DNA of 64,000 bases. Origin: Candidatus Bathyarchaeota archaeon. Lineage in GTDB: Archaea; Thermoproteota; Bathyarchaeia; 40CM-2-53-6. The notes under the pieces were generated by a model that saw nothing but the letters and a program-made list of their open reading frames with translations, did not search any database and was not told the DNA's origin. This document shows, piece after piece, positions 1 to 64,000 of this stretch. Every line of letters begins with the position of its first letter. Within the stretch, counting starts at the first letter, position 1. The position numbers were made by a program, and so were the translations under genes. Location of the stretch: positions 32,001 through 96,000 of the forward strand of contig CAVPLU010000009.1 in NCBI GenBank assembly GCA_963706285.1, in the 5' to 3' direction.

Positions 1-381
1 TGAGCCTATGAAAGCGTGTCATCGCTCTGCCGAGAAGGATGCACGATGGAGAATCCTATTAGACTATATCTCTTTGTTTTGTGGGCCGCGATGCTTGGCA
101 TGTATTGGCCTAGAGCCTGCTCGTGTTTTGGTGTTGCTTTGGGGTTGTCACGTGCTGGTATATTTGTGCTAGGATAGGAGTTGCTTTTCTTGTTTCTTAT
201 TCTGTTTAACTGTAGCTGTTCCGCTGTACTTCGGTTACTGCTGTTGTAGCTGTTGGTATGAGGGTATTGTCTGCTAGAGATTTGTATCCTCGGAGGGTAT
301 TTTCTGCTGGTGTTTGTTTTTCCGGGAGATCTTGCGGTGCCGGGCTTCCGAATTTGAACCGTCGCACTCGTCATTGAACTA

Positions 382-393
382 GTGTGTGCGCAC
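382..393. repeat. Partial copy of the dispersed TGTGTG/GTGCGCAC palindromic element
   Basis: gtgtgtgcgcac matches the core of the copies at 2326 and 45861. Confidence 0.55.
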
Positions 394-410
394 TCCTACC
401 GTAATTCATT

Positions 411-1275
411 TCACTGATTCGCAGACTTGCTTCTTCTGACCTCAGCCGGCCGCGTGGGAGGCCACCTAGCAGCGTCAAAATGTTCGAGATAGAAGTCCTT
501 TGAAATTGCACCTGTAACTATGCCTTTCAGAATTGGCCAATTGTGCGGGATTGTGGCGAAGTAGATGTGCTGGATCGCCAGCCCAATCAACAAGAATGCA
601 AAGAAGTCATGGGTCATGAGGAGCAGTTGCGATTGTTGCATAGTCAAAGAGGGGCATGGGTATCAGCCATGGCAGCGGGTCCCAGAAGTAGATGCCCGTG
701 ATGCCCAGCGCTACGATTGAGATACTCAATGTCCAATGATAGCTCTTCATGAAGAAGTCGTACTTGCCTTCGCGGGGGTACTCTCTCGCGCGGCCAAGGA
801 AAATCCTGGCCCGCTTCCTCGCATCAGCGATATCCGTTCTTCCGAACCAGATATTCGCCCAGCCCCGAACTACAGCTGTATCCCACACGATGTGGATGAC
901 AATGAGCGCCAGCAGCGCCCAAACGAACGTCGTGTGCGTTGCGATCTTGGCACTGGTACTACTTATCCCAAGGAGCGACATGATGGCATCAACGGGTCCT
1001 GCTGGGAGAATGGTGATATTGCTCAGAGCTAGGAAGATCGAGACACCGGTCAGAGCCATGATGCCTAGGACCACGAAGTCGATCCAATGGAATAGTCTCT
1101 GTACGAGATCATAGGTCGTCACCTTATTTCTTGGGACGACGACAATCTGCTGCTGCTGGGGTCGCGTGTGAGTCCATCCTCTAACAGCCCATGCAAACCA
1201 GTGAATAATGCAACCGAATATGAAAAACAGAACGATGGTGAACGGAATCGCTGGTGCTAGAGCCACGGGTATCAA
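411..1275 (-). CDS. Cytochrome b-type membrane subunit (Ni/Fe-hydrogenase cyt b / formate dehydrogenase gamma-like), split by a frameshift near 640
   Basis: QRLFHW, LIVIHIVW, GKYDFFMKSYHW and LAIQHIYFA heme-ligand helices; ORFs 607-1275 and 411-647 join into one protein. Confidence 0.75.
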
Positions 1276-1478
1276 CAGCTGGAAATTGCAGTGGACTCTC
1301 CTTTAGTGTTTAGGATTAGACGAGCCCCTGCATCAAGAGCGGCGACACGTGTCACAGTGGCTGCGATGAAGCGTGAGATTCAAAGGCAACGTCGTCTAAA
1401 ATAACTACCGTTGTCAAGATAGGCTGTTCGGAGATTCCTCCACCTACTCGTTGATGCAGGAGTCGTCGGTCCTCAATC

Positions 1479-1520
1479 TGTGTGTGGGTCTAGTGGTGCG
1501 CACCAGCCAACCCACACACA
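1479..1520. repeat. Full palindromic element (42 bp)
   Basis: tgtgtgtgggt-ctag-tggtgcgcacca-gcca-acccacacaca: 11-bp perfect outer arms and a 12-bp perfect central palindrome. Confidence 0.85.
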
Positions 1521-1650
1521 TCCCCCATGCGAGTCCAAAACCGATTGTTTGACCCCCATGAGAGGCACGCATTAGGAAGGCGCTACCTCTCTCGTAAAAT
1601 ACATGACCGAGGGCAAATGTTAAGTATTTCAGACGTTAGAAATAGTTTAC

Positions 1651-2004
1651 ATGGTGGAAGAAATGCGTAGGAACTTGATCGGTTACTTGGGATTCATGGG
1701 CTTCCTAGGTCTCTTGGGTTTGATTGTCGACAATCCCGGATTCTTTGGATTTTTCGGGTTCTTCGGCTTCTGGAGTTCAATGGGGGGCAAGGGTAGCGAT
1801 GAGAGAGTGGATCAGAACGTTAACAGGGCCTGCAGGAATGCATTCATATTCAGTATGGTCGCATCAGCACTCCTCTTCTCGTACATAGGGATTCTTCAAG
1901 CTGCAGAAGCGTTCCAGCTGGCAGTGTCAGTCGCAGTCTTGTTTGCTGGCGGCTTGACGATATTCGTTGCATCGTTCGTCTACTACGACAGGTTCAGTGC
2001 CTGA
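1651..2004 (+). CDS. DUF3796-like membrane protein
   Basis: [10 protein letters not shown]...[10 protein letters not shown] and DER motif; paired with a downstream XRE regulator. Confidence 0.75.
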
Positions 2005-2015
2005 GAGTCCTCGAC

Positions 2016-2219
2016 ATGAAGACGAAGATCAAAGAACTGAGAGACAAGCGCAACCTTACTCAAGAGGCTCTGGCTGAGAAAGTGGACGTCACAAGACAGA
2101 CTATACTCTTCCTAGAAAAAGGAAAATACAACCCGTCACTGAGATTAGCCTACAAGATTGCCAAAGTGCTGAACTCGAAGATCGAAGATGTCTTCTCCTT
2201 TGAAGATGAGAGGCTTTAG
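2016..2219 (+). CDS. XRE/Cro-like HTH transcriptional regulator
   Basis: [34 protein letters not shown]. Confidence 0.95.
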
Positions 2220-2325
2220 GAACTTGCGAATAATCGCTTGGCGAGTCTTTCTCCGAGAGATTGAGACAAGAGCGAAATCCCCTAACCCGTTGAGGTGGCT
2301 GTCGTCGTTCGTCGTTTCGTTTGAA

Positions 2326-2357
2326 TGTGTGTGCGCACCATGAAGACCATACACACA
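2326..2357. repeat. Palindromic element copy
   Basis: tgtgtgtgcgcaccatgaagaccatacacaca; its reverse complement aligns to the copies at 1479 and 3726. Confidence 0.75.
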
Positions 2358-2526
2358 TCACTACCTCCCAAGGGGAAGGCGGAAACCGCATTGTGGAAGA
2401 CTTCAGAGCAATGTCCTTAGCCCAGTTGAAGAGTATTCGTAACAACGTGACATAGGTGCGGATCAGAGCGCGTTCGGCAACTCTTTTATGACTATGAATC
2501 CTCAGGGCCAGTCTAAGTGCTGAGAT

Positions 2527-3628
2527 GTGCCCGCCAAAAAGCTAACAATCGTATTTCTCCTAGTTATGTTCGCGCTTGTGCTCGTCGCGGAACCATTGCA
2601 CGTCCACGCCGCGTCATCCCTGGTCCAACGAAATTCGACTTGGTGCAACACCTTCCATAGCTATGATGTATGCAATGACGCTGCAACGCTCTCGGTTTCT
2701 TTCGCAAGCGGCGTGACAAGCGGGAATCTACTGGTCGTAGCTGTGACGGTTGGGAGTAACCCTCCGGTCACGGTAATTTCCGTAAGTGATTCCCGAGGCT
2801 CTTCATTCACTCAAGCTGTATCAGACTCGATGACAAACAATTATGCCTACGCCTACATCTACTATGCCATTCTCTCTTCCAGCGGACCTGACACGGTCAC
2901 AGCAACCTTCAGCGCGGTGCCCTACAAAGATCCTAATAGCTTACTGGGCGGCACGCGGGATCGCATACTTACACATCTTTGAGGTTTCAGGTGTCACCAC
3001 CGTAGGCATTACAACCGGCGAGGGCCACGGTTTGCTTTCCGGTGAGGGCACGATCTCCACATCATCCACTCCTTTTCAAAGCGGAGCCTTCCTCGTAGCC
3101 ATCGCAACTGAAGACATTTTGACCGGTAATTGGGCTGTTGGAACCGGTTTCACTCTATCTCCGAACCCACCCTACGATCAGTATAATGATCTTTCAATGA
3201 CTCAGTACTCGACTTCCGGAGTTGGCAGTCCAACCACGTTCCCTGCAACACTCTCAGCTTCCGGCGGGAATGACAAGGACTGGGTTGAAGTTGGTGCAGC
3301 TTTCCAACCAGGGGTTGTAACTGTCACCACGGTTGTGAGTACGGTGAGTACGGGTACGCTGAGTACGGGTAATCGCTTCATCCCAGTAACAACGGTGATT
3401 TCCTATTCAACTACAAGTTGGACTTCGGCTGGCGGCACAGTCACACAACTAGTGACCGAATTCGACACTATCTACGGCTATTTCATGAATGTCGTCGCTC
3501 AAGCAGTGGGCGGCTTCATTGAGGAGACAAACAAGCTTGGCGTCTTGACGACATGGTTCACAATACTCGGATGCGTCGCAGCCGTAGCATTCGTCGTTGT
3601 GCAACCGCGGAAGAAACCTGAGAACTGA
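2527..3628 (+). CDS. Secreted/surface Ser-Thr-rich protein with C-terminal membrane anchor (frameshift at about 2930-2980)
   Basis: N-terminal signal peptide, beta-rich body, Thr-rich linker and VGG..NKLGVL-TM-RKK tail across ORFs 2527-2982 and 2843-3628. Confidence 0.75.
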
Positions 3629-3725
3629 TCTCATCTCGGCTTCCTCTCCTGCTCCGCGTCAAGAGGACCGACACGCTAAGGAACGCTTCACAATTTACCT
3701 ACCTGGCTCGTTGTTTCAGCCGTTC

Positions 3726-3751
3726 TGTGTGGGTCTACTGGTGCACACACA
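3726..3751. repeat. Palindromic element copy
   Basis: tgtgtgggtctactggtgcacacaca, near-identical to the left part of 1479-1520. Confidence 0.8.
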
Positions 3752-3929
3752 ATATCTGAAATGATGACGAACGACTGGTAAGAGGACCAACAAAGTGACC
3801 AACTTCAGTGTAAGCGCTTCGTTTAGGTAGCGAAAGAATGAGGATAGGGATGCTCAGTTCTCGGGTTTCTTCCACGGCTTCGCCACAGCGAGCAGTTTGG
3901 TTGATCGAGACACCGAGCCCAGAATTGAG

Positions 3930-4133
3930 TTACTTCGGTTCTATTTCGAACTCTCCTTCGACTACTGCGCCGAACCCCTTGGCTATTCTGAGTGAGAGCG
4001 TGACCTTCGTGTTGTAGTCGACCTTGTGAACTTCTGCGTCTTTCAGGTCGACGTGTTCATGATTGTGAATTTCTCGTGCTTGATCTCCATATAATCTAAA
4101 CTTGACGATCATGCTAGATCGCTCCCATCGCAT
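3930..4133 (-). CDS. Small hypothetical protein
   Basis: 67-aa ORF with globular, beta-rich composition. Confidence 0.45.
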   Translation of the reverse strand: MRWERSSMIVKFRLYGDQAREIHNHEHVDLKDAEVHKVDYNTKVTLSLRIAKGFGAVVEGEFEIEPK

Positions 4134-4418
4134 GTAGCCTATACCAGCACTCGTAACAGTGTGCTGTCTTGGTGAGAGCTTTCTTTTGTTGGTGACATTC
4201 CTTACATTCAGGCATCTTGCTTAACCCTTGAAGGTACATGAGGTTCATCTACGCCATATTACACTTGTCAGAAAGCATGGGAATCCTCCTGTTCTGCATG
4301 AGAGAACGAGTACGGTTGTGAAGCAGCTGGTTTGATTTGGGGTTGTGAGATGCCTGGAGATTGCTATGCCGTTGATTTGTGCGTGATTCTCTTGGGGCGA
4401 GCACCTAAATCTGAATCG

Positions 4419-4672
4419 TCAGAATGAAGTGTGAACCCGCACCAACAAGGGGGAACTAAATAGTTCGATCATGCGTTCTTGGTCACGGACTATTCCAGTT
4501 TTCATGATGTCCTCTTTCGTTTCTTTGACTAGGATGTCATTTTCCGGTTTGTCCAAGATCTCAGTGAGTGTGAAGTATCTCACAGAGGGATTATCTCTTT
4601 CTAGGAGCCATTCTGTCGGGTCCGCCTTCAAGATGGATCTCCAATCGCTCACCCTTCCAACCTCCATTTCAT
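4419..4672 (-). pseudogene. 5' fragment of a conserved ~330-aa prenyltransferase/cyclase-fold-like hypothetical protein, truncated after ~60 codons
   Basis: WRSILKADPTEWLLERDNPSVRYFTLTEILDKPEND..VKETK..IM is recognisable as a family N-terminus; it then runs into the direct repeat. Confidence 0.6.
4429..4498. repeat. 70-bp direct repeat, copy 1 (copy 2 at 4786-4855)
   Basis: gtgtgaacccgc...atgcgt...ggtcacggact.ttccag is colinear without gaps in both copies. Confidence 0.85.
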
Positions 4673-4737
4673 CCTCCCTCAGCAGCCTCAAAAGGTGGCA
4701 TGATCCCTCCTTCACACTCGAGTCTGAGATTTCGTTT

Positions 4738-4762
4738 TGTGTGTGGGTAGGCTGGTTCGGGC
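4738..4762. repeat. Palindromic element half copy
   Basis: tgtgtgtgggtaggctggttcg matches the reverse complement of the right half of 1479-1520 (tgtgtgtgggttggctggtgcg). Confidence 0.75.
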
Positions 4763-4785
4763 GTCCAAATGTGTGGCCAGGATGA

Positions 4786-4855
4786 GTGTGAACCCGCGCC
4801 AAGAGGCCAGAACTAGGCAACTCAATTATGCGTCTTTGGTCACGGACTTTTCCAG
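4786..4855. repeat. 70-bp direct repeat, copy 2, overlapping the 3' end of the thioesterase gene
   Basis: Aligns without gaps to 4429-4498. Confidence 0.85.
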
Positions 4856-5269
4856 CGCTAGTATGCGTTGCTTCAATTCCTCGGGCAAAGGCGTCTTCTT
4901 GTTCTCGTGGTAATTGTAGGAGACTATCACTCCTTCTCCCTCAGCCGCAGTTGCCTGGGCTTTGTGGCTAATGGCATAATGTTCCATCACAAACCTGTCT
5001 TCTTCAATTCTCGAAATCCGTGTACCGACAGAGAGCGTGTCAGGGTAAGTCAGCGGTACCTTGAATTTGCATTGAATTGAAGCTAGAATTGGTCCTATTC
5101 CAGTTTGGTTCATGTACTCCCATATTCCCAACTTCTCAAGATACGCGATTCTTGCACTTTCGAAATAGCGGAAATACATGACATTGTTGACGTGGCGTAG
5201 AGAATCCATCTCTCCCCATGCAACTGGTATCTGTATGACGACAGGGCAGCTTGCAAGTGGTTCTTTCAT
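4826..5269 (-). CDS. Acyl-CoA thioesterase (4HBT/hot-dog fold)
   Basis: VAWGEMDSLRHVNNVMYFRYFESAR motif. Confidence 0.93.
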   Translation of the reverse strand: MKEPLASCPVVIQIPVAWGEMDSLRHVNNVMYFRYFESARIAYLEKLGIWEYMNQTGIGPILASIQCKFKVPLTYPDTLSVGTRISRIEEDRFVMEHYAISHKAQATAAEGEGVIVSYNYHENKKTPLPEELKQRILALEKSVTKDA

Positions 5270-5430
5270 GATACAACTCGCACCTTATCTGACTCTTTCG
5301 CGGTGTTTCTAATCAAGACTTGCGCTCGGGTCTCCTTTCATCTTGTGTGTCGTTCGTAGGGTACAACGACGTCGCTGGCATCTTTGAAAGCTTAAACGGT
5401 CCGGGCTGCTTCGTGAATTGCGATCACTGA

Positions 5431-5721
5431 ATGTCCACGCAGACAAGCTATGACTCAGCGGTGCTTTGGGAAGTGCTCACAGAAACAGTCCATGCGCTCC
5501 CCATGTACAAGCATCACAAACACTACGTGGAGAAGGTCCTACTGCCGGAGAAACCCCGTATCTCCGCCAAAGAGATGGGACTGGTTATGGGCATGCCCCT
5601 AGGCGAGGCGATCGTGATTCTCGAGGAACTGAAGCCTTCCAAGGAGACACCTGAAGGGCAGTCTAAGGCCAAAGCGGCCACAGCCACTGGTAAGAGCCTC
5701 CTCGACTATGGAACCAAGTGA
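5431..5721 (+). CDS. Hypothetical protein (possible HTH)
   Basis: ATG ORF after a TATA-like cttaaa; ISAKEMGLVMGMPLGEAIVILEEL helix pattern. Confidence 0.65.
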   Translation: MSTQTSYDSAVLWEVLTETVHALPMYKHHKHYVEKVLLPEKPRISAKEMGLVMGMPLGEAIVILEELKPSKETPEGQSKAKAATATGKSLLDYGTK

Positions 5722-5745
5722 CCAGATCATCTGAGGGCTTTCATC

Positions 5746-6907
5746 TTGTCCGGCGTTGTGTTGATCTCGACTGCAGAGTTCGCCCTGAAGAGCCAACCAG
5801 TGCGCCACCTGCTCATTCGACTATTGAAGACACACATCAGGTTCAATCTCAAGCGCATGGGGATTGGCAACTGCAAGATCACGCAGGCTGGAGGATTCCT
5901 TGTCTTGGACGGCATTGACGATCCGGAAAAGTGCGCCAAGGAATTGGCTGAGGTGTTCGGAGTCGCTCACGCCGACGCCTGCCAACGAACCCAACTAGAT
6001 CTAGGAGAAATTGCGGGGGGCGTGGTCAGACTGGCCCAAGAGAGGCTCAAGAATGGAGAGACATTTGCAGTAAGAGCACGCAACTTCGAACCTTCACAAA
6101 TCAAAGGAAAAGAGATCGAAGTACGAGCAGGCGCAGAGGTACTGTCTCAACTTCCGAACGGCTTGAAAGTAAACCTGAGCAATCCGGATCACACTCTACG
6201 AGTATTCTACGGTGCCAAGGAGGCATTCGTCTCCTCTGCACGATTCAATGGTCCGGGTGGACTGCCGGTTGGTTCTCAGGGAAGACTTCTCGGCCTCGCA
6301 ACCGACCCAGCGTATGCACCCTTTGTCGTTCTATTTGTTGATGAAACGCGGAGCCATGGTTTGGCCGGTGATTCCCAATATTCCCGCAGTCCTAGGCGAG
6401 ACTCGGCCCGAAGAGATAGTCGACGGCCTCAGGAAGTTGGCGCCGTTAGTTCCGAAGAAAGACTACTATATCCGTCTTCTAGAACTCGATGATGCCACAT
6501 CGAGAATACTGGACTCCGCAGATAGGTCACTTCAAACGATCCTTGCGTTGCGTCTCGTTTATCGTGCATTCGCGAATATCATTCAGACTGAACGAGTACT
6601 CGGACTTGTGACGGCTGACAATTTTGGCCGCAACGGTCTAGATTCGCTGAAAGATTTGAGAGTCTTCGAAGATATCGTGAAGTTTCCTGTCTACCGTCCG
6701 CTACTTACTTTGGATGATGAAACCATGGATCGAGCGCTTGCGGAACGCGGACTACTGCAATTCGTGAAGAATGGAGCGACGAGACAGGGGGATCGCTTGG
6801 GTCTGTCAAACGTGTCGGCTAAGAATCTCAGAGAGCTAGAAGAACGTCTTCATGTGGAAGACCTAGCCAAACGTATCGCTGATGGGTCTACGAGAATCCA
6901 GATCTAG
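5746..6907 (+). CDS. ThiI-like THUMP-domain protein with degenerate PP-loop (frameshift near 6322)
   Basis: EFALKS..VR, TFAVRAR, KVNLSNPD, GPGGLPVGSQGR, LMKRG and VYRPLL motifs. Confidence 0.8.
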
Positions 6908-8108
6908 CGGCCAGATCCATTACGTACCGGGTCGCAGTTCCGACGGCGTCTGTTTCGATTGCCATTTGTCTGAATCTCTCCGTTGTTGCCGGCGGCGAGT
7001 TCAGCAGTCTTCTCGTCGCATTGAGAAGGCGTTCCGTTGTAACTTCTTTTTGGGGAATAAGTTCGGCAAGGCCTAGTTTGCATGCTCGTTTTGCGTTGCC
7101 GTACTGTTCAGTGTGATCGGGGATAGGTATGAGTATCATTGGTTTCCCGAAAGTCATCGTTTTCGTTATCATTCCATGGCCTGCTCGGCAGATGACAACG
7201 TCGGCTGCTTTCAACAGTCCATACTGATCATCAACCCAGCCGTAGATGGTGAGGCTACTGTTGTGCAATGGAGCTGAGGATCCTGTCGGGTCACCGCGGG
7301 ATAGGACGACTTGGCAATCGCTTGGGAATTGGCTTAGGGAATGTGAAAGTAAATTCGAAAGTACGGTTCTCTCGGTTTTCGGGCCACTGACGGCTGCGTA
7401 GACTAGCGGTTTTCTAGAGTCGAAAGAAAATGATGCCTTTAATGTATCTTGACTCGGGAGTTGCGAGGGTTCCACCGGAACGATTGGTCCGATCAACTTC
7501 ACTTTCTCAGCGTATCGTTTCGGGATTGTAAGGTTGCTCGCTGAGATTGTGTAGGGAGACGGCAGGTCTGGAATCAGTATTAGATTGCTTCTAGCCCAGA
7601 CTCCTCCGATGACGTTCCTGAATAGGGTCCAGAAGAGATTCGCGATCAAGAAGAATAGTCTCTCGATTGGGGTGATCTGTTCTGTGGAGGGTTTCTTGAT
7701 GATCTCTATGCGGAACTGGTTTAACATCAGAGCGACGGGTACGCCGAGCAGTCTGGCGGCGATGAGAGAGGACGCTCTTGAATCAGACAAAATGGCGTGT
7801 GGGCGAAATCGTTTGATGTTTCTGATCTCAGCCGTCAATTGTTTAAGAAATGTTCTCACTCCGAGCGAAAAGCCGCTCGTAGCAGCAGTCATCTTGAAAT
7901 CGACAGTTCCATCTTCTTTGACCTTGAATCCGATCGGAACGGTCGGAAGCGTCTTTAGACCTCTCTTCTTGGCATAGTCGAGACCGTCCAAGTAGGTCGA
8001 GAAGGTTACCTCCACCCCTTTGGAGGTCAGCATCTCTGCGATTGGCTCGCACCTTGTGATGTGTCCGAGTCCGATTCCACATGGTGCGACATATACTCTC
8101 AACGGCAA
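6888..8108 (-). CDS. MurG/GT28-like glycosyltransferase
   Basis: CGIGLGHITR, ADVVICRAGHGMI and IPIPDHTEQYGNA. Confidence 0.9.
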   Translation of the reverse strand: MPLRVYVAPCGIGLGHITRCEPIAEMLTSKGVEVTFSTYLDGLDYAKKRGLKTLPTVPIGFKVKEDGTVDFKMTAATSGFSLGVRTFLKQLTAEIRNIKRFRPHAILSDSRASSLIAARLLGVPVALMLNQFRIEIIKKPSTEQITPIERLFFLIANLFWTLFRNVIGGVWARSNLILIPDLPSPYTISASNLTIPKRYAEKVKLIGPIVPVEPSQLPSQDTLKASFSFDSRKPLVYAAVSGPKTERTVLSNLLSHSLSQFPSDCQVVLSRGDPTGSSAPLHNSSLTIYGWVDDQYGLLKAADVVICRAGHGMITKTMTFGKPMILIPIPDHTEQYGNAKRACKLGLAELIPQKEVTTERLLNATRRLLNSPPATTERFRQMAIETDAVGTATRYVMDLAARSGFS

Positions 8109-8113
8109 CCGCT

Positions 8114-8731
8114 CTAGAGTTCTTTCAGGCGCACTTCCCCGTTCGGTTCACTTTCTTCGAAGATGACTGCCTGAAATTTCTCGACTTTTGTATCTTTATC
8201 CAGCCACGCGTCAGGAGGCAGATCTGCTTTGAGGCAACAGTTGCTGAGGAACTCTTCTGCATTCCAGTTCCACTCAGGAGCGACCTGCGGAAGCAGCAGT
8301 CCGCGACGGCCACCTCGTCCGACTATCAAGCCGTCTCTGCCGATCTCAATCTCCTTCGCACGTTCAACGGGCATTTTGGCGGCGACCTCCTTAGGAACAG
8401 TCAGAAGACTCACTTCCATCACAACGCGTTCCTTGAACTCTGAAAGTCCGACGGGGTCGAATCGTGGGTCTGCAGTGGCAGCCTCTATGGCTGATCGGAT
8501 TGTGGCAACGGCGAGGGGCTCGGTTGGGAGGGGAAATCCTATGCAGCCTCTAAGCTGAGAGGTTGGCTTTGCTGAGTTCAGAGTGACAAAAACGCCTGAC
8601 TTCTCAAGAAGGTGTTTTGGTGTGTTTGCGGGCGGATCGATATCGAGGCCACTTGTGAGGTATTCTTCGATTGCGCTTCTGGCAAGATTCACAAGGAACT
8701 TGCCATCGCTAATCGAGAACGGCGCAGTCAT
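8114..8731 (-). CDS. AMMECR1-domain protein (AmmeMemoRadiSam protein A-like)
   Basis: GVFVTL, LRGCIG, DPRF and GLLLPQV. Confidence 0.95.
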   Translation of the reverse strand: MTAPFSISDGKFLVNLARSAIEEYLTSGLDIDPPANTPKHLLEKSGVFVTLNSAKPTSQLRGCIGFPLPTEPLAVATIRSAIEAATADPRFDPVGLSEFKERVVMEVSLLTVPKEVAAKMPVERAKEIEIGRDGLIVGRGGRRGLLLPQVAPEWNWNAEEFLSNCCLKADLPPDAWLDKDTKVEKFQAVIFEESEPNGEVRLKEL

Positions 8732-8751
8732 GTTCTCTCAATCTCGTTTCT

Positions 8752-9237
8752 CTACTCTGTTCTCTTTTGGATCTCTTTGGCCTTCTCTAGTATCGCGTTG
8801 ATATTCTCCCAGTGACTACCTTGCCAGTACACTTTTCCACATTCCGGATTGGAGCAATTCCAGAACTCATCGAACGCATTAAAGGTTGCCGCGGGTATCT
8901 TTTCCCTTACTTCATTCTTGAGCGCCTTCGTGAGAGGCGCTCCGCAAATAGGGCATCTTGAATCCGGCGCGTCCACCGAGAGGTTCAACTTGAATCTACT
9001 CGCCAAGCCTGCGAGCCTTTCAGCTTCTGTCGGCTCCTTCACCAGATAGGAATTCGCTCCTCGAGCAGTCGCGAATCGATAGAGCGCTACGTCAGATGTT
9101 AGCAGAACTCTGTTCTCCCTAACGGCGACAGCTACAAGTTCTTGGTCTTTAGTATCATTCAGATACATGGCGTCATGGCCCATCATCCGGAGCCACCTAG
9201 TGAGTTTCCCTAGCATCCCGTCTAGGACGAACCTCAT
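8752..9237 (-). CDS. Mut7-C RNase (PIN-like) domain protein
   Basis: FVLDGMLGKLTRWLRMMGHD, SRCPICG and CGKVYWQGSHW. Confidence 0.93.
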   Translation of the reverse strand: MRFVLDGMLGKLTRWLRMMGHDAMYLNDTKDQELVAVAVRENRVLLTSDVALYRFATARGANSYLVKEPTEAERLAGLASRFKLNLSVDAPDSRCPICGAPLTKALKNEVREKIPAATFNAFDEFWNCSNPECGKVYWQGSHWENINAILEKAKEIQKRTE

Positions 9238-10574
9238 GCTTCCACGCTGCGTGCAATTATCTTCCCTTGATTCTTCTCAACGATCTCTCCTCGATCATAC
9301 ACAACATGCCCGGCGACAATCGTCATTACAGGGCGTCCAACGCATCTGACTCCGTCGAACGGTGAGAAATGCGCTTTCGAGTAGAACTTTGACGAATCGA
9401 TTTTGAATCGATCCTTTGGATCAATGAGCACGACATCTCCATCCATTCCTGCTTCAAGACGTCCCTTTCCTTGGAGCCCGAATATTCGTGCAGGGTTCTC
9501 GGCAAGCAGTCTAACGAGCAATGCCAGGCTTATCTCATCATGACGAACCTTAGTCAGCAATAGTGGGAGCGTCGTCTCTAGTCCAGGCAAACCTGGGCTT
9601 ACCTTCCACACGTCCCTCGCGGTCTTCTCCTCTAGACTATGAGGAGCGTGGTCGCTCGCGATCATGTCAATGTTTCCGCGGATCATGGCCTTCCAGAGTG
9701 CTCTCGCATCGCTGCGTCCTCTGAGCGGTGGCACCATTAATGCGAATCCACGTTTCCGATTCAGATCGGTGCTGTCTAGAAACAAGTGATGTGGGGTCAC
9801 TTCGCATGTGATCTTCACTCCTTTCTTGCGTGCTGCAGAGATCTCTTTCATGCTTCGATGAGTGCTCAGGTGACAGATGTGCACCTTTGAGTGAGCTCGA
9901 CGAGCAAGGTCTGTGACTGCCCGGACGGCTTCAAATTCGAACTTTGGTGCGTGAGCCCTCAGAAAGTCTTGCATGGAATTCATTCCAGCCTTGACGCATC
10001 TCGTCCGGATTGCTTCAATGTCAGGACCGTTCTCTGCGTGGACAGCGACTAGAATGCCAAGCGATCCACACTCTTCCATTGATGAGAGTAGTCTTTGATG
10101 ATCGTTATGCCACGCATCCAAGTTGGGTTCGTTCATGTAGAGTTTGAATGCGATCGCGCCGGCGTTCATCATTTTGCGAAGGTCGAGTGCCGATTCAGCT
10201 AGAGAAGCGTAGAACCCGACATTCACATTAATCGCGGTTCTCGCTTTCGTGATCTTCTCGACAAGTCTTTCATCCGAGTTGGTGGGAGGTTTTGTATTTG
10301 GCATGTCAAGGATCGTCGTGAATCCGCCTGCGGCAGCAGCGAGAGTTCCGCTCGAGAAGTCTTCCTTGTAGGACAGTTCCATGTCCCTGAGGTGAACATG
10401 AACGTCAATGAGCCCGGGAATAGCGATTAGGCCCTTGCCATCGATCGTCCTGTCAGCTTTAGGGAGAAGTGCAGTTTTGCAGATCTTCTCGATCCGTCCA
10501 TCTCGGATAGAGATGCCGCCTTCGACGAGTTTCTCTCCGAGAGCAAGTCTCGCATCAGTTATGTTGACGGACAT
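9234..10574 (-). CDS. pyrC: Dihydroorotase (amidohydrolase family)
   Basis: PGLIDVHVHLR, AAAAGGFTTILDMPNT, CEVTPHHL and SDHAPH. Confidence 0.9.
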   Translation of the reverse strand: MSVNITDARLALGEKLVEGGISIRDGRIEKICKTALLPKADRTIDGKGLIAIPGLIDVHVHLRDMELSYKEDFSSGTLAAAAGGFTTILDMPNTKPPTNSDERLVEKITKARTAINVNVGFYASLAESALDLRKMMNAGAIAFKLYMNEPNLDAWHNDHQRLLSSMEECGSLGILVAVHAENGPDIEAIRTRCVKAGMNSMQDFLRAHAPKFEFEAVRAVTDLARRAHSKVHICHLSTHRSMKEISAARKKGVKITCEVTPHHLFLDSTDLNRKRGFALMVPPLRGRSDARALWKAMIRGNIDMIASDHAPHSLEEKTARDVWKVSPGLPGLETTLPLLLTKVRHDEISLALLVRLLAENPARIFGLQGKGRLEAGMDGDVVLIDPKDRFKIDSSKFYSKAHFSPFDGVRCVGRPVMTIVAGHVVYDRGEIVEKNQGKIIARSVEA

Positions 10575-10659
10575 CACCGACGTTCCCCTTGAGCACCAGG
10601 TGGACCGCACGCTGGGCGCAATGGGGGCATGTCAGCAGAAAAGGTCTGTGGATTCGATC

Positions 10660-11244
10660 CTACTCTTCCTTTTCAAGGTCGGCGCTGCATTCCGAGCAAA
10701 GGAAAGATCCATCATGTGATTTCAGGTTGTCAGACCACGTTTCGCACTCGTCGCAGTATCCCGCCAGTGCGCTTGCTTCGCGGGGGTCTACGAGGGGCCG
10801 GATCTTCGATTTCTCTTCCATAACATCGATCAATGCTGGGGTGATATCAACAATGTCTGTGCCGGTGACTATTCCGATTAGTTTTCCTGCTTCTAACACG
10901 GCGAACCGTTTCACTTTTGCCTGTCTCATTTTTCTGGCTGCTTCTTTCACGTCGAGGGTGGGTTCCACGGTTCGCAGTGGCCTGGACATGATCTTTCCTG
11001 CTTTGATCTTGTTCGGGTGCAACCCTTTGGCAGCTACTCTGCGTACAAGGTCTTTCTCAGTTATCATGCCCAGTGGCTTGCGTTTCTTGTCCACGACCAC
11101 AACGCTGCCTATCCCTCTCCTTGTCATGGTGTTGGCCACTTTCGTCACGGTGTCTTCTTCTCGGACAGTGACGACGGGGGATGACATTACATCCTTGACT
11201 TCCACATCTGGTCTGTCGGGAGTGGCTGACATTTGAATCGCCAA
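10660..11244 (-). CDS. CBS-pair protein with C-terminal zinc ribbon
   Basis: Two CBS repeats plus GYCDEC...FLCSEC. Confidence 0.9.
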   Translation of the reverse strand: MAIQMSATPDRPDVEVKDVMSSPVVTVREEDTVTKVANTMTRRGIGSVVVVDKKRKPLGMITEKDLVRRVAAKGLHPNKIKAGKIMSRPLRTVEPTLDVKEAARKMRQAKVKRFAVLEAGKLIGIVTGTDIVDITPALIDVMEEKSKIRPLVDPREASALAGYCDECETWSDNLKSHDGSFLCSECSADLEKEE

Positions 11245-11265
11245 TACTGGACCGAACGATCATAC

Positions 11266-13266
11266 TTAAGGGCTTATCGAGTTAACTACTTCAACTCCGC
11301 CAGGCGGCAATATTCGTATTACATCATCCATTGGGATGCGCCCTAGCTCGTTGCGCAAATTCTCTTCGGCCTTAGCTGTCAACTTTGCGAGGATTCTCTT
11401 TGCCACTTCTGCGGGGCTCCCTCTTCCCTGTCGTATCTGCACATAAGTGCTGCACCTGTTTTTCACTGCGCTCAGGGGACCTGCCATTAAGAGAGTCCTG
11501 CTGTCGTGTAGAGTCAGGCCAACGGCAAGTGCCAGGTCTACCCCTCGGATGTAGTTGCGTGTGCCTCGAATCATGAATGCTCCTTTTGTCAAATATTCGC
11601 CGGCGGGGGCGCTTTTGGTCACTTGTTCTGGTTTCACCCAGTAAGCATCGCCGGAGCGAATTCCCTCCTTCCAGAGGCGGCTGTAGGATACGCATGCTTG
11701 AGCGGCTTCTCTGAGAGTTTCAGCGGTCGGTTGGATGCCCCCGGTTTTCATCACAATGAAGGGTGCTCCATGAACCTCCGCATGCATGATCAAGTCTTCT
11801 GGGTTAGTGTACCGTTTCAGAAGAGTCTCATTTGAGCCGGCGTCCCGTCCTCCTAGGACCAGCAGTCCTTCTGAGGAATCGAACCACCTGAACTTCTCGA
11901 ACCACTCTTTCTCGAGCTTACGCTCAGGTTTGGCGTGCTGTTTGAGTTCGAGTTCCTTGCTCGCTAATTTGTCAAGCAGAAGTTCAGTCTCTTCGGTAGC
12001 GGTCTTGAGTCCGAGGAGTTTCGACTCGAGGTGTTTCGCTTTCGCATAGTATTCGGCGGCTTGATCCTGCGGTCTTACTCTGACTTCGAGTTCGATTTCT
12101 CTTTCCTCGAAAGCGAAGGTTATCTTGTCGCCGCTCGGGGTGAGTTTGCGAACATGTGGATAGAACCGTGTCTTGTCGGTCTTTTCTTTCAATAATGAGT
12201 CTATGATCTCGTTGAGCGGTTGTTTCGAACGTTTCCCATTCATCACAATTTCGATGACGCTCTGTATATCTTGGAGGTGGCGAAAGATGAGATCCCCTGT
12301 GCTCCTCAGCGTTTTTGCTGATTCGTTGATCTCTTCCAGCTGTTTCTTCTGTGCATCAAGTCTTCTCTGAAGTTGCAGTCGCTTGTCAGCGTGGGCCGCC
12401 TCACGTCCTTCACCTAACGTGGAAGATGAGAGGGTTGTGAAATACTCGTCGATTGCATCGTTGAAACTTGTGTAGGTCTTCTTCTGCATTGCTTGGTACA
12501 GTTCGAGGTCGAATGGGGTGACATCGATCATGTTCTGGTTCTCTAACACGATCATTGGTGATTGTGCTGAAGTTGATACAAGATCTTTCAGCTTCACGAT
12601 TGTGCTTGAGATGTTCTCGATTTGATCATCGGACAGGTTTGCGGCGGATGAAGACTTATCGATACGTGCTCGTTGCATGATCTCTTCGGCAAAGGTACCG
12701 CTTACTCCGAGCATCTGAGCTAGTGCTCTGACGGCATCGATATCGCCTAGGTTTCGTAAGTCTCGTACATCACTGGGTGTTGCCTCAAGAAGGTTCTTGC
12801 CTCTTTGGGGGGGAAGTCTCAAGGGTTGTCCTCTCAGGATGTTGCGGTCCTTCATTCGAATGTAGTGAGACGAGACGATCACTCTGTCGTGTTCGTCGAT
12901 CAGAATGATGTTGCCTCTGGGTAGGAGTTCGACCACGATCTTCTGGGGCTTCTGCTCTCTCTCGATCCCCACTATGACTATTCGCTCGAAGTTCGGTTGA
13001 TCGATACTGACGATCTTAGCCGATCTGATGTGTTTGCGCAACTCCATACAGAGTTGTGACGGTTTAGGAGGGGTCTTGACTTCAAACTTGGTGAGGTGGA
13101 TTCTCCTCGCAGGTTCGACTACAAGGTTCAGATTGCTGGGATGGATCTTGAGGAGGAAGGCCTTCTCCGTAATTTGATAAACGTTATGTATGCGTCCTCC
13201 GATTGTGTGCTGCCTTAGTTCAGGAAGAATTGCTGCTATGTCGAAATTCGTCATCGCGGTTTTCAT
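11266..13266 (-). CDS. rqcH: Rqc2/NEMF family ribosome quality-control protein (NFACT)
   Basis: MTNFDI, FERIV, WFEKFRWF, GGRDAGSNE and GEYLTKGAFMIRG. Confidence 0.93.
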   Translation of the reverse strand: MKTAMTNFDIAAILPELRQHTIGGRIHNVYQITEKAFLLKIHPSNLNLVVEPARRIHLTKFEVKTPPKPSQLCMELRKHIRSAKIVSIDQPNFERIVIVGIEREQKPQKIVVELLPRGNIILIDEHDRVIVSSHYIRMKDRNILRGQPLRLPPQRGKNLLEATPSDVRDLRNLGDIDAVRALAQMLGVSGTFAEEIMQRARIDKSSSAANLSDDQIENISSTIVKLKDLVSTSAQSPMIVLENQNMIDVTPFDLELYQAMQKKTYTSFNDAIDEYFTTLSSSTLGEGREAAHADKRLQLQRRLDAQKKQLEEINESAKTLRSTGDLIFRHLQDIQSVIEIVMNGKRSKQPLNEIIDSLLKEKTDKTRFYPHVRKLTPSGDKITFAFEEREIELEVRVRPQDQAAEYYAKAKHLESKLLGLKTATEETELLLDKLASKELELKQHAKPERKLEKEWFEKFRWFDSSEGLLVLGGRDAGSNETLLKRYTNPEDLIMHAEVHGAPFIVMKTGGIQPTAETLREAAQACVSYSRLWKEGIRSGDAYWVKPEQVTKSAPAGEYLTKGAFMIRGTRNYIRGVDLALAVGLTLHDSRTLLMAGPLSAVKNRCSTYVQIRQGRGSPAEVAKRILAKLTAKAEENLRNELGRIPMDDVIRILPPGGVEVVNSISP

Positions 13267-13308
13267 GACGGAAACACACATTCAACGCCATCCGGAGCGT
13301 AACTGGCC

Positions 13309-13602
13309 GTGAAGCCTTCTTCGACAGTTTACTGGTCAAGGTTCTTCATAGCCATTGCTACTGGAATTGGATCTGTGGTTGCGCTTGGGGAAGTTGCTAC
13401 TGGTGAGATGGCGTCAGTCATCTATCCGGCGGTGGCGATTCTGGTCTATGCTCTCACGGTAGCGTTCTATCGATACGGACTGCGTTACGGCGAGGCTGAG
13501 TTGAAGACTAAGAACAGGGTCGTCACTCTGGGAATCGGCACTTACATTTTCGTTTGGTTGGCCTCTCTGACCCTAGCCTATACTCTGTTTGGTCCTCACT
13601 GA
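13309..13602 (+). CDS. EMC6/Rab5ip-like three-TM membrane protein
   Basis: VYWSR..IA..TG in TM1; GIGTYIFVWL..LTLAYTL C-terminal helix. Confidence 0.55.
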   Translation: MKPSSTVYWSRFFIAIATGIGSVVALGEVATGEMASVIYPAVAILVYALTVAFYRYGLRYGEAELKTKNRVVTLGIGTYIFVWLASLTLAYTLFGPH

Positions 13603-14000
13603 GCTACGGGCTTTGCTTCCTCTGCTCGGCTACGTGTATTGTTCGTCAGCGAGTAGACTTCTTCCTCTTCCATAATCTTTGCCAGTCGCACTAGTCCGCT
13701 GAAGTATCCTCTGTCATAGTCACCGTAAAGTGGACTTTCCGCGTTGTTCGCGAACTCTTTCATGAGTATTTTCAGGGTCTTCTTGTCGAACTCTTTCTTA
13801 GCGAAGAAAAGGTAGTTGTCGTTGTTTGCCTTTCTTGTGAGAGCAAGTCCTTCCAGCGCTTTGACGTAGCCTCTGTTCCATTCTGTGTTAGTGAATTTTG
13901 GTTTGAGTTCTTCAAGCTCTTTTTCTGCATCGGCGATCTTTCGCTCAACGATGAGTCGCAGGTACTTGTCTATCTCCTTTTCAGGTATTGCTCCAGCCAT
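13596..14000 (-). CDS. Conserved hypothetical protein directly downstream of radA
   Basis: Abuts the radA stop; repeated W/Y-x-RGY helical motif. Confidence 0.75.
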   Translation of the reverse strand: MAGAIPEKEIDKYLRLIVERKIADAEKELEELKPKFTNTEWNRGYVKALEGLALTRKANNDNYLFFAKKEFDKKTLKILMKEFANNAESPLYGDYDRGYFSGLVRLAKIMEEEEVYSLTNNTRSRAEEAKPVAQ

Positions 14001-15011
14001 CTATCCTCGCCTCTTGACCTCGTCCTCTTCAGAGACGTCCTTTATCCCTTCCTCTGTAATCTTGAAGATCCGTTCGCCTTCAGGCAGGTACGGGCTTGAG
14101 ACGAGGCGTGCAATTCTGACCGGTCCGCCGGTTGCTCGTCTCAAAAAAATCCTGGTATGTGAAGTATGTGCCACGATGTGCCCTCCCACTGCTTCAACTC
14201 CTGACGCGAAGAAGGCGTCTGGTTTCGACATGACTTGATTGGTGACAACAGCAACTGCGTTGAAGGCCCTTGCGAGCCTGACAAGCCTGTGCATGTGACT
14301 GTTGATTTTTTGCTGTCGTTCTGCGAGGTTCTCACGTCCGAGGTATTCGCTTCGAAAGTGAGCTGTCAATGAATCGACAATTATCAGTTTGATGTTGTTC
14401 TCTTGAATGATCTTATCCGCTTTTTCCAGGATCAGTATCTGATGATCCGAGTTGAAAGCCTCAGAGTAGATAATGTTCTTCCCGACAGTCTCCGGGTCGA
14501 GACCTAGAGAACCAGCCATCCTAACGACCCATTCAGGTCTGAACGTATTCTCTGTGTCAACGTACAGTGCCCCCCCGTTGAGACCGCCCTGCTCAATTGG
14601 CAGTTGGGCGTTCACGGCAAGTTGGTGGCAGAGTATGCTCTTGCCGACCCCATATTCTCCATAAAACTCGGTGATTGTCTGACTCTCCAATCCCCCGCCA
14701 ACAAGTTCGTCAAGTTGTTTGCTCGTCATCGAGAGGCGAAGGAGGTTCTGTCGCATCCTCATCAGTTCATCTGCCCGGATGAAGCTTGTGGCTATACTAT
14801 CCCGGGCCTCTATGATGATCTTGGCTGCTTGCTTCTCGCCCACGCCAGCTTGAGTCAGTTCCTTTATGGTGGCCGTTGCAAGCGATTCAACCGTGTGATA
14901 TCCAAGTTCTCTCAGCTTCTCTGCGGTGGCTGGTCCTATACCGGGGATGTCATCGATAAGTTCGTATTTCCTCTTCGCGTCAGTCGTCGTCTTCTCTTCC
15001 GGCTCGGACAA
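14001..15011 (-). CDS. radA: DNA repair and recombination protein RadA
   Basis: N-terminal HhH (IPGIGPATAEKL), GEYGVGKS Walker A, DSLTAHFRSEY and LAERQQK. Confidence 0.97.
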   Translation of the reverse strand: MSEPEEKTTTDAKRKYELIDDIPGIGPATAEKLRELGYHTVESLATATIKELTQAGVGEKQAAKIIIEARDSIATSFIRADELMRMRQNLLRLSMTSKQLDELVGGGLESQTITEFYGEYGVGKSILCHQLAVNAQLPIEQGGLNGGALYVDTENTFRPEWVVRMAGSLGLDPETVGKNIIYSEAFNSDHQILILEKADKIIQENNIKLIIVDSLTAHFRSEYLGRENLAERQQKINSHMHRLVRLARAFNAVAVVTNQVMSKPDAFFASGVEAVGGHIVAHTSHTRIFLRRATGGPVRIARLVSSPYLPEGERIFKITEEGIKDVSEEDEVKRRG

Positions 15012-15367
15012 GGTTTTCCCACCATACCCCTACAGCCAAGCGGGCGCCATGCCTTCGTGCCAGCTGTGAGGTCCCATAATCCCAGACAACACTTACGCCC
15101 ATGACTGACATCCACGCATTATTTCAAACTTCACTGCAATCCACACGATGCGAACCGCGGATATATCTCAGAGAGCCGAATGAAAGTAGAGCTTGTGCAG
15201 GCTGTTTGCGGCAATAACGAAGCAACGGGCGCAGTCATTCTGGACAGGTTCATGCCCAGCGGGGGCGCTGGGCAACAGCATCCGAGTCATCTTGCATGGC
15301 TCGGCGTTGGCGCATAGCTTGACGGTTTTAAGAGAGAGTAGAACAAGAGTCCTTTGGGAATTCTATA

Positions 15368-16153
15368 GTGTCTGAACTCGATTCCAAGGTAACCTCTCTC
15401 ATATCTCCGCAGCTGACGGAATGTCGAGATCTAATCAACGAAGCATTGACCAAGCAGAGGCTACTGATATTGGTCGGTAACTGCACTGTCAATTATGAGG
15501 GTAGAGCAGCATCGAAACTGACATGGGGCGAACGGGTGCTCATCATCAAATCCGATGGGTCCGTACTACTTCACCGTCGTTCAGGATATGAGCCGGTGAA
15601 TTGGCAGCCTCCAAAATGCCAGTTCCGAACGAGCCTAGAAGATGGGAAGCTTCTGCGCATCATAGCGACTCGCCAGAAGCCGAAGGAATCACTTCAACTT
15701 CTCTTCGACGATGTTGGCATGATAGCGTCCCTCAACCTAGCCGACAAAGGAGAATTCGCGATGCATGTCACGGAGGAGCAGATGAAGCAGGCGATAATAC
15801 TTGACCCCTCTTTGGTGGAGCATGGATTGAAGCTGATCGCTGAAGAGAGAAGGATGGGTGATTCGGGCTTCACGGACGTTTACGCGGAAGACCACGATGG
15901 ACGGCTGGTTGTGATCGAGATCAAAAGAAACGCGGCAAGTCGTGAAGCGGTCTTGCAGCTGAACCGTTACGTAGAGACTCTGCGGAAGCGAGTGAACCGA
16001 CCTGTTAGAGGCATTTTGGCAGCTCCGGATGTCAGGTCGGGTACATCGACGCTTCTTGCGAGTCTAGGATACGAGTTCAAACCAATTTCACCAGAGAAGT
16101 GCTTCCAGACCCTGAAACCCAGAACAGACGCCCGTCTCAGCGAATTCCTATGA
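15368..16153 (+). CDS. nucS: Endonuclease NucS/EndoMS
   Basis: YEGRAASKL, IIKSDGSVLLH, PVNWQPP, EIKR and AVLQLNRY. Confidence 0.95.
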   Translation: MSELDSKVTSLISPQLTECRDLINEALTKQRLLILVGNCTVNYEGRAASKLTWGERVLIIKSDGSVLLHRRSGYEPVNWQPPKCQFRTSLEDGKLLRIIATRQKPKESLQLLFDDVGMIASLNLADKGEFAMHVTEEQMKQAIILDPSLVEHGLKLIAEERRMGDSGFTDVYAEDHDGRLVVIEIKRNAASREAVLQLNRYVETLRKRVNRPVRGILAAPDVRSGTSTLLASLGYEFKPISPEKCFQTLKPRTDARLSEFL

Positions 16154-16377
16154 TGATCTGCGAACTCTGGTATCATAACGCGGGCTGCCTTGGAGACGAG
16201 TCCGCTCATGGAGCGAAGGCATTATTCGTGCCATCTCGTAAATCCATCTAGAATAGGCTGGCGATTTGTACGCCAACAAGAGATGCATCGACACATAATG
16301 CACTGGCAACACTAAGAAGATCTCTTGCGAATCAGCAGGAACCACCAGTCTCAGATTCCAAGAAAATCAGGGGAGCG

Positions 16378-16863
16378 GTGGCAGTGTTCATCAAGGAAGA
16401 GGACAACGATCTCTGGCTACTCATGATCAGGAGGAGCGAGAGTCTGCAGGATCCATGGTCTGGTCAAATGGCTTTTCCGGGCGGCCACGCTGCCAACCAA
16501 GATCGCTCTCTATTTGACACCGCTGCAAGGGAGACTCAGGAAGAGGTGGGAGTAGATGCGCACACGCAACAATTCCTTGGCTGCCTGAACAACGTGTATC
16601 CCAAGAACGCTCCAATGATTGTGTCACCCTTTGTCTTTCTACTCCTGAACAAAGTCGATCCGAAAACCAGCAAGGAAGCTGAGGAAATCGTGTGGGTTCC
16701 ATTATCGTTCCTCTTGGATCCGAAGAACATCTCCACATTTGTGGTGACGATACGCGGCGAAGAAACACCGATGCCCTGCTACAACTATTCAGACCACATA
16801 ATCTGGGGGATGTCCTTTAGAATCATACGAGAAATCATTTCAAAGATGACTGTTCACAGCTGA
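16378..16863 (+). CDS. Nudix hydrolase (CoA pyrophosphatase-like); true start probably somewhat upstream
   Basis: DPWSGQMAFPGG and TAARETQEEVG Nudix box; IWGMS. Confidence 0.9.
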   Translation: MAVFIKEEDNDLWLLMIRRSESLQDPWSGQMAFPGGHAANQDRSLFDTAARETQEEVGVDAHTQQFLGCLNNVYPKNAPMIVSPFVFLLLNKVDPKTSKEAEEIVWVPLSFLLDPKNISTFVVTIRGEETPMPCYNYSDHIIWGMSFRIIREIISKMTVHS

Positions 16864-16932
16864 GCGCGGCCGCGGGGTTCAAGAGCCAGATGCTAAGAGC
16901 TATTTCCGTAGCTCAACAGCATGAGGCTCTAA

Positions 16933-18129
16933 TTGATGAGAACGCTGGTCCTCGGCGCATCAGGACAGATAGGCGCGTACACTGTTCAAGACTTGGTTGA
17001 GTTCTACAAAGCGGACGTGACAGCCGCGAGCCGAAAGCTCTCAAACGTCAAGAAGGCAATGACAGACCTGAAGCTCGCTGAGCATGTGAAGCTGGCAGAG
17101 CTTGATGCCAACGACACACAGGCAGTAGCAACTTTGGCGAGAAATGAGAGGATCGACACGGTCGTGAATTGTGCTTGGTACCAGACCAACCTATCCGTAA
17201 TGGATGCGTGCCTACGTGCAGGTGCTCAGTACACGGACCTAGGCGGCCTATTTGACACGACACTGAAGCAGCTTCAACTCACTCAGAAATGGAAAGATGC
17301 CAACTTGAACGCTACGATTGGGTTGGGCAGCACTCCCGGCCTGACGAATATTGCGGGAGCTGCTGGTGCGGCGAAATTCGAGAACGTCGATACCATCAAC
17401 ATCTATTGTACATGGGGGAACACTCTCCCCGTAAAAGAGCCGGGGTGGCCTGGCTACTCTATACGAACAGTGATGGACGAATTCACCCAAGAACCGATTG
17501 TTTGGCTAGATGGCAAGCACGTGAAACAACCAGTTCTATCGGGAGAGACAACTGTCACCATGCAGGATCCAATTGGCAAGATCACAGCTTGCTATGTGAA
17601 GCACTCCGAACCTGCAACGATGGGCAAATACATCGGAAAAGGCTGTCGCAACGTGACATTCCGGATTGGATTTCCAAGCACTGATCTCGCAACCTTCAAG
17701 ACTTTGAAGAACCTTGGTTTCGCTGAAACAACTCGTTTCAATGTTGGTGGCGCGGAAATCTCTCCTCTCGACTACTTGACCACCATGTATCAAAGAGCAA
17801 TCTCGAAATCCAGAAGCGAGTCTCCTCCACGTGAAGAATATGAGTATGATGCCTTCAGGATAGATGTCTTCGGAATCGTCAAGGAATCACCAGCGATTGT
17901 CACGTACTTCATAATCACCTGGAATGATCCTGAGAGAGGAATATCCTCCGCACGTGACACTGCAGTCCCTCCATCAATAGTTACACAATGGCAAGCGACC
18001 AACAAGATCAAGAGCGCAGGAGTCTTTCCAGCCGAAGCTGTCGTAGACCCGAGTCCGTTCTTTCATGAAGTCGGCAAGAGAAAGATCAGAGTAGAGGAAC
18101 ACTTCACGGAGACGCGCAAGTTCTACTAG
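16933..18129 (+). CDS. Saccharopine dehydrogenase-family oxidoreductase
   Basis: VLGASGQIG Rossmann motif, YTDLGG, GLGSTPGLTN and HSEP. Confidence 0.85.
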   Translation: MMRTLVLGASGQIGAYTVQDLVEFYKADVTAASRKLSNVKKAMTDLKLAEHVKLAELDANDTQAVATLARNERIDTVVNCAWYQTNLSVMDACLRAGAQYTDLGGLFDTTLKQLQLTQKWKDANLNATIGLGSTPGLTNIAGAAGAAKFENVDTINIYCTWGNTLPVKEPGWPGYSIRTVMDEFTQEPIVWLDGKHVKQPVLSGETTVTMQDPIGKITACYVKHSEPATMGKYIGKGCRNVTFRIGFPSTDLATFKTLKNLGFAETTRFNVGGAEISPLDYLTTMYQRAISKSRSESPPREEYEYDAFRIDVFGIVKESPAIVTYFIITWNDPERGISSARDTAVPPSIVTQWQATNKIKSAGVFPAEAVVDPSPFFHEVGKRKIRVEEHFTETRKFY

Positions 18130-18208
18130 ACCTGATTTGAGTTTTAGAAATTTCGCTATCGACATATCTTTAAGCAAACTTGATACTACGTTCGAGCGAG
18201 GCCATGAA

Positions 18209-19306
18209 TTGAGCAAGCCGAGTCGAAGAGACTTTGTCAAGATGGCGGCCACCGGTCTTGTCGGTGCCGCAATTGGCGCCGTTGCTGGCAACTACTATGG
18301 ATCACAGACGACAAGTGTACGAGAGAAAGAGAATGAGGTCAGAGTCTACACATGGAGCGAATACATTGCAGAGGATCTCATTGGTCTGTTCAAGACGACG
18401 ACCGGAATCAACGTTGTTTACGATACTTATGAAAGCCCAGACGAGATGAGAGCCAAAGTCACCACGGGGCAGAGTGGTTACGATGTCGTCATGGTCCCGG
18501 ACTACATGGTTCCTGAGTTCGTCCAACTCAACCTGCTGACAGAACTTGATACAGCGCAGCTGCCCAATATGGTTCATCTCGATGACAAGTTCAGGAATCC
18601 ATCATTCGATCCTGATAACAAGCATTCAATCCCATACCTGTGGGGAACAACCGGGATAGGCTGGAATTCAGCAAAGGTTGCGGCCCCTGTCACAAGATGG
18701 GCGGACATTCTTGACCCAGAAAAGGTGAGCAAATATGGAAAGACTGTTACGATGCTTGACGAGATGCGCGAGCCGATTGGTGCAGCCTTGAAGTATCTAG
18801 GATACTCTATCAACGACGTAGACGACGCTCATCTCAACGAAGTAAAGACGATCTTGCTGAAGCAGAAGCCGTACTTGGCAAAATTCACGGGTGCGAATGA
18901 ATACATTCCCGGTCTTGCGGGCTCACGCTTTCTAATTTCTCAGGCATACAGTGGGGACGTGTTTGTTGCTGCTGAAGAGAATGCGAATGTCAAATACACA
19001 ATTCCGGATGAAGGATGTACTCTGTGGGTTGACAACATGACGATAACGAAGAACTCTCTTCATCCAGTTGCCGCGCACATGTGGGTTAACTACATTCTGG
19101 ATCCAGCCGTAATAGCGATAATATCAAACGTCAGATACTATGCTAATCCCAATAAGGACTCGGTTCCATTCCTGAACAAAGATATCGCTGAGGATCCAGC
19201 AATCTATCCTCCAGAGGATGTGTACAAGAAGCTTGAGATCCTCAAGCCTGCCACACCGGAGGAACTTGACAAGTATCAGAAGATCTGGCTGGACATAGTT
19301 GGCTAA
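18209..19306 (+). CDS. potD: Spermidine/putrescine ABC transporter substrate-binding protein with Tat signal
   Basis: SRRDFVK twin-arginine motif, YTWSEYI, SIPYLWGTTGI and LWVDNM. Confidence 0.92.
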   Translation: MSKPSRRDFVKMAATGLVGAAIGAVAGNYYGSQTTSVREKENEVRVYTWSEYIAEDLIGLFKTTTGINVVYDTYESPDEMRAKVTTGQSGYDVVMVPDYMVPEFVQLNLLTELDTAQLPNMVHLDDKFRNPSFDPDNKHSIPYLWGTTGIGWNSAKVAAPVTRWADILDPEKVSKYGKTVTMLDEMREPIGAALKYLGYSINDVDDAHLNEVKTILLKQKPYLAKFTGANEYIPGLAGSRFLISQAYSGDVFVAAEENANVKYTIPDEGCTLWVDNMTITKNSLHPVAAHMWVNYILDPAVIAIISNVRYYANPNKDSVPFLNKDIAEDPAIYPPEDVYKKLEILKPATPEELDKYQKIWLDIVG

Positions 19307-19366
19307 CGCGCCGCAAGCTTACGTAACAAATGCTCGGCATCGTAGAATAGACTTCAGGGCTACAGA

Positions 19367-20428
19367 ATGTTTGAAGTGGAACTTGTCGATGTCGTGAAGC
19401 GATTCGGTGCAGTAACGGCGGTCGATCATGTTTCACTCGGTGTAAGGAAGAACGAGTTCTATTCGTTCTTGGGTCCCAGTGGATGCGGCAAAACAACAAC
19501 TCTAAGAATTATTGCAGGGCTCGAAGAGCCTGACGAAGGAATAGTAAGACTTGGAGAGACTGTGGCCAATGATATTCCACCATACAAGCGGAACGTCGGA
19601 ATTGTGTTTCAACATCTCGCGCTCTTCCCTCACATGAGTGTCTATGACAACATAGCGTTCGGGCTGAAGATGGCAGGGATGGAGAAGGATGCTATACGGA
19701 AAAAAGTGGAAGAATCTCTAGAGCTGGTCGGTCTTCCAGGCTATGGAGATAGAAGAATCAATCAACTTAGCGGCGGTCAACAGCAACGGGTCGGCATCGC
19801 ACGAGCGATGGTTAGGGAACCGGGGGTGCTTCTTCTGGACGAACCGCTAGGCCCACTTGATCTGAAGATCAGGCAACACATGCAGCTTGAACTAAAAAGA
19901 ATTCAGAAACAAGTTGGCACGACATTCATCTATGTCACACATGACCAAGGCGAAGCACTGACGATGTCAGACAATATTGCTGTCATCAACAACGGACGAG
20001 TCGAACAGATCGGCAGTCCGCGAGAGATCTATGACAGGCCAAAAACGCAGTTTGTAGCAAATTTCATCGGAGAGACAAATTTCCTAGAAGGAACCAGTGA
20101 AACTCGCGGGTCATTCACCTGTAAGAGACTACCTCACCCGATAATGGTCGAGGACGGGAATGAGCATATCGGAGAAGGCGTTTTGTCAATAAGGCCTGAA
20201 AGGGTGAATATCGCTCCCGACCTCAAAGGGCTAGACAACATCTTTGATGCAATTGTGGAAGATACCGTGTATCAAGGATCACATGTAGTCGTGTCAGTCA
20301 AAGTTGGTGAAGATCTCATGATGAAAATCCGAACCAACCCAGCCGTCCCCCTGAAGAAACATGAGAAGACGCACATAGGCTGGAACAAGACAGACGCAAC
20401 GGTGATCAAGCTCGAAGGAAGTCAATGA
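19367..20428 (+). CDS. potA: Polyamine ABC transporter ATPase
   Basis: GPSGCGKTT, LSGGQQQR, LLLDEP and TOBE-like C-terminus. Confidence 0.93.
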   Translation: MFEVELVDVVKRFGAVTAVDHVSLGVRKNEFYSFLGPSGCGKTTTLRIIAGLEEPDEGIVRLGETVANDIPPYKRNVGIVFQHLALFPHMSVYDNIAFGLKMAGMEKDAIRKKVEESLELVGLPGYGDRRINQLSGGQQQRVGIARAMVREPGVLLLDEPLGPLDLKIRQHMQLELKRIQKQVGTTFIYVTHDQGEALTMSDNIAVINNGRVEQIGSPREIYDRPKTQFVANFIGETNFLEGTSETRGSFTCKRLPHPIMVEDGNEHIGEGVLSIRPERVNIAPDLKGLDNIFDAIVEDTVYQGSHVVVSVKVGEDLMMKIRTNPAVPLKKHEKTHIGWNKTDATVIKLEGSQ

Positions 20429-21302
20429 CGTAACTCAAACCTCCCGCGGCAAGAAGGCTCACGGAGCGACCGCTGGTCTCCTTGTATCGCCAACCGTTGC
20501 GTATCTTGTAGTCTTCTTCTTCGCACCGTTCGCGATCGTTCTTCTGTATTCATTTGGAATGATTGACATTCACAGACAATTGCACTTTGTCGTGAATCTC
20601 AGTTACTATCTCGATTTCTTCAATTCGGTAGCGCCAATTGTGTTCGGCCGGTCGCTGCTGATGGCGCTTGCAACAACGGCTGCGTGTCTCGTACTCGGAT
20701 ATCCGATGTCGTACTATATTGCGGTGAAGAGTGGTCGTCGGAGGGAGACCTTGATGCTGCTAGTGATAATTCCGTTCTGGGTGAGTTTTCTTCTCCGAAC
20801 CTATGCGCTCATGACGATTCTGGATGTAAACGGAATTGTCAACGTGGCACTACTCAGTATGGGCCTGATCTCTCAACCTCTAAATTTGATGTACAACAGT
20901 CAGACCGTTCTTCTAGGAATGGTCTACAACTATCTTCCGTTCATGATTCTGCCGTTGTACGCATCGATGGAGAAATTGGACAGATCGCTCTTGGAGGCTG
21001 CGGGAAGCCTAGGTGCAGGTCCGGTGCGATCTTTTCTTAATGTGACCCTGCCGCTGACGAGGTCTGGTATAGGTGCTGGGTCAATTCTCGTCTTCGTCCC
21101 AGCCGTAGGGGAGTTCATCATACCTCAGCTCTTGGGAGGAACGGAATCGTTCATGATAGGCAACCTGATCTGGACGCTTTTCCTAAAGGCACGTAACCTC
21201 TGGTTCGGATCAGCCGTCTCGGTAATTCTGATAGCGCTAGTTGTCCTGATGGTAGCGCTGTACATGAAATACATCACAAAGGGCGAGGAGATGGCGATAT
21301 GA
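20425..21302 (+). CDS. potB: Polyamine ABC transporter permease (indel right after the start codon)
   Basis: PFWVSFLLRTYA and LLEAAGSLGA; the frame is open upstream of 20559 and an ATG overlaps the potA stop. Confidence 0.88.
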
Positions 21303-22072
21303 AGAATACCTGGGACAGGATCCTCAAAGGATACTCTTTCATCATTTACGCCTTTCTTTACGCTCCCATATTGATAATGGTGGTCTTTTCCTTTAACGAC
21401 TCCAAGCTGCTGGCTGTCTGGCGTGGGTTCTCCCTGAGATGGTACGAGGAACTGTTTGTTGACCCGACAGTCTGGAATGCATTCTACAACAGCATCTGGG
21501 TAGCTTCGCTTACAACAGTCATCTCGATGGTGCTCGGTACAATGACCGCCTTCGTCTTGATCCGATATGGTTTTCGCGGAAAGTCAATACTCGATAGCGC
21601 TCTCTATTTTCCAGTAGTCATACCAGAGATCACAGAAGCGTTGTCGCTTCTACTGTTCTACGTATTCACAGGGATACCTCTCGGCGCAATGACAGTGGTC
21701 ATTGGGCATATCGCATTCTCGATCTCATACGCTACGATAGTAATCAGAGCCAGGCTGGTCGGATTTGACCGGTCAGTTGAGGAGGCAGCAAAATCGCTTG
21801 GCGCGAATGAGTTCCGAACTTTCATTCACGTGACTTTCCCGCTCATACTGCCAGGAGTCATAGCAGGTGGATTGCTTGCATTCACGGTATCGTATGATGA
21901 TTTCGTTAAGACCGCCTTCACGGCTGGGCCTGGGTTCCAGTCACTCCCATTAAGGATCTACGCCATGGCGAGCAGGGGCGGTGTGTCCCCTCTGCTTAAT
22001 GCTCTGGCGACAGTAACACTGATTGTATCACTGGGTCTTGCTTTGGTCAGACTCCGTGTGTCAAAGGCTTGA
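21299..22072 (+). CDS. potC: Polyamine ABC transporter permease
   Basis: FLYAPI..MVVFSFN, GFSLRWY and EEAAKSLGA. Confidence 0.92.
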   Translation: MKNTWDRILKGYSFIIYAFLYAPILIMVVFSFNDSKLLAVWRGFSLRWYEELFVDPTVWNAFYNSIWVASLTTVISMVLGTMTAFVLIRYGFRGKSILDSALYFPVVIPEITEALSLLLFYVFTGIPLGAMTVVIGHIAFSISYATIVIRARLVGFDRSVEEAAKSLGANEFRTFIHVTFPLILPGVIAGGLLAFTVSYDDFVKTAFTAGPGFQSLPLRIYAMASRGGVSPLLNALATVTLIVSLGLALVRLRVSKA

Positions 22073-22084
22073 CTGTCGGCAGTA

Positions 22085-22801
22085 TCATTCTTCAGCGAAA
22101 TCTGAAGGGAACCAGGGAACTATTCTAATCGAGGGGTCCTTTAGGTTGTTCAATATCGCCGCGTTTATGAGAAGTGGTGTGATCGATTCCACCATCTTCG
22201 AGGTCGACAGAGGCCCAACTCGGAGAGCTCGCAAGTTCGGAATGTCATGAGTCATCTTTGTGACCGTCTGCAGTGCATGTTCGTCCTGACCGCTAACGAG
22301 GACATCGACGTTCAGCACGGAGTCAAGATCGCCTAGATAGGAAGCGGGAACTGTTTGGAACGCTGACACGACCGGGATGCTGCCCACTTCGTCTGCCACA
22401 AATTCAGCAGCTGACTTCTCATAAGCATCTTTTCCGCCGACAACTACAGCGGAGTATGTGAAGAGCTTTCCCTCTCTAGCCATCGGGACGATCACTGAAA
22501 CAACTACGTGCTGAGCGGTCAGTTTGTCCTTGATCTGCCTCACGGTCTCGATCGCGTGCTTAGGCGGAAGCGTGAGAACGACAACTTCAACGAGAGGCGG
22601 AATATCAGTGTTCACGACTCCTTTGATGCTGCCTTTCATTCGGTTTCCGTAGAAGCCCCGGGCCACTGACTCGTACTCGCGTGACACTGCCTCGGCTTTC
22701 TCGATCCGTCTCGATCCAAGCCATACGTCGTGCATCAGAGCCCATCGTAACGCCAGACCTCTGCCCATGCTTCCGGTTCCGCCGACAATTCCAATCCGCA
22801 A
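22085..22801 (-). CDS. npdG: NADPH-dependent F420 reductase
   Basis: GGTGSMGRGLALRWA, GSR, VVSAFQTVPA and VESITPLLIN. Confidence 0.88.
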   Translation of the reverse strand: MRIGIVGGTGSMGRGLALRWALMHDVWLGSRRIEKAEAVSREYESVARGFYGNRMKGSIKGVVNTDIPPLVEVVVLTLPPKHAIETVRQIKDKLTAQHVVVSVIVPMAREGKLFTYSAVVVGGKDAYEKSAAEFVADEVGSIPVVSAFQTVPASYLGDLDSVLNVDVLVSGQDEHALQTVTKMTHDIPNLRALRVGPLSTSKMVESITPLLINAAILNNLKDPSIRIVPWFPSDFAEE

Positions 22802-22886
22802 AGCCAGTCGTCCAGACAGGAATGTGAGTGAAGGTATTCAATCTGTCTGAGAGGAAACAAGTCGCGAAGTGCATTACTGCGGGAGC

Positions 22887-23330
22887 TCAGTGACGCTGCT
22901 GATAGTATCTGTACGGGTGATAGAAGGGGGTGCGGCAATTCCTGCAGGCCGAATCATATGGGCTAACTGGTGCGCGGCATCGTGGACAAACCAGCTGCAC
23001 TGTTGGCATGACTCTCGGGTGCCGCCTCTTGACCACTACTACAGCAGCCACAATCACCGCCAGGGTCGCTCCAACTGCTATCACTATCAAAGGAACGAAC
23101 AAATCCCAATGCCAGGAAGATGACACATTTCCTGTAGAGGTTGTCTGGTTGGTCGTGCTGCTGGTTGTTGTATTGTTGCTCGCTGTGGTCATAGCAGCGG
23201 TTGCTTGAGGCATGTACATGATGGTGACCGTTCCGCTTTGCGTCGGGCGCGGGAATGGGAACAGCACTAGTAAAGTGAAGGTCAAGAGCAGGAAAGCGCT
23301 TGTTTTGGGACGTGTCATTCCGCCCGGCAT
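22887..23330 (-). CDS. Membrane protein with Thr-rich ectodomain and cytoplasmic zinc ribbon
   Basis: Signal peptide, T/S stretch, TM helix and CPRC...CRNC. Confidence 0.75.
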   Translation of the reverse strand: MPGGMTRPKTSAFLLLTFTLLVLFPFPRPTQSGTVTIMYMPQATAAMTTASNNTTTSSTTNQTTSTGNVSSSWHWDLFVPLIVIAVGATLAVIVAAVVVVKRRHPRVMPTVQLVCPRCRAPVSPYDSACRNCRTPFYHPYRYYQQRH

Positions 23331-23479
23331 TCGCGAGCAGTCCTTCTTAGTGCAGATACGGCATGGAAGCGGAAATAAGACACTTTCCCACCACGCCAGA
23401 GCCCTTCATGCACCCAACGAGGAACCGCACTGCATCGACCATGGCGATATCTGGGCTGACCATCCATTGCTCGTAGTGC

Positions 23480-24880
23480 TTAGGTTGTTCCCCGGGCGCT
23501 CCTGACTTTCTCTCGAGTCAAGGCATATGTCTTGGGTATGCTTCCGAATGAAGCTACAATTCCACGTTCTTCCAGTCCAATCAGTATCGAGAGTGCTCTT
23601 GGGTGGGGGATTCTGGACATGTGTGCGACGGTTTTGGAGTCAGTCTCTCCGAGTTCACATAACGCGCCGCAAACCCGGGCTTCTTCATTCGTCAATCCGA
23701 TGCCTGTGTTAGATTTCTCGATAAGGCTACATATTCGTTCTATGTCTTTCTCGAATGCGGTGACTGTGCCTTCCACTACTGCGTGCGGCTGCACAACCGC
23801 GAAAGGCCCAACTCTTGATTCTGCCGTCAAGTGAGAGCCCTCTCCCAATTCTGTTCCTGCTCCAACAACGGTATCCCGGTCGATTTGTACTCGGTCCCCA
23901 ACCCAGCAGTTTTCGGCTACGACACATGTGTCGAGGGCTGTGTTCCTTCCGATGTGCGTGTTTTCGTAGACTACTGAGAAAGCAATCTTCGTATTTTCCA
24001 AGATTTCGCTTCCATCCCCGACGCATGCGTAAGGTCCAACAACCGCGCCTTTCTGTATTCTCACGTTCTTTCCCAGATGAATCGGTCTTCTGATGGTGAC
24101 CGCTTCAGAGATCGCGTTATCTGACCATGCTTTTGCGTCATGCTCATTTCTTGTTGTCGTTGGTTCGAGATTGTCAAGCGTCCAGACGTTCGCTTTGAGA
24201 TAGCTTCGAGGGTCACCCACGTCGATCCAGAATCCGATGACAGGAAAGCCTGCCAGAACCTCTCTGGATTTCAGCATATGAGGAAACATATCTCTTGAGA
24301 AGTCGAATGGCTTTCCTTCAGGTATCAGTTTGAGCGCTTCAGGTTCAAGTACATAGATGCCGGTATTGATCAAGTTACTGAAGCATTCCGATGGACTGGG
24401 TTTTTCTAGGAAGCGAGTAACTCGGCCATCAGAGAGTTCCACTATACCATACTCAGACGGGTTCTCGACTCTGGTAAGTGCTATTGTTGCAATTGCCCCA
24501 AGCTTTCTATGGTGATTCATTATGTCGCCGAAACCAAATTCAAACTGATTATCGCCTTGAATCACCACAAATGTATCATCTATGAACGACTCCGAATTCT
24601 TCACGGACCCAGCGGTTCCGAGCGGGCTCTTTTCTTCCACATGACGGATCCGTATTCCATATTCTGATCCGTCACCCACCGTCTTGTGCAGTTGATTTGC
24701 GAAGTAGTTTGTCGTTACAACGATCTCGTCTATCCCTTCACGAGTCAGTTTCTGGATGAGGTGGACTATTGCTGGCTTTCCAGCCAGTGGTAGGAGAGGT
24801 TTCGGTTTCGTATAGGTCAGCGGTCTGAGACGCGTTCCCTTTCCTCCTGCCAGAACCACTGCCCTCAAAGTGAAACACAC
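23480..24880 (-). CDS. NDP-sugar pyrophosphorylase (mannose-1-P guanylyltransferase-like) with LbH repeats and a C-terminal TrmB-like wHTH
   Basis: LAGGKGTRLRPLT, PLGTAG, WIDVG, hexapeptide repeats and GLTNEEARV..AL tail. Confidence 0.88.
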   Translation of the reverse strand: MCFTLRAVVLAGGKGTRLRPLTYTKPKPLLPLAGKPAIVHLIQKLTREGIDEIVVTTNYFANQLHKTVGDGSEYGIRIRHVEEKSPLGTAGSVKNSESFIDDTFVVIQGDNQFEFGFGDIMNHHRKLGAIATIALTRVENPSEYGIVELSDGRVTRFLEKPSPSECFSNLINTGIYVLEPEALKLIPEGKPFDFSRDMFPHMLKSREVLAGFPVIGFWIDVGDPRSYLKANVWTLDNLEPTTTRNEHDAKAWSDNAISEAVTIRRPIHLGKNVRIQKGAVVGPYACVGDGSEILENTKIAFSVVYENTHIGRNTALDTCVVAENCWVGDRVQIDRDTVVGAGTELGEGSHLTAESRVGPFAVVQPHAVVEGTVTAFEKDIERICSLIEKSNTGIGLTNEEARVCGALCELGETDSKTVAHMSRIPHPRALSILIGLEERGIVASFGSIPKTYALTREKVRSARGTT

Positions 24881-25063
24881 TGGCCTTGACCAGTCACACT
24901 GTATTCCTCTTCCTTAAGAGAATTAGACTCAACGTGCGTTGTGATACTGATTAAGGGAGCAGCTTGCTTCAACTGTGGGTCACGAATATGAGCGGGTTCG
25001 AATTGACGAGAATGACTTAAAGCCGAATTGCGACGAAACGGATCTTAGCTGGTATGACTGGGC

Positions 25064-25819
25064 TTGAGCGATATAGTGAGGGAAATCAGTTGTGCTCACT
25101 GCGGTGGTCCTCTTTCCATCAAGCCCGGTGAAATCGTTGTTACTTGCAAATACTGTGGATTCACCGGTGAGATAGAGACAGGGAAGCCTTTCGAATTCGA
25201 GCATTCACTGATCGTCAATGAGTACGCAGATGTTCAGGTAACAGAATCTGTGAAACGTTGGATTCGTGGCAGCTTTTCTGCTCCGCGGGATCTTGCCTCA
25301 AAAGCAGCTGTCGTTGGTACCGAGCTTTTCTATCTCCCATTCTGGGTGGTTGTCACTGAGGCGAGCAGTCACTGTAAGGGGATCTTCGAGAGAATGAGCC
25401 CGCCTGTGACAAAGGAATGGGATACTGCGAACAACTATACCTGGTTGGTCCTGGCCAGGCGTGGATCAGACTTTCCCACTAGGTCGTACGAGATGCCTCT
25501 TGAGGGAAAGATACCATACGACTTCATGAAGATCGATGCGAACGCAAAGGTGCTCAACGCAGAGTTGGACGCAACCGAGGCAACTGAAATAGCTAAGAAG
25601 GAAATTCGCAATCTACACGAGTTTCTGGCAAAAGACACGGTGGACAGAATTATTGAGATGAACACAGAGTTCAATCTCAAGAGCACGCTGTACCTTCACA
25701 GCCCGATCTGGTTTGTCAACTACGAGTACAAAAGACAAAGGTACAGGATTCTCATAGACGGGGCGACTGGCGAAGTGATAAAGGGCGACCTGCCTCCTCC
25801 GGAATTCAAGTTGCTCTAG
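25064..25819 (+). CDS. Zinc-ribbon protein, YdjG-like
   Basis: CAHCGG..CKYCG, YLPFW and PIWFVNYEY..IDGATGEV. Confidence 0.75.
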   Translation: MSDIVREISCAHCGGPLSIKPGEIVVTCKYCGFTGEIETGKPFEFEHSLIVNEYADVQVTESVKRWIRGSFSAPRDLASKAAVVGTELFYLPFWVVVTEASSHCKGIFERMSPPVTKEWDTANNYTWLVLARRGSDFPTRSYEMPLEGKIPYDFMKIDANAKVLNAELDATEATEIAKKEIRNLHEFLAKDTVDRIIEMNTEFNLKSTLYLHSPIWFVNYEYKRQRYRILIDGATGEVIKGDLPPPEFKLL

Positions 25820-25882
25820 TATTCTTTTGATTTCAAACGGCTTAATAGCGAAATGTCATCTAGTAACTGACCAAGGTGTGAG

Positions 25883-26428
25883 TTGGTAGAGTTGAGCAAG
25901 AAAACGCCCCTGCAAAGAGTTCAGGGAGACGAACAACTCCTTGAGAAGATCATGCTCGCTATCCCGGGGTTTAAGGGCTACAAGGCAAAGGAACAGCGAA
26001 GAGAAGCGGACAAGCTCATTCGCAACTTTCTTTACTCCAAACTTCAGGAAGCAAGAAATGGCCTTCAAGATATCTATCAAGCCGCCACAGAAGGCAAAGC
26101 ACCTCAGGATCTTCGTCCAATCGACCGGTTGACAGCGATCTTCGACAGAGTCTCCTCGAAAGTGAATCACGCCTCATATGGGTATGCGGGGTTTTTCGAT
26201 GCGGTCAAGATAGATGAGGACGACCTTGACAGGATGATTGATTTTGACAAACAGCTTGTGGATGGAGCAAAGGCACTCGCTCAGAAAGTGCAAGACATGA
26301 AGAATGAAGTGCAGTCCAGCAAGTTCGATAGCCTTCAGTCCTTTGAAGAAGAGACACGAAAGGCGGTCGAAGGATTCGAGAACGCGTTTGATAAGAGGAA
26401 AGATACGATCGAGGACGTGGAGGACTAA
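25883..26428 (+). CDS. Conserved helical hypothetical protein
   Basis: IPGFKGY..KE.RREADKLIR and GYAGFFDAVKI motifs. Confidence 0.8.
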   Translation: MVELSKKTPLQRVQGDEQLLEKIMLAIPGFKGYKAKEQRREADKLIRNFLYSKLQEARNGLQDIYQAATEGKAPQDLRPIDRLTAIFDRVSSKVNHASYGYAGFFDAVKIDEDDLDRMIDFDKQLVDGAKALAQKVQDMKNEVQSSKFDSLQSFEEETRKAVEGFENAFDKRKDTIEDVED

Positions 26429-26430
26429 AC

Positions 26431-27414
26431 ATGCCGCAAATTGTTGAGTGGACGAACGCAGGTTCCGAGGACATTGTTTGGAGATACCCAGCTGAAGACA
26501 TCCAGTGGGGCGCCCAACTCGTAGTGCATGAGTACGAGACAGCAGTCTTCTTCCGCGACGGGAAGAGCTACGACAGTTTCGGACCAGGAAGACATATGCT
26601 AACCACACTAAACCTTCCGAAGCTGACCGCGGCGTTATCCCGCTTGGCAGGTTTCACCGAGACCCCCTTCAAGGCGACAGTTATCTTCATTTCAACGAAG
26701 CAGTTCGCAGGCAAATTCGGCAACAAGGCGCAGACAACCGAGTTGGCGCCGTTAATGACATTCGGATCCTACTGGTTGAAGGTGGAGACCCCCCAACTTT
26801 TCGTCAACGAGGTCGTCGGGGGACAGAACGCCTATACAACTCCTAGCGTGAATGATTTTCTGAGAGGTTTCATTAACGAGAAGATGATCGACGAGCTCTC
26901 GAAGTACGACCTAGTGACAGTCTTTACAAAACTGGACGAGACATCCGGTCAAGTAAAAGCCACACTCATCGAATATTTCCGCAGAATCGGCCTACAACTC
27001 ATCGATCTCAAGTTTGAGGGAATCGACACAACCCCTGAATACCGAGACAGACTGTTCTGGCTTAAGCAAGGCGGAATGACACCTGAAGGAGTGCTCAGGA
27101 TGGAGACCGTCAAGGAAGCCGCAAAAGAACTCGGCAAGTCCTCGGGCAGCGCGGCTTTTGGCACCGGAATGGTTCTCATCCCTCCGCTCTTTCAGACATC
27201 AACAACCCCTGGAGCGCCTACGATGGTCTTGGTAGTGTGCCCAAGCTGTAATGCTCAGATACCCTCCACATCGAAATTCTGCCCGAATTGTGGCAAGAGC
27301 ATATCTGCGATGCCACAACAGCCAAGCCAAGCGCCTTTGCAGAAATGTCCCAAGTGCAGCGAGATACTGCCGACCGGCGCGAAGTTCTGTCACAACTGTG
27401 GAGCCCAAATCTGA
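26431..27414 (+). CDS. SPFH/Band-7 (YdjI-like) protein with double zinc ribbon
   Basis: IVWRYP..I.WGAQLVVHEYETAVFFRDG; C-terminal CPSC/CPNC and CPKC/CHNC. Confidence 0.88.
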   Translation: MPQIVEWTNAGSEDIVWRYPAEDIQWGAQLVVHEYETAVFFRDGKSYDSFGPGRHMLTTLNLPKLTAALSRLAGFTETPFKATVIFISTKQFAGKFGNKAQTTELAPLMTFGSYWLKVETPQLFVNEVVGGQNAYTTPSVNDFLRGFINEKMIDELSKYDLVTVFTKLDETSGQVKATLIEYFRRIGLQLIDLKFEGIDTTPEYRDRLFWLKQGGMTPEGVLRMETVKEAAKELGKSSGSAAFGTGMVLIPPLFQTSTTPGAPTMVLVVCPSCNAQIPSTSKFCPNCGKSISAMPQQPSQAPLQKCPKCSEILPTGAKFCHNCGAQI

Positions 27415-27635
27415 TCCAAAGATCATCTAGCACCGACACGAAAGCTAGTCTTCGTAGCTAGACCTCCATCTCGATTCATCTCAGCGTAGTCTATCAACGG
27501 CCGTCTCACACTTGCCTGAATAGTGGTAGAGCCACACTAACGGCTCCACAGGATGCATGGCCGTCGCTCGAACGTCGTGAGAAGTGACATAAACAACGTT
27601 CAAGATTTGTCTGCCAAGGCTTGAACGGATCAGAT

Positions 27636-29051
27636 ATGAAGATTCTATTCGTTGAACCGCCGAAACACTTCTGGTTTGTAATGGGAGAGTATCTACCTCC
27701 TCCCCTCGGAATACTGGAACTTGCTGCGTACGTAGAGAGGGAGATGCCTGATGTGGAAATCGAGGTGCTTGACTGTCAAGCAAGTCGCCTTGATTGGAAC
27801 ACTCTCGAGCGAGCTATCGAATCTTCCGGCCCTGACATCGTTGCCTCAAGCAGTCTCGCCACATGCAACGCCTATACGACCGTTCGCACTTTGGCTACTG
27901 CAAAGAAGGTCAATCCCTCAATCCTAACAATAGCTGGGGGCCAACATTTCACAGCGACGGCAGACGAGTCGCTACGAACGTACCCTGAGATTGACACAAT
28001 CATCCGAGGTGAAGGCGAGCTAACGCTTGTCGACCTAGCCAACGCCGCTAAGAACTCCAGACCATTCTCTGACATCAGGGGCATATCCTTCCAGAGAAAC
28101 GGTAAAATTTTCCACAACTCCGATCGACCGCTGGTTCCGAACCTTGATGAGCTCCCGATGCCAGCATACCACCTTGTCAAGGATCACATTCGCAAGTATC
28201 ACTTCAAAATGATGACTGGACCGAATACAATCTATGCACTCGTCGAAGGATCAAGAGGCTGCCCTCACCGTTGCACATTCTGCTCACAATGGAAACATTG
28301 GCGAGGCACCTATCGATCCAAGTCACCGAAACGAATTGCGGACGAGTTCGAGTTTCTTAGGGACTACGGGGCTGAGTTTCTCTGGCTAACAGACGACAAC
28401 TTCCAGATAGGTCAGTCCGGAGGACAACTCTGCGATGAGATAATCAGCCGCGGGATCGCTGAAGACATCATGTGGTTCGTCCAGGCACGCTGCGATGAAA
28501 TAACTCGTCACAGAGACCTACTTCCAAGGATGCGTTCTGCGGGAAATATGTGGATTCTAACAGGCGCTGAAAGCGGCAGCGAGGAAACACTTCAGAGCGT
28601 AAAGAAAGGCATCAATCCTAGTCAGATAATCGACGCGGTTCGTTTGATGAAGAAAAACGGGATCTTTGCGCAGACAACTTTTGTCATAGGACACCGTGAC
28701 GACACCCACGAGACGCTTTCTGATCTCAGGCAATTCGTGAATGATATTGATCCGGACATTGCGATCTTTATGATTCTAACACCGTTTCCCGGGACTGACG
28801 TATGCGAAGAGGCCCAAAGGAACGGGTGGATAGAGGATTCGAATTGGGCGAACTACGACATGATTCACCCGATCATGCCCACTAAGACGTTAAGTAGAGA
28901 TGAACTCCAAGAGGAGCTTGTCAGATGTTACCAAGCCTTCTACGGTTCATGGACGAGGCGATTCCACGGGATCTTCTCATCTAACAAGTTGAAGCGAATG
29001 ACATACCGACACATGGCAAGCCAATCCGTCCTTGCTCAACTTAAGCCGTAG
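27636..29051 (+). CDS. Cobalamin-binding radical SAM protein
   Basis: PPLGILELAA, GGQHFT, GEGE, SRGCPHRCTFC and LTPFPGT. Confidence 0.92.
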   Translation: MKILFVEPPKHFWFVMGEYLPPPLGILELAAYVEREMPDVEIEVLDCQASRLDWNTLERAIESSGPDIVASSSLATCNAYTTVRTLATAKKVNPSILTIAGGQHFTATADESLRTYPEIDTIIRGEGELTLVDLANAAKNSRPFSDIRGISFQRNGKIFHNSDRPLVPNLDELPMPAYHLVKDHIRKYHFKMMTGPNTIYALVEGSRGCPHRCTFCSQWKHWRGTYRSKSPKRIADEFEFLRDYGAEFLWLTDDNFQIGQSGGQLCDEIISRGIAEDIMWFVQARCDEITRHRDLLPRMRSAGNMWILTGAESGSEETLQSVKKGINPSQIIDAVRLMKKNGIFAQTTFVIGHRDDTHETLSDLRQFVNDIDPDIAIFMILTPFPGTDVCEEAQRNGWIEDSNWANYDMIHPIMPTKTLSRDELQEELVRCYQAFYGSWTRRFHGIFSSNKLKRMTYRHMASQSVLAQLKP

Positions 29052-29072
29052 CGTATCTGTCGGGGTCACAAG

Positions 29073-29765
29073 ATGCGAGACCGAGAAACGCACGATATCT
29101 ATGCCTTGTTCATTCTAGTGGCCTCAGTCTTCGGCTTGGCAGTCTCCGCTACCTTCCTAGGAAAGCCCATTCTATTTGTCGCAGCATCCAATGAAAGAAG
29201 AGTCATGATCGCGTTCGCCTATGACCTCGTTTGCATTGTAGGCATGCTGGCAGTGCTTTTTCCCGTAGCGTGCTCACAGATCTTGGGCATACGGGCTTTG
29301 CCCACCGAAGCTTCGCAAGAGCGCGGAATCCGAGCGACCAGATTCATGAGCGTCCAAATTCTGCATGGTCATCATCCTCTTGAAAGCGCAAAGAGGCATG
29401 AACTGGTCATAATGGGAAGAAGTTACTGTGCAACTTGCTACGGGTTGCTCGCGGGTGCGGTTCTTTCACTCGTAACCGTAACGGTTTTCGGCCTTTCCGG
29501 TTGGTCGGTTTGGGCCGATCTTCGGCCGGCATATTTCATGTACTTACTCAGTGTTTCGGGAGTGATTGTGGGTCTGTCGCAGGTTCTGATGCCAAGCATC
29601 AGCGCTAGAGCAAGATTTGCTCTTTCATTCCTATTCGTCATCGGAACGGGTTTGATGCTTCTCGCCACTGAGCTTTTGACCGCGAACCTAGGCGCTGATT
29701 TGTTTGTAATTCTGCTCGCCGTGTTCTGGTTGCTTTCGCGCATCTCCCTGTCTCATCGAAGCTAG
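29073..29765 (+). CDS. Multi-TM membrane protein with His/Cys motif
   Basis: GHHP...H...CATCYG between TM helices. Confidence 0.7.
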   Translation: MRDRETHDIYALFILVASVFGLAVSATFLGKPILFVAASNERRVMIAFAYDLVCIVGMLAVLFPVACSQILGIRALPTEASQERGIRATRFMSVQILHGHHPLESAKRHELVIMGRSYCATCYGLLAGAVLSLVTVTVFGLSGWSVWADLRPAYFMYLLSVSGVIVGLSQVLMPSISARARFALSFLFVIGTGLMLLATELLTANLGADLFVILLAVFWLLSRISLSHRS

Positions 29766-29816
29766 ACTAGCGTGGCAATCGCGCGTTCTCTGGAGTGGTT
29801 GAGCGTGAGCTACCAG

Positions 29817-30110
29817 CTATCGATGCGAGTATCGATAGACTCCGCCGAGCAAAATTGCCACTCCCAGGAAGATTAGCACTAGCGGCCAGAAATCCCTCAG
29901 CCCCAGCCAGCTCTGAAATAGGATCGAAAGTCCTAATGCTACTATGAAGAGACCCACGAGAACGCTGCCCCAATGGGATGGCAGGCCAAAGCACATCTCC
30001 GCCTCATGGCGGGTCCTTCCTCTTTCGACACCCATCAGGGGTCTTCCACATTGTGCGCACACCGCCGCGTCATCAGTGTTCTTCGCACCACATCTAACAC
30101 AATAAACCAA
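29817..30110 (-). CDS. Zinc ribbon plus two-TM (LiaF/LiaI-like) protein
   Basis: YCVRCG..CAQCG and FWPLVLIFLGVAIL. Confidence 0.75.
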   Translation of the reverse strand: MVYCVRCGAKNTDDAAVCAQCGRPLMGVERGRTRHEAEMCFGLPSHWGSVLVGLFIVALGLSILFQSWLGLRDFWPLVLIFLGVAILLGGVYRYSHR

Positions 30111-30286
30111 AATGAAACCGCCCTCTCCTTGTCATGATTGACATTGGCACGAAATATAATATCTTGCTATCTACCCCGATCGACCCCTTCGAAGTGCAGC
30201 GAATTAGACCAAGTTTCATCCTCGGTTATGCGTATGTGAGTGAATAGTTCAAAAGCCTGTACCCCCCAGGCTGATTAGAGGGATAT

Positions 30287-30607
30287 GTGTTGGTGCGTTG
30301 CGACGAATGCGGAACTGATCTGCCTCCCGTCGCTCAGTATTGCTTCAAGTGTGGATCACGCGTTGGCAGAGTGCCGACCGAAGAGTTCTCAGTGAGTTCT
30401 GATGACCTGGTCAAGAAGGTGAAGGACCTTCTCCATGAAGGGAATGTGAGAAGGATCATCGTAAGAGATGAACAAGGCCGGGTACTGCTTGAGGTGCCGG
30501 CTGCTGCCGGTTTAATCGGTGCCATATTGGCGCCTTGGCTAGCCGCCTTAGGTGCGATCGCTGCCTTGGTCACGGAATGCAAGATATCAGTTGAAAGGAG
30601 AGACTAG
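30287..30607 (+). CDS. Zinc ribbon plus DUF4342 protein
   Basis: CDECG..CFKCG and LVKKVKDLLHEGNVRRIIV. Confidence 0.85.
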   Translation: MLVRCDECGTDLPPVAQYCFKCGSRVGRVPTEEFSVSSDDLVKKVKDLLHEGNVRRIIVRDEQGRVLLEVPAAAGLIGAILAPWLAALGAIAALVTECKISVERRD

Positions 30608-30608
30608 A

Positions 30609-31095
30609 ATGAATTCTAAGACTTCAAACCAGCGATCGTGGGATGAGTACCGACGAGACGACACTAGCTGGATCTCATTTGGAGCATTCCTGATAATTAT
30701 CGCCGTTCTCTATCTTAGAACACCAGGTCTTGTCTCGCAAGTAAACGCCTTTGTACATGACTTCCGACTGGTTCAGGTCTTTCAGAACGTCTACTGGTTT
30801 ATGCCTTCCACAAATCATCCCTCGCTGTATGCTGTCGCTGAGCAGTTCTGCTACGCCTTCGGTCTTGTGCACAGTTGCAGTGCTTGGTCTAGAGATCGCC
30901 AAGGGATCGTCAACTCATAGAAAAGCAAGGACTTCCTCAAGCATCGTTTTCTGGTTGGGAGCAGGATACATTCTGAGTCTGCTGTCCCAAGGAGCGCTTT
31001 CATGGCTATCCTTCATTGCGAGCCTGATCATCCTGATGGGCGTCTCAATTGTCGTCCGAGCGCTAATCCTCGTGTTCGCTCGGCATTCGCCGTAG
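30609..31095 (+). CDS. Membrane protein (frameshift near 30875)
   Basis: Hydrophobic helices continue from ORF 30552-30920 into 30751-31095. Confidence 0.65.
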
Positions 31096-31099
31096 CGAA

Positions 31100-31420
31100 T
31101 TGTTCGGTGATCCAATGCCCTTTTGTGCTAAATGTGGCGCGAGCCTCGTAGAGGGCGCGAGCTTCTGTTTGAAGTGTGGCGCAGCAATATCTGGAGCCGC
31201 AGATCTGAGCAACGCCATTACGGGCGCCTTGACTGCGGCTGGGAGGACGATCGGGGAAGCTTTCAAAATCGCCGGAAATGAGATTGAAAAAGCTCTCAGA
31301 GACGCGAGGAGTGACCTTTCTGATCAGGGAGGCCCTTTTTGCCCGAAGTGTGGAACGCGGAACCCACTCAGTGCTGGTTTTTGTTTTTCTTGCGGTGCAA
31401 GAATCCCATCAATAGCATGA
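31100..31420 (+). CDS. Double zinc-ribbon protein
   Basis: N- and C-terminal CxxC..CxxC ribbons flank an amphipathic helix. Confidence 0.8.
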   Translation: MFGDPMPFCAKCGASLVEGASFCLKCGAAISGAADLSNAITGALTAAGRTIGEAFKIAGNEIEKALRDARSDLSDQGGPFCPKCGTRNPLSAGFCFSCGARIPSIA

Positions 31421-31595
31421 AACGCTCCAAAGATCCGCATGATCGCCGATATCTAAAGTTTCAAACTGGGCATGCGATGGTTCCAGGGCGAATTTAGGTA
31501 GCTTCAATACCAACGGTTCATACGAGAGCCCTTTGAGAGTGAACTAAACGGGGCGCAGGTTCGGAAACAGAAATCGCAGCCAAGGCAGGAGCGAG

Positions 31596-31760
31596 ATGAA
31601 GGCTCTGGAATGCCCGCGCTGTCATGCTCAAGTAAGACTAGACCAATACCGAGACCACATCACAAAATGTACCGGGCCAGAACCCACCCCAACCCCGGTG
31701 AAAGCACCCGAGACAACCGCGACTGAAGGCCAATTGGCCCAGCCTTCGCAGGCTCCCTAG
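31596..31760 (+). CDS. 54-aa C2HC zinc-finger micro-protein (absent from the ORF track)
   Basis: AGGAG then ATG; MKALECPRCHAQVRLDQYRDHITKC followed by a Pro/Thr tail. Confidence 0.7.
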   Translation: MKALECPRCHAQVRLDQYRDHITKCTGPEPTPTPVKAPETTATEGQLAQPSQAP

Positions 31761-31795
31761 TTCTGTGACCGCCGTGGACCGATCCGGATGTTAGC

Positions 31796-32107
31796 TTGTT
31801 CTTGAAACACACTTGTAGACGTTCCGGAGACTGCTGCATAATTCACTGGGGATCTTTCGAGGCAACCCACGAAGACATAATCCGTTGGAAGACAGAGGGA
31901 CGAGAAGATATTCTTAGCTACCTATCGATTGACGCGAGCGACCCCCACGATTTGCGTGGCCTTTTCACTACCGGAAGTTGCCCCTTCTTGAGCAAAGACA
32001 ACCAAGGCGAACTCTATTCGTGCACCATTCACCACACCAAGCCTTTCTACTGCAAACTCTACCCTGATGATGGCTTCTGTGAGCACGAAGAGATCACCGA
32101 GATCTAA
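31796..32107 (+). CDS. YkgJ/CxxCxxCC-like cysteine-cluster protein
   Basis: CRRSGDCC, CPFL and CTIHHTKPFYCKLYP. Confidence 0.8.
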   Translation: MFLKHTCRRSGDCCIIHWGSFEATHEDIIRWKTEGREDILSYLSIDASDPHDLRGLFTTGSCPFLSKDNQGELYSCTIHHTKPFYCKLYPDDGFCEHEEITEI

Positions 32108-32181
32108 TCAGCCTAGGAACCAGTCCGAGTTTACTTGCGCCCTTCGATTGCTGTGGCAGGTCTTACTGGACCGGCAAAATA

Positions 32182-32566
32182 CTATGCCTTGGGCAATCTG
32201 CCAGCGAACTCCCTTACCTGATTATCGTATTCCGAGCTGTCGAGGGTGACTTCAGCTGGATCCTCATTAGAAACCACCACGTCAACATGACCTAACGGCG
32301 CATGGAAGTGCAACCCATACGAGACCGGTTCAAACCCAAATCTATCTCTGAGCATTCTTCATGAGTTCTTCTAAGACCATTTTGGAGTCATATTCACGTT
32401 TGCCGACTAACTTCCCACCGGATACCCGGATTTCAGTGAATCCTCCTTTTCCATGAAGATGCGCATTTGTCTCAACGAGGGCAAGTCCATTCTGCTCAAA
32501 GTACTTGCTAGCCCGATCCAGCGCTTCCAAAGCATCCAGCCTCGTCTTGACGGATAGTTTTAGCAT
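32182..32566 (-). CDS. Hypothetical protein (frameshift near 32345)
   Basis: ORF 32342-32566 continues in another frame (DRFGFEPV...EYDNQVREFAGRLPKA*). Confidence 0.55.
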
Positions 32567-32732
32567 GTTTCATCTCTGAGACCCCTGCCTGTGGGGAGAA
32601 TAAGACTTCGCCAAGACAAATCGCAATCATACAATGCCCGGATATGTACAAAAAACAACTTTCCAGTGTTCGTTCGAAAGGATAAACGAAGCATATGATC
32701 GAATGTGTCCATGCAGCACCCGTCTTTTTTCG

Positions 32733-34425
32733 CTAAAGCTCTTCTGCTCGGGACTTGTTCACTATGGGCATTCGCCAGCCGATTCCGAATGCCTTTCTGC
32801 TAATCTTTATCGATGGAGCCGCCTGCCTGCGCTTGTATTCGGCAGACTCTTATTCGCTCAAGTATGTCCTTCGCGAGCTTACGATCGTAGCCTAAGCCAA
32901 CGAGCTCCTTGACGGACCGACGATTCTCAACTATCTCATCCACAAGTGGCGAAACGACTGAGTAATCGAACGGGTCGTACTGATCTGGTTTCAGCTCTGC
33001 GGACGGTGTCTTAGTGATGCTGCTCTTGGGTATCACCTCGAATTTCCGGCGTAGGTTATAGTACTCTGACAAGGCGTAGACTTCGGTCTTGCTGACATCG
33101 CCTATGACCGCGAGTCCGCCGCTCATATCTCCATAGAGAGTGCAGTAGCCAAGGGCGAGTTCAGTTTTGTTCCCGGTCGTTAAGACGAGGTGCCCAAACT
33201 TGTTGGAAAGAGCCATCAGAATGTTCCCTCGGATTCGTGCCTGAATATTCTCCTCGGTCACATCTGCCGGGTGTCTCTCCAAGGGTTGTTCCAGCGTCCT
33301 CTCGTAGGCTCCGAAAATTCCGTCAATCGGGATAGTCATGTAAGTGATTCCGAGATTCCTCGAAAGCGATTCGGCGTCGCGTTTGCTGTGATCGCTGGAG
33401 TATCGAGACGGCATTGAGACGCCCACCACGTTTTCTCGTCCGAGCGCCTCAACCGCTATCGCAGCTGTGAGCGCCGAGTCAATTCCACCGCTTAATCCAA
33501 CTACCGCTTTCTCGAACCCCGTCTTTCTGAAATAGTCGCGGACCCCCAATGCGAGGGCCGTGAATACGGACTCCTCCCTGTTGTAAGGCGGCGATGTTAC
33601 AGCTGACGCTGTGCCCGATGTAATCTTGAGATCAACGACAACCAAATCCTCCTCAAACGGTCTGCCGATTCCAACGAGTTCTCCTCGACTGTCGACAGCA
33701 AGGCTCTCTCCGTCGAAGACCAGTTCATCTTGTCCGCCAACCATGTTCACATAGAAGAACGGCCTTCCTAGCGCTGTAGCCTTCGATTTGAGAAGCTTCT
33801 CTCTCACCAGCCGCTTTTCCACATAGAAAGGCGACGCGTTAATGTCGACAACAACCTCAGCGCCTTTCTGCACAAGATCCGCTATTACATGACGCTCATA
33901 TCGGAGCTCCTCGTCCCACAAATCCTCACAGATAGAGACTCCAAGTCTGACTTTCTCTCCCCTAACAGTTACCGCAATGGGATCATTTCGAACGGCAGGC
34001 TTGAAGTATCGCAACTCATCAAAAACATCGTAAGTTGGCAGCAGTGTCTTGTGCACGATCTCAACAATCAAGCCATCATGACACACTGCAGCTGCGTTGT
34101 AGATATTGGACTGATCATGATCGACAAAACCAAAAACAGAGATCAACTCCGATGATTGCTCTGCAAGTTGTACGGCAAGCCTCTTGTTCTCTGCAATGAA
34201 CTCCAACGGGCCACTGGGCAGTTCACCATTCTTGGTTCGGATTTCTCTAGGAGGCAGCAGGTCGAGTGGCGGATACCCGGTTATCACCATCTCCGGGAAC
34301 GCTAGCAGATCAACATTGAGCTCCACCGCTTTCTTCATGAACGATTTGACAAGATCCGCATTGCCCTCTAGGTCACCAACAGTGGGGTTGACCTGCGCCA
34401 TTCCGACTCGAAGGATCGTCATCAT
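32733..34425 (-). CDS. nadE: Glutamine-dependent NAD+ synthetase (frameshift near 32847)
   Basis: Nitrilase domain (FPE, ICEDLW), SGGIDS and TGNKTE; AEYKRRQAAP...RMPI C-terminus in the shifted frame. Confidence 0.93.
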
Positions 34426-34599
34426 ACCGAACCAGCAGTCAACAATCGTAGTATCGGAACCTACTATATGAAACGCGTATCAATGGGCTAAATCATCAAT
34501 TGATCGCGGAGATCTGCCATGTAATGCAGTAATGATCTGATTCAAGCCTGGTAAGAGCTTAAGAGGAAATTCTTGCATACATGCGAATCGCGGTGTGCA

Positions 34600-35166
34600 A
34601 TGTTGTCCACTGACCTTCGGCAAAAACTAATCGCCCTCGGCACCTCAAACCCTCTGCTCACCATCCGCCCAGGCGACGACTGCGACCTCTATCTTTCACA
34701 TACAATCGTTGACTCGAAGTACTACGGAGTAGCCTCCAAAGAACAAGTCAAGAAGCAATATGCAGCTAAGATGTGGCTCGTTGAATCTGAACGCACTGTG
34801 AAGTACCGAGAGATCATCCAAGAACGGGATCAGAGTGCAGGAATCCTACCAGCACCGAAACTAACCTTTCAGAAGAGCTTCGTCAAAGGCAAGGTTCTCT
34901 TCCAGAAAGAGAAGAGCGTAGCCTTCGGCTTCAAGAAACCAGCCGACCCCAGTAGCTTCGGCAAGGTGTACGAATATGACTTCGATGTCACAAAGATTCG
35001 CGGCCCTGTGAAGGAGTTGGTTGAAGCAAACGGCTGGAGATTCGAACAGATAATTCTAGACTATCAACCAACTCGCGGCCGAGACCAAGGTTTCTGCGGC
35101 AAATGTGGCGCAGCATTGCCTTCAGGAGCGGCGTTCTGCGCAAACTGCGGACAGAGGGTTCCCTAG
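34600..35166 (+). CDS. Hypothetical protein with C-terminal zinc ribbon
   Basis: FCGKCG..FCANCG at the C-terminus. Confidence 0.75.
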   Translation: MLSTDLRQKLIALGTSNPLLTIRPGDDCDLYLSHTIVDSKYYGVASKEQVKKQYAAKMWLVESERTVKYREIIQERDQSAGILPAPKLTFQKSFVKGKVLFQKEKSVAFGFKKPADPSSFGKVYEYDFDVTKIRGPVKELVEANGWRFEQIILDYQPTRGRDQGFCGKCGAALPSGAAFCANCGQRVP

Positions 35167-35486
35167 GCTAGTTGTTGGTCATCAATTAGGATCAGAGAAG
35201 ATGCGTGCACCCTTCATTTCCGCGCAACAGTTTCCTAAACAAGCCGACAGAGTGTACCAGTGAGGCTCTGGGAGTTGCCCGTCGAGATCGTCGGAAGAGA
35301 ATCCGGTTTCGCATACTTCAAGGAAGGCGATGAGGTGAGGGTAAACGACGACGCAGTGCTAGCACCTGAAACAGTCCGCGGCCTGGTCGGAACTGTCCTG
35401 CACCGATCGCACATTGGCCAAGCGCCATTCGCGCATTTCCACTGAATTCAGAGAAAAGACTTCGATAAGAGAAGCGCTGATGAATC

Positions 35487-36020
35487 TTAACGTTCTTTGT
35501 TTCCATACTTCTCATAATGAACGATTTCATCCAAGTGTTTTCTGTACTTTGCCTTCGGCTTTTCATCTACATAGCCTAAGGTCAGTAGGGACACCACTCG
35601 AAGGTTCTTAGGAACATTCAGCAGCTCCTTCACCTCCACTTCATTGTAGGCACCAATCCAACAGGAACCTATGCCCAGATCCCAGGCTGTCAGTGCCATA
35701 TTCTCGATGGCAATGGCCAAATCGATAAGGAACCCTTCAAATGGGCCGACGCTTGCACTTTCATCCGGATTCGCCAGACAAACCAGCACAGCAGCAGCCT
35801 GCCCAACGAAGGCCTGACCTCCCGCAACATGAACCAATTTTTTCCTAATGGCTCGATCTGTCACGACGATGAATTCCCAAGGCTGGCGATTATCTGCAGA
35901 CTGCGCCATCCTCGCCGCCTCCAGAATATCCAGCAACGCTTCTTTGGGTATGGCTTTTTCCATGTATCTTCTTGTCGAGACTCTCGCTTTGATAAGGTCT
36001 AAGACTGGCAACACTAACAC
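35487..36020 (-). CDS. Nitroreductase family protein
   Basis: RVSTRRY, SADNRQPWEF and LGIGSCWIG. Confidence 0.92.
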   Translation of the reverse strand: MLVLPVLDLIKARVSTRRYMEKAIPKEALLDILEAARMAQSADNRQPWEFIVVTDRAIRKKLVHVAGGQAFVGQAAAVLVCLANPDESASVGPFEGFLIDLAIAIENMALTAWDLGIGSCWIGAYNEVEVKELLNVPKNLRVVSLLTLGYVDEKPKAKYRKHLDEIVHYEKYGNKER

Positions 36021-36180
36021 CGAGATTCCGTCAAGAATCTTTGTGACTTAAAGCTTGAATAGGAAAGGTGTCCGACGACGAATGCGTGCTGATAGCAAGA
36101 AGGGTCTGGTTATAAGAGCCTGCTTCCCTCTGCTGCTGGAATATGGATAGTAGACGACTGCCAGAAAAATTGAGCCTATC

Positions 36181-37095
36181 GTGATCAGGTTGAAATCCAG
36201 ATCGAAGAAATCGAAATCAACGCGACGGCGTGCAATCAGAGTCGGCGAGGTAGCTGGGGCCTTGGCCCTAATATTGGCTGTCGCGTTTGTAGTGTATATC
36301 ATAATCCCGCCGCAAACTCCGATTTCAGAAAAGCAATCGCCAAAGGCAGTAATTGTAGATGAGGTCAGCGTACAATTCGCAAACCCACAGTTCATCGAAA
36401 CAGTTCAAAGCATAATGAGCGCAGAGGATTTGGGTGTTGACACCTACGGGGCCCAAAGTGTTACTGTGAAGTTCTACGGCACATTGCCAACGTACGGTTA
36501 CAAGTTAATACTGCTGAGAGTTCACGGAGGGGTCGATCAGCAGACGGAAGGTCATCCAGTCGGCTTGTACACTTCAGAACCTTACAGCGAACTCAGCTAC
36601 CCTCAAGAGCAGTTGTCTGGCCTAGTTGCTACTGGACGCTCTTACAACCGTAGCGAGCAGGCCGTATTTGCAGTTACGCCCAAATTCATCGCGGAGAGGT
36701 CTGCAGCTGACTATCACGGTGCTCTAATCATCATTACGGGCTGTTATGGATTGTTCAGTGTAGATCTGCCCAAAGCTTTCGTCGATCGAGGTGCATCTGC
36801 CGTCATAGGATGGAACGGGCTCGTTGGGTCCGAGCACACAGACAAAGCAACGCTCTACTTGTTGAGAGAATTGTTGACTCAGAAGCGCAGCATCAGCGAA
36901 TCCATCCGAGCCGCAATTGATGAGGTTGGACCTGACCCTGACCACAACAGCACCATGAGGTACTACCCGAAAGAGGCAGGCGATTTGAAATTCTCCGGAA
37001 TTATCGAAGGATCCGCTTTTGAGTCAGGCGCCGCAATTTCGTCGCCAGTTGCTCTCATTGATACGAAAGAAAGATCAAGCGCTCACAAGATCTGA
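36181..37095 (+). CDS. Membrane-anchored protein with CHAT/caspase-like fold motifs
   Basis: Basic N-terminus plus TM; LILLRVHGG, IIITGCYG and AFVDRGASAVIGW. Confidence 0.65.
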   Translation: MIRLKSRSKKSKSTRRRAIRVGEVAGALALILAVAFVVYIIIPPQTPISEKQSPKAVIVDEVSVQFANPQFIETVQSIMSAEDLGVDTYGAQSVTVKFYGTLPTYGYKLILLRVHGGVDQQTEGHPVGLYTSEPYSELSYPQEQLSGLVATGRSYNRSEQAVFAVTPKFIAERSAADYHGALIIITGCYGLFSVDLPKAFVDRGASAVIGWNGLVGSEHTDKATLYLLRELLTQKRSISESIRAAIDEVGPDPDHNSTMRYYPKEAGDLKFSGIIEGSAFESGAAISSPVALIDTKERSSAHKI

Positions 37096-37130
37096 ATTCT
37101 CTACCACTCCATGGGACGGGCTTTGAGGTT
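37009..37130. repeat. ~120-bp direct repeat, left copy
   Basis: tcaggcgccgcaatttcgt.gccagttgctctcat.gatacgaaa...gatcaagcg...acaagatctga...gggacgggct.tgagg recurs at 46013-46134. Confidence 0.9.
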
Positions 37131-37340
37131 AGATAGCTCGACCTCCTGTGCGATCCACGGTCTGATATGGGGCATTTTGTTTTCATCTGAAGTGCAGCTT
37201 TCCCCAATATGGGATCAGTGCTGGCGCGGAAGCAATGAACAATGTAAATTCAGGAGCCGTTTACCGGTCGAGCTATGCGTGTGATTGTTTTGTCTCGAGC
37301 CAGACAAGACAAAGGCGAATAGTGTAGGGGTCGACGCATA

Positions 37341-39203
37341 GTGGGCGGAATAGCAGGCGAGTTACGTTTTGATGGAAAGATCAGTGACCTTTCGACCACC
37401 AAGGCAATGTGTGATGCCCAAGTCCACAGAGGGCCCGACGAAGATGATTACTATGCGAACGGGGCAGTGAGTCTCGGCGCGCGCCGTATTTTGGCCGGCA
37501 GCCTAACCCGAAATCTATACCCACTGCACAACGAGAACCACTCAATACATCTCGTTCTGGATGGTGAAATAGAGACTTGCTCGGATCTCAGAGTCAAGCT
37601 TGAAAAATGTGGACACGAGTTTCGCTCAAGAGCCTCTGCAGAATTGGTCGTCCATTCGTATGAACAGTGGGGCACCCGATGTCTACTTGAACTGACCGGT
37701 TCGTTTGCATTCGCCTTATGGGATGAACCCAAAGAAATCCTGTGGCTCACCAGAGATCGGTTCGGAATCAAGCCGCTCTACTACCATATGAGCAGCAGAT
37801 TCCTTGCTTTTGCCTCTGAAATAAAACCCCTGCTGCGGCATCCAGATATTCCGGCAAAACCCAACGCGAGTGTACTGAGGGACTATCTGCAAAGAGGATA
37901 TGCAACTGGAGCAGCAACAGATACCTTCTTTGAAGGAATTGACCGTCTACTGCCGGGGAACTACCTTCTAATCCACGCCGACGGGATCGTCAAACGGCAA
38001 AGATACTGGAACCCGATAGTCTCGAGAGAGCTGAACGGCAGGACATCGATTAGAGCAATAGAGATGACTCGCGACCTATTCTTCGAAGGGGTAAGGCAGC
38101 AACTCCCCCTGAACACTGCATTCGGCGTGACGCTGAGTGGCGGAATAGACTCTTCGTCAATCGTGTGCGCCGTAAAGAAGGTCGATCCGACCCGGCAGCG
38201 AGTCAAGGTTTTCTCAGCCCTTTTTCCAGGTCAATCAATCGATGAGAGCGCACATATCAACATCATATGCGAAGCAACGGAACCTGAGAAACATCACGTG
38301 ACGGTGACGGCAGACGATTTCTGGCACGACCTGCCCACTCTTCTCAGATGTCAAGAGACCCCTCTCAGCTTGACATTTGCGTACCCGCAGTGGCGACTCA
38401 TGAAATGTGCAAGAGAACAAGGTATCAGGATTATGTTTGAAGGTCACGGGGGTGACGAGCTGCTCTGCGGATACTCACTTTACTACTTCTACTACTTCAT
38501 GACTCTAATTGCACAAAGGAAATGGCGGAAGTTACTGGTTGAAGTCCTTCGCAGTCGTGACCAAACTTGGGACGAAGCTGAGAGCCTCTTCAGAACGTAC
38601 TCTCCTAATGTTGGGCGGTACGTGCGATCTCTGATCAGGAAGGTTTTTAGTAATGAAAATCGATCAACGCGCCAAATCTCCGAATCGAGTCAGATTGACG
38701 TGTCAAGTCTCACCACTGACTTGGCCTCGAAACTCGAAATCGACATGGCTTTAGACTCCATTCCGACAGCACTCGTTTGCGTGGACAAGAACTCAATGTG
38801 GCACAGCATCGAAATCAGAACTCCTTTTCTCGAGGAGAAGTTCGTCGCGCACTGCGTCTCGCTGCCACTAGATCAGAAGATGCGAGACGGCTGGACGAAG
38901 TATGCTTTTCGTCTAGCTATGAAAAACACACTTCCTGAACAGATTCGCCTCCGACGAAACAAGATAGGATTTCAAATGCCTCATCTGAGTTGGATCAAGG
39001 GCGAGCTTCGGCAGAAGCTGAGGGATTTCTTTTCAGATCCAAACCTTAGGGGGACTCGATACTACAACAGCCAGACAGCAAGGCACATCCTCAGCAAAAA
39101 GATAATGACAGTGCGCGATGCCAACATTATCTGGCGTATGCTGAACGTTGAGCTGTGGTTCCGAGAGTTCTTCTCAGAAAAGACAAGAGAAATGGAGAAA
39201 TAG
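37341..39203 (+). CDS. Asparagine synthetase-like amide ligase lacking the catalytic Cys1
   Basis: MGGIAG, HRGPD, RDRFGIKPLYY, SGGIDSS, GHGGDEL and EIRTPFL. Confidence 0.88.
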   Translation: MGGIAGELRFDGKISDLSTTKAMCDAQVHRGPDEDDYYANGAVSLGARRILAGSLTRNLYPLHNENHSIHLVLDGEIETCSDLRVKLEKCGHEFRSRASAELVVHSYEQWGTRCLLELTGSFAFALWDEPKEILWLTRDRFGIKPLYYHMSSRFLAFASEIKPLLRHPDIPAKPNASVLRDYLQRGYATGAATDTFFEGIDRLLPGNYLLIHADGIVKRQRYWNPIVSRELNGRTSIRAIEMTRDLFFEGVRQQLPLNTAFGVTLSGGIDSSSIVCAVKKVDPTRQRVKVFSALFPGQSIDESAHINIICEATEPEKHHVTVTADDFWHDLPTLLRCQETPLSLTFAYPQWRLMKCAREQGIRIMFEGHGGDELLCGYSLYYFYYFMTLIAQRKWRKLLVEVLRSRDQTWDEAESLFRTYSPNVGRYVRSLIRKVFSNENRSTRQISESSQIDVSSLTTDLASKLEIDMALDSIPTALVCVDKNSMWHSIEIRTPFLEEKFVAHCVSLPLDQKMRDGWTKYAFRLAMKNTLPEQIRLRRNKIGFQMPHLSWIKGELRQKLRDFFSDPNLRGTRYYNSQTARHILSKKIMTVRDANIIWRMLNVELWFREFFSEKTREMEK

Positions 39204-39288
39204 AGAATTCGTGCATCGTAGCTCTTGCCTGGGACTGAACGATGCGGACTCATGCTAGCCATGATCGATACGCGCGGGACGGATTTCC

Positions 39289-40548
39289 ATGTTGGTTTCC
39301 GAAGTCAAGATAATTACGTCAGGAGCCTCCTGCGAACTGCAGGCTTCGGTGAGGAGTGACGCTACTGGGAAACCGTTTCTGCTTCGATACCGTTTTCCTC
39401 GCGGGTACGAGCGATTCATCAGCGTCGAGAACGGTGACCCGTTCCTAGCAGCGCTCTTGTTGCCCGCCATGAAATCGCATGAACCACTGGAGATAGCTGC
39501 AGCGATTTCTCCGAAACTTAATCATTCCGTCGATGCAATCCAGCGAATCTACAAATCCTGGGATCAAACGCTCTCGAAAGTGAATATCAAGGCGCCTGTC
39601 TGTAAAGCGTCATCATCAGCCCATAATCATTCGCGCCACGCCCTATTCTTTTCCTGCGGAGTTGACTCCTACTATTCGCTCTTGAAGAACTTGCAGAACC
39701 ACCCGATAGGCAAGGAAGCAATTACTGATCTACTCGTTGTTCACGGCTTTGATATCGCGTTTGGAAGAAGAAATACCAGAATGTTCGATACGCTTGTGGC
39801 GAACTCGAAGAAGGTGGGACGGGAGTTCCACAAGAACGTACTGCCCGTCGCTACGAACCTAAGAGACTTCGGTGACCGCTTCATTAACTGGCGCGCTTTG
39901 TATTTCGGCGCTTTCTTGGCCAGCATTGGGCTGGCTCTAGAAAGTGTATTCGACAGAGTCTATGTAGCCTCAGCGCATAGCTACGCTCAGATCGCACAAA
40001 GAGATCGCGCAGGGATGATTGAAGGATCCCACCCAGATTTGGACCCTTTGTGGTCAACTGAGCGAGTATCGTTTGTACATGATGGTTGCGAAGCAACCAG
40101 ACTCGAAAAGATAGGTTTCATCACAAAGTTCCCCATAGCTTTGCAGACACTGCGAGTCTGTATCATTGACAGCTACGGAGGTGGCCTATACAATTGTGGA
40201 TCTTGTCACAAATGCTTGAGAACAATGATTGCCCTGCACATTATCGGGGCGCTGCAGAAATGCAGTACTCTGCCTAACTCAATTGATCTGGGGAGGCTGT
40301 CCAACACTTGGATTTCTGATCCGAACGCAAGGGACATGCTGCAAACGCTCGTCAGGCATCTTGGATCTTCAGAGGCTGACTTGGCAATAGGATCTGCCCT
40401 TGAACAAGTTCTTTCCGAGAAATCGAGGGCAAGGCGTCACTTTCTCGGGACCACGACGTATCTTTTGAGCCTTTACACGCCCTTCTTATTGCGTCCATGG
40501 AATAGAGTCCAGCATTTCACCACGAGGTCACGTCCAAGAACCAAGTGA
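39289..40548 (+). CDS. PP-loop (adenine nucleotide alpha-hydrolase-like) protein with Cys cluster
   Basis: FFSCGVDS, GSHPDLDPLWS and LRVC...NCGSCHKCLRT. Confidence 0.75.
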   Translation: MLVSEVKIITSGASCELQASVRSDATGKPFLLRYRFPRGYERFISVENGDPFLAALLLPAMKSHEPLEIAAAISPKLNHSVDAIQRIYKSWDQTLSKVNIKAPVCKASSSAHNHSRHALFFSCGVDSYYSLLKNLQNHPIGKEAITDLLVVHGFDIAFGRRNTRMFDTLVANSKKVGREFHKNVLPVATNLRDFGDRFINWRALYFGAFLASIGLALESVFDRVYVASAHSYAQIAQRDRAGMIEGSHPDLDPLWSTERVSFVHDGCEATRLEKIGFITKFPIALQTLRVCIIDSYGGGLYNCGSCHKCLRTMIALHIIGALQKCSTLPNSIDLGRLSNTWISDPNARDMLQTLVRHLGSSEADLAIGSALEQVLSEKSRARRHFLGTTTYLLSLYTPFLLRPWNRVQHFTTRSRPRTK

Positions 40549-40589
40549 TACCAACCGCGTAGAAGCCCTATGCAGAGATCCGTGCCCTA

Positions 40590-41417
40590 GTGGTCTCCGA
40601 CGCTGGGGCAGAAAAAGATCGGGAAGCAATCACCCACCTGATTGTCGTCCACGGCTTCGATTCCTGGTTTGAAAAACGCAGCGAGCTTTTCGAAACCATC
40701 GTAGGGAACGCCAATCGGATAGCTCGGGAGCTCGGCAAGAAAGTCCTGCCTGCAGCCACGAATCTGAAAGATTTTGGCGACCGCTTTGTGCGCTGGGACA
40801 CTCACTACCACGGAGCGTTCCTTGCAAGTATCGCCTTGGCCCTGGAAAACGGCTTTGAGAGAGTATTCATAGCATCATCACATAACCAAGATCAGCTTTT
40901 TCCTTGGGGATCGCACCCGATTCTCGATCCGCTGTGGTCAACTGAGCGTCTATCTTTTGTTCACGATGGCTGTGAGATAAGAAGAGTGGACAAAATTCGT
41001 TCTATCTCTCAAGCCCCAATTGTACTGAGCACGCTGCGAGTCTGCAGTGTTCGCAGCCACATCAAGAGTGTGTACAACTGTGGTTCGTGCGAGAAATGCT
41101 TGAGAACGATGATCGGCCTGCACATAACTGGAGCGCTGCAAAGGTGCACGACGCTGCCTCATTCCGTCGACGCTCGGCTTGTCCGCAACATCTATGTTCA
41201 TGATCGAAATACGAGAAGCTTTACCGACGAGCTTGTCAATTCCCTTGGCTCTTCGCAGATGGATTTGGCGATCAAATCTGCCCTTCAGGAGGGTCTTTCG
41301 GGGGAAAGAGGACCAATGGCGAGGCGGCGATTGGTCTCGATAATAACTCAACTCTTGGTCATGTATCTGCCTGCATTGTTGCCTGCATGGAAGAAGGTGC
41401 AGCAGGCTGTCACATGA
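40590..41417 (+). pseudogene. Paralog of 39289-40548 lacking the N-terminal half
   Basis: Starts at EAITHLIVVHGFD; GSHPILDPLWS and NCGSCEKCLRT. Confidence 0.7.
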
Positions 41418-41467
41418 GAGTCGACCGTTGAACTAAACCTGGCTGAACCTCACAACTCACAGAGAAT

Positions 41468-42627
41468 CTAGGAGCTTGTCAATTTCGCGAGTTCGGAGAC
41501 AATCCACGCGTGCTTCCCAGGAGCGGTTGGTGGGATCGAATCAGTCAGTGTCACCTCAACAGCTTGACCCTCCAATAGGTCACTAAGCTTCTTTCCCAGA
41601 CTGCTGGGGTTCAGGTCTTTGGCCTTCGAATCGACTTCCAGCAACAACATGACTCTCCCATCTGAGAATTGGTGCACCCTGAATCGCTTGATCAGAGCGT
41701 GATGTTCAAGGAAGCTCGCGTCAAGAGGGTGCACACGTCGGCCGGATCGGCTGATTAGGAAATCGTTCTTCCTGCCAACTAAATGCCCCATCAGAGCGAA
41801 ACCACTAATGCTTCGATTGACAGGTCTGTCTGTCAGATCACCGATGTCGTAGCGCAGCAGAGGAAAAGAGGGGTTGTTTAGAACTGACACTACAATTCTA
41901 TAGTATCCGCCTTCCACTAGCAGCGTTTCTAGGAAAACCAAATCTTCCCTCACTCGTAAGAAGTGCTCGTTGTCCTCGTACGCGATGACTTGGCATTCAG
42001 CGGCACCGTATTCCTCAGTCACATTGGTCTGAAAGGCTCTTTGCACAGCATTTCGGATATCGACGGTGACCTGCTCGGACGTAAGGGTAATCAGTTTGAG
42101 CGATCCCACCCTTGCGTTGCATTCAAGGGCTTCCAAAGCCAACAGGTAGATGGCTGAGCTGTAGCCATACAGGTGAGCCGGCTTGAAACTGGTCATATTG
42201 CGAAGATAACCCCGAAGATCTTCTTTCCCTAACCTGTAAGCGGAAAAGCGTACTCGGTCACGCAGCAAGTCTTCCACTCTTCGTCTGAGTCTGCCTACGC
42301 GTCCTGACAAGCCCGGCGCAAAAGACGCTCCGTGTCCCCAAACCATGGCCATTCGATCGAAAATGTCTACGCCGAAAAGCGCGCGCGAGCGGTACTGGCA
42401 GCACACCATCTCCATGCTAGTCTTCTCTTCAGGTACAATGCGAGTGGAATTACGGTCGACCCTCCTGTGTAAATCCATTTGCCATGAAGCGGTCTCTCTG
42501 ACAAGAGCATGCCACTTCTAGCGCTTGTCTTGCTTAGTACTGGCACGCTCGACACGTACTCCTCGAGGCTCCGGAACTCATCGGGTAGGTTCTTCTCACG
42601 CGCAAGTTGCCTGTAGTGGGGGATTCT
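41468..42627 (-). pseudogene. CapK/phenylacetate-CoA ligase-like adenylate-forming enzyme, 5'-truncated and frameshifted
   Basis: TGGST, EEYGAAE, PLLRYDIGD, GRKND and PGKH; split between ORFs 42367-42747 and 41468-42478. Confidence 0.75.
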
Positions 42628-42935
42628 CTGTACTACCGTTTTCCTCGAAGCTACGAGCACATTATCGACGCCTCTATTGGAGATCCTTCTAACGATGCTT
42701 CTCATTCCCGCAATGAGGGCAGGCGAAACACTGGAGATACGTGCCAAAATTGTCCAAATTGATGCAGGCCACAGCCAGGATCAGCAGATCTTCAGCTCTT
42801 GGAACCAAGAACTCTCGCAGATTTCGATCAGGGCGCCTATTCGTAGGAAACCTCCTTCGGCAGCTCAGGGAACACGAAGGGTCTTATTCTTCTCATGTGG
42901 TATCGACTCATTCTATTCGCTACTGCGAAGGCAGG
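42628..42935 (+). pseudogene. N-terminal fragment of another PP-loop paralog
   Basis: YRFPRSYEHIIDASIGDP / LLIPAMRAGETLEI / LFFSCGIDSFYSLL align with 39289-40548. Confidence 0.7.
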
Positions 42936-42941
42936 GCAAAC

Positions 42942-43213
42942 AAATAATATATTATATAATAAAATTAATTAAAAATAAAAATAAAAATAAAATAATATTA
43001 AAAAAATTTATAAAAAAAAATAAAAAAAAAAAAATAAATATTATTAAATTAATAAAAAATATAATAAAAAAAAATTATAAATGAATATAAAAATAATTAA
43101 ATTGAAATATATTTATTTTATAATGAAATTGAAAAAAGTTATATTTTTGAATTGATTGTTTATTATTAATGTATGAAAATAAAATTTGAAATAATGTAAA
43201 AATAAAAATTATT
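42942..43213. other. ~270-bp A/T low-complexity tract with no C (probable base-calling or assembly artefact)
   Basis: No C and few G, in a genome that is otherwise about half GC. Confidence 0.8.
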
Positions 43214-43860
43214 CTCGCACGCGGTTTGTATCGATCTTCCTTGACGAGTTCACTTCGAGCATCACCAGCACTGCTCCGTCTGAGAATTGGTGGATCTGAA
43301 GCGCTTGACCATGTTCCGTTGTCCGATCATGTACGGCAGCCAGCTGTGGCTAAGCACACAGGTCGACCAGAGCGACTAATGAGAAGATCGTTCCTTCTTC
43401 GATTACAGGTCAAGGATACCGAAACCATATCAGCTGGAATGACCGGCTTGTCGGTTAGATCGCCGATGTCATAGCGCAGGAGCGGGAACGATGGGTTGTT
43501 CAAACTGATATGATAACCTATAGTGATTGCTCTCTGTGGTAGTGTTTCAACGATTACAAGATCATCTCTCACCGTAGATTATGCTGATTATCCTCATACG
43601 CGATAACGGGGCACTCTGCGGCACGTACTCTGGACGACATTTGTATGAATGCACGCTGGACAGTATCGCTCATATCTTGTGTGACACCTCCGAGGTATTA
43701 ACAACTGATGGCCCAACACCACCCACCGGACTCGTAGAGGTGTTCTCCGATTTCGTACGAGTAGATTGTGTGGAGGTGCTGTGTGGAGGGATCTATGATT
43801 GGATCGTCTGAAGTGATCGCGCGTGAGCGGATCATTACGTAGATCGTGTGGACCGCAGAT
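43214..43860 (-). pseudogene. Heavily degraded second CapK-like paralog
   Basis: LNNPSFPLLRYDIGDLTDKPV and RRNDLLISRSGRPV, with synonymous differences from 41468-42627. Confidence 0.7.
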
Positions 43861-44064
43861 GGTTTCCAGTTTCCAACCTTAAAACCGTGTGAAATAACCC
43901 GAGCGCCCTTCCTAGGCTCTCGCTCCATCTTGCGTTGGAGCCTTTCTCCTCGACTTTGACAACGGTGCCGAAAATTGTCGTGTAACTTGAATGCTCACGC
44001 TTATATCAATTCCATTCAGAATGAGATGAGAAACACATTGAGAATTCACATTAGCAACAATGCA

Positions 44065-45673
44065 ATGACGCGAATGCATGGATTGATAATCATCATAATA
44101 GTCGTAGTCGTTGCCGCGCTGGGAGCGTACTACAACCAGCCCGAGCAACGGAAAAGGAAACTCGTGGTTGACTTCTGGTATGAATCGTCAGGGCATTTTC
44201 CCCAGAGCGAGGACCAAGCCATGCTGTACAAGGCACAGCTGGAACGAACAGGACTAATCACCGTCAACCTACATTCTGCCGACTATCCAAGCTATAGGAA
44301 GAACAGAGCCGCCGACATCATGCCTGTATTCATGGCTGGCTGGTATCCGGACTATTTGGATCCTGATAATTTTGTCCTTATGATGCATTCCAAGTGGGGA
44401 GGATTCCTGCACACATACTACAGTAATCCCGAGATGGACGGACTAATCGAGCTAGCCCGAGTGGCGTTGGACCAGGCAACAAGGAATCAACTCTACCAAC
44501 AAATTCAGAAGATCATGGTTGAGGATGCGCCCATCGTGCCAGTCTGGCAGGGTACTAATTGGGCGATAACTAACCCAGATGTAGAACGCGTTGTACTTGA
44601 CATAACGGAATACCTTCGCTACTGGCTCATCGAGAGCTCAAGAGACACATTGATTCTTGGAACCACAGACTCAGTGGCGACTAACCTAGACCCAGCTGAA
44701 GCTTACGATTACTTCGGAATGAACGTTTTTCTGAACACGGGAGCGGGGCTCGTCTACATCGAAGCTGGCTCACAAGCAGGTCCGGAAGACTTCACGCCCG
44801 GATTGGCGACAAATTGGTCATCAAGCCCGAATGGGCTCACGTGGACCTTGGATCTAAGGCAGGGCGTGAAGTTCTACGACGGAACAGAATTCAACGCAAG
44901 TCATGTGAAGTACAGTTTCGACAGATCCATGAGCCTTTACCTTCCAGACAGCGCTCAGGCTGCGATTGGGTACAAGGACATCATTGACAGAGTGCAAGTG
45001 ACCTCCAAGTATCAGATTATGTTTCACCTCAAGATTCCGTTCGCTCCCTTCCTCGCGCTGATGGCGTATCCTGGGTCTTACATTGTCAACCCTAAGCTAG
45101 CTTCGCTGGACAAGACAGTCAACTACGTGGAAGGGGACGCTCGCGCGAGCAACCCGAACGATCTAGGACCTTACGTACTGACGTCGTGGGTTAGGAAGGC
45201 TGGGAAAGACTATGAGATGCGGTACGATGCTAACCCGAACTATTGGGGGATCGGTGACGGATACCCAAAGACGCGAGCACATTGTTGTAAGATTCTATTC
45301 CGATGCTACCACGCTAGCCAATGCCATGAAGTCCGGAGATATCGACATTGCCCATAGGCAGCTGGCGGCAACCGATATCAAGAACTTCCAAACCGACCCA
45401 ACTGTGAAGGTCTGGCAAGGCACCGGTGCCTACGTACAGTACATCTGTTTCCAAGAGAAGATACCCCCGTTCGATAACTCCAAGGTAAGACAGGCAATTG
45501 CCGCAGCACTCAACAGACAAGAGGTAGTGGACACCGTTTTCCTAGGGCAGGCAGCGCCTCTCTACAGCATGATACCGAACGGAATGGCGTTCCACCAAGA
45601 CGCATACAAGATCCTTGGAGACGCAAACACCTCCCTCACCGTGAGCATGCTGCAAGAACTGGGCTACGGTTAG
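44065..45673 (+). CDS. Family-5 (peptide/nickel) ABC substrate-binding protein, circularly permuted (frameshift near 45275)
   Basis: N-terminal TM; GWYPDYLDPDNF and YSNPEMD precede LDPAEAYD, LRQGVKFYDGTEFNASHVKYSF and PFDNSKVRQAIAAALNR. Confidence 0.85.
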
Positions 45674-45860
45674 AACATTTTCAATCCATTTCAACGCTCA
45701 GCAAGTCATCGGATCCATCAAGCAGATGCTGCTTTGCCGCCTACAGACGACCCCTGCCTAGAGAAAGCTCGTTGCTTCCTAGCACACCGGAATCTTCGAC
45801 CAATCGCTCTTTGTCTGTTCTACCTAGGAACAAACCGTAACTTCGTCTTCGGGTCTCTTA

Positions 45861-45890
45861 GTGTGTGCGCACCGGCCCAAACACAGCACA
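45861..45890. repeat. Palindromic element copy
   Basis: gtgtgtgcgcaccggcccaaacacagcaca resembles the copy at 2326. Confidence 0.6.
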
Positions 45891-46012
45891 GTGAGTCCAG
45901 ATCACGATATCCGCATTTAGTCAGCACAGTAGAGGACAGAGTTTCTTGCGTCTCGATTTGAAGGACTGCTATCGATTATCGCTGCGCGCCGTTTATGGCC
46001 TTAGGTGATCAC

Positions 46013-46134
46013 GATTCCGCTTCCGATTCAGGCGCCGCAATTTCGTTGCCAGTTGCTCTCATCGATACGAAAATAGGATCAAGCGCCACAAGATCTGAGT
46101 TCGTTGCCACTCGAAGGGACGGGCTGTGAGGGTA
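46013..46134. repeat. ~120-bp direct repeat, right copy
   Basis: Aligns to 37009-37130. Confidence 0.9.
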
Positions 46135-46449
46135 TCATGAGCGGAGGCTGGATTCGTATCTTGCATCCCTTAACTGCTGGTTTAGCCGCTTCACTTTCGC
46201 TGCGATGTCTTTGAAATCGAACTGTTCTACGCTGAAGCGTGCTAGGTCAACCTCCCACGCTTCCTGTCCCGACTGTGCATCTTTTCTCAGTTGCCATCGA
46301 TAGAATCGGATATCTCGAGTGCCCATCTCGGATTCTACCGCCACAATAGCCATGATCAGGTTCGGAGAACGGTAGATATCGAACCCACCAAGCTGCTTAA
46401 GGAACTCGCCTTCTCGAATGGGATAGTCTCTTCTGAACTCCTCACTCAC
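46135..46449 (-). CDS. Hypothetical protein
   Basis: 104-aa ORF with GAGGTGA upstream and globular composition. Confidence 0.7.
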   Translation of the reverse strand: MSEEFRRDYPIREGEFLKQLGGFDIYRSPNLIMAIVAVESEMGTRDIRFYRWQLRKDAQSGQEAWEVDLARFSVEQFDFKDIAAKVKRLNQQLRDARYESSLRS

Positions 46450-46603
46450 CTACTGGTCACCTCTCAAGGATCCGTACACTCGTGACTGCTCCGCTGTCCC
46501 GAATAGCCACACGACACGTATTGAGCAACCATGGACGTTAAGCCTTCCTCGGCACAACTCGGACACATAACCGCACTCCAATCCGTCGCAGGACCCCTCC
46601 TCC

Positions 46604-47899
46604 TCAACCGAGAATCAAGTAGAGCAGGAAACCGTTGAACAAGATGATGACTCCAATGAAGATTGCTGCAAGGATTGTCGTGATTCTTCTGTTAACGAAG
46701 GAGCCCATTAGGTTCTTGTCATTTGTGAGTATCAGAAGGGGCAATAGAGGAAGCGGGACCAGTAAGCTCAAGGCGACTTGGCTGTAGACGAGAATTAGAA
46801 GCGGCTCTATTCCAGCGAGGATCGCGATTGTGGTTGGAATGGTGTTTATCAAACGTGTAACAATTCTTCGAATCCAGAGGTTCATCTTCCGACCGAGCAT
46901 TCCTTCCATGATTGCCTGTCCTGCAATAGTGGCTGTAGTTGAAGATGAGAGTCCTGAGGCGAGCAGGGTTATTCCAAACACAGTAGCTGCGGCCGGCCCA
47001 AAGAGAGGTTGAAGAGTAAGATAAGCGTCCTGAATTGTGGCAACGTTCGATTGATGCGATCCGAACGCTGCTGCGGCCATCACCATAATCGCAGCATTGA
47101 CAAGGCCTGCAAAAGTGAACATGATAATGCTCTCAGCAATATGGAGTCGCATCACTCGGCGTTTCGTTTCTATGCTTGGCTCGGTTACCTTATCGTTCGC
47201 AAGGGCCGAGTGAACGAAAATTGCGTGCGGCATGACAGTCGCGCCTATCACACCCACCGCGATTAGAACTCTATCGGTAGAGGCGAGGTTAGGAATAATC
47301 GACCCTGCTATCACAGGGGCCAGACTGGGCCCGGTAATGAGAATTTCGAAAACGTATCCAATCCCTATCGTTAGCACAAGGCTCATGAAAAAGTACTCCA
47401 GACGACGAACCTTACCTCCTGTCAATCCCATGACTAGAATAACATCTAGAACCGAAAGGAACGTTCCATAGAGGAGTGGTATTCCGAAAAGTAGGTTGAA
47501 GGCAATGACGGTGCCGAGAAACTCTGCGAGGTCGGTCATCACGGTGGCCACTTCAGAAGCAAACCAGTAGGACAAAATGTAGGCAGGTCTACTGAGGCGA
47601 AGACGTATGAGCTCCGGAAGAGAATGCCCTGTAGCTATACCGAGCTTTCCAGAAAGGTATTGCAGCAGCATAGCCATGACTCCGGCCAGCCAGACAATCC
47701 AGAGCATGCTATAACCAAACGAGGCACCTCCGCTGATATCTGTCCCATAATTACCCGGGTCCATGTAAGCTACGCTTACCATAAGCGCGGGACCGAAGTA
47801 GTTCCACAGATCACGCCAGAAGCTACTCGAGTTCGTGGAAGCCTCAGTTCTTGGACCTCGCACCTCTCTTGCCGTCCTGTGGCTACTCGCGTCAGCCAA
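46604..47899 (-). CDS. mntH: Nramp family divalent metal transporter
   Basis: VAYMDPGN, GATVMPH and AGQAIMEG. Confidence 0.95.
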   Translation of the reverse strand: MADASSHRTAREVRGPRTEASTNSSSFWRDLWNYFGPALMVSVAYMDPGNYGTDISGGASFGYSMLWIVWLAGVMAMLLQYLSGKLGIATGHSLPELIRLRLSRPAYILSYWFASEVATVMTDLAEFLGTVIAFNLLFGIPLLYGTFLSVLDVILVMGLTGGKVRRLEYFFMSLVLTIGIGYVFEILITGPSLAPVIAGSIIPNLASTDRVLIAVGVIGATVMPHAIFVHSALANDKVTEPSIETKRRVMRLHIAESIIMFTFAGLVNAAIMVMAAAAFGSHQSNVATIQDAYLTLQPLFGPAAATVFGITLLASGLSSSTTATIAGQAIMEGMLGRKMNLWIRRIVTRLINTIPTTIAILAGIEPLLILVYSQVALSLLVPLPLLPLLILTNDKNLMGSFVNRRITTILAAIFIGVIILFNGFLLYLILG

Positions 47900-47970
47900 A
47901 TGGCTTCTTCAGCTGACACGCTCACAGCGGGATCGATGTCGACTTCGGGAAATCCTTGTTAGGTGTCTTG

Positions 47971-49596
47971 TCACATCATGCCCATTCCGGGAGGCATACC
48001 TCCCCCGGGCGGTCCGCCAGCAGGTCCCTTTTCTCCCTTAGACGAAACTACGTCGTCGATACGGAGAATCATGCATGCTACTTCCGTTGATGACTTGATG
48101 GCTTGCTGTTTGACGCGAAGAGGCTCAATCACTTTCTCTTTGAGCATGTCAGCCACCTTTCCATCGTAGACGCTGACACCAAACCACTTGTTTCCGCTGT
48201 TCTGGTGCTTCATTCTTAGTTCAATCATGATGTCGATAGGGTCGAGTCCTGCATTCTGTGCGAGCGTCAATGGTATTGATTCGACAGCTTCTGCAAAGGA
48301 TTGAACGCCCAACTGCTCTCTTCCTCCAACCTTGACTGCAAAGTCACGAAGTTGCTTTGCCAGTTCCGCCTCAATAGAGCCTCCACCAGCAACGATCTTG
48401 CCGTCCTCAACGACGTTTCGGACTACGCAAAGGGCGTCGTGAATTGATCGTTCAGCTTCCTCGATAACGTGTTCGGAGCCGCCTCGTATCATAATGGTCA
48501 CCGCCTTCGGGTCTTTGCATTCCCTAATGTAGAGTAGCTTGTCGTCACCGATCTTGACCTCCTCTATCAGCTTGGCTTCGCCTAAGGATTCAGCGCCTAG
48601 ATCCTTCAGGGTCGCCACGATTTTCCCACCGGTTGCTCTTCCAAGTTTTTCCATGTCGCCGCTGCTAAGGTTCTTCGCGGCGAGGATTCCTCGTCTTGCA
48701 AGATAATGCAGAACAATGTCGTCAATACCTTTCTCGGATAACACTACGTTGGCCTTTGAATCGGCGATCTTCTCCACCATCTGCCTCATCGTTTTTTCCT
48801 CTTCATCTAGGAACGTTTTCATCTGGTCTGGGCTTTCGATAGTGATCTTTGCTTCGATCTCTGTCTTCTCAATCTCGAGCTTGGTATTGAGAAGGGCGAT
48901 TCTGGCTTTCTCTACTCGTTTCGGCATCCCTGGGTGAGCGATCTCCTTGTCGATGACGATACCTTTGATCAACTCTGTTTGATCTATTCCTTCGCCGCGT
49001 TTTTTCAACACTTTTATCCTATCGATATCTGCTTTGATCTTTCCATTCGAGTTCTCCATTACTTGTGTAACAGCTGAGGTGGCGAGTTGGGCAAGGTAGT
49101 CTTTGCTGGTTGCTACTGTCTTGGTTCCCATTGATGTGCTTGCTATCTGGCGTAGGGTTTTGATATCGGTCGAGTCTACCGTGATAGCTAGGGAGTCCAG
49201 GATCTGGAGAGCTTCAGCTGAACCTTTCTTGTAACCGTCTATGATGATCGTCGGGTGAACGTCCTGATCCATTAGTTCTTGAGCTTTCGAGAGAAGCTCC
49301 CCCGCCAGTATGACTGCCGTGGTCGTGCCATCGCCGACCTCGTTGTCTTGGCTTTTTGCAACTTCCACGAGCATCTTCGCCGCGGGATGTTGAACGTCGA
49401 ATTCCTTCATGATCGTGGCGCCGTCGCTAGTTATGACGACGTCCCCCATGCCGCTCACAAGCATCTTGTCCATTCCAAGCGGACCTAGTGTCGTTCGTAT
49501 AGTCTCAGTAACAATCTTGGCCGCCATGATGTTGCTTCGTTGAGCATCGTGACCCTTGCTTTCTGTTGATCCTTCCCGAAGAATGTAGATCGGCAT
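47971..49596 (-). CDS. Thermosome (group II chaperonin) subunit
   Basis: [23 protein letters not shown] and a GGM tail. Confidence 0.97.
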
Positions 49597-49695
49597 TGTT
49601 CCTTCAGACAACTTAATCCAAACCGTTAACAGGATGGGCTGCCCGCTTGATAAACCAAGCACCCGTAACGGGTCTTAGCAAGGAATGTGGCCGTG

Positions 49696-49803
49696 ATGGG
49701 TTGGTACTGTCCAAAGTGCCGTTCGGTGTTCGTTGAGTTTCAATCCACTTGTCCATACTGCCTTGTACGGCTGAGAAAGTCGAAGTACGAGGACCGGATC
49801 TAG
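49696..49803 (+). CDS. 35-aa zinc-finger micro-protein
   Basis: MGWYCPKCRSVFVEFQSTCPYCLVRLRKSKYEDRI. Confidence 0.65.
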   Translation: MGWYCPKCRSVFVEFQSTCPYCLVRLRKSKYEDRI

Positions 49804-49819
49804 CCGAAACAGAACAAAG

Positions 49820-49843
49820 CCATCCCTACCGCCTCAGGATGGT
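49820..49843. terminator. Hairpin between convergent micro-ORFs
   Basis: ccatcc...ggatgg inverted repeat. Confidence 0.35.
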
Positions 49844-49853
49844 GGTTTGAGCC

Positions 49854-50003
49854 TCATCGGTGGGTCGTGAATGATTTTCGACATTGTTCTGAGCAGAAAA
49901 CGTACCCTTTGGATAGGATGGGGTTCTCGATTTTCTTGCCGCAATTCGAACAGTATTTCCCATGAGTTCCGTTCGCTACCTCATTCAACGATGCGCACAC
50001 CAT
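49854..50003 (-). CDS. TRASH/zf-FCS-like metal-binding micro-protein
   Basis: YCSNCGKKIENPILSKGYVFCSEQC. Confidence 0.65.
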   Translation of the reverse strand: MVCASLNEVANGTHGKYCSNCGKKIENPILSKGYVFCSEQCRKSFTTHR

Positions 50004-50097
50004 TTACTTGCTTTCGTTGTCGCTCATATGCCTTGCGAGCAAGACCGCTGAAGATTCAGATTATAAGCGCGGGCACGGAATCGTTGATCGAGAAGAT

Positions 50098-50307
50098 TTG
50101 TCCGCACGCAAACGCGACCGCAAGTGGAAGGAAGAGTGGACTGGCCTAAGAACGGGAGAGTCGAAGCCACGAACCCGCGGAGTCAAGAGAAGAGAGAAGG
50201 GAGCAAAGGGAAAGTTCCGACTCCGAGGGATGGGAAAAGATGCAGGCGCCCGAAGCCGATGGAGGCCAAGACAGAACAGACAAAACAGAACGAGTCACCA
50301 AAGGTAA
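50098..50307 (+). CDS. Small Arg/Lys-rich basic protein
   Basis: TTG start after a TATA-like attataag; MSARKRDRKWKEEW...RWRPRQNRQNRTSHQR. Confidence 0.5.
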   Translation: MSARKRDRKWKEEWTGLRTGESKPRTRGVKRREKGAKGKFRLRGMGKDAGARSRWRPRQNRQNRTSHQR

Positions 50308-50441
50308 GAGACGTAACACTGAATAGAGCTGATAGATGTCTGGGAGTTTTGAGGTCTGACGTGGCTCTACTTCGCAATTCGTTCGAACCTATTGCCACGG
50401 GACTAGTTAGAAAACCAACATAGTTGGAGGTGAGAACAGGT

Positions 50442-50627
50442 ATGAGTCAAAGAGAGTACGAAGTTGAGATGACCAACGATCGCAAGAAGCTAATAGAGTT
50501 GCTTCAGCAGGGATTCAACTACATCTGCGATTACGAGGGCATGAAAGTACTCCGGAAGGAGAGCGGGAAATCCCGCAGGCGGAGAGAATTCATTAAGAGC
50601 TATTCCAGCCATCAACGAGAGACATAA
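50442..50627 (+). CDS. Small protein resembling the C-terminal tail of archaeal tyrosine integrases
   Basis: GGAGGTGA SD; EYEVEMTNDRKKLIELLQQGFNYICDYEGMKVLRK. Confidence 0.65.
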   Translation: MSQREYEVEMTNDRKKLIELLQQGFNYICDYEGMKVLRKESGKSRRRREFIKSYSSHQRET

Positions 50628-50865
50628 TGAAGCGGAGAGCAGGCGAATGCGTCCGGGCGAGTCATTTCTTCTTGCTCCAGTAATCAAGATGACCTCGACA
50701 AATGCTAGGGAGAGTTCTCGCACTACGCGTGAATCAACGTGCAAAATTCCTCGGTTCGCATTTCTAGCCTACGCTTCGGCAACACGAGACATCTCAACAC
50801 TGATAGAGACCAAAGGCCTTATGACCTTTGAAGATAACGAGCTAGAGAGCATAAGAGGAAGCCAA

Positions 50866-51000
50866 TTGCCCAGACGCAGTGGTCGGCAAAGAAGAAAGCG
50901 TGTTCACTCACGAAGAAACCCTACACGAAGAGGAAAGCGCACACGCATGGCGGAAAGAGACCGGAAGCGGAAAGCCGAGACAGGACCTACGAGGCCCTAG
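50866..51000 (+). CDS. 44-aa protamine-like Arg-rich peptide
   Basis: GAGG then TTG; MPRRSGRQRRKRVHSRRNPTRRGKRTRMAERDRKRKAETGPTRP. Confidence 0.55.
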   Translation: MPRRSGRQRRKRVHSRRNPTRRGKRTRMAERDRKRKAETGPTRP

Positions 51001-51063
51001 CGGGGCCTACCGGGAAATATTATATACATCTTATGCCGGAAAAAATATTGAGGTCGTTAGACA

Positions 51064-51213
51064 TTGGATATACTGTGGGTTATTGTTATAGTTCTTGTAA
51101 TTCTCTGGCTCTTGGGCCTACTCAGCGGAATAGGGACTCTAGTTCACATATTGCTGGTCATCGTTCTGATTGTGATTGTGGTCAGGCTTCTTCAAGGGAG
51201 AAAAATATTCTAG
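51064..51213 (+). CDS. lmo0937/DUF5670-like small membrane protein (absent from the ORF track)
   Basis: GAGGT SD; MDILWVIVIVLVILWLLGLLSGIGTLVHILLVIVLIVIVVRLLQGRKIF. Confidence 0.8.
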   Translation: MDILWVIVIVLVILWLLGLLSGIGTLVHILLVIVLIVIVVRLLQGRKIF

Positions 51214-51236
51214 TTCGAATTTGAACAGGATGAAGA

Positions 51237-51488
51237 GTGGATTTTATGATATCGTCTTTGCTTGTTGCAAGCATTGTTCGGGTGCTTAACGAAATAGGTG
51301 TGAATCAGACTGCAGGTTCCATGGTTAATTCAGCCTATACGTGGCTGGTGACCCTGAGTCCGATCATGCTGATAATCTTGGGCGTAATCGTATTCATCGC
51401 TGGGAGGTTCGCGAAATGGATCGGCATCATAATGGTCATCGTCGGCGTCATCTTCCTAGTCCTACCGTACATACTAGGCGTGATCTAG
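51237..51488 (+). CDS. Small membrane protein
   Basis: Two hydrophobic helices. Confidence 0.7.
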   Translation: MDFMISSLLVASIVRVLNEIGVNQTAGSMVNSAYTWLVTLSPIMLIILGVIVFIAGRFAKWIGIIMVIVGVIFLVLPYILGVI

Positions 51489-51506
51489 CCAGAGTCTGTG
51501 TAACCT

Positions 51507-51725
51507 ATGAGTCATTCGAGTAATTACTGCGATCAGTGTGGCGCTAACCTGAAGCCACAGTTCCAGTTCCGTGAGAACCAGCCCATGCTGTTCTACTGCC
51601 TTCAGTGCAAAGCCCCTAGAACCGTCGTGGCCACAGAGCATAAGCACCGAACCGACTATGCAATGGCTGATTGCCCCGAATGCGGCTCAAAAATGAGCAC
51701 GTACGAAGCGAACCCTTCAGGATAG
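51507..51725 (+). CDS. Triple-CxxC zinc-finger micro-protein
   Basis: CDQC, CLQC and CPECG. Confidence 0.75.
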   Translation: MSHSSNYCDQCGANLKPQFQFRENQPMLFYCLQCKAPRTVVATEHKHRTDYAMADCPECGSKMSTYEANPSG

Positions 51726-51768
51726 AAGAGAGAATAACTGAAAAAGAGATTCAAGGGGTGATTTCAAG

Positions 51769-51888
51769 ATGGCGAAGAAAAGCAGAGGCGGCAGAATGAC
51801 TTCAGCTAAGAAGCGTGCGGCCAAGAGGGCTGGTGGGCGCGGTCCTGTAAGAAAGCGTTCGGCCGGTCGAAAGATTATGAGGACTTGA
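51769..51888 (+). CDS. 39-aa histone-tail/protamine-like basic peptide (absent from the ORF track)
   Basis: GGGGTGA SD then ATG; MAKKSRGGRMTSAKKRAAKRAGGRGPVRKRSAGRKIMRT, 16 K/R and no acidic residue. Confidence 0.75.
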   Translation: MAKKSRGGRMTSAKKRAAKRAGGRGPVRKRSAGRKIMRT

Positions 51889-52010
51889 GACCTCATCGCA
51901 GTGAAACAGGCCCAATCATACGGCCCATGATGTGCTGCTCTCTCGTTAGTCATTCCGCGGGACTTCACATATGACCTGAAACGCCCCCAAACGCCACAGA
52001 ATGAGTCGCG

Positions 52011-52241
52011 TTGGTAGGCAGCCTTATCTTCCACCACTACCACCACTACTATCACCACTATTACTACTGGCGAAATGAAATGACCTTGATGAAATGCACC
52101 AACTGCGGCTACGTTCAAAACTACGGCGGCCGCCGCAACCTGACCTACACGTGCACCAACTGCAAACGCTCAGACATCGACCAACACGAAGCCGCCAACG
52201 CCTACCAGAAAGTGAAGCGGAAGGAGGCGAAAAAAGAATGA
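52011..52241 (+). CDS. His/Tyr-rich peptide fused to a zinc ribbon
   Basis: HHYHHYYHHYYYW then CTNCG...CTNCK; the stop overlaps the next ATG. Confidence 0.6.
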   Translation: MVGSLIFHHYHHYYHHYYYWRNEMTLMKCTNCGYVQNYGGRRNLTYTCTNCKRSDIDQHEAANAYQKVKRKEAKKE

Positions 52242-52627
52242 CAATGTCGTATTATCAGCCTCCTACCCAGTACCAGTATTATCAGCCACCGACTCAGTAC
52301 TATCAACCTCCTGCTCAGTACCAGTATTATCAGCCTCCTACCCAGTCCTATCAGCCACCGACTCAGTACTATCAACCTCCTGCTCAGTACCAGTATTATC
52401 AGCCTCCTACCCAGTCCTATCAGCCGCCCGCCGAGATGTACTCCTACCAGCCACCGACCCAGTCCTACTATCAGCCTCCTACCCAATACTACAACTATCA
52501 GCCTCCTACCCAATACTACAACTATCAGCCTCCTACCCAATACTATCAGCCACCGAGCCAGATGTACTCCTATCAGCCTGCTAACCAGATGTACTCGTAT
52601 CAACCGCAAGGATTCAGAGTCCAGTGA
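52238..52627 (+). CDS. 129-aa YQPP(T/A)Q tandem-repeat protein
   Basis: GGAGG SD and ATGA overlap; 15 YQP units with synonymous codon variation. Confidence 0.8.
   Translation: MTMSYYQPPTQYQYYQPPTQYYQPPAQYQYYQPPTQSYQPPTQYYQPPAQYQYYQPPTQSYQPPAEMYSYQPPTQSYYQPPTQYYNYQPPTQYYNYQPPTQYYQPPSQMYSYQPANQMYSYQPQGFRVQ
52280..52417. repeat. Exact 69-bp tandem duplication inside the repeat protein
   Basis: 52280-52348 is identical to 52349-52417. Confidence 0.9.
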
Positions 52628-53103
52628 CAGCTCTCTAGGCGTACTTCTCACGCCTTTCAAGAGAGCCCGAATCTTCTTTTTCCCAAAACTTAGCAACCTA
52701 CCATGGCAACTCATGCTCTACTCTTGTCGCAATACATGTGAAGGGGGCTCCCGGAACACGGAGAAACAAGCCGAAATTGGCAACGGTGCATGGAACCATT
52801 CGTTTTCAGCCGCTTTTTGCACGCCCCTCAAGAAACCGAATAGGATTACGGGATAGTAAGAGGAAAGCAGCCCTTGCATTAGGGGTCGAGATTCGATATC
52901 AGCCTTATAGGCACACGAAGTCCAGACAAGCGACGAGAAAGCTTCTGTCAGCTGTTTAGGTTCCGCTTCGTCCCGAAGGATGACTGCCACAGCTTGCGTC
53001 AATGCACGAATCGCAATCGCCGCACCATTTCACTGGCAAATGTGAATAGCCTTATTCCCGCATATTCAACCCCAGAAGCCCTGATCTAATTGGGCGTATT
53101 GGA

Positions 53104-54250
53104 TTGATAGCTGGAATTGAGTCACGCAGATTGAAGAACCGTTGGACAGTAGGGTTCTTCAGGCCTTCTGTTGTCGTGCTAGCCGCATACATCATCTACG
53201 TGGAGTTTGTACTGTCTCTCCATCAGTACGACCCAACGGTATTCATTCAAATAGGCACCATATTCGCTGATCGGGCAAGTTCCGTCGCGAGATTGGTACA
53301 CGACATTGGTTTTGGGCCTCCTTTTTGGAAAGCCGGATTTGACGGCCAGTTCTACTACTACATTGCGCTGGATCCGGTAAATGCTTGGGAGTTGCTTGAT
53401 ACCACCGCAAGATATCAGCGCATTTTGTACCCGATAATTGTTCGTTCGCTCTCCTTCGGATATTTGCCTTCTATACCGTTTCTGATGATCATCGTGAATT
53501 TGGCATCCATTTTTGCTGGAACCGAGTTTCTTGCCCGCTTGTTGAAGTGGTTCCACCTTAACTCGTGGTACTCGCTCGGCTATGGTTTCCACATTGGGCA
53601 GCTAGTGTGTCTGAGAAAAGATCTGCCTGAGCCCCTTATGTACGCGTTTGTGATAGCGGCCATCTACTTACGCAGAGGCCAAGGGAAGTTCTCGCCTTGC
53701 GGGAATAATGTTCCTTTTGGCGCTCTTCACGAAGGAGCCTGCCATCCTATTCATAGTAGCCTATGTCTTCGGACTTCTACTGAGTTCAAGAAGGAGGTCT
53801 CTGCGTGACGCTGCGCTTTTGGTTTCCATATCTGTTTTGCCATATGCAACCTACCAGCTCATGCTACTCTATCGTTTCGGTCAAGTTGCATTCTTAGGTG
53901 TGGGAAACCTGCAGACTTTGAGTATGATTCCATTCTATGGCGTTTTCCAAGTACCTCGGACTCCATTCGAACTCGCCTCAATTGCAGTTTCCATAGTGAT
54001 ACCAGTCACGTTGTCGCTTGCTATCTTCTTCCGCAGTGTTGTCAGAGGAAACGTCGAGCCTTTGCTTGTAGCACTATTACTGAACGCTCTCTTTCTGGCG
54101 TTCCTGCCGCCCCTGTCCTATGTCGATGTATTTACCTACGGCAGGGTCTCGCTGGGTCTTGCGACTGCGTGGATAGCACACGCAGGTTTCTCACAGAATA
54201 GGCGAATGCTTGACTTACTCGATCTTGTGGGCTATCCCCCTCCAATTTAA
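53104..54250 (+). CDS. GT-C-like multi-TM surface glycopolymer protein (frameshift near 53670)
   Basis: GFDGQFYYYIALDP, YQRILYP and ALFTKE. Confidence 0.7.
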
Positions 54251-54261
54251 CCACTTGCCTG

Positions 54262-54481
54262 AATGACTGAAGATCATGCGAACTAGCTAACGAAAGCGTT
54301 CACTGCGAAGATTTCTCTTCGCCGAATGGGTGTCCCTGACGATGTTGGGAAAGTCGCCGCGTTAGTAGGCTCTTCTGAGTCGGAATTTATGGCAGGAGAA
54401 CCGGTGATCCTTGATGATGTTGCCTCGATCATCTTCTGTGAAAGCGGTGGTGTCGCCTTTTGGTCTTCAGCTTTCATCTAG
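54262..54481 (+). pseudogene. C-terminal remnant of a short-chain dehydrogenase
   Basis: ISLRRMGVPDDVGKVAALVGSSESEFMAGEPVILD, preceded by an in-frame stop. Confidence 0.6.
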
Positions 54482-54486
54482 TTTAC

Positions 54487-54810
54487 TTAGATGAATCTTA
54501 ACAGTAAGCCGACTATGCCGCCTAGGAGTACGAGTAGGCCACCTAGGCCGCCTGCGATCACTCCTACGACTATGAGAATAATGTCCCAAGTGAGGTCGGT
54601 AGCACGTCTGGCGCCCATGATGGCGATAATGCCGAGGATTATTTCGATGATCCCCCAGAAGGATCCGCCGATGGGTCCGACTATCGATGGCACGAACATC
54701 AAAAAGGCCATTCCCAAGAAGCTTAGGATACCCTGGATTACTAGGATTATTCCGCCAATCAATGCGAGAATGTACGCAAGCTGTCCCAAGGAGCCTGTAC
54801 GCATCTGCAA
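54487..54810 (-). CDS. Small Gly-rich multi-TM membrane protein
   Basis: Three to four hydrophobic helices. Confidence 0.75.
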   Translation of the reverse strand: MQMRTGSLGQLAYILALIGGIILVIQGILSFLGMAFLMFVPSIVGPIGGSFWGIIEIILGIIAIMGARRATDLTWDIILIVVGVIAGGLGGLLVLLGGIVGLLLRFI

Positions 54811-54843
54811 TCAACTCAAGAGGTTGCATAGTTGAATTGCGTT

Positions 54844-54863
54844 TATAAGGTTATGTGCTTATA
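54844..54863. promoter_or_regulatory. Palindromic operator/TATA TATAAG-N8-CTTATA upstream of RHH gene 1
   Basis: tataaggttatgtgcttata; near copy at 55434. Confidence 0.6.
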
Positions 54864-54896
54864 TCGTTAAGACTGGAATATGGCGTCTGTTAGGGA

Positions 54897-55133
54897 ATGT
54901 TAACTTTGGGTAAGATGTACATAGTTCTTTCTGACGAAACGGAACGTAGACTCCGACTGGCTGTTGTCACAATTTTCGGCGGAAAGAAGGGCGATTTAAG
55001 CAGTGCCATCGAGGTGGCTATCAAAGAATGGCTGGATAAACATGCGACAGAAGCCGATATTACCAAATGGGTGCGAGGCCAGTTGCACGAAAGAGGTCCA
55101 GGGAGACCCCGTGCTTCGAAACGATCCCTCTGA
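54897..55133 (+). CDS. Ribbon-helix-helix (CopG-like) regulator
   Basis: MYIVLSDETERRLR...GGKKGDLSSAIEVAIKEWL. Confidence 0.8.
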   Translation: MLTLGKMYIVLSDETERRLRLAVVTIFGGKKGDLSSAIEVAIKEWLDKHATEADITKWVRGQLHERGPGRPRASKRSL

Positions 55134-55433
55134 ATCATATGCGCCCAATATCGAGCACTTTCACACTCTGGCATACCCTAATTCATTCTATCACTTGAAG
55201 GCACAAATCCCCTCTTCTCCAGGCATTTCTGGACCATAGTATCTCTGCATGAGTATTGCGGGAATCGCCTGCAAGCGCGTAGAAGCTTAAGTTCTAACTA
55301 CGAATCAACCAAAGAACGAATACAATGAGCATGATCCCAAAAAGACCGATTTGTACACGCATTCTAGACCTGCCTCCAAGGCCGACTGAAACTCAGTCGT
55401 GGTTATACCACTAAATCGTTATAACGTTAAATA

Positions 55434-55453
55434 TATAAGTTTATATGCTTCTA
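55434..55453. promoter_or_regulatory. Second operator copy TATAAG-N8-CTTCTA upstream of RHH gene 2
   Basis: tataagtttatatgcttcta. Confidence 0.55.
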
Positions 55454-55482
55454 TGCGCATATAGGGTGTGGCCAGATAATCT

Positions 55483-55647
55483 TTGGGAAGAATCTACGTA
55501 GTGCTCTCCGATGATGTCGAGCGCCGACTGCGATTATCAATTGTGAGGAGGCTCGGAGGTAAGAAAGGAGACCTCAGTTGCGCGATCGAGGAAGCTGTCA
55601 ACGACTGGCTAGGTAAGGCTTGGTTGAAGCCTGGAGATCGGATGTAA
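55483..55647 (+). CDS. Second RHH paralog (54 aa, absent from the ORF track)
   Basis: MGRIYVVLSDDVERRLRLSIVRRLGGKKGDLSCAIEEAVNDWL. Confidence 0.8.
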   Translation: MGRIYVVLSDDVERRLRLSIVRRLGGKKGDLSCAIEEAVNDWLGKAWLKPGDRM

Positions 55648-55668
55648 GAAGGGGAGGTGGAAAGAAAA

Positions 55669-55835
55669 ATGGGTCATGTAACTATTGGAGGTACTTACTA
55701 CAATCACTTATCGGACTATCTGTTCCCTACGTCGTCGGTTATCCATCATGCGACAATCCAACGTACGGTTACAGCTATGGTTCGTATAGTTATCCATACA
55801 CCTACGGTTCGTACGGATATCCGTACTATTGGTGA
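55669..55835 (+). CDS. Small Tyr/Gly/Ser-rich peptide (needs one extra base after the ATG)
   Basis: GGGGAGGTG SD then ATG; shifted frame ends YGYSYGSYSYPYTYGSYGYPYYW*. Confidence 0.55.
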
Positions 55836-56152
55836 TTAGAGCATCGTAACTAAACCGACTAGGTCGAGCACGATAAATGCTCGACCTCTTTTTTCTCATT
55901 CAATTGCAAGCGTTGAAAACACAGGCTGTCAGCTCAAAAGCAGCATAAGAGTCATAGATATCGCATCAAAAACGATACGGACCCAATAGGCTATGGGGAA
56001 GTGGAGGTTGTGACTCCAAGGAACAAAGGCGGATGGAGAAGGCGGAGACCGCTCAGGTGACTTCGGCATGGATAGTATTATAGGTGTGAGTAAGCTTACA
56101 TATGCTTAAGCTGGCATAGCCGATGATTCGAATAGGGAATAGGGCGCGTATA

Positions 56153-56731
56153 ATGAAACGAATCACAGCCGTTCTTCTCTTGGTCCTAGGTTTGGCAGCG
56201 TTTTCCCTGATGGCCACGCCATCAAATGCATCGATGGCCATGATCCGGGGTACTGTGTACTGGTATGACATGTACGGAAATCTCCGCCCACTTCCGTGGG
56301 CGCAAGTGGTCGCTGAAGGCAGTTCGGGAGAGCCCGCCACCGCTTCTACGACTACTGACGGTACCTACATGATGTGGGTGGCACCAGGGTCGTACAACTT
56401 GACCGTCTCCGTTGACCCTGCGTATACGCCCGAAAGCAAGACGGTCACGGTGACTGAAGGAGGCATGGCGTCGGCTGACTTCCAGCTTCAACCCTCTGGC
56501 AAGCCTATCCCAGAGTATCCATCCATGGCGCAGCCGGTAATGCTGTTGATCGCTGCCCTCGCCACGGCAGTCCTGATCCGCCGACGCAATCATGTCCGCT
56601 CGCAAGCTGACGAACATTCGCTTGGTTCTCCACAGCCCCGCGCAATCGTGGGCCGTGACTGGCCCGTGGATCCGACACTGCTACTGCAAACTGCACAACG
56701 TGGGAATACGATCTGCAGTCCGTTACAATGA
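56153..56731 (+). CDS. Secreted carboxypeptidase-regulatory-like (beta-sandwich) protein with PEF-CTERM-like sorting signal; 3' extension probably caused by an indel
   Basis: Signal peptide, DGTY...PGSYNLTV and PIPEYP-TM-RRR. Confidence 0.75.
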   Translation: MKRITAVLLLVLGLAAFSLMATPSNASMAMIRGTVYWYDMYGNLRPLPWAQVVAEGSSGEPATASTTTDGTYMMWVAPGSYNLTVSVDPAYTPESKTVTVTEGGMASADFQLQPSGKPIPEYPSMAQPVMLLIAALATAVLIRRRNHVRSQADEHSLGSPQPRAIVGRDWPVDPTLLLQTAQRGNTICSPLQ

Positions 56732-56743
56732 GGTTGAGAGAAC

Positions 56744-58087
56744 TTGGCTCGACGTTCTGTGGTTATTTTGACCGAACTCGCGCTGATCTTCATGATACTG
56801 CTGGTCGTCTATCCTAACGGAGCTGTCGCATCCGGAGCCCCTGCTAGTGAGCCGGCTGCCCTGAGCCTATCCGGTAGCGTTTCTGCAGGTTCTGCGATGC
56901 AGTATCCCTACCACTACTATTACAATTATCCTTACTACCCATACAACTACACGTACTACTACTCGTACTACTCTTACCCTTACTACTACCCCTACGCCTA
57001 CGACTCCTCATACTGCTACACGTACTACTATGACTACTACGGTTACAACTACGACTACTATCCCTACTTCTATTATGGGGCATACGGCTACCCCTACAAT
57101 TATCCGCAGTCCTGCTACCCGACGACAACAACCACCAGTACTCCCCCAGCAACCCCAACTTACGCACTTCAAGTGGCAACCAACCCCTCAAGTATCACTA
57201 GCGTGAGTGGAAACGGAACATACAATCAAGGAACCGCAGTGTCGTTCAGTGTTGCTTCGCTCATTATACCGAAGACCGCAAGCCAACGGTATGTCTTCAC
57301 AGGCTGGAGTGGAGACTTCTCAGGAAGTTCACCTAGCGGAACATTAACGATGACATCAGCAAAGAGCGTGGTCGCAAATTACCAGCTCCAGAACTACCTC
57401 AAGGTCTCCGTGGACCCTCAAGGAATCACAACCGCAGCTGGCGAAGGCTGGTACGTTCCGACTGACTCAGTCACCGCAGGTCCGGTCCCCTCATCCATCC
57501 CAGGAGGAGATGGAACTCGATACGTCTTCCAGCAATGGACGGTTGATAACGCTCCCGTCTCAGGAAACCCAGTGCAAGTCACTATGAGTAGCCCTCATGC
57601 AGTGGTTGCCCACTACAAGACGCAGTACATGCTCACAGTATTGTCCGACTATGGAATTGCTCAAGGAACAGGATGGTATGATGCGGGAACCTCGGCACCA
57701 TTCTCAGTTACAACACAGGTCGATGTGAGCTACGGCGTAAAGCAAGTCTTCGATAGATGGACAGGGGACACACAATCAACTTCCGCAGCCGCCGCAATCA
57801 CAATGGATTCGCCTCACACTGTCAGAGCCATTTGGAGAACGGACAGCACAGTCCTTTACACTACGATAGCGGTGGGCATCGCCGCAGCATTTGTGCTGGG
57901 CATAGGGCTGGCGATATTTGGGTTCATGAGAATGCGCGGAACGAAGTCTGCCCCAACAGCTCAGCCCACCACTCCGGTCACAACAGCTCAACCAGCTCCA
58001 GAAAAACTGAAGGCAACACCAACAAAGAAGAAAACTAAAGAAGTGTCAACAGGAACCGAGGGGAAAGCCCCCTCTTCTGAAGTCTAG
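56744..58087 (+). CDS. Surface protein with Tyr-rich N-terminal tract, InlB-B/Flg_new-like repeats and TM anchor
   Basis: Signal peptide; 40 Tyr in 73 aa; three YVF..W.GD / G.GWY repeats; TM and Lys-rich tail. Confidence 0.85.
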   Translation: MARRSVVILTELALIFMILLVVYPNGAVASGAPASEPAALSLSGSVSAGSAMQYPYHYYYNYPYYPYNYTYYYSYYSYPYYYPYAYDSSYCYTYYYDYYGYNYDYYPYFYYGAYGYPYNYPQSCYPTTTTTSTPPATPTYALQVATNPSSITSVSGNGTYNQGTAVSFSVASLIIPKTASQRYVFTGWSGDFSGSSPSGTLTMTSAKSVVANYQLQNYLKVSVDPQGITTAAGEGWYVPTDSVTAGPVPSSIPGGDGTRYVFQQWTVDNAPVSGNPVQVTMSSPHAVVAHYKTQYMLTVLSDYGIAQGTGWYDAGTSAPFSVTTQVDVSYGVKQVFDRWTGDTQSTSAAAAITMDSPHTVRAIWRTDSTVLYTTIAVGIAAAFVLGIGLAIFGFMRMRGTKSAPTAQPTTPVTTAQPAPEKLKATPTKKKTKEVSTGTEGKAPSSEV

Positions 58088-58160
58088 ACAAATCTGACCC
58101 GTAGGTTACCAGGCATCAGCTTGGACTATGATGCCTCGGTGTCTGACCAAGTCTCGGGGA

Positions 58161-58545
58161 TTACTTGCTGGCTTCTATCCAGCCTCGTTGACCCGTCGTC
58201 TTCACGTAGAGGTCGTATGCAAAGAATGCGCTAATGGCAAATTGGATAATGCCTGCAAAGAACCAAGCAAACGTCCAAATGAGAACTTCAACTACGATAA
58301 CAATTATGAACAATAGCACCGGTGGGACAGTCACAACCTTCTGATATCCCCAGTACCAGTAACCGATACCTGGAAAGAAGAAGTTCAAGATCGCTGCAAT
58401 CACAGCATTCTTTTCCCCACTCGGAGGTGGAACATTAAGAGGCTGCACAGACGAAGGTTGAGCAGACTTACCCAACTGGGCTCCCACAACTCACGCAAAA
58501 CGTTGCATTATCCTCATTCTTGCCGCCACATTTAGGACAGAACAT
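58161..58545 (-). CDS. Zinc ribbon plus TM2-like membrane protein (frameshift near 58485)
   Basis: MFCPKCGGKNEDNATFCVSCG joins KNAVIAAILNFFFPGIGYWY. Confidence 0.75.
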
Positions 58546-58816
58546 AAGACATTCAATATCATAAAGGTCGAATACTGATATTTAAGACCAAACTCTGAAA
58601 ACAGCATAGCCTAAGGTAGACGTGAAACTAATTCGCAGAGTATTTCTTCTTGAATGTCTATGTGGGCACGGTAATCCCATCAACGTTCGCAGGCGTAGCT
58701 CTTGCCAATCACTTGCAGTCGAAAGCCATCAAATCAGTGCCAGACGATATTCGTGAGAACAAGAAGTCTGAACTGCATTTCTGCTCTGATGACGTGCGCT
58801 CCAAAGGTCGCGGGCA

Positions 58817-59341
58817 CTAAGTAACTGTGCTGGCGCGCAATCTGGACATGATCAAATCTGCGACCTTGTCCGGGTTCGGGACGTCGACCATTTCTGCATT
58901 CAAGTTCTCACCAGGCTGCGTCCCGCGAACCAAGCCGTAACCGCTCTTTGTTACAGGAGCAACATTCCCATACCTCGCCAATCGACCCACAAGACTCTGC
59001 GAAACCTGCACGTCACTAATAGACGAGAACGGAATACGCCGAACACTACGCCCCAACAACTGCCTCTGTACAACAACATCAGAATCAGTAATCAGATATG
59101 TGAAAGCGTTCCTACGAATAGCACCAACCAACATACCCAAGATCCCCAAGCCAACCAATCCCAACGCCGCATACCTGAGGAGAGAATCAGCGGATGAAAG
59201 CGGAAACTCAAAAATGAAGCTCACACCGAAAACCACGATACCCAACAATACAACGAGAAAACCCTTCCAAGCGAACGGCACAAGACTCGGCTTGATTCTG
59301 ATGCCTTGTTTCGCTTGAGCCGACAAAACTTTTCGTTTCAA
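58817..59341 (-). CDS. Membrane protein with bacterial PH (bPH_2) domain
   Basis: YLITD..V....LL.R..R.IP...I.DV.V.QSLVGRL..YGNV. Confidence 0.8.
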   Translation of the reverse strand: MKRKVLSAQAKQGIRIKPSLVPFAWKGFLVVLLGIVVFGVSFIFEFPLSSADSLLRYAALGLVGLGILGMLVGAIRRNAFTYLITDSDVVVQRQLLGRSVRRIPFSSISDVQVSQSLVGRLARYGNVAPVTKSGYGLVRGTQPGENLNAEMVDVPNPDKVADLIMSRLRASTVT

Positions 59342-59619
59342 AGAATCATGAAATTGCTCGGATAAGGTTTTCTATTCTCAATTGAGTTGAAGTTCAGCCG
59401 GGTCCCACCTACGAGAACAGGACCACAGCTACGACACGATTTCCGAGACGTACATTCCGTTCGGAGTCTTCAATTCGTAGTGGACTGTTTTCGCAAGTAC
59501 CACGTCAGAGCACGTCAAAAATCCGACTGCCACGTTCCCCACTCAAAACCGTTCTTACTATATCTCTGACTCTCTTGGTGCACACAACACTCTTGGCATT
59601 GTGTGGCGAAAGAGTCTCT

Positions 59620-60051
59620 TCAGACGAAACCAGTCGCCAATATAGCAAGCGCAGCCAGTGCTCCGATAACCATGCCTACCGCCACTTCAGTTGGCGTGTG
59701 GCCTAGCGAATAATGCACGGGCGGCGTTCTGACATGCGCCAGACGTATGATGCTGTTTATTGTCTTTCCCTCCTCGCCAGCTGTGCGACGCACGCCCAAC
59801 GAATCCCGTATAACAACGACCGCAAGAACGACGGCCACGACGAATATCGAGTTCCGCCACCCTTCTGTCCAAAGGATAGAGAGGCAAAGCGCAGTGACAG
59901 TTGCCGAATGGGCGCTCGGCATACCGCCCGTCACCACAATGTCCTCAAGTGACAGACGTTGGCGATGACTCAATCTGATGAGTGACAGTTTCAGACCCTG
60001 CGCAACCGTCAGCGCGAGCACAACTGAACCAAACACCCCAGGAACGTCCAT
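59620..60051 (-). CDS. Divergent PAP2 family (DUF212) membrane protein
   Basis: GGMPSAHSA, DSLGVRR.AG and LGHTPTEV. Confidence 0.9.
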   Translation of the reverse strand: MDVPGVFGSVVLALTVAQGLKLSLIRLSHRQRLSLEDIVVTGGMPSAHSATVTALCLSILWTEGWRNSIFVVAVVLAVVVIRDSLGVRRTAGEEGKTINSIIRLAHVRTPPVHYSLGHTPTEVAVGMVIGALAALAILATGFV

Positions 60052-60215
60052 GGCTTGTCGAAGAGGTTTTAGAGCAAAAGGGTTTGTAAGTCATTCGTCC
60101 CAAAGCCTGTCGTGTCGTCGCTCAGGCTCTTCTTTGCTTGCGGACCACAAGACGCGCCCTTCGGAAATCAATCATTGATTGGTTGAGAACGCGGAGGGAA
60201 AGAAAGTCTCAACGA

Positions 60216-60356
60216 CTACTCTTTCTTTCTCTCTGTCTTTCTTCTCTCAGATTTCCACGTTGTTGCTTTCTCTATCTGGCGTCGCCCCTGTGTTGCTTTT
60301 CTGCCCTTCTGCGTCTCTCTTCGTAGTTTTTTCAATCTCCTTGTTCTCATTGACAT
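60216..60356 (-). CDS. 46-aa Arg/Lys-rich basic peptide (absent from the ORF track)
   Basis: GAGGT SD then ATG; MSMRTRRLKKLRRETQKGRKATQGRRQIEKATTWKSERRKTERKKE. Confidence 0.55.
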   Translation of the reverse strand: MSMRTRRLKKLRRETQKGRKATQGRRQIEKATTWKSERRKTERKKE

Positions 60357-60374
60357 GGCAGAACCTCGTCTCCC

Positions 60375-60674
60375 TTACTTGAGGTCCCGGCGCCTCTGCC
60401 AAGAGTCGACCTGGTCTCTTGTGGGCTCATCTTCGTCGTTGTTTCCATTCTCTTCGTTGTCTCCGGCGTCTTGATCGGGTTCATGTTCTCCTTTCTTACG
60501 TCCGTGTATCTCGTATCCGCACCGAGAGCATTTGTAGTAGTTCTCGTAGTGGCTGAATTGCTTGTCTGTCTTTTCTCCAGCCTTGAAGTAGGGTCGGGCA
60601 AAAGCGAGCATGAGACCTTCGCCGCATTTGGGACAAGGAATGGGACCTGTCATCTCTATCTTGTGTTCGGACAT
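60375..60674 (-). CDS. Zinc-finger protein with acidic tail
   Basis: CPKCG...YKCSRCGY then a D/E-rich segment. Confidence 0.7.
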   Translation of the reverse strand: MSEHKIEMTGPIPCPKCGEGLMLAFARPYFKAGEKTDKQFSHYENYYKCSRCGYEIHGRKKGEHEPDQDAGDNEENGNNDEDEPTRDQVDSWQRRRDLK

Positions 60675-60962
60675 GACCCTACACTCTACGCGATAGTTCT
60701 AGTTCAGGACCTCGATATAATACGGTACGATTAGGCACGGTGCGCATCAGGTTCCAAGTGATACTTCCCGAGTCTGCGACAGAGCCACATGATCACAAGC
60801 CTCGTCTTCGTTCTCTTTTCGTGTATGTGGCATCAAGGGAACCCAACGACGTTCATTGTGCCGCCAATCGCTGTCAATCAGGGGTTCAGGGACTTCTCGC
60901 TTGCTCCGCAAAGCGTATTCATATAGGCTTCCTTCATAAGGTGCACCTCAAGTATCACTCAG

Positions 60963-61532
60963 GTGCACCCTCTGGCTAAACACGAATCGTACATCCATAT
61001 AGAGAACGTCGTCGCGTCAGCCACACTGAACCAGAAGATTGACCTCAACTCGATTGTTCGGCTTTTTCCTGGCGTCGAATATAGGCCTGAGCAGTTCCCC
61101 GGACTCGTATACCGGCTGAAGAAGCCGAAGACCGCGACGCTGATTTTCACCTCTGGGAAGATGGTTTGTACCGGAGCAAAGTCCGAGAGGCAATCAAGGA
61201 AGGCGGTCATGAAAGTTGTCGACGAACTCAAGAGGAACGGGATGATCATCCTTGGAAAGCCGGAAATCCAGATCCAGAACATTGTAGCCTCAGCGGGACT
61301 GGGAGGCCACATCGACTTAGAAAAGACAACGTACTCTCTGAAGAGGACGATGTACGAGCCCGAACAGTTCCCAGGTCTAATCTACAGAATGGACGACCCG
61401 AAAGTAGTCATACTGATCTTTGCGAGCGGAAAGCTAGTGTGTACAGGCGCCAAGAAAGAGGCGGAAGTACCTAGAGCAATCGCAAAATTGCAGGAAACTC
61501 TGGAAGAGAAGGGCCTCATAACCTACGAGTAG
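60963..61532 (+). CDS. tbp: TATA-box-binding protein
   Basis: Two repeats of NVVAS/NIVAS...PEQFPGL...IF.SGK.VCTGAK. Confidence 0.98.
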   Translation: MHPLAKHESYIHIENVVASATLNQKIDLNSIVRLFPGVEYRPEQFPGLVYRLKKPKTATLIFTSGKMVCTGAKSERQSRKAVMKVVDELKRNGMIILGKPEIQIQNIVASAGLGGHIDLEKTTYSLKRTMYEPEQFPGLIYRMDDPKVVILIFASGKLVCTGAKKEAEVPRAIAKLQETLEEKGLITYE

Positions 61533-61651
61533 TCCCGAGCTCGGTCGGGCGAATTAACACTGCTGAGCTTGCCAGACATATGTAATGCTTCACGTTTGTC
61601 GCAAAAAAAGAACTGGGGGGCTCTGTTGTCCTGGGCGGTTTGCTGTTGTGT

Positions 61652-61975
61652 TTAGGTTGTTTTTGTTACTGTGATTTCGATGGTTGAGACGTTTCGTACT
61701 TGTCCTTCCTCGCCCAGCTGTTCGGTTCCGATATTGATTTTTTTGACGTGAAGTTTGCCTTCGAAGAATCGTCTTCTGCATACTTCTACGACGTCTACGG
61801 CTGCTGATATGGCTCTCCCTCTTGCTTTGATTGTTACGTCGCCGCTGCCGCTGGTGAATTGCATTAAGATGGCTGTAACGTAGGCCATGATGGGTTTTTG
61901 TCCGATGAAAATGGTGTTGGAGGGGATTCCACTCTGGCTAGGAGGGGTTGGTGGTACTTTTTGTTGTTCTGTCAT
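61652..61975 (-). CDS. albA: Chromatin protein Alba
   Basis: IFIGQKPIMAYV, IKARGRAISAAVDV and VSTIEI. Confidence 0.95.
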   Translation of the reverse strand: MTEQQKVPPTPPSQSGIPSNTIFIGQKPIMAYVTAILMQFTSGSGDVTIKARGRAISAAVDVVEVCRRRFFEGKLHVKKINIGTEQLGEEGQVRNVSTIEITVTKTT

Positions 61976-62303
61976 GTTCTGTTCACCACTTTTTGCTTTT
62001 GTTACACATTGGATAGGACGCACGGTCCGAATCCACTGTATACATCCATGGATACCGTTGCCGTCCACTTAAGTATCCTAGGTTCGGTTGACACGCGCCA
62101 CACATATTCCGCGAATTCTCCCCTCTCAAGAGGCTGCCCTACGTACGCGTGAGGAAAGTGTACGTCCCCTAACAACCTAACAACAACGGCAAGTCTAATG
62201 TTGACTATAACCCGGGAAGGCGACCAACAGCAACCCGGTCAGACTCCGCTGAGAATGCTCCCGACATTGTGGCAGCTGTAGTTGGAGGTGAAACGAAGCG
62301 GCC

Positions 62304-62540
62304 TTAGGTTCCTTCCATAGTCATCAAGGTCAGCGATGATCTGAGGTTCTTGAGCTTGCGGACCTTCGAAGTTATGACTTCTTTCAGTTCTTTCATCGTC
62401 TCCGCCTCGACTTTCGCGACGATATCATATACGCCATATACGGCATGGGCTTCGCTAACGCTGTTGAGCTTTCTGAGTTCCCTCAGAAGTTCGTCTTCTG
62501 AGCCGACCTCAGCGTTAATCAAGACGATGGCTAGGGGCAT
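62304..62540 (-). CDS. Lrp/AsnC ligand-binding (RAM) domain-only protein
   Basis: AIVLIN.EVG and VYGVYDIVAKVE. Confidence 0.9.
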   Translation of the reverse strand: MPLAIVLINAEVGSEDELLRELRKLNSVSEAHAVYGVYDIVAKVEAETMKELKEVITSKVRKLKNLRSSLTLMTMEGT

Positions 62541-62838
62541 CGTTTGGATACCTACTTCCTAGAAACGCCACGGCCGTGCCGGGTAAAAAGGAGTTTGGTG
62601 CAACCGATCCATTCATTCTCTTTCAACGAGAAGCCTTGACGAACTTCATCTGATTATTCATATGATGGAGTGAAGAGAATTCGAATACTTCGCAACCGAT
62701 GAAATATTGTAGTTAGAACCGTTCATTTGTGTGGGGGAGGTTGGTGCTTGAGCTGTGTCCATGATTTCTCATTAGGTATCATAGGCATTGGACTTGAACG
62801 GGATATTGATTTTACGAGCTTGACAGATGACTCACGCG

Positions 62839-63102
62839 CTAGACGGCTTTGTAGTATACTATCCTGCCGAACTTTCTCACGTCAACCTTACCCTCCCGAA
62901 ACAAGTTATCTAGCGTCATAATGACACAGGCAACTATCGCCGCACCAGTCATTGGTTTCATGAGCGAATCTTTCATCACTTCGTTTCCAATCTCCTTCCC
63001 TGAGTAGGCTTTGTCACGATCCCTCGTTAGGAATTCAAGAACTGTGGCTTCCATTGATACGATACGTCCAGCCTTTTCCCATTCTGCCTTGCCAATTGGC
63101 AA
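62839..63102 (-). CDS. Small winged-helix hypothetical protein
   Basis: VLEFL...DKAYSGKEI...LDNL.REGKV....YY. Confidence 0.65.
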   Translation of the reverse strand: MPIGKAEWEKAGRIVSMEATVLEFLTRDRDKAYSGKEIGNEVMKDSLMKPMTGAAIVACVIMTLDNLFREGKVDVRKFGRIVYYKAV

Positions 63103-63406
63103 TCCAAGAAACGCCTGTCATAGATAGCGCCGAGTAGCGTTAGTAAGACAATCGGTAGAGCTCGAATAGTCTCTTAATCAAGCGGCCTAGCTTTCTTCGT
63201 TCTACTCAGATGACCCTGCTCGGCTTAGCTGCGGATTCGTTCTAGATCTGATATCTTACTCTCAAAAGTCCGGATGTCTTTGGCCACGAGGCCATCCTGT
63301 AGTCCGAAGCTCATCCACTACTTTCTTTGTGGGTCCGTCGCTTGTCCGACTCCGACAAAACGATCTCGATTTACCTCGCCCCAGGCCCATAGGGCTTGGT
63401 GAAAAG

Positions 63407-63584
63407 TGCGGGGGGTGGGATTCGAACCCACGAAGGCCTACGCCACAGGGTCTCCCAGATCCTCGGTGGTCCCGAGGGATCACCTAAGCTTGGCACCACG
63501 CGACTTCGAGGTCGCAGAGTCCTGCCCCTTAGACCTGGTTCCCGCCTGGTTCGTTCAACTCGCCAGAGACTCGGGTACCCCCGC
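63407..63584 (-). tRNA. tRNA-Leu(UAG) with three 31-nt BHB introns at positions 15/16, 30/31 and 37/38; CCA not encoded
   Basis: Removing 63569-63539, 63520-63490 and 63482-63452 gives an 85-nt cloverleaf: GCGGGGG/CCCCCGC acceptor, CAGGG-CTTAGGA-CCCTG anticodon arm, long variable arm, GTGGG-TTCGAAT-CCCAC. Confidence 0.93.
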
Positions 63585-63879
63585 TCATCAGCTCCTGTTT
63601 CTACTCACCAGCAGAATATTATCTCTTCGAAGTCGGCTTCGAGATCGGCATCTATCTATTCGTTCTATCGGAGCAGGAACCAGAGTAGTTCTGGGAAGGC
63701 CTTCGGAATATGAGCTCTGTTACATTCTCATCTGGCGTAAGAGTGCTAATATTCGTCTGCATGAAAGCAGGTTCTTCACGCAACCATCGTTTCATATCGA
63801 ATCTTCGACGCGTTAGCGATGACGGGCACTGATCGGATGAGGGTCCTCGCCCGCTTGAACAATGATTCCAAGTATGTGA

Positions 63880-64000
63880 TATCATTCAACATTCAAGGAG
63901 AAAGTCCGGCCAGCAAGAGGCATCAAGACAACTGATACCGCAATCCTAGATGGACAACGCATCTACTACAACCACATACGCCCACATCAAGGACTGACGG
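63880..64000 (+). mobile_element. Remnant of a DDE (IS6-like) transposase C-terminus
   Basis: YHSTFKEKVRPARGIKTTDTAILDGQRIYYNHIRPHQGL, preceded by an in-frame stop and running off the window end. Confidence 0.65.

Follow-up and report, generated by a model that had tools for sequence, protein, structure and literature searches.

The repeat array at the start of the window

The window analysed here is a stretch of 64,000 nt from a Candidatus Bathyarchaeota archaeon (contig CAVPLU010000009.1, positions 32,001 to 96,000), in the first part of which gene cassettes alternate with copies of a short repeat. The features are listed below, with strand where assigned and the evidence for each.

322..364, + strand: degenerate long unit, with a weak TG box, TTGCGGTGCCGGGC, then CCGAATTTGAACCGTCG (sequence)
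370..395: partial inverted piece TTGAAC-TAG-TGTGTGCGCAC, listed earlier as the copy at 382 (sequence)
411..1275, − strand: cassette 1, cytochrome b561-like gene (607-1275) and small ORF (Pfam Ni_hydr_CYTB, E 1.1e-14)
1479..1520: head-to-head double form TGTGTGTGGGTCTAGTGGTGCGCACCAGCCAACCCACACACA (half-site module, 0 mismatches on both strands)
1538..2236, + strand: cassette 2, own promoter region, DUF3796 (1651-2004) and XRE HTH (2016-2219) (Pfam)
2326..2357, − strand: short form, reverse complement TGTGTATGGTCTTCATGGTGCGCACACACA (pattern match with 0 mismatches; nhmmer)
2527..3628, + strand: cassette 3, putative surface/membrane protein in two overlapping frames (2527-2982, 2843-3628) (ORFs)
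3724..3751, + strand: short form TCTGTGTGGGTCTACTGGTGCACACACA (pattern match, nhmmer, model R1)
3856..4274, − strand: cassette 4, 67-aa ORF (3930-4133) and upstream region (ORF; congener matches)
4376..4446, + strand: long unit (4376-4422), then inverted acceptor-like piece GTGTGAACCCGCACCAA (4429-4446) (R1, nhmmer, G001 comparison)
4450..4736, − strand: cassette 5, 5' gene remnant (congener matches)
4736..4806, + strand: long unit with degenerate T-loop part (4736-4770), plus inverted piece GTGTGAACCCGCGCCAAG (4786-4806) (nhmmer, R1)
4826..5269, − strand: cassette 6, 4HBT_2 thioesterase, the last variable unit ahead of the core (Pfam, E 3.1e-30)
5344..5385, + strand: degenerate anchor unit at the array/core border, TTGTGTGTCG, deletion, TTCGTAGGGTACAACGACG (G008:C1 alignment)
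45858..45888: short form AGTGTGTGCGCACCGGCCCAAACACAG at a synteny break (pattern match)

The gene labels cytochrome b561, DUF3796, HTH_3 (XRE) and 4HBT_2 thioesterase, first given from the sequence alone, were confirmed by Pfam, which returned no match for the 'surface protein', the 67-aa ORF or the truncated gene. The remnant in cassette 5 corresponds to a full gene of 286 aa in G008; at about 4471-4510 it passes into a fused, diverged copy of the 3' end of the thioesterase. Every repeat copy named in the sequence-only reading is present, between unrelated gene units as it had stated, those at 4429 and 4786 being GTGTGAACCCGCRCCAA pieces and that at 59575 a weak copy consisting of CTCTTGGTGCACACAAC only; the list had, however, missed a long unit at 4376-4422 whose model match is stronger than any other in the window (R1, E 1.2e-11; nhmmer, E 6.6e-9). 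The degenerate long unit at 322-364 was matched by R1 at 341-364 (E 4.7e-5) and by nhmmer at 341-363. At E<0.01 all six window matches to R1, a model blind to the short forms at 2326 and 45858, fall within 341-4770 and none in 5-64 kb. The pattern TGGTGCGCACACACA, with up to 3 mismatches, was found six times in the window against 1.49 expected, a count reached in 0 of 100 shuffles, and the half-pattern TGTGTGTGGGT alone 17 times against 12.5 expected, a non-significant excess.

Architecture and distribution of the repeat

The element had been described as a palindrome of about 30 bp. The actual unit is larger, some 45-57 nt when full, and consists of CGTCGT, about 10 nt, TGTGTGTGG, 6 nt, TGGTGCG, RGC, about 5 nt, GAATTTGAAC and CGTCGT; read as its reverse complement, it resembles the 3' end of a tRNA, with T-loop, acceptor strand and ACCA, and then has 6 nt and CCACACACA. 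The palindromes are derived short forms of this modular Bathyarchaeia repeat and a minority, 90 genome matches having been sorted into, among others, 32 long and 13 short forms. The short fold-back and head-to-head palindromes all have in common the half TGTGTGTGG-N6-TGGTGCG, which occurs genome-wide 43 times with at most 2 mismatches (0 in a shuffled genome) and 47 times with exactly 3 (17 in a shuffled genome).

When searched with nhmmer at E<0.01, the genome yielded about 55 long units, one of them a true tRNA end, clustered in few regions; 50 of the 55 lie outside gene calls that are rough and cover 75% of the genome, and neither nhmmer nor R1 placed units in core intergenic DNA. Relative to flanking genes the units fall into orientation classes of 18, 11, 11 and 10, with no fixed orientation or gene distance. 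We thus found neither an even spread through core intergenic regions nor a constant distance from promoters, the two patterns that had been named as contrary to a role in cassette movement. The family is present in 10 of 10 genus genomes (5-97 matches each, a roughly 20-fold spread within the genus) and in some neighbouring genera; across a collection of 185,579 species, nearly all matches to the exact pattern stood under Bathyarchaeia titles. The element had appeared unfamiliar, and indeed a search of Rfam with the units gave no match even at E<=5. In DNA folding against shuffles, only the double form at 1479 did much better than chance (hairpin of -13.5 kcal/mol, z -3.9; the others, z -1.7, -1.5 and -0.07), and the folding analysis of long units gave neither a fold nor a conserved structure.

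Repeat units at breakpoints between related genomes

Unit-rich stretches (window 1-5400, C9:20-32 kb and C3:28-40 kb) are hypervariable, giving only short single-gene matches over many contigs in nine congeners, whereas the core control, window 8001-20000, was collinear in 9 of 9. Cassette identity between species reaches 85-94%, as against 70-79% for core DNA, and single window cassettes recur on other contigs: cassette 2 at 85-88% with differing neighbours (G004:C33, G003:C55, G006:C112), cassette 4 at 93-94% (G008:C5, G002:C30), cassette 5 at 89-91% (G004:C33, G008:C7) and cassette 6 at about 78% (G008:C2, G004:C25, G002:C86, apart from their core-gene copies), the last being collinear with the core in G001 only. 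Cassette 3 had a single 125-nt match, in G001, and cassette 1 no homologue in the congener comparison apart from G000 itself. The earlier proposal that the elements track gene gain, loss and shuffling between congeners, and are concentrated in variable regions rather than the core, is therefore upheld.

Several homology breakpoints lie within a unit or at its edge. The left and right flanks of the short form at 45858-45888 were on separate contigs in 5 of 5 congeners tested, and in G001 this unit is inverted and joined to another locus, the flank at G000 C4:173378 with TGTGTG...TGGTGCG running into the flank at window 45894 and switching within 9 nt after TGGTGCG. In a three-genome comparison, homology reaches or enters the unit and then diverges. 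A 6.8-kb difference between G000 and G001 has one unit at each of its two bounds, and G001 homology begins at window 4796, inside the unit composite (4736-4806). At the array/core border, G008:C1 has a full unit at the same place, next to the same core gene, with different upstream content. The breakpoint falls after TGGTGCG in two cases and, in the 6.8-kb case, where the 6-nt spacer meets the CA box; there is no single fixed position, which counts against reading the units as att sites. In public metagenome contigs, the DUF3796+XRE cassette and the 2326 unit are preceded by units other than their window neighbours, with joints 364>1479, 364>2326 and 4422>4785; as to excised circles, a single back-joint was seen, and this may rest on a short repeated flank.

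A 7.2-kb island with three units at C4:173187-180393 is missing in 9 of 9 congeners, in which the flanks abut there. Bounded by 12-nt direct repeats, TTATTTAAGGTA and TTGTTTAGGGTA, with one unit ending 6 nt from the right repeat, it represents a de novo insertion. The motif beside the 12-nt repeat is not general, since an RGGTA-like spacer was seen after no more than 9 of 50 units, again a point against att sites.

tRNA genes and recombinases

The unit pattern and models also match real tRNA 3' ends. A true intron-bearing tRNA gene in G035 ends in GCACCA; downstream of it come 6 nt, CCACACACA and then, in tandem, a partial tRNA copy starting with ACGACGG plus T-loop. The C3 array of G000 begins 48 nt past an intact tRNA gene and has the orientation of that gene. 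Overall, however, the link to tRNA genes is weak, a same-sense unit lying within 3 kb downstream of 3 of 32 detected tRNA ends (0.82 expected, P 0.058), and this argues against att sites, as do two further findings: the arrays share one consensus and are not copies of the neighbouring tRNA, and a 3.15-kb tRNA-adjacent island at C10 has its own imperfect direct repeat of about 40 nt, with the unit some 420 nt inside and not at the edge.

A linked tyrosine, serine or HUH recombinase had been envisaged. None was found in this 89%-complete assembly, which gave no match to PF00589, PF00239, PF01797 or PF00078 and likewise no reverse transcriptase; this too counts against att sites. Units are present in 4 of 10 genus genomes in which no tyrosine recombinase was found. 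One IMG/VR contig carries a tyrosine integrase about 260 nt from a unit, and homologues of this integrase occur in 10 of 25 unit-rich relatives against 2 of 36 unit-poor ones. Integrases nevertheless rarely adjoin units (1 of 19 loci in the relatives, and 1 of 8 loci in a first set, had a unit within about 1.5 kb), contrary to what the att-site reading would lead one to expect.

Interpretation

Taken together, the unit repeats point to a cassette-exchange system in Bathyarchaeia. Our leading interpretation, to which we give an even chance, is that the units are att-type junction sites of a tRNA-style site-specific integration and cassette system. They would mark the joints of flexible islands, in which cassettes measuring between 0.4 and about 10 kb, lying between units and each equipped with a promoter, may be gained, lost and reshuffled singly. 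The units would be attachment-site sequences of arm plus core (attL/attR relics), acted upon in trans by the integration system: unit-bearing circular or incoming DNA would integrate next to a unit already in place, and now and then at a fresh site, arrays of cassettes with units between them would build up as this recurs, and later unit-unit events might produce cassette deletion, inversion and shuffling as well as the short fold-back and head-to-head palindromes. The mobile-cassette recombination site of the sequence-only reading thus stands as regards gene gain and loss and the link to variable regions; that it is an active site and not a passive repeat we infer, together with dependence on a recombinase, the crossover position and circular intermediates. 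Two further findings tell against att sites. The reciprocal palindrome, with T-loop halves head to head, is absent (7 matches against 5-9 in shuffles), and unit orientation is mixed when tandem copies are collapsed (14 same and 12 opposite in G000; the corresponding figures for G008 are 18 and 8).

Archaeal integrative elements with SSV-type integrases duplicate part of a tRNA 3' end on the far side of the insert, and tandem integrations occur at such att sites; the copies match the local tRNA, once per element, and the elements carry an integrase, often split by integration. The Bathyarchaeia units resemble these sites in the partial tRNA 3' end and in the proposed tandem integration, and differ from them in that the archaeal copies are of the local tRNA, one per element, with the integrase aboard. 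The Prochlorococcus islands shaped by tycheposons (10.1101/2020.12.28.424599) likewise are flexible islands at conserved places, with serially stacked cargo modules, partial tRNA copies between them, scattered degenerate remnants, an integrase missing from most cells and cargo exchanged faster than core genes. In those islands, the partial copies are in each case of the adjacent tRNA and the elements carry a tyrosine or serine recombinase (10.1101/2020.12.28.424599), whereas the units described here, in archaea, share one tRNA-like consensus plus (CA)n box in all arrays, number 5-97 per genome, occur in palindromic variants and as empty tandem arrays, often have single genes as the cassettes between them and are not linked to a recombinase.

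The main rival, which is possible although we think it less probable, is that the units are REP/BIME- or MITE-like selfish repeats that multiply in dispensable intergenic DNA through a putative transposase, or else through gene conversion and slippage, and that build up in islands because insertions are tolerated there, shaping these only passively as short portable homology for homologous or microhomology-mediated recombination. In bacteria, REP/BIME and REPIN elements are likewise short repeats between genes, with copies numbering from tens to hundreds; a REP forms a hairpin whose head is of the GTAG type, is moved by a RAYT (Y1) transposase and is spread through core intergenic DNA without being confined to islands. 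Also shared with them are the single, inverted-pair and tandem mosaic arrangements and the association with hot spots of rearrangement and IS insertion. The high copy number with one consensus everywhere, the mixed orientation, the varying breakpoints and the failure to find a linked recombinase favour this rival, as do the many mosaic variants (long, short, double, and CGTCGT-box or CCACCA-box units) and the tandem arrays with periods of 50-64 nt; empty tandem units about 55 nt apart cannot each result from circle integration, a difficulty for att sites. The lack of a conserved fold in the long form also fits a selfish repeat, although it sets the units apart from REPs proper, and no RAYT/IS200-type (PF01797) gene was found in the genome, the sole TnpB-like gene being at C10:220335. 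Also against the rival, we found no instance in which core DNA that is collinear in other respects differed by the presence of a bare unit. A neutral repeat is hard to reconcile with conservation of the unit across genera and families (E about 1e-12), and this reading accounts less well for the C4 island, where 7.2 kb of cargo was inserted with a unit at the edge and a 12-nt direct repeat, and for the fixed junction of the palindromic joins, 12 of 13 short forms having the start of the CA box immediately behind TGGTGCG.

We consider it unlikely that the units are host cis-acting signals between foreign genes, whether protein-binding sites, insulators, terminators or tRNA-like small RNAs processed by tRNA enzymes. 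Their strictly intergenic position, strong conservation, tRNA-like T-loop and ACCA and the ability of short forms to make hairpins would suit such a role, but the variable orientation and gene distance, the unstructured long form, the lack of T-stem pairing, the unit-free core intergenic DNA, the negative Rfam search and the copy-number variation within one genus would not.

A classical integron or CALIN, with attC sites recombined by an IntI integrase, is very improbable and was rejected: the defining features are absent, there being no RYYYAAC/GTTRRRY ends, as had been noticed at the outset, and no intI-like PF00589 gene in the assembly. The array does look cassette-like and archaeal integrons are known; integrons and CALINs, archaeal ones included (PMC9668308), share with our arrays small cassettes with or without promoters, short imperfectly palindromic sites between them, frequent integrase-less arrays and sites more similar within than between lineages. 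Compared with these (PMC9668308), the Bathyarchaeia units lack attC core motifs and IntI, are conserved in sequence and not in fold, have sites and genes in mixed orientation and vary in number between cassettes, and the unit form that accompanies one and the same gene differs from genome to genome.

Chimeric joins at short repeats in this metagenome-assembled genome (7.5% contamination, with near-identical duplicated stretches on other contigs, C4/C20 and C6/C7) are the least probable explanation of all, given that assemblers are not misled by repeats as short and as divergent as these units (30-57 nt, about 70-80% identity), that the arrays recur in ten genomes of the genus, some of them assembled into as few as 10 and 3 contigs, and that independent public contigs show identical unit-cassette joins.

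Results

Form of the repeated unit

All copies of the element that the sequence-only reading had listed are present in the window: the 15-mer TGGTGCGCACACACA, with at most three mismatches, occurs six times where 1.49 are expected, and none of 100 shuffles reaches six (the TG-box half by itself is not significant, at 17 vs 12.5). Throughout the source assembly, G000 (2.13 Mb, 21 contigs, 51% G+C, 89% complete, 7.5% contaminated), the module TGTGTGTGG-N6-TGGTGCG with at most two mismatches has 43 matches, vs 0 in the shuffled genome. When these genome-wide copies were compared side by side, the palindrome of about 30 bp that had been described proved to be real, but only as the short form of a modular unit of greater length, which reads in its F orientation CGTCGT (A), about 10 nt (s), TGTGTGTGG (B), 6 nt, TGGTGCG (C), RGC, about 5 nt, GAATTTGAAC (D) and CGTCGT (A). 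Its reverse complement, ACGACGG-TTCAAAT-NNNNN-CGCYCGC-A-CCA-N6-CCACACACA, lays out in order a tRNA T-loop, T-stem 3' strand, 3' acceptor strand, discriminator and CCA, and then a (CA)n box. The half B-N6-C is common to every form, the CA box can be replaced by CGTCGTCG, CCACCACCA or CGCCGCC, and the short and double forms have inverted TG...CA ends.

Table. Forms of the unit
Long form: B-N6-C, then D-A; 32 of 90 module matches
Short palindrome: B-N6-C, then the reverse complement of B right after TGGTGCG; 13 of 90 module matches, the offset being 0 in 12 of the 13
Double form: B-N6-C, then the reverse complement of the entire half; window 1479

RNAalifold, run on both strands of 26 long units, found no conserved fold on either, and a conserved RNA or DNA fold of the long unit was rejected. 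As single-stranded DNA, one of seven window copies, the double form, folded clearly better than shuffles (z −3.9, vs −1.7 and −1.5 for the copies at 2326 and 3724), and long units do not fold. Four other constructions were discarded. Covarying stems TGGTGGTGG...CCACCACCA had a single clean case in G000 and were dropped as evidence; a coding N-terminus (ATGACGGTTCAAATT...) has its ATG in a subset of units only, and units lie in tandem between genes; antiparallel recombination at the palindromic core lacks the reciprocal T-loop-to-T-loop palindrome (7 matches vs 5–9 in shuffles); and a general RGGTA crossover core 3' of the unit was seen after only 9 of 50 units.

Distribution in the genome and among relatives

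Three rounds of nhmmer identified 55 long units in G000 at E<0.01, 50 of which are intergenic by our rough gene calls (covering 75% of the genome). Their flanking genes have no preferred orientation or distance, the four orientation classes numbering 18, 11, 11 and 10, and the units are clustered on five contigs, where tandem sets of two or three (periods 50–64 nt) are frequent.

Table. Unit clusters in G000
Contig C3: 23–65 kb
Contig C9: 4–37 kb
Contig C10: 50–52 and 139–141 kb
Contig C16: 4–16, 57–58 and 99 kb
Contig C6: 68–70 kb

The window covers C9:32001–96000, its first 5.4 kb form the terminal part of the C9 cluster, and all six window matches to R1, the sequence-only model of the unit, lie within 341–4770 (E<0.01). 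All nine long units of C9 are on the + strand. With tandem copies collapsed, neighbouring units share orientation 14 times and oppose it 12 times in G000 (18 vs 8 in its congener G008), and the significance of a uniform orientation was thereby lost.

Among 61 relatives, R1 gave 5–97 matches per genome in all ten genomes of the genus, 2–58 in a second genus, 7–26 in a few genomes from other families of the order and 0–3 weak matches in a third genus of the same family. An exact-pattern scan of one genome from each of 185,579 species returned at least 130 stretches; among the 80 matches listed, the titles of 75 name Candidatus Bathyarchaeia or Bathyarchaeota, an unclassified archaeon accounts for one and bacterial MAGs for four, these four comprising two ordinary bacterial tRNA ends and two genuine units. 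The latter (loci L075 and L106, on contigs titled Nitrospiraceae and Methylomirabilota MAGs) reflect mis-binning of Bathyarchaeia DNA or else transfer between domains. The distribution agrees with the placement in Bathyarchaeia that the sequence-only reading had guessed.

Gain, loss and shuffling of cassettes

The proposal that the window begins with a cassette-like array was supported in so far as its gene units are found singly in congeners, on differing contigs.

Table. Window cassettes and their placements in congeners (genome:contig)
1538–2236: DUF3796 + XRE genes; G004:C33, G003:C55, G006:C112
3856–4274: block with a 67-aa ORF; G008:C5, G002:C30
4489–4746: truncated gene; G004:C33, G008:C7
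4835–5321: thioesterase; G008:C2, G004:C25, G002:C86

In G004:C33 two of these cassettes occupy one array in reversed order. From 5384 onward the window is collinear with several congeners, and a core control (window 8001–20000) gave long collinear matches in 9/9; C9:20001–32000 and C3:28001–40000 gave short single-gene matches only, spread across many contigs. Because three cassettes are more alike between species (85–94% identical) than is the core DNA of those species (70–79%), their exchange appears to be recent. Of 11 placements of cassette homologues in relatives, 9 have a unit no more than about 1.1 kb away and five have units on both sides; we give this as description only, since these loci are unit-rich throughout (over about 160 kb, nhmmer has 47 matches at E≤1). 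At the place of the weak window copy at 5344, G008 has a full unit that aligns with it and lies beside the same core gene, the DNA upstream being wholly different. A conserved anchor of this kind implies that the position of the array is older than the species and its content is not.

Several split or partial genes were noted in these regions. The 'surface protein' at 2527–3628 consists of two overlapping frames (2527–2982 and 2843–3628) with no Pfam match, and the split marks a pseudogene with a frameshift or else an error of sequencing. The truncated-gene cassette is flanked on both sides by a diverged duplicate of about 80–130 nt (4429–4510 and 4786–4866) containing a unit, an inverted acceptor-like piece and the 3' end of the thioesterase gene, and the truncated gene is joined to it at a short common stretch (GGACTATTCCAG / GGACTTTTCCAG). 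On the same contig, at C9:11706–15977 (locus L001), an adenylate/guanylate cyclase-TPR gene has beside it a second, divided copy, one part encoding a 104-aa cyclase fragment and the other a TPR protein; in this island the PvlArgDC and AHSA1 genes begin well within their Pfam profiles, and several gene fragments are present.

Breakpoints and insertions

Coincidence of the element with synteny breaks had been suggested as a test, and such breaks were seen there in four instances. The first is a junction in congener G001, whose contig C101, through GTGGTGCG, matches the flanking sequence and unit half at G000 C4:173378 with 87% identity, and nine bases further on switches to 83% identity with window 45894–46014. 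The window copy at 45858 is of the same short form as this junction, inverted, and its left and right flanks are on separate contigs in 5/5 congeners tested. To the right of the truncated-gene cassette, three genomes are alike as far as the TG box; of these, G000 and G008 remain alike through TGG(Y)(K)CG and then diverge, and G004 runs on with the inverted half. The third instance is a 6.8-kb difference between G000 and G001 on C3, with a unit at either end and homology ending where the 6-nt spacer gives way to the box. Finally, homology with G001 starts at window 4796, inside a unit composite (4736–4806), and directly before its thioesterase gene G001 carries a unit closest to the window copy at 4376–4422. 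As breakpoints fall in some cases after TGGTGCG and in others before the box, the switch points lie within units and not at one fixed base.

A 7.2-kb island with three units (C4:173187–180393) is found in G000 only, its flanks abutting in 9/9 congeners. The matched flank blocks overlap by 9–12 nt in five congeners, and four genomes have ...GAGCCTTATTTAAGGTATCCAAC... at the empty site; the filled site reads ...TTATTTAAGGTA/island...CGTCGTGCGTCGTTGTTTAGGGTA/TCCAAC..., so that the island is bounded by a 12-nt direct repeat (10/12 identical), and a long unit ends 6 nt before the right copy. To judge from these sequences, the island resembles an insertion, att-type or target-duplicating, of unit-bearing DNA at a place without a unit. 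Another island, of 3.15 kb (C10:102327–105475; positions 4327–7475 of locus L210), lies just downstream of the tRNA gene at C10:102317; the site is empty in G009 and G003, holds other content in G004 and is differing or partial in G001. Its edges are imperfect direct repeats of its own, about 40 nt long and derived from the downstream flank of the tRNA gene, and a unit lies about 420 nt inside. This island looks like the product of a separate tRNA-flank integration system.

Likeness and link to tRNA genes

The resemblance to tRNA is close enough that a loose unit pattern also recovers genuine tRNA 3' ends, and the 55 nhmmer matches include one real tRNA end. The unit is neither a tRNA gene nor a split-tRNA half: the would-be T-stem is unpaired (about three of five positions pair between its 5' side, GACGG, and the variable 3' side, as read from the printed sequences), and in the window, array included, ARAGORN called no tRNA gene and Rfam gave no match even at E≤5. 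Nor is it a conserved 3' trailer of tRNA genes, the CA box following 0/16 Rfam tRNAs and 0/24 T-arm-defined ends in G000.

A possible ancestor is found in a genome from a neighbouring genus (G035), in which an intron-bearing tRNA gene ends ...GGGTCCGAATCCCGGCGGCCGCACCA and is followed by ACACAT, CCACACACAC, 10 nt and ACGAACGACGACGG, and then by part of its own end once more (TCCGAAT...CGGCCGCGCCA), with a degenerate box. This tRNA with its tandem partial copy matches the grammar of the unit exactly and, as far as the likeness of sequences can show it, indicates how the unit originated. In G000 the first unit of the C3 array lies, in the same sense, 48 nt past an intact tRNA gene, the acceptor end of that tRNA being unlike the unit. 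A same-sense unit lies at most 3 kb downstream of 3 of the 32 tRNA ends detected in G000, vs 0.82 expected by random placement (P 0.058), and the general link between units and tRNA genes is thus weak.

Detection of tRNA genes is poor in this lineage, with 16 Rfam (RF00005) matches in the 2.13 Mb of G000. All 16 (e.g. C10:102221–102317 and C4:39815–39905) contain introns, many of them non-canonical in position, and all encode CCA; Rfam missed well-formed tRNA 3' ends such as those at C3:165484, C4:358701 and C13:56673. These observations suggest that the tRNA genes of G000 are multi-intron or otherwise unusual.

Search for a recombinase

A linked recombinase, for which the sequence-only reading had advised a search, was not found: G000 has no match to Phage_integrase (PF00589), Resolvase, Y1_Tnp (PF01797) or RVT_1, and a Pfam search of 46 ORFs of C9:1–40 kb returned no recombinase among miscellaneous accessory genes and some fragments. 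Its single TnpB-like gene is unlinked to units. Tyrosine recombinases occur in 6/10 genomes of the genus, with a unit within about 1.5 kb at one of their eight loci. In IMG/VR, three of four matches to the unit are genuine, and one 51.7-kb record encodes, near the contig end and about 260 nt from a unit, a zinc-ribbon tyrosine integrase of 363 aa; no second (att) copy of the unit was found on this record, a 58%-complete fragment. Homologues of this integrase are present in 12/61 relatives (10/25 of those with at least five units vs 2/36 of those with fewer, kinship not being controlled for), and a unit lies near one of their 19 loci. With adjacency at only 1/8 and 1/19 loci, a neighbouring integrase was set aside as a general feature of the units in relatives. 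As a side observation, with no PF00589 match, no XerA-type chromosome resolvase was found in G000 either; its gene may be among the 11% of the genome that is missing.

Public reads and contigs

No public run contained more than 0.20 of the words sampled from window 1–6000, and there was no RNA run among the matches. Logan contigs from four wetland or peat metagenomes have joints, relative to the window, of 364 to 1479, 364 to 2326 and 4422 to 4785, with 5–16 other bases between the sides and with units preceding cassettes other than those they precede in the window. There is also one back-joint, 2325 to 1479, not readable as a circle. Because some sides are just 22–26 nt long and placed on repeated unit sequence, we take the joints to show the same cassettes in other contexts and not as proof of excision or circles. 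In two wetland metagenomes, summed contig depth reaches about 100–270 over window 1601–2200, 4001–4200 and 4601–4800, vs 0–30 for neighbouring cassettes and core; widely shared cassettes present in many contexts would fit this excess, depth being an unsafe measure for ranking them.

Discussion

As far as we are aware, gene exchange has been little described in Bathyarchaeia, although in sediments, peat and wetlands few uncultured archaea are more abundant. The units described here behave as the joints of a genome that is flexible cassette by cassette, and we read them, from their sequence, as probable descendants of a tRNA 3' end and its downstream flank. The reading that we favour, at about even odds, is that they serve a trans-acting integration and cassette system as sites of att type. 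The fuller proposal, of a new archaeal gene-cassette platform that is integron-like in its working but differently built, is put forward tentatively. Its recombination site would be the tRNA-acceptor-like stretch of about 45–57 nt (T-loop, acceptor strand, ACCA, 6 nt and CA box), at which single-gene cassettes would be inserted, excised and reshuffled by a putative recombinase acting in trans, with viruses or integrative elements as its possible source; such exchange would take place at conserved chromosomal hot spots across several Bathyarchaeia genera. No description of the unit was found in the literature searched, PMC10848311 included.

The closest known picture is that of a tycheposon-shaped island, with integron arrays next. 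In the tycheposon islands of Prochlorococcus, cargo modules accumulate at tRNA genes with partial tRNAs between them, and most cells lack the integrase (10.1101/2020.12.28.424599). Partial tRNA 3' ends between cargo have their counterpart in the T-loop, acceptor strand and ACCA of the unit, and presence/absence with terminal direct repeats and an intact empty site is found in the 7.2-kb island on C4. The present system departs substantially from both tycheposon islands and integron arrays: one consensus serves all arrays, copy number is high, units also stand in empty tandems, some derivatives are palindromes, orientation is mixed and no enzyme is linked.

The main rival, which we think less likely, is that the units are REP- or MITE-like repeats that act only as passive substrates of recombination. 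REP/REPIN elements depend on a RAYT Y1 (IS200/IS605-like) transposase and form a stable imperfect hairpin, whereas G000 has no PF01797 match and its 26 long units no consensus structure; as to MITEs, which are short non-coding elements with terminal inverted repeats, a target-site duplication and a related full-length transposon, the inverted TG...CA ends of the short and double forms would fit, and neither a unit-only insertion polymorphism nor a parent transposon was found. The remaining weight is shared by regulatory or RNA roles, an artefact and a true integron. Integron arrays are now known in archaea too (PMC9668308), but, as the sequence-only reading had already remarked, the ends of attC sites are missing, the unit consensus having no RYYYAAC ... 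GTTRRRY cores. The attC sites of integrons and CALINs have a conserved fold with extrahelical bases, which the long unit does not; IntI lies beside an integron array (though it is not required in CALINs), whereas PF00589 is absent from G000 and from the ORFs of C9:1–40 kb; and integron sites and most cassette genes run one way, whereas here site orientation is mixed genome-wide and genes are on both strands.

If the units are active recombination sites, they would define the flexible gene pool of Bathyarchaeia, a 21-base pattern would directly locate cassette boundaries in metagenomes, and a concrete DNA substrate would be at hand for finding the enzyme; the arrays would then join integrons and tycheposon islands as a third cassette-array design, and would be the first that is specific to archaea. 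Even as passive repeats, the units are a practical marker for hypervariable regions and recombination breakpoints in these genomes.

Two features of the G000 assembly were noted in passing. Near-identical stretches occur on separate contigs (C4:222230–222337 and C20:1503–1610; C6:22519/31606/37381 and C7:3265/12356/18130), a tRNA gene and its flanks included, and these are probably the strain duplicates behind the 7.5% contamination. A loose motif scan also found, at C19:29074–29633, five tandem copies of a sequence containing GTGTGGCGTCCGAGTACTGGTGTGTGGTATAT, with a period of about 142 nt and unrelated to the unit.

Follow-up and report, generated by a model that had tools for sequence, protein, structure and literature searches.

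The 64,000-nucleotide stretch of a Candidatus Bathyarchaeota genome analysed here (the window) carries, between the genes for the thermosome and for TBP, about 11 kb rich in very short genes, which the original prediction took for a single dormancy or envelope-hardening programme. Do these genes belong together, and if not, which of them do? We conclude that no single programme occupies the interval, which is instead a patchwork of small genes.

Gene content between the thermosome and TBP genes

The interval is flanked on the left by the thermosome gene (47971-49596 from the likely start, Met 49596, or to 49662; minus strand; PF00118, 618 bits), whose product shows 88.6% amino acid identity in the genomes G008 and G009, and on the right by the TBP gene (60963-61532, plus strand). 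Between them the ORF list gives about 23 candidate genes, 18 of at most 110 residues, in line with the predicted figure of about 20. Most are under purifying selection in their own frame, judged by omega and by pN/pS against the other frames. Three of the genome's 11 Tyr-rich ORFs lie here against 0.06 expected, and only 6 of 1916 sliding windows across the genome reach at least three; small C..C/C..C ORFs number four against 0.61 expected (26 of 1916 windows are equally high), and very basic small ORFs two against 0.25 (51 of 1916). The five or six zinc-finger peptides that had been foreseen are present as z38, z49, z72, z76 and z99, with a sixth, m108, whose zinc ribbon is severed by a frameshift. 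Four ORFs (b99a, b117C, b39 and b46) do have the predicted strong charge, net +14 to +18, yet b39 is the sole very basic ORF with firm coding support. The basic and Tyr-rich ORFs match no family in Pfam, NCBIfam, PHROG or PADLOC, spore protein families included.

Divergent from the thermosome gene is z38 (49687-49803, plus strand), a genus-conserved 38-residue zinc ribbon (omega 0.08-0.13) that adjoins the thermosome in G001, G008 and G009. Beside it, z49 (49854-50003, minus strand; omega 0.08-0.44) encodes a 49-residue zinc finger resembling zf-FCS/DUF2116, all of whose Pfam matches fall under cut-off; in G023, L052, L074 and L081 it also lies close to the thermosome gene. The candidate basic ORF b99a (50008-50307, plus strand, net +18) has weak coding support (pN/pS 0.54 against 0.87-1.22 in other frames, four sequences), and its relatives are called in differing frames; omega gives no coding support to the frame overlapping it at 50124-50423. 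p67 (50424-50627, plus strand), a 67-residue protein without a family, has an omega of 0.05 against its G001 orthologue, the only one found. The candidate basic ORF b117C (50821-51000, plus strand, net +14) is conserved in nucleotide sequence, at 88-93% identity in L107, L062, G001 and G008, with the stop kept in three of these four and the start codon absent in G008; its pN/pS is 0.56 against 0.69-0.77 in other frames. At the opposite end, the candidate basic ORF b46 (60216-60356, minus strand, net +15) has an in-frame pN/pS of 0.55, higher than the 0.27 of another frame (three sequences). Both b117C and b46 lie in purine-rich DNA in which every frame is open, and here too relatives are called in differing frames. 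The last of these genes, z99 (60375-60674, minus strand), encodes a genus-conserved 99-residue zinc ribbon with an acidic tail (omega 0.09-0.17) and adjoins z38 in G008.

Mosaic structure of the interval

The closest relative, G001, is 94-95% identical in nucleotide sequence across the common stretches and lacks both 50939-52857 and 54378-60124; it fuses 50938 to 52858 and 54377 to 60124, with a 10-nt direct repeat at each of the two junctions. In G008, pieces of the interval are spread over five contigs (C1, C11, C9, C5 and C7). Since two large parts are missing in G001 and pieces are scattered in same-genus genomes, the 11-kb interval is not the single island module that had been proposed. 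It is best explained as a mosaic, within a rearrangement-prone region, of at least four independent units: the genus-conserved thermosome-side micro-genes (z38, z49, b99a, p67, b117C, z99 and b46); an accessory micro-protein cluster, the sole part that recurs elsewhere; the surface-protein pair cpd202-y447; and the single genes for the GT-C-like protein, m108 and DUF212.

The surface pair is kept in G001-G004 and G008. It consists of cpd202 (56123-56731, plus strand; PF13620, 38.2 bits), a secreted or anchored CarboxypepD_reg protein, and y447 (56744-58087, plus strand; PF18998, 49.5 bits; omega 0.14-0.19), a surface protein that has a paralogue on contig C10 and combines a signal peptide and a C-terminal membrane helix with InlB-B-repeat domains and a low-complexity stretch rich in Tyr. 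The anticipated GT-C-like enzyme (53104-54250, plus strand) is a glycopolymer-formation membrane protein of the NF046093 type, the window's N half scoring 118 bits and the intact L063 orthologue 143, both below the cut-off of 150. In G001 and L063 the gene is intact and encodes 386 residues; by comparison with these the window copy has an extra T at 53668/9, and contigs from three of four runs likewise lack one base at 53667/8. The zinc-ribbon membrane protein gene m108 (58161-58545, minus strand) has an extra G at 58483-58485, judged against its G001 orthologue and an intact 127-residue paralogue on contig C3 (PF13240, 31.6 bits). The gene for DUF212 (divergent PAP2; 59620-60051, minus strand; PF02681, 120.6 bits) is on a separate contig in G008. 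Together with the Gly/Tyr peptide gene described below, the GT-C-like gene and m108 make three window genes with a single-base frameshift, and three frameshifts in 5 kb suggest decay or assembly error; these two lie outside the cluster.

A recurring micro-protein cluster and its putative regulators

What recurs is an undescribed cluster, present in a few wetland Bathyarchaeia, whose very small products include stress-type, membrane, zinc-binding and basic proteins. In the usual layout rhh78, rhh54 and the Gly/Tyr peptide gene run in one direction, and divergently from them run m83, m107, the lmo0937-family gene, z72, b39 and the bPH gene; a CsbD-like gene is often added, and a z76-YQP pair sometimes. 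Linkage was assessed in 64 metagenome loci that contain z72, of which 49 are distinct. In 51 of 54 loci the lmo0937-family gene immediately precedes z72, and in 50 of 56 b39 lies 3' of z72, while m107 is at most 6 kb upstream in 13 of 13 and m83 likewise in 12 of 13. Both rhh54 and rhh78 are linked to z72 in 12 of 13 loci, the Gly/Tyr peptide gene is at most 7 kb upstream in 11 of 13, and the bPH gene is at most 5 kb away in 9 of 11. In 13 of 22 loci the CsbD-like gene precedes bPH by no more than 800 nt, and z76 is 3' of b39 in 9 of 40; a thermosome gene is often beside the cluster (7 of 14). The cpd202/y447 pair, z38, b99a, z99, DUF212 and m108 are linked to the cluster in at most one of nine metagenome loci (near z72, cpd202 in one and y447, z38, z99 and DUF212 in none), and TBP in none of 14. 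A linked and undescribed module exists as a subset of genes co-inherited as a cluster, to which y447, cpd202, z99, DUF212, TBP and the thermosome-side basic ORFs are not linked elsewhere. Neighbouring genes on related contigs encode M50-CBS protease, LonB, BON, SPFH and M48 proteins, as seen in six hand-picked and non-independent large loci.

Among 401 genomes of the class, z72 occurs in 11 and b39 in 11, with 10 genomes common to both, and the cluster is missing from eight of the nine other genomes of the same genus; it is a patchy accessory element and no lineage-wide programme. Between the window's genome, G000, and L043, dS for cluster genes is 0.15-0.59, against 0.84 to saturated for the thermosome, AsnA, M50, ABC transporter and permease genes. 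Part of the low dS could come from nucleotide-level constraint in genes as short as these, although two ordinary flanking genes are also low (0.29-0.37). G036, from a different family, has two copies of the cluster at 81-93% nucleotide identity, on a contig otherwise without DNA similarity. A search of RNA runs found none that contains the stretch.

In the window the cluster is split into three parts (51064-52627, 54487-55835 and 58817-59341), and a second partial copy lies on contig C16. The predicted lmo0937-like peptide, a core member, is a 49-residue two-helix membrane peptide (DUF5670; 51064-51213, plus strand; NF033488, 42 bits against a cut-off of 30; PF18919, 33.2 bits against 23.5; pN/pS 0.20). 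It is followed by m83 (51237-51488, plus strand), an 83-residue LiaF-TM-like membrane protein (PF22570, 24.2 bits, under the cut-off of 27) with a paralogue on C16 at 84% amino acid identity, and by the signature gene z72 (51507-51725, plus strand), whose 72-residue product has three invariant CxxC pairs in the alignment, a pN/pS of 0.23 (41 sequences) and a poor structure model (pLDDT 55.6), and yields, at 50% identity, a single full-length cluster from 1.84 billion proteins. Another core gene, b39 (51769-51888, plus strand), encodes a 39-residue Lys/Arg/Gly/Ala peptide of net charge +16, with a pN/pS of 0.20 against 0.95-2.47 in other frames (41 distinct homologous sequences). The ORF at 52011, predicted to be Tyr-rich, has a His/Tyr stretch (52011-52079) that is broken in two of the five homologues examined, by a stop codon in L062 and by a change of frame in L078; judging from these sequences the stretch is probably untranslated, and the protein probably begins at an internal Met near 52080 and is not Tyr-rich. 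Its conserved part, z76 (52080-52241, plus strand), is a zinc ribbon of about 53 residues with a basic tail. The start of yqp129 (52238-52627, plus strand) overlaps the z76 stop; this Tyr/Gln/Pro repeat protein (repeat family D1; pN/pS 0.14, five sequences) has two stand-alone paralogues, on contigs C12 and C8.

In the second part, m107 (54487-54810, minus strand; pN/pS 0.44) encodes a 107-residue membrane protein whose matches in Atlas are archaeal hypothetical proteins only. The Gly/Tyr-rich peptide gene (55669-55835, plus strand) represents a genuine family of 51-55-residue peptides, so the prediction holds for the family; the window copy is broken by a 1-nt deletion at 55735/55736, judged against the intact C16 copy and four metagenome homologues. 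It is intact on C16, in L056 and in L054, with a GGAGGTG ribosome-binding site upstream. The third part is bPH174 (58817-59341, minus strand), a membrane protein with a bacterial PH domain (PF03703, 50.1 bits against a cut-off of 22; dS 0.38 against L043). The CsbD-like gene (PF05532, 46.6 bits against a cut-off of 40) is found at C16 and in relatives, and is absent from the window. Pfam, NCBIfam and wider protein searches found no characterised relative of z72, b39, m107 or the Gly/Tyr peptide.

Twin RHH genes are present, as the prediction had it: rhh54 (55483-55647, plus strand; omega 0.16-0.20) scores 28.7 bits against the PF16762 cut-off of 27, while rhh78 (54897-55133, plus strand; omega 0.06 against the C16 copy) scores 22.7, yet is 63-64% identical to rhh54 and has a weak PDB match (2k6l_A, E 0.0016). 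The divergent promoter between m107 and rhh78 (54811-54896) contains TTATAAGGTTAT at 54843, and its 12-mer has just two sites in the genome, in the window and in the C16 copy. The element ATATAAATATATAACCTTATAAGC (TATAA-NN-TTATA) is kept in 17 aligned rhh|m83 intergenic regions. Upstream of rhh54, the palindrome TATAAGTTTATA (55434-55445) matches TATAANNTTATA, which has four matches genome-wide, three of them at RHH promoters. No promoter motif is common to the interval genes, as a joint programme had led one to look for; the single specific palindrome is restricted to RHH promoters, and since it overlaps ordinary TATA boxes it may merely mark a bidirectional promoter.

Our preferred reading, to which we give a probability of about one half jointly with the mosaic, is an accessory cluster of stress-type micro-proteins in which the RHH proteins act as autoregulators. 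The analysis shows its anatomy, linkage, selection, patchiness and low dS directly; we infer its regulation and its stress function. The two RHH proteins would bind the palindrome that overlaps TATA in the divergent promoter from which they are themselves expressed, and so gate a set of very small membrane proteins together with highly hydrophilic peptides (CsbD-like, b39 and Gly/Tyr), all of which would shield membrane and cytoplasm under stress; the cluster has moved horizontally between Bathyarchaeia genera.

Alternative explanations and possible likeness to bacterial stress regulons

That the whole island is one resting-state programme, pairing protamine-like DNA compaction with a hardened coat of cross-linked Tyr-rich proteins, we regard as highly improbable. 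The four strongly charged ORFs, the concentration of Tyr-rich ORFs, the stress-type families and y447, truly a Tyr-rich surface protein, all agree with it, but no evidence supporting compaction or coat formation was found. The island is not a unit, b39 alone of the basic ORFs is clearly coding, y447 and cpd202 are unlinked to the cluster, the Tyr stretch at 52011 is probably untranslated, inspection of the Gly/Tyr and YQP proteins reveals no signal peptide, spore families are unmatched, and most same-genus genomes lack the cluster. We also think it unlikely that the juxtaposition, especially of 54378-60124, is a strain-mixing artefact of assembly or binning with no biological arrangement behind it. 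G000 is a metagenome-assembled genome with 7.47% contamination, near-identical second copies of window stretches exist on C16 (89-91% nucleotide identity) and C3 (98%), the three frameshifts would fit, no other contig confirms the arrangement of 54378-60124, none of those compared bridges the GT-C-like gene and m107, and L063, L066 and L068 have no matches to window proteins downstream of the GT-C-like gene. Against this, the independent contigs L062, L107, L063 and L066 reproduce the first part, which runs from b117C to the GT-C-like gene and takes in 51064-52627, contigs from runs X1 and X4 cover 28-30 of 30 bins, albeit as short pieces only, and the direct-repeat junctions resemble genuine deletion events in G001.

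Two further explanations concern the cluster itself, and we consider each unlikely. It might be cargo or a remnant of a provirus or plasmid, without a cellular role and decaying in the window. Small archaeal viruses typically encode RHH, zinc-ribbon, small hydrophobic and basic proteins, and the low dS between genera, the two similar copies in G036, the frameshifts and the direct repeats at the G001 junctions point the same way. However, neither ORF reading nor a Pfam scan covering the flanks of six loci found an integrase, replication or capsid gene nearby, 19 proteins scanned gave no meaningful PHROG match (the best being bPH to a 'membrane-flanked domain' family), z72 relatives were not found in viral_contigs, and no tRNA gene was found in 47000-63000; purifying selection is strong across 41 sequences, and only one of the three frameshifted genes belongs to the cluster. 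Alternatively, b39 or the Gly/Tyr peptide might be an exported toxin of the leaderless-bacteriocin kind, served in transport and immunity by bPH and the tiny membrane proteins. Leaderless-bacteriocin loci are reported to carry YdbS/YdbT-like bPH proteins in these roles (PMC10311245; PMC8657885), and the patchy, horizontally exchanged distribution, the lack of a leader on either peptide, the strong charge of b39, the ABC transporter genes adjoining the cluster in L065 and the transporter-like genes near it on G036:C5 (from ORF reading, without a family scan) are all compatible. Yet only 12 of the 39 residues of b39 are hydrophobic and seven of these are Ala, so b39 is no amphipathic, membrane-active peptide; the Gly/Tyr peptide is not cationic, an ABC transporter is beside the cluster in just one of six large loci scanned, selection on the peptides is purifying rather than diversifying, and the CsbD-like gene fits a stress set better.

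Returning to the accessory stress-type cluster, its stress character is drawn by analogy from Firmicutes family names: in that phylum, general or envelope stress is associated with the families of the lmo0937-type peptide, the CsbD-like gene (in relatives and on C16) and the bPH_2 membrane protein. In Listeria, lmo0937 is reported among genes down-regulated in sigB mutants (PMC7690807), and ydbST, which encodes bPH proteins, is described as an operon under sigma-W that confers protection against amylocyclicin (PMC8144471). We propose that the cluster may be an accessory counterpart, in Bathyarchaeia, of the small proteins within bacterial regulons for general and envelope stress.

Genes between the thermosome and TBP

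Contig C9, which carries the window, belongs to a 2.13-Mb Bathyarchaeia MAG (21 contigs; completeness 89%, contamination 7.5%). Taking the ORF list together with Pfam and NCBIfam profile scans, we count about 23 candidate genes between the thermosome gene, which forms the left flank (47971-49596, minus strand), and the TBP gene on the right (60963-61532, plus strand). We name them by type (z, zinc-type; b, basic; m, membrane; rhh, ribbon-helix-helix; y or yqp, Tyr-rich). From the left they are z38, z49, b99a, p67 (of no family), b117C, an lmo0937-family peptide, m83, z72, b39, z76 and yqp129; then a GT-C-like glycopolymer-formation membrane protein, m107, rhh78, rhh54 and a Gly/Tyr peptide; and finally cpd202 (CarboxypepD_reg), y447 (an InlB-B-repeat surface protein), m108, bPH, DUF212, b46 and z99. 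No tRNA gene or Rfam family was found in 47000-63000. Further left, GC falls to 0.408 at 43001-44000, against about 0.50 in the rest of the window.

The original prediction had drawn attention to the composition of these short genes, and its description of them was largely right. In a genome-wide scan for Tyr-rich ORFs (at least 8 Tyr within a 25-residue window) there are 11, and three of these lie in the interval where 0.06 would be expected, a density reached by 6 of 1916 sliding windows. Enrichment is weaker among small double-CxxC ORFs, with 4 against 0.61 expected, and among very basic ORFs, with 2 against 0.25. From these counts we therefore take the compositional observation to be real.

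The individual assignments fared variously. The lmo0937-like membrane peptide exceeds its family cut-offs, with 42 bits on NF033488 (cut-off 30) and 33.2 bits on PF18919 (DUF5670; cut-off 23.5); it has 49 aa and two visible hydrophobic stretches, whereas members of the family typically have two hydrophobic helices in some 45 aa. Both of the proposed twin RHH regulators are putative DNA-binding proteins of that type: rhh54 passes the cut-off of PF16762 (RHH_6; 28.7 bits, cut-off 27), and rhh78 falls under it at 22.7 bits, though it shares 63-64% of its residues with rhh54 across 45-46 aa. Residues 79-164 of the bPH protein match PF03703 (bPH_2, YdbS/YdbT-like) with 50.1 bits (cut-off 22), and its N-terminal part is visibly hydrophobic; m83 is LiaF-TM-like with a score under the cut-off. 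The predicted GT-C-like enzyme is related to the NF046093 family (AZOBR_p60025), its two halves in the window scoring 118.4 and 17 bits, but this is below the curated cut-off of 150, as is the score of the intact orthologue on metagenome contig L063 (143 bits), and the GT-C fold is putative. The C-terminus of cpd202 (56650-56731) consists of PIPEYP, a hydrophobic helix and RRRN, presumably resembling an archaeosortase-type sorting signal; the ORF runs about 45 residues further, and an NCBIfam scan gave no match of cpd202 to a CTERM model at E up to 0.01.

Three single-base frameshifts, as judged against orthologues or paralogues, fall within 5 kb. The GT-C-like gene has an additional T at 53668/9 compared with L063 and the closest relative (G001), in both of which it is intact at 386 aa. 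The Gly/Tyr peptide gene at 55669 belongs to a family of 51-55-aa peptides with a GGAGGTG ribosome-binding site upstream, and, relative to the intact copy on contig C16 of the same MAG and to metagenome homologues, a base is missing at 55735/6 in the window. In m108, an additional G at 58483-58485 severs the N-terminal zinc ribbon, which both a paralogue on C3 and the gene in G001 retain intact. These are either the decay of redundant copies into pseudogenes or errors of the assembly consensus. The base at 53667/8 is also absent from the contigs of 3 of the 4 sequencing runs compared; these contigs are short pieces from related populations and are informative for that base only, the joints in them having flanks of less than 30 nt or being covered by one low-depth contig. 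The MAG also holds three TBP copies (within C12:58420-59488, C13:151869-152426 and window 60963-62068) with mutual amino acid identities of 85-88%; C12 repeats the TBP(+)/Alba(-) arrangement seen in the window, and an extra Alba copy, 93% identical, lies at C14:73992-74399. Such copies are either true paralogues or the product of strain mixing in the MAG.

Codon-usage scoring failed to discriminate between short ORFs. Coding status was instead assessed by aligning the region with relatives and tallying, for each of the three frames, the synonymous and the non-synonymous differences. By this measure (pN/pS or omega) the annotated frame is under clear purifying selection in most of the small genes: about 0.1 for z38, 0.08-0.44 for z49, 0.05 for p67 (from a single orthologue), 0.20 for the lmo0937 peptide, 0.43 for m83, 0.23 for z72 (41 distinct sequences), 0.14 for yqp129, 0.44 for m107, 0.06-0.20 for the two RHH genes, and 0.09-0.44 for cpd202, y447, m108, bPH, DUF212 and z99. 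Support for z76 is moderate (0.48).

Among the four very basic peptides of the prediction, b39 is clearly coding (0.20 in its own frame and 0.95-2.47 in the others, from 41 sequences). The remaining three are no more than candidate coding ORFs, with frame-wise ratios of 0.54 against 0.87-1.22 in the other frames for b99a, 0.56 against 0.69-0.77 for b117C, and 0.55 for b46, with 0.27 in another frame. Their DNA is purine-rich (T 11-17%), with stop codons rare in all frames. Homologues of b99a are called in other assemblies as proteins of 105-147 aa that differ in frame or start. Two purine-rich stretches, 50040-51000 and 60130-60380, retain 85-93% nucleotide identity within the genus with all three frames open, and Rfam finds nothing in them; either disordered proteins under weak constraint or non-coding elements might account for them. 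A lesson for similar surveys is that basic "peptides" arise in every frame of purine-rich DNA.

As for the four Tyr-rich proteins, the peptide family at 55669, yqp129 and y447 stand, but the His/Tyr stretch at the head of the ORF at 52011 is broken in two of five homologues, by a stop in one (L062) and by being out of frame in another (L078). What is conserved of that ORF starts near 52080 and amounts to a zinc ribbon of some 53 aa. Stand-alone paralogues of yqp129, a Tyr/Gln/Pro repeat protein, lie elsewhere in the MAG at C8:79235-79576 and C12:44222-44602, and the former ends in a Gly/Tyr tail like the Gly/Tyr peptide, which suggests a broader family of Tyr-rich low-complexity cytoplasmic proteins in the lineage.

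A mosaic island containing one recurrent cluster

Our conclusion from comparison with relatives is that the 11-kb island is a mosaic rather than a single unit. In G001, which is 94-95% identical in nucleotide sequence across the shared stretches, the order is thermosome-z38-z49-b99a-p67-b117-GT-C-like gene-z99-TBP, such that window position 50938 is joined to 52858, and 54377 to 60124. The two window segments missing from G001 are flanked by 10-nt direct repeats, AGAGGAAAGC and AGGCTCTTCT, at approximately 50929-50938/52848-52857 and 54368-54377/60114-60123. Judging by these repeats, the junctions look like microhomology deletion in G001; the loss of the conserved end of b117C at the junction agrees with this. 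In another genome of the genus (G008, 10 contigs), the pieces are spread over five contigs: thermosome, z38, z99, b117C, b46, b99a and z49 on C1; m83, lmo0937, z72 and b39 on C11; cpd202-y447 on C9; DUF212 on C5; and the sequence upstream of TBP on C7.

Scanning metagenomes with z72 returned 65 loci, against which all window proteins were searched. We give linkage as a fraction of those loci with enough flank to show the gene, noting that the 64 loci with z72 comprise 49 distinct sequences, many from related populations and hence non-independent. The lmo0937 gene lies directly upstream of z72 in 51/54 and b39 directly downstream in 50/56. Within 6-7 kb upstream of z72 are m107 (13/13), m83, rhh54 and rhh78 (12/13 each) and the Gly/Tyr peptide (11/13), and bPH is within 5 kb in 9/11. 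The thermosome is within 4 kb in 7/14, and z76 (9/40) and yqp129 (8/35) lie downstream of z72; cpd202 is near z72 in 1/9, y447, z38, b99a, z99, DUF212 and m108 in 0/9 each, and TBP in 0/14. A CsbD-like family match occurs in 16 of the 65 loci; in 13/22 this gene precedes bPH by no more than 800 nt.

The cluster so defined spans 2.5-7 kb and encodes micro-proteins almost throughout. Its compact layout is exemplified by locus L056, where the Gly/Tyr peptide gene and rhh54 diverge from m83, m107, lmo0937, z72, b39 and bPH, in that order. Every member except CsbD is present in the window, in three pieces with rearranged orientation. The whole-genome search places the sole CsbD-like gene of the MAG outside the window, at C16:61259-61429 (PF05532, 46.6 bits; cut-off 40), directly after a second copy of m83. 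This is part of a second, partial cluster copy (peptide, rhh54, rhh78, m83, CsbD-like) with 89-91% nucleotide identity to that of the window. In one architecture of the cluster (L043:3100-5787, L074:3280-5985 and L089:3349-6114), m107 and bPH are separated by a protein of about 900 aa, which has a CFI-box-CTERM domain (NF041770, 68.7 bits) and no Pfam family match. Around the cluster, six large related loci have genes that include a thermosome, an M50-CBS protease (two loci), LonB, a BON-domain protein, and SPFH with an M48 peptidase.

The original prediction had gone further, proposing one dormancy or coat-hardening module in which DNA compaction is coupled with coat formation. For such a module we find no support. 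The four basic ORFs show no sequence similarity among themselves and match no Pfam, NCBIfam, PHROG or PADLOC family (b117C having been scanned within its 117-aa ORF, against Pfam and NCBIfam only), so that protamine- or SASP-like proteins are not borne out. The surface protein y447 combines a signal peptide with a Tyr-rich stretch and is unlinked to the cluster; the Gly/Tyr peptide and yqp129 have, by inspection, no signal peptide. Pfam scans of the region gave no peroxidase or laccase gene, and no homology to Tyr-rich coat proteins was found. The sole conserved cluster has no relation to y447 or to three of the four basic ORFs. Conservation, synteny and selection favour the prediction insofar as most ORFs are under purifying selection and one cluster is linked, but the island is not one unit, and what survives is a narrower, linked, stress-flavoured micro-protein cluster. 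Small ORFs grouped by composition (basic, Tyr-rich, zinc-binding) may mimic a programme yet form a mosaic whose units have nothing to do with one another.

Proposed regulation, distribution and probable exchange of the cluster

A strongly conserved ATATAAATATATAACCTTATAAGC element is present in the region between the RHH gene and m83 in 17 aligned sequences, its core, TATAA-NN-TTATA, being an inverted repeat. The core pattern TATAANNTTATA has four matches in the MAG, two at the rhh78/m83 promoter on C16, one ahead of rhh54 at position 55434 of the window and one at C8:6391 beside an unrelated small ORF. A related 12-mer is found in the MAG only at the m107/rhh78 promoter of the window (54843) and on C16. 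The simplest reading is that the RHH pair would autoregulate its own promoter, although the element also overlaps ordinary TATA boxes. A search for a shared promoter motif had been suggested as well. Neither the thermosome nor the lmo0937 gene, cpd202/y447 or the basic ORFs have the pattern upstream of them, and there is hence no sign of a regulon joining the whole island.

We found z72 in 11 of 401 genomes sampled class-wide: 2/10 in the genus of the window (its own MAG included), 8/23 and 1/5 in two other genera (g4 and g9), and none in the other 128 genera, bearing in mind that absence from incomplete MAGs is not proof. The eight genomes of the same genus with no z72 match have completeness values of 77-95%. 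The basic peptide b39 is likewise found in 11/401, ten of these in common with z72. Comparing the MAG with the g4-type locus L043, whose cluster is intact like that of L056, dS is 0.15-0.59 for the cluster genes and 0.29-0.37 for two adjoining genes, against 0.84 to saturated for the thermosome, AsnA, M50 protease, ABC transporter and permease genes, whose amino acid identity is 48-86%. The low dS of the cluster points to its recent exchange between genera. A genome of another family (G036) has two copies of the core (lmo0937-z72-b39-m83) at 81-93% nucleotide identity, on C5:1-8200 (locus L015) and C4:1-2300 (L016), accompanied by a YQ-rich ORF, an RHH gene and m107. The remainder of the contig has no DNA similarity to the window's MAG; these copies reflect either transfer or a binning error. 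A thermosome scan of genome contigs gave 12 loci, few of them useful, and the thermosome tree has three clades (window type, C8 type and g4 type) whose relationship it does not resolve.

An integrated virus or mobile element was considered and is unlikely: there is no tRNA attachment site, and the only direct repeats are those of 10 nt at the G001 junctions. The Pfam scan of flanking ORFs in six loci named no integrase, a viral contig collection held no relative of z72, and PHROGs and PADLOC gave no informative match for 19 proteins.

Possible function and likeness to known systems

Several members of the cluster have few relatives. An exhaustive HMMER search of 1.84 billion proteins returned one full-length cluster at 50% identity for z72, the other matches being one fragment and spurious ones in long repeat proteins, and an AlphaFold2 model from a 10-sequence alignment was poor (pLDDT 55.6). 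For m107, the ESM Atlas returned nothing but archaeal hypothetical clusters, and among 5.8 billion proteins a single called relative, a partial match, was found for the Gly/Tyr peptide. Literature searches for the cluster, for DUF5670 and for Bathyarchaea together with CsbD, with supplements outside their scope, found no description. The cluster is thus an undescribed, linked and stress-flavoured set of micro-proteins, the anatomy and linkage of which are much firmer than the function that we ascribe to it.

By analogy with bacterial families, we consider the cluster to be an accessory stress-type micro-protein set with a probability of roughly one half. CsbD gave its name to a family and is under sigma-B control. 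Passages of two papers on Listeria describe lmo0937 as lower in sigB mutants (PMC7690807) and as down-regulated by a sigma-B inhibitor (PMC3225968), and a passage of a third assigns the bPH proteins YdbST to a sigma-W operon that gives protection from amylocyclicin (PMC8144471). The main rival, that this is a locus of the leaderless-bacteriocin type, takes up the same bPH protein, since PMC10311245 and PMC8657885 link bPH proteins to such loci, and b39 is cationic. The peptides do not, however, look membrane-active (12 of the 39 residues of b39 are hydrophobic, and 7 of these are Ala), and an ABC transporter adjoins the cluster in only one of six large loci.

If the set does act in stress, a pair of RHH repressors might autoregulate it through the palindromic, bidirectional promoter. 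Its proteins, of 39-170 aa, would comprise hydrophilin-like peptides (the CsbD-like protein, the 39-aa b39 and the low-complexity Gly/Tyr peptide, all extremely hydrophilic or of low complexity), tiny membrane proteins (the lmo0937 family, the LiaF-TM-like m83, m107 and bPH) and an orphan zinc protein with three CxxC motifs, which might jointly bring about a tolerant, slow-growth state. That the cluster is a horizontally exchangeable, RHH-controlled stress cassette conferring such a state on some wetland Bathyarchaeia is a tentative proposal, and we think it rather unlikely in this full form.

Anoxic sediments and peat are rich in Bathyarchaeia, which are uncultured and are believed to subsist on a very low flux of energy. 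For studying how they tolerate stress or persist, the cluster offers a compact, transferable and concrete gene set, most of it missed by automatic annotation and so largely invisible to gene callers. If our reading is true, it would be an archaeal, physically clustered counterpart to the bacterial general stress response.

The closest likeness is to the general and envelope stress regulons of Firmicutes, in which the same protein families occur (CsbD and lmo0937 under sigma-B, ydbST under sigma-W); the cluster proteins are tiny membrane or very hydrophilic proteins encoded beside chaperone and protease genes. Unlike those regulons, the cluster has an archaeal host, its genes are physically clustered rather than dispersed, accessory and horizontally exchanged, it has two RHH proteins in place of a sigma factor, and it includes the orphans z72, b39, m107 and the Gly/Tyr peptide. 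Transmissible stress-tolerance islands of Enterobacteria (the locus of heat resistance, tLST) are blocks of stress genes that spread by horizontal transfer and occur patchily among the members of a genus. The cluster, too, is moved horizontally and patchy, but gene families in common are not shown, and it is a 2.5-7 kb set of micro-proteins in which no mobility genes were found. With leaderless-bacteriocin loci (enterocin DD14 and geobacillin 6, with YdbS/YdbT-like proteins) it shares bPH, leaderless small peptides and small membrane proteins, yet its peptides are not amphipathic and cationic-hydrophobic, and it contains a CsbD-like gene and RHH regulators. The likeness to the SASPs and Tyr-rich coat proteins of Bacillus spores is one of composition only, namely close-set small basic ORFs and Tyr-rich proteins: Pfam and NCBIfam scans show no homology, the genes are unlinked in relatives, and the small Tyr-rich proteins are without export signals.
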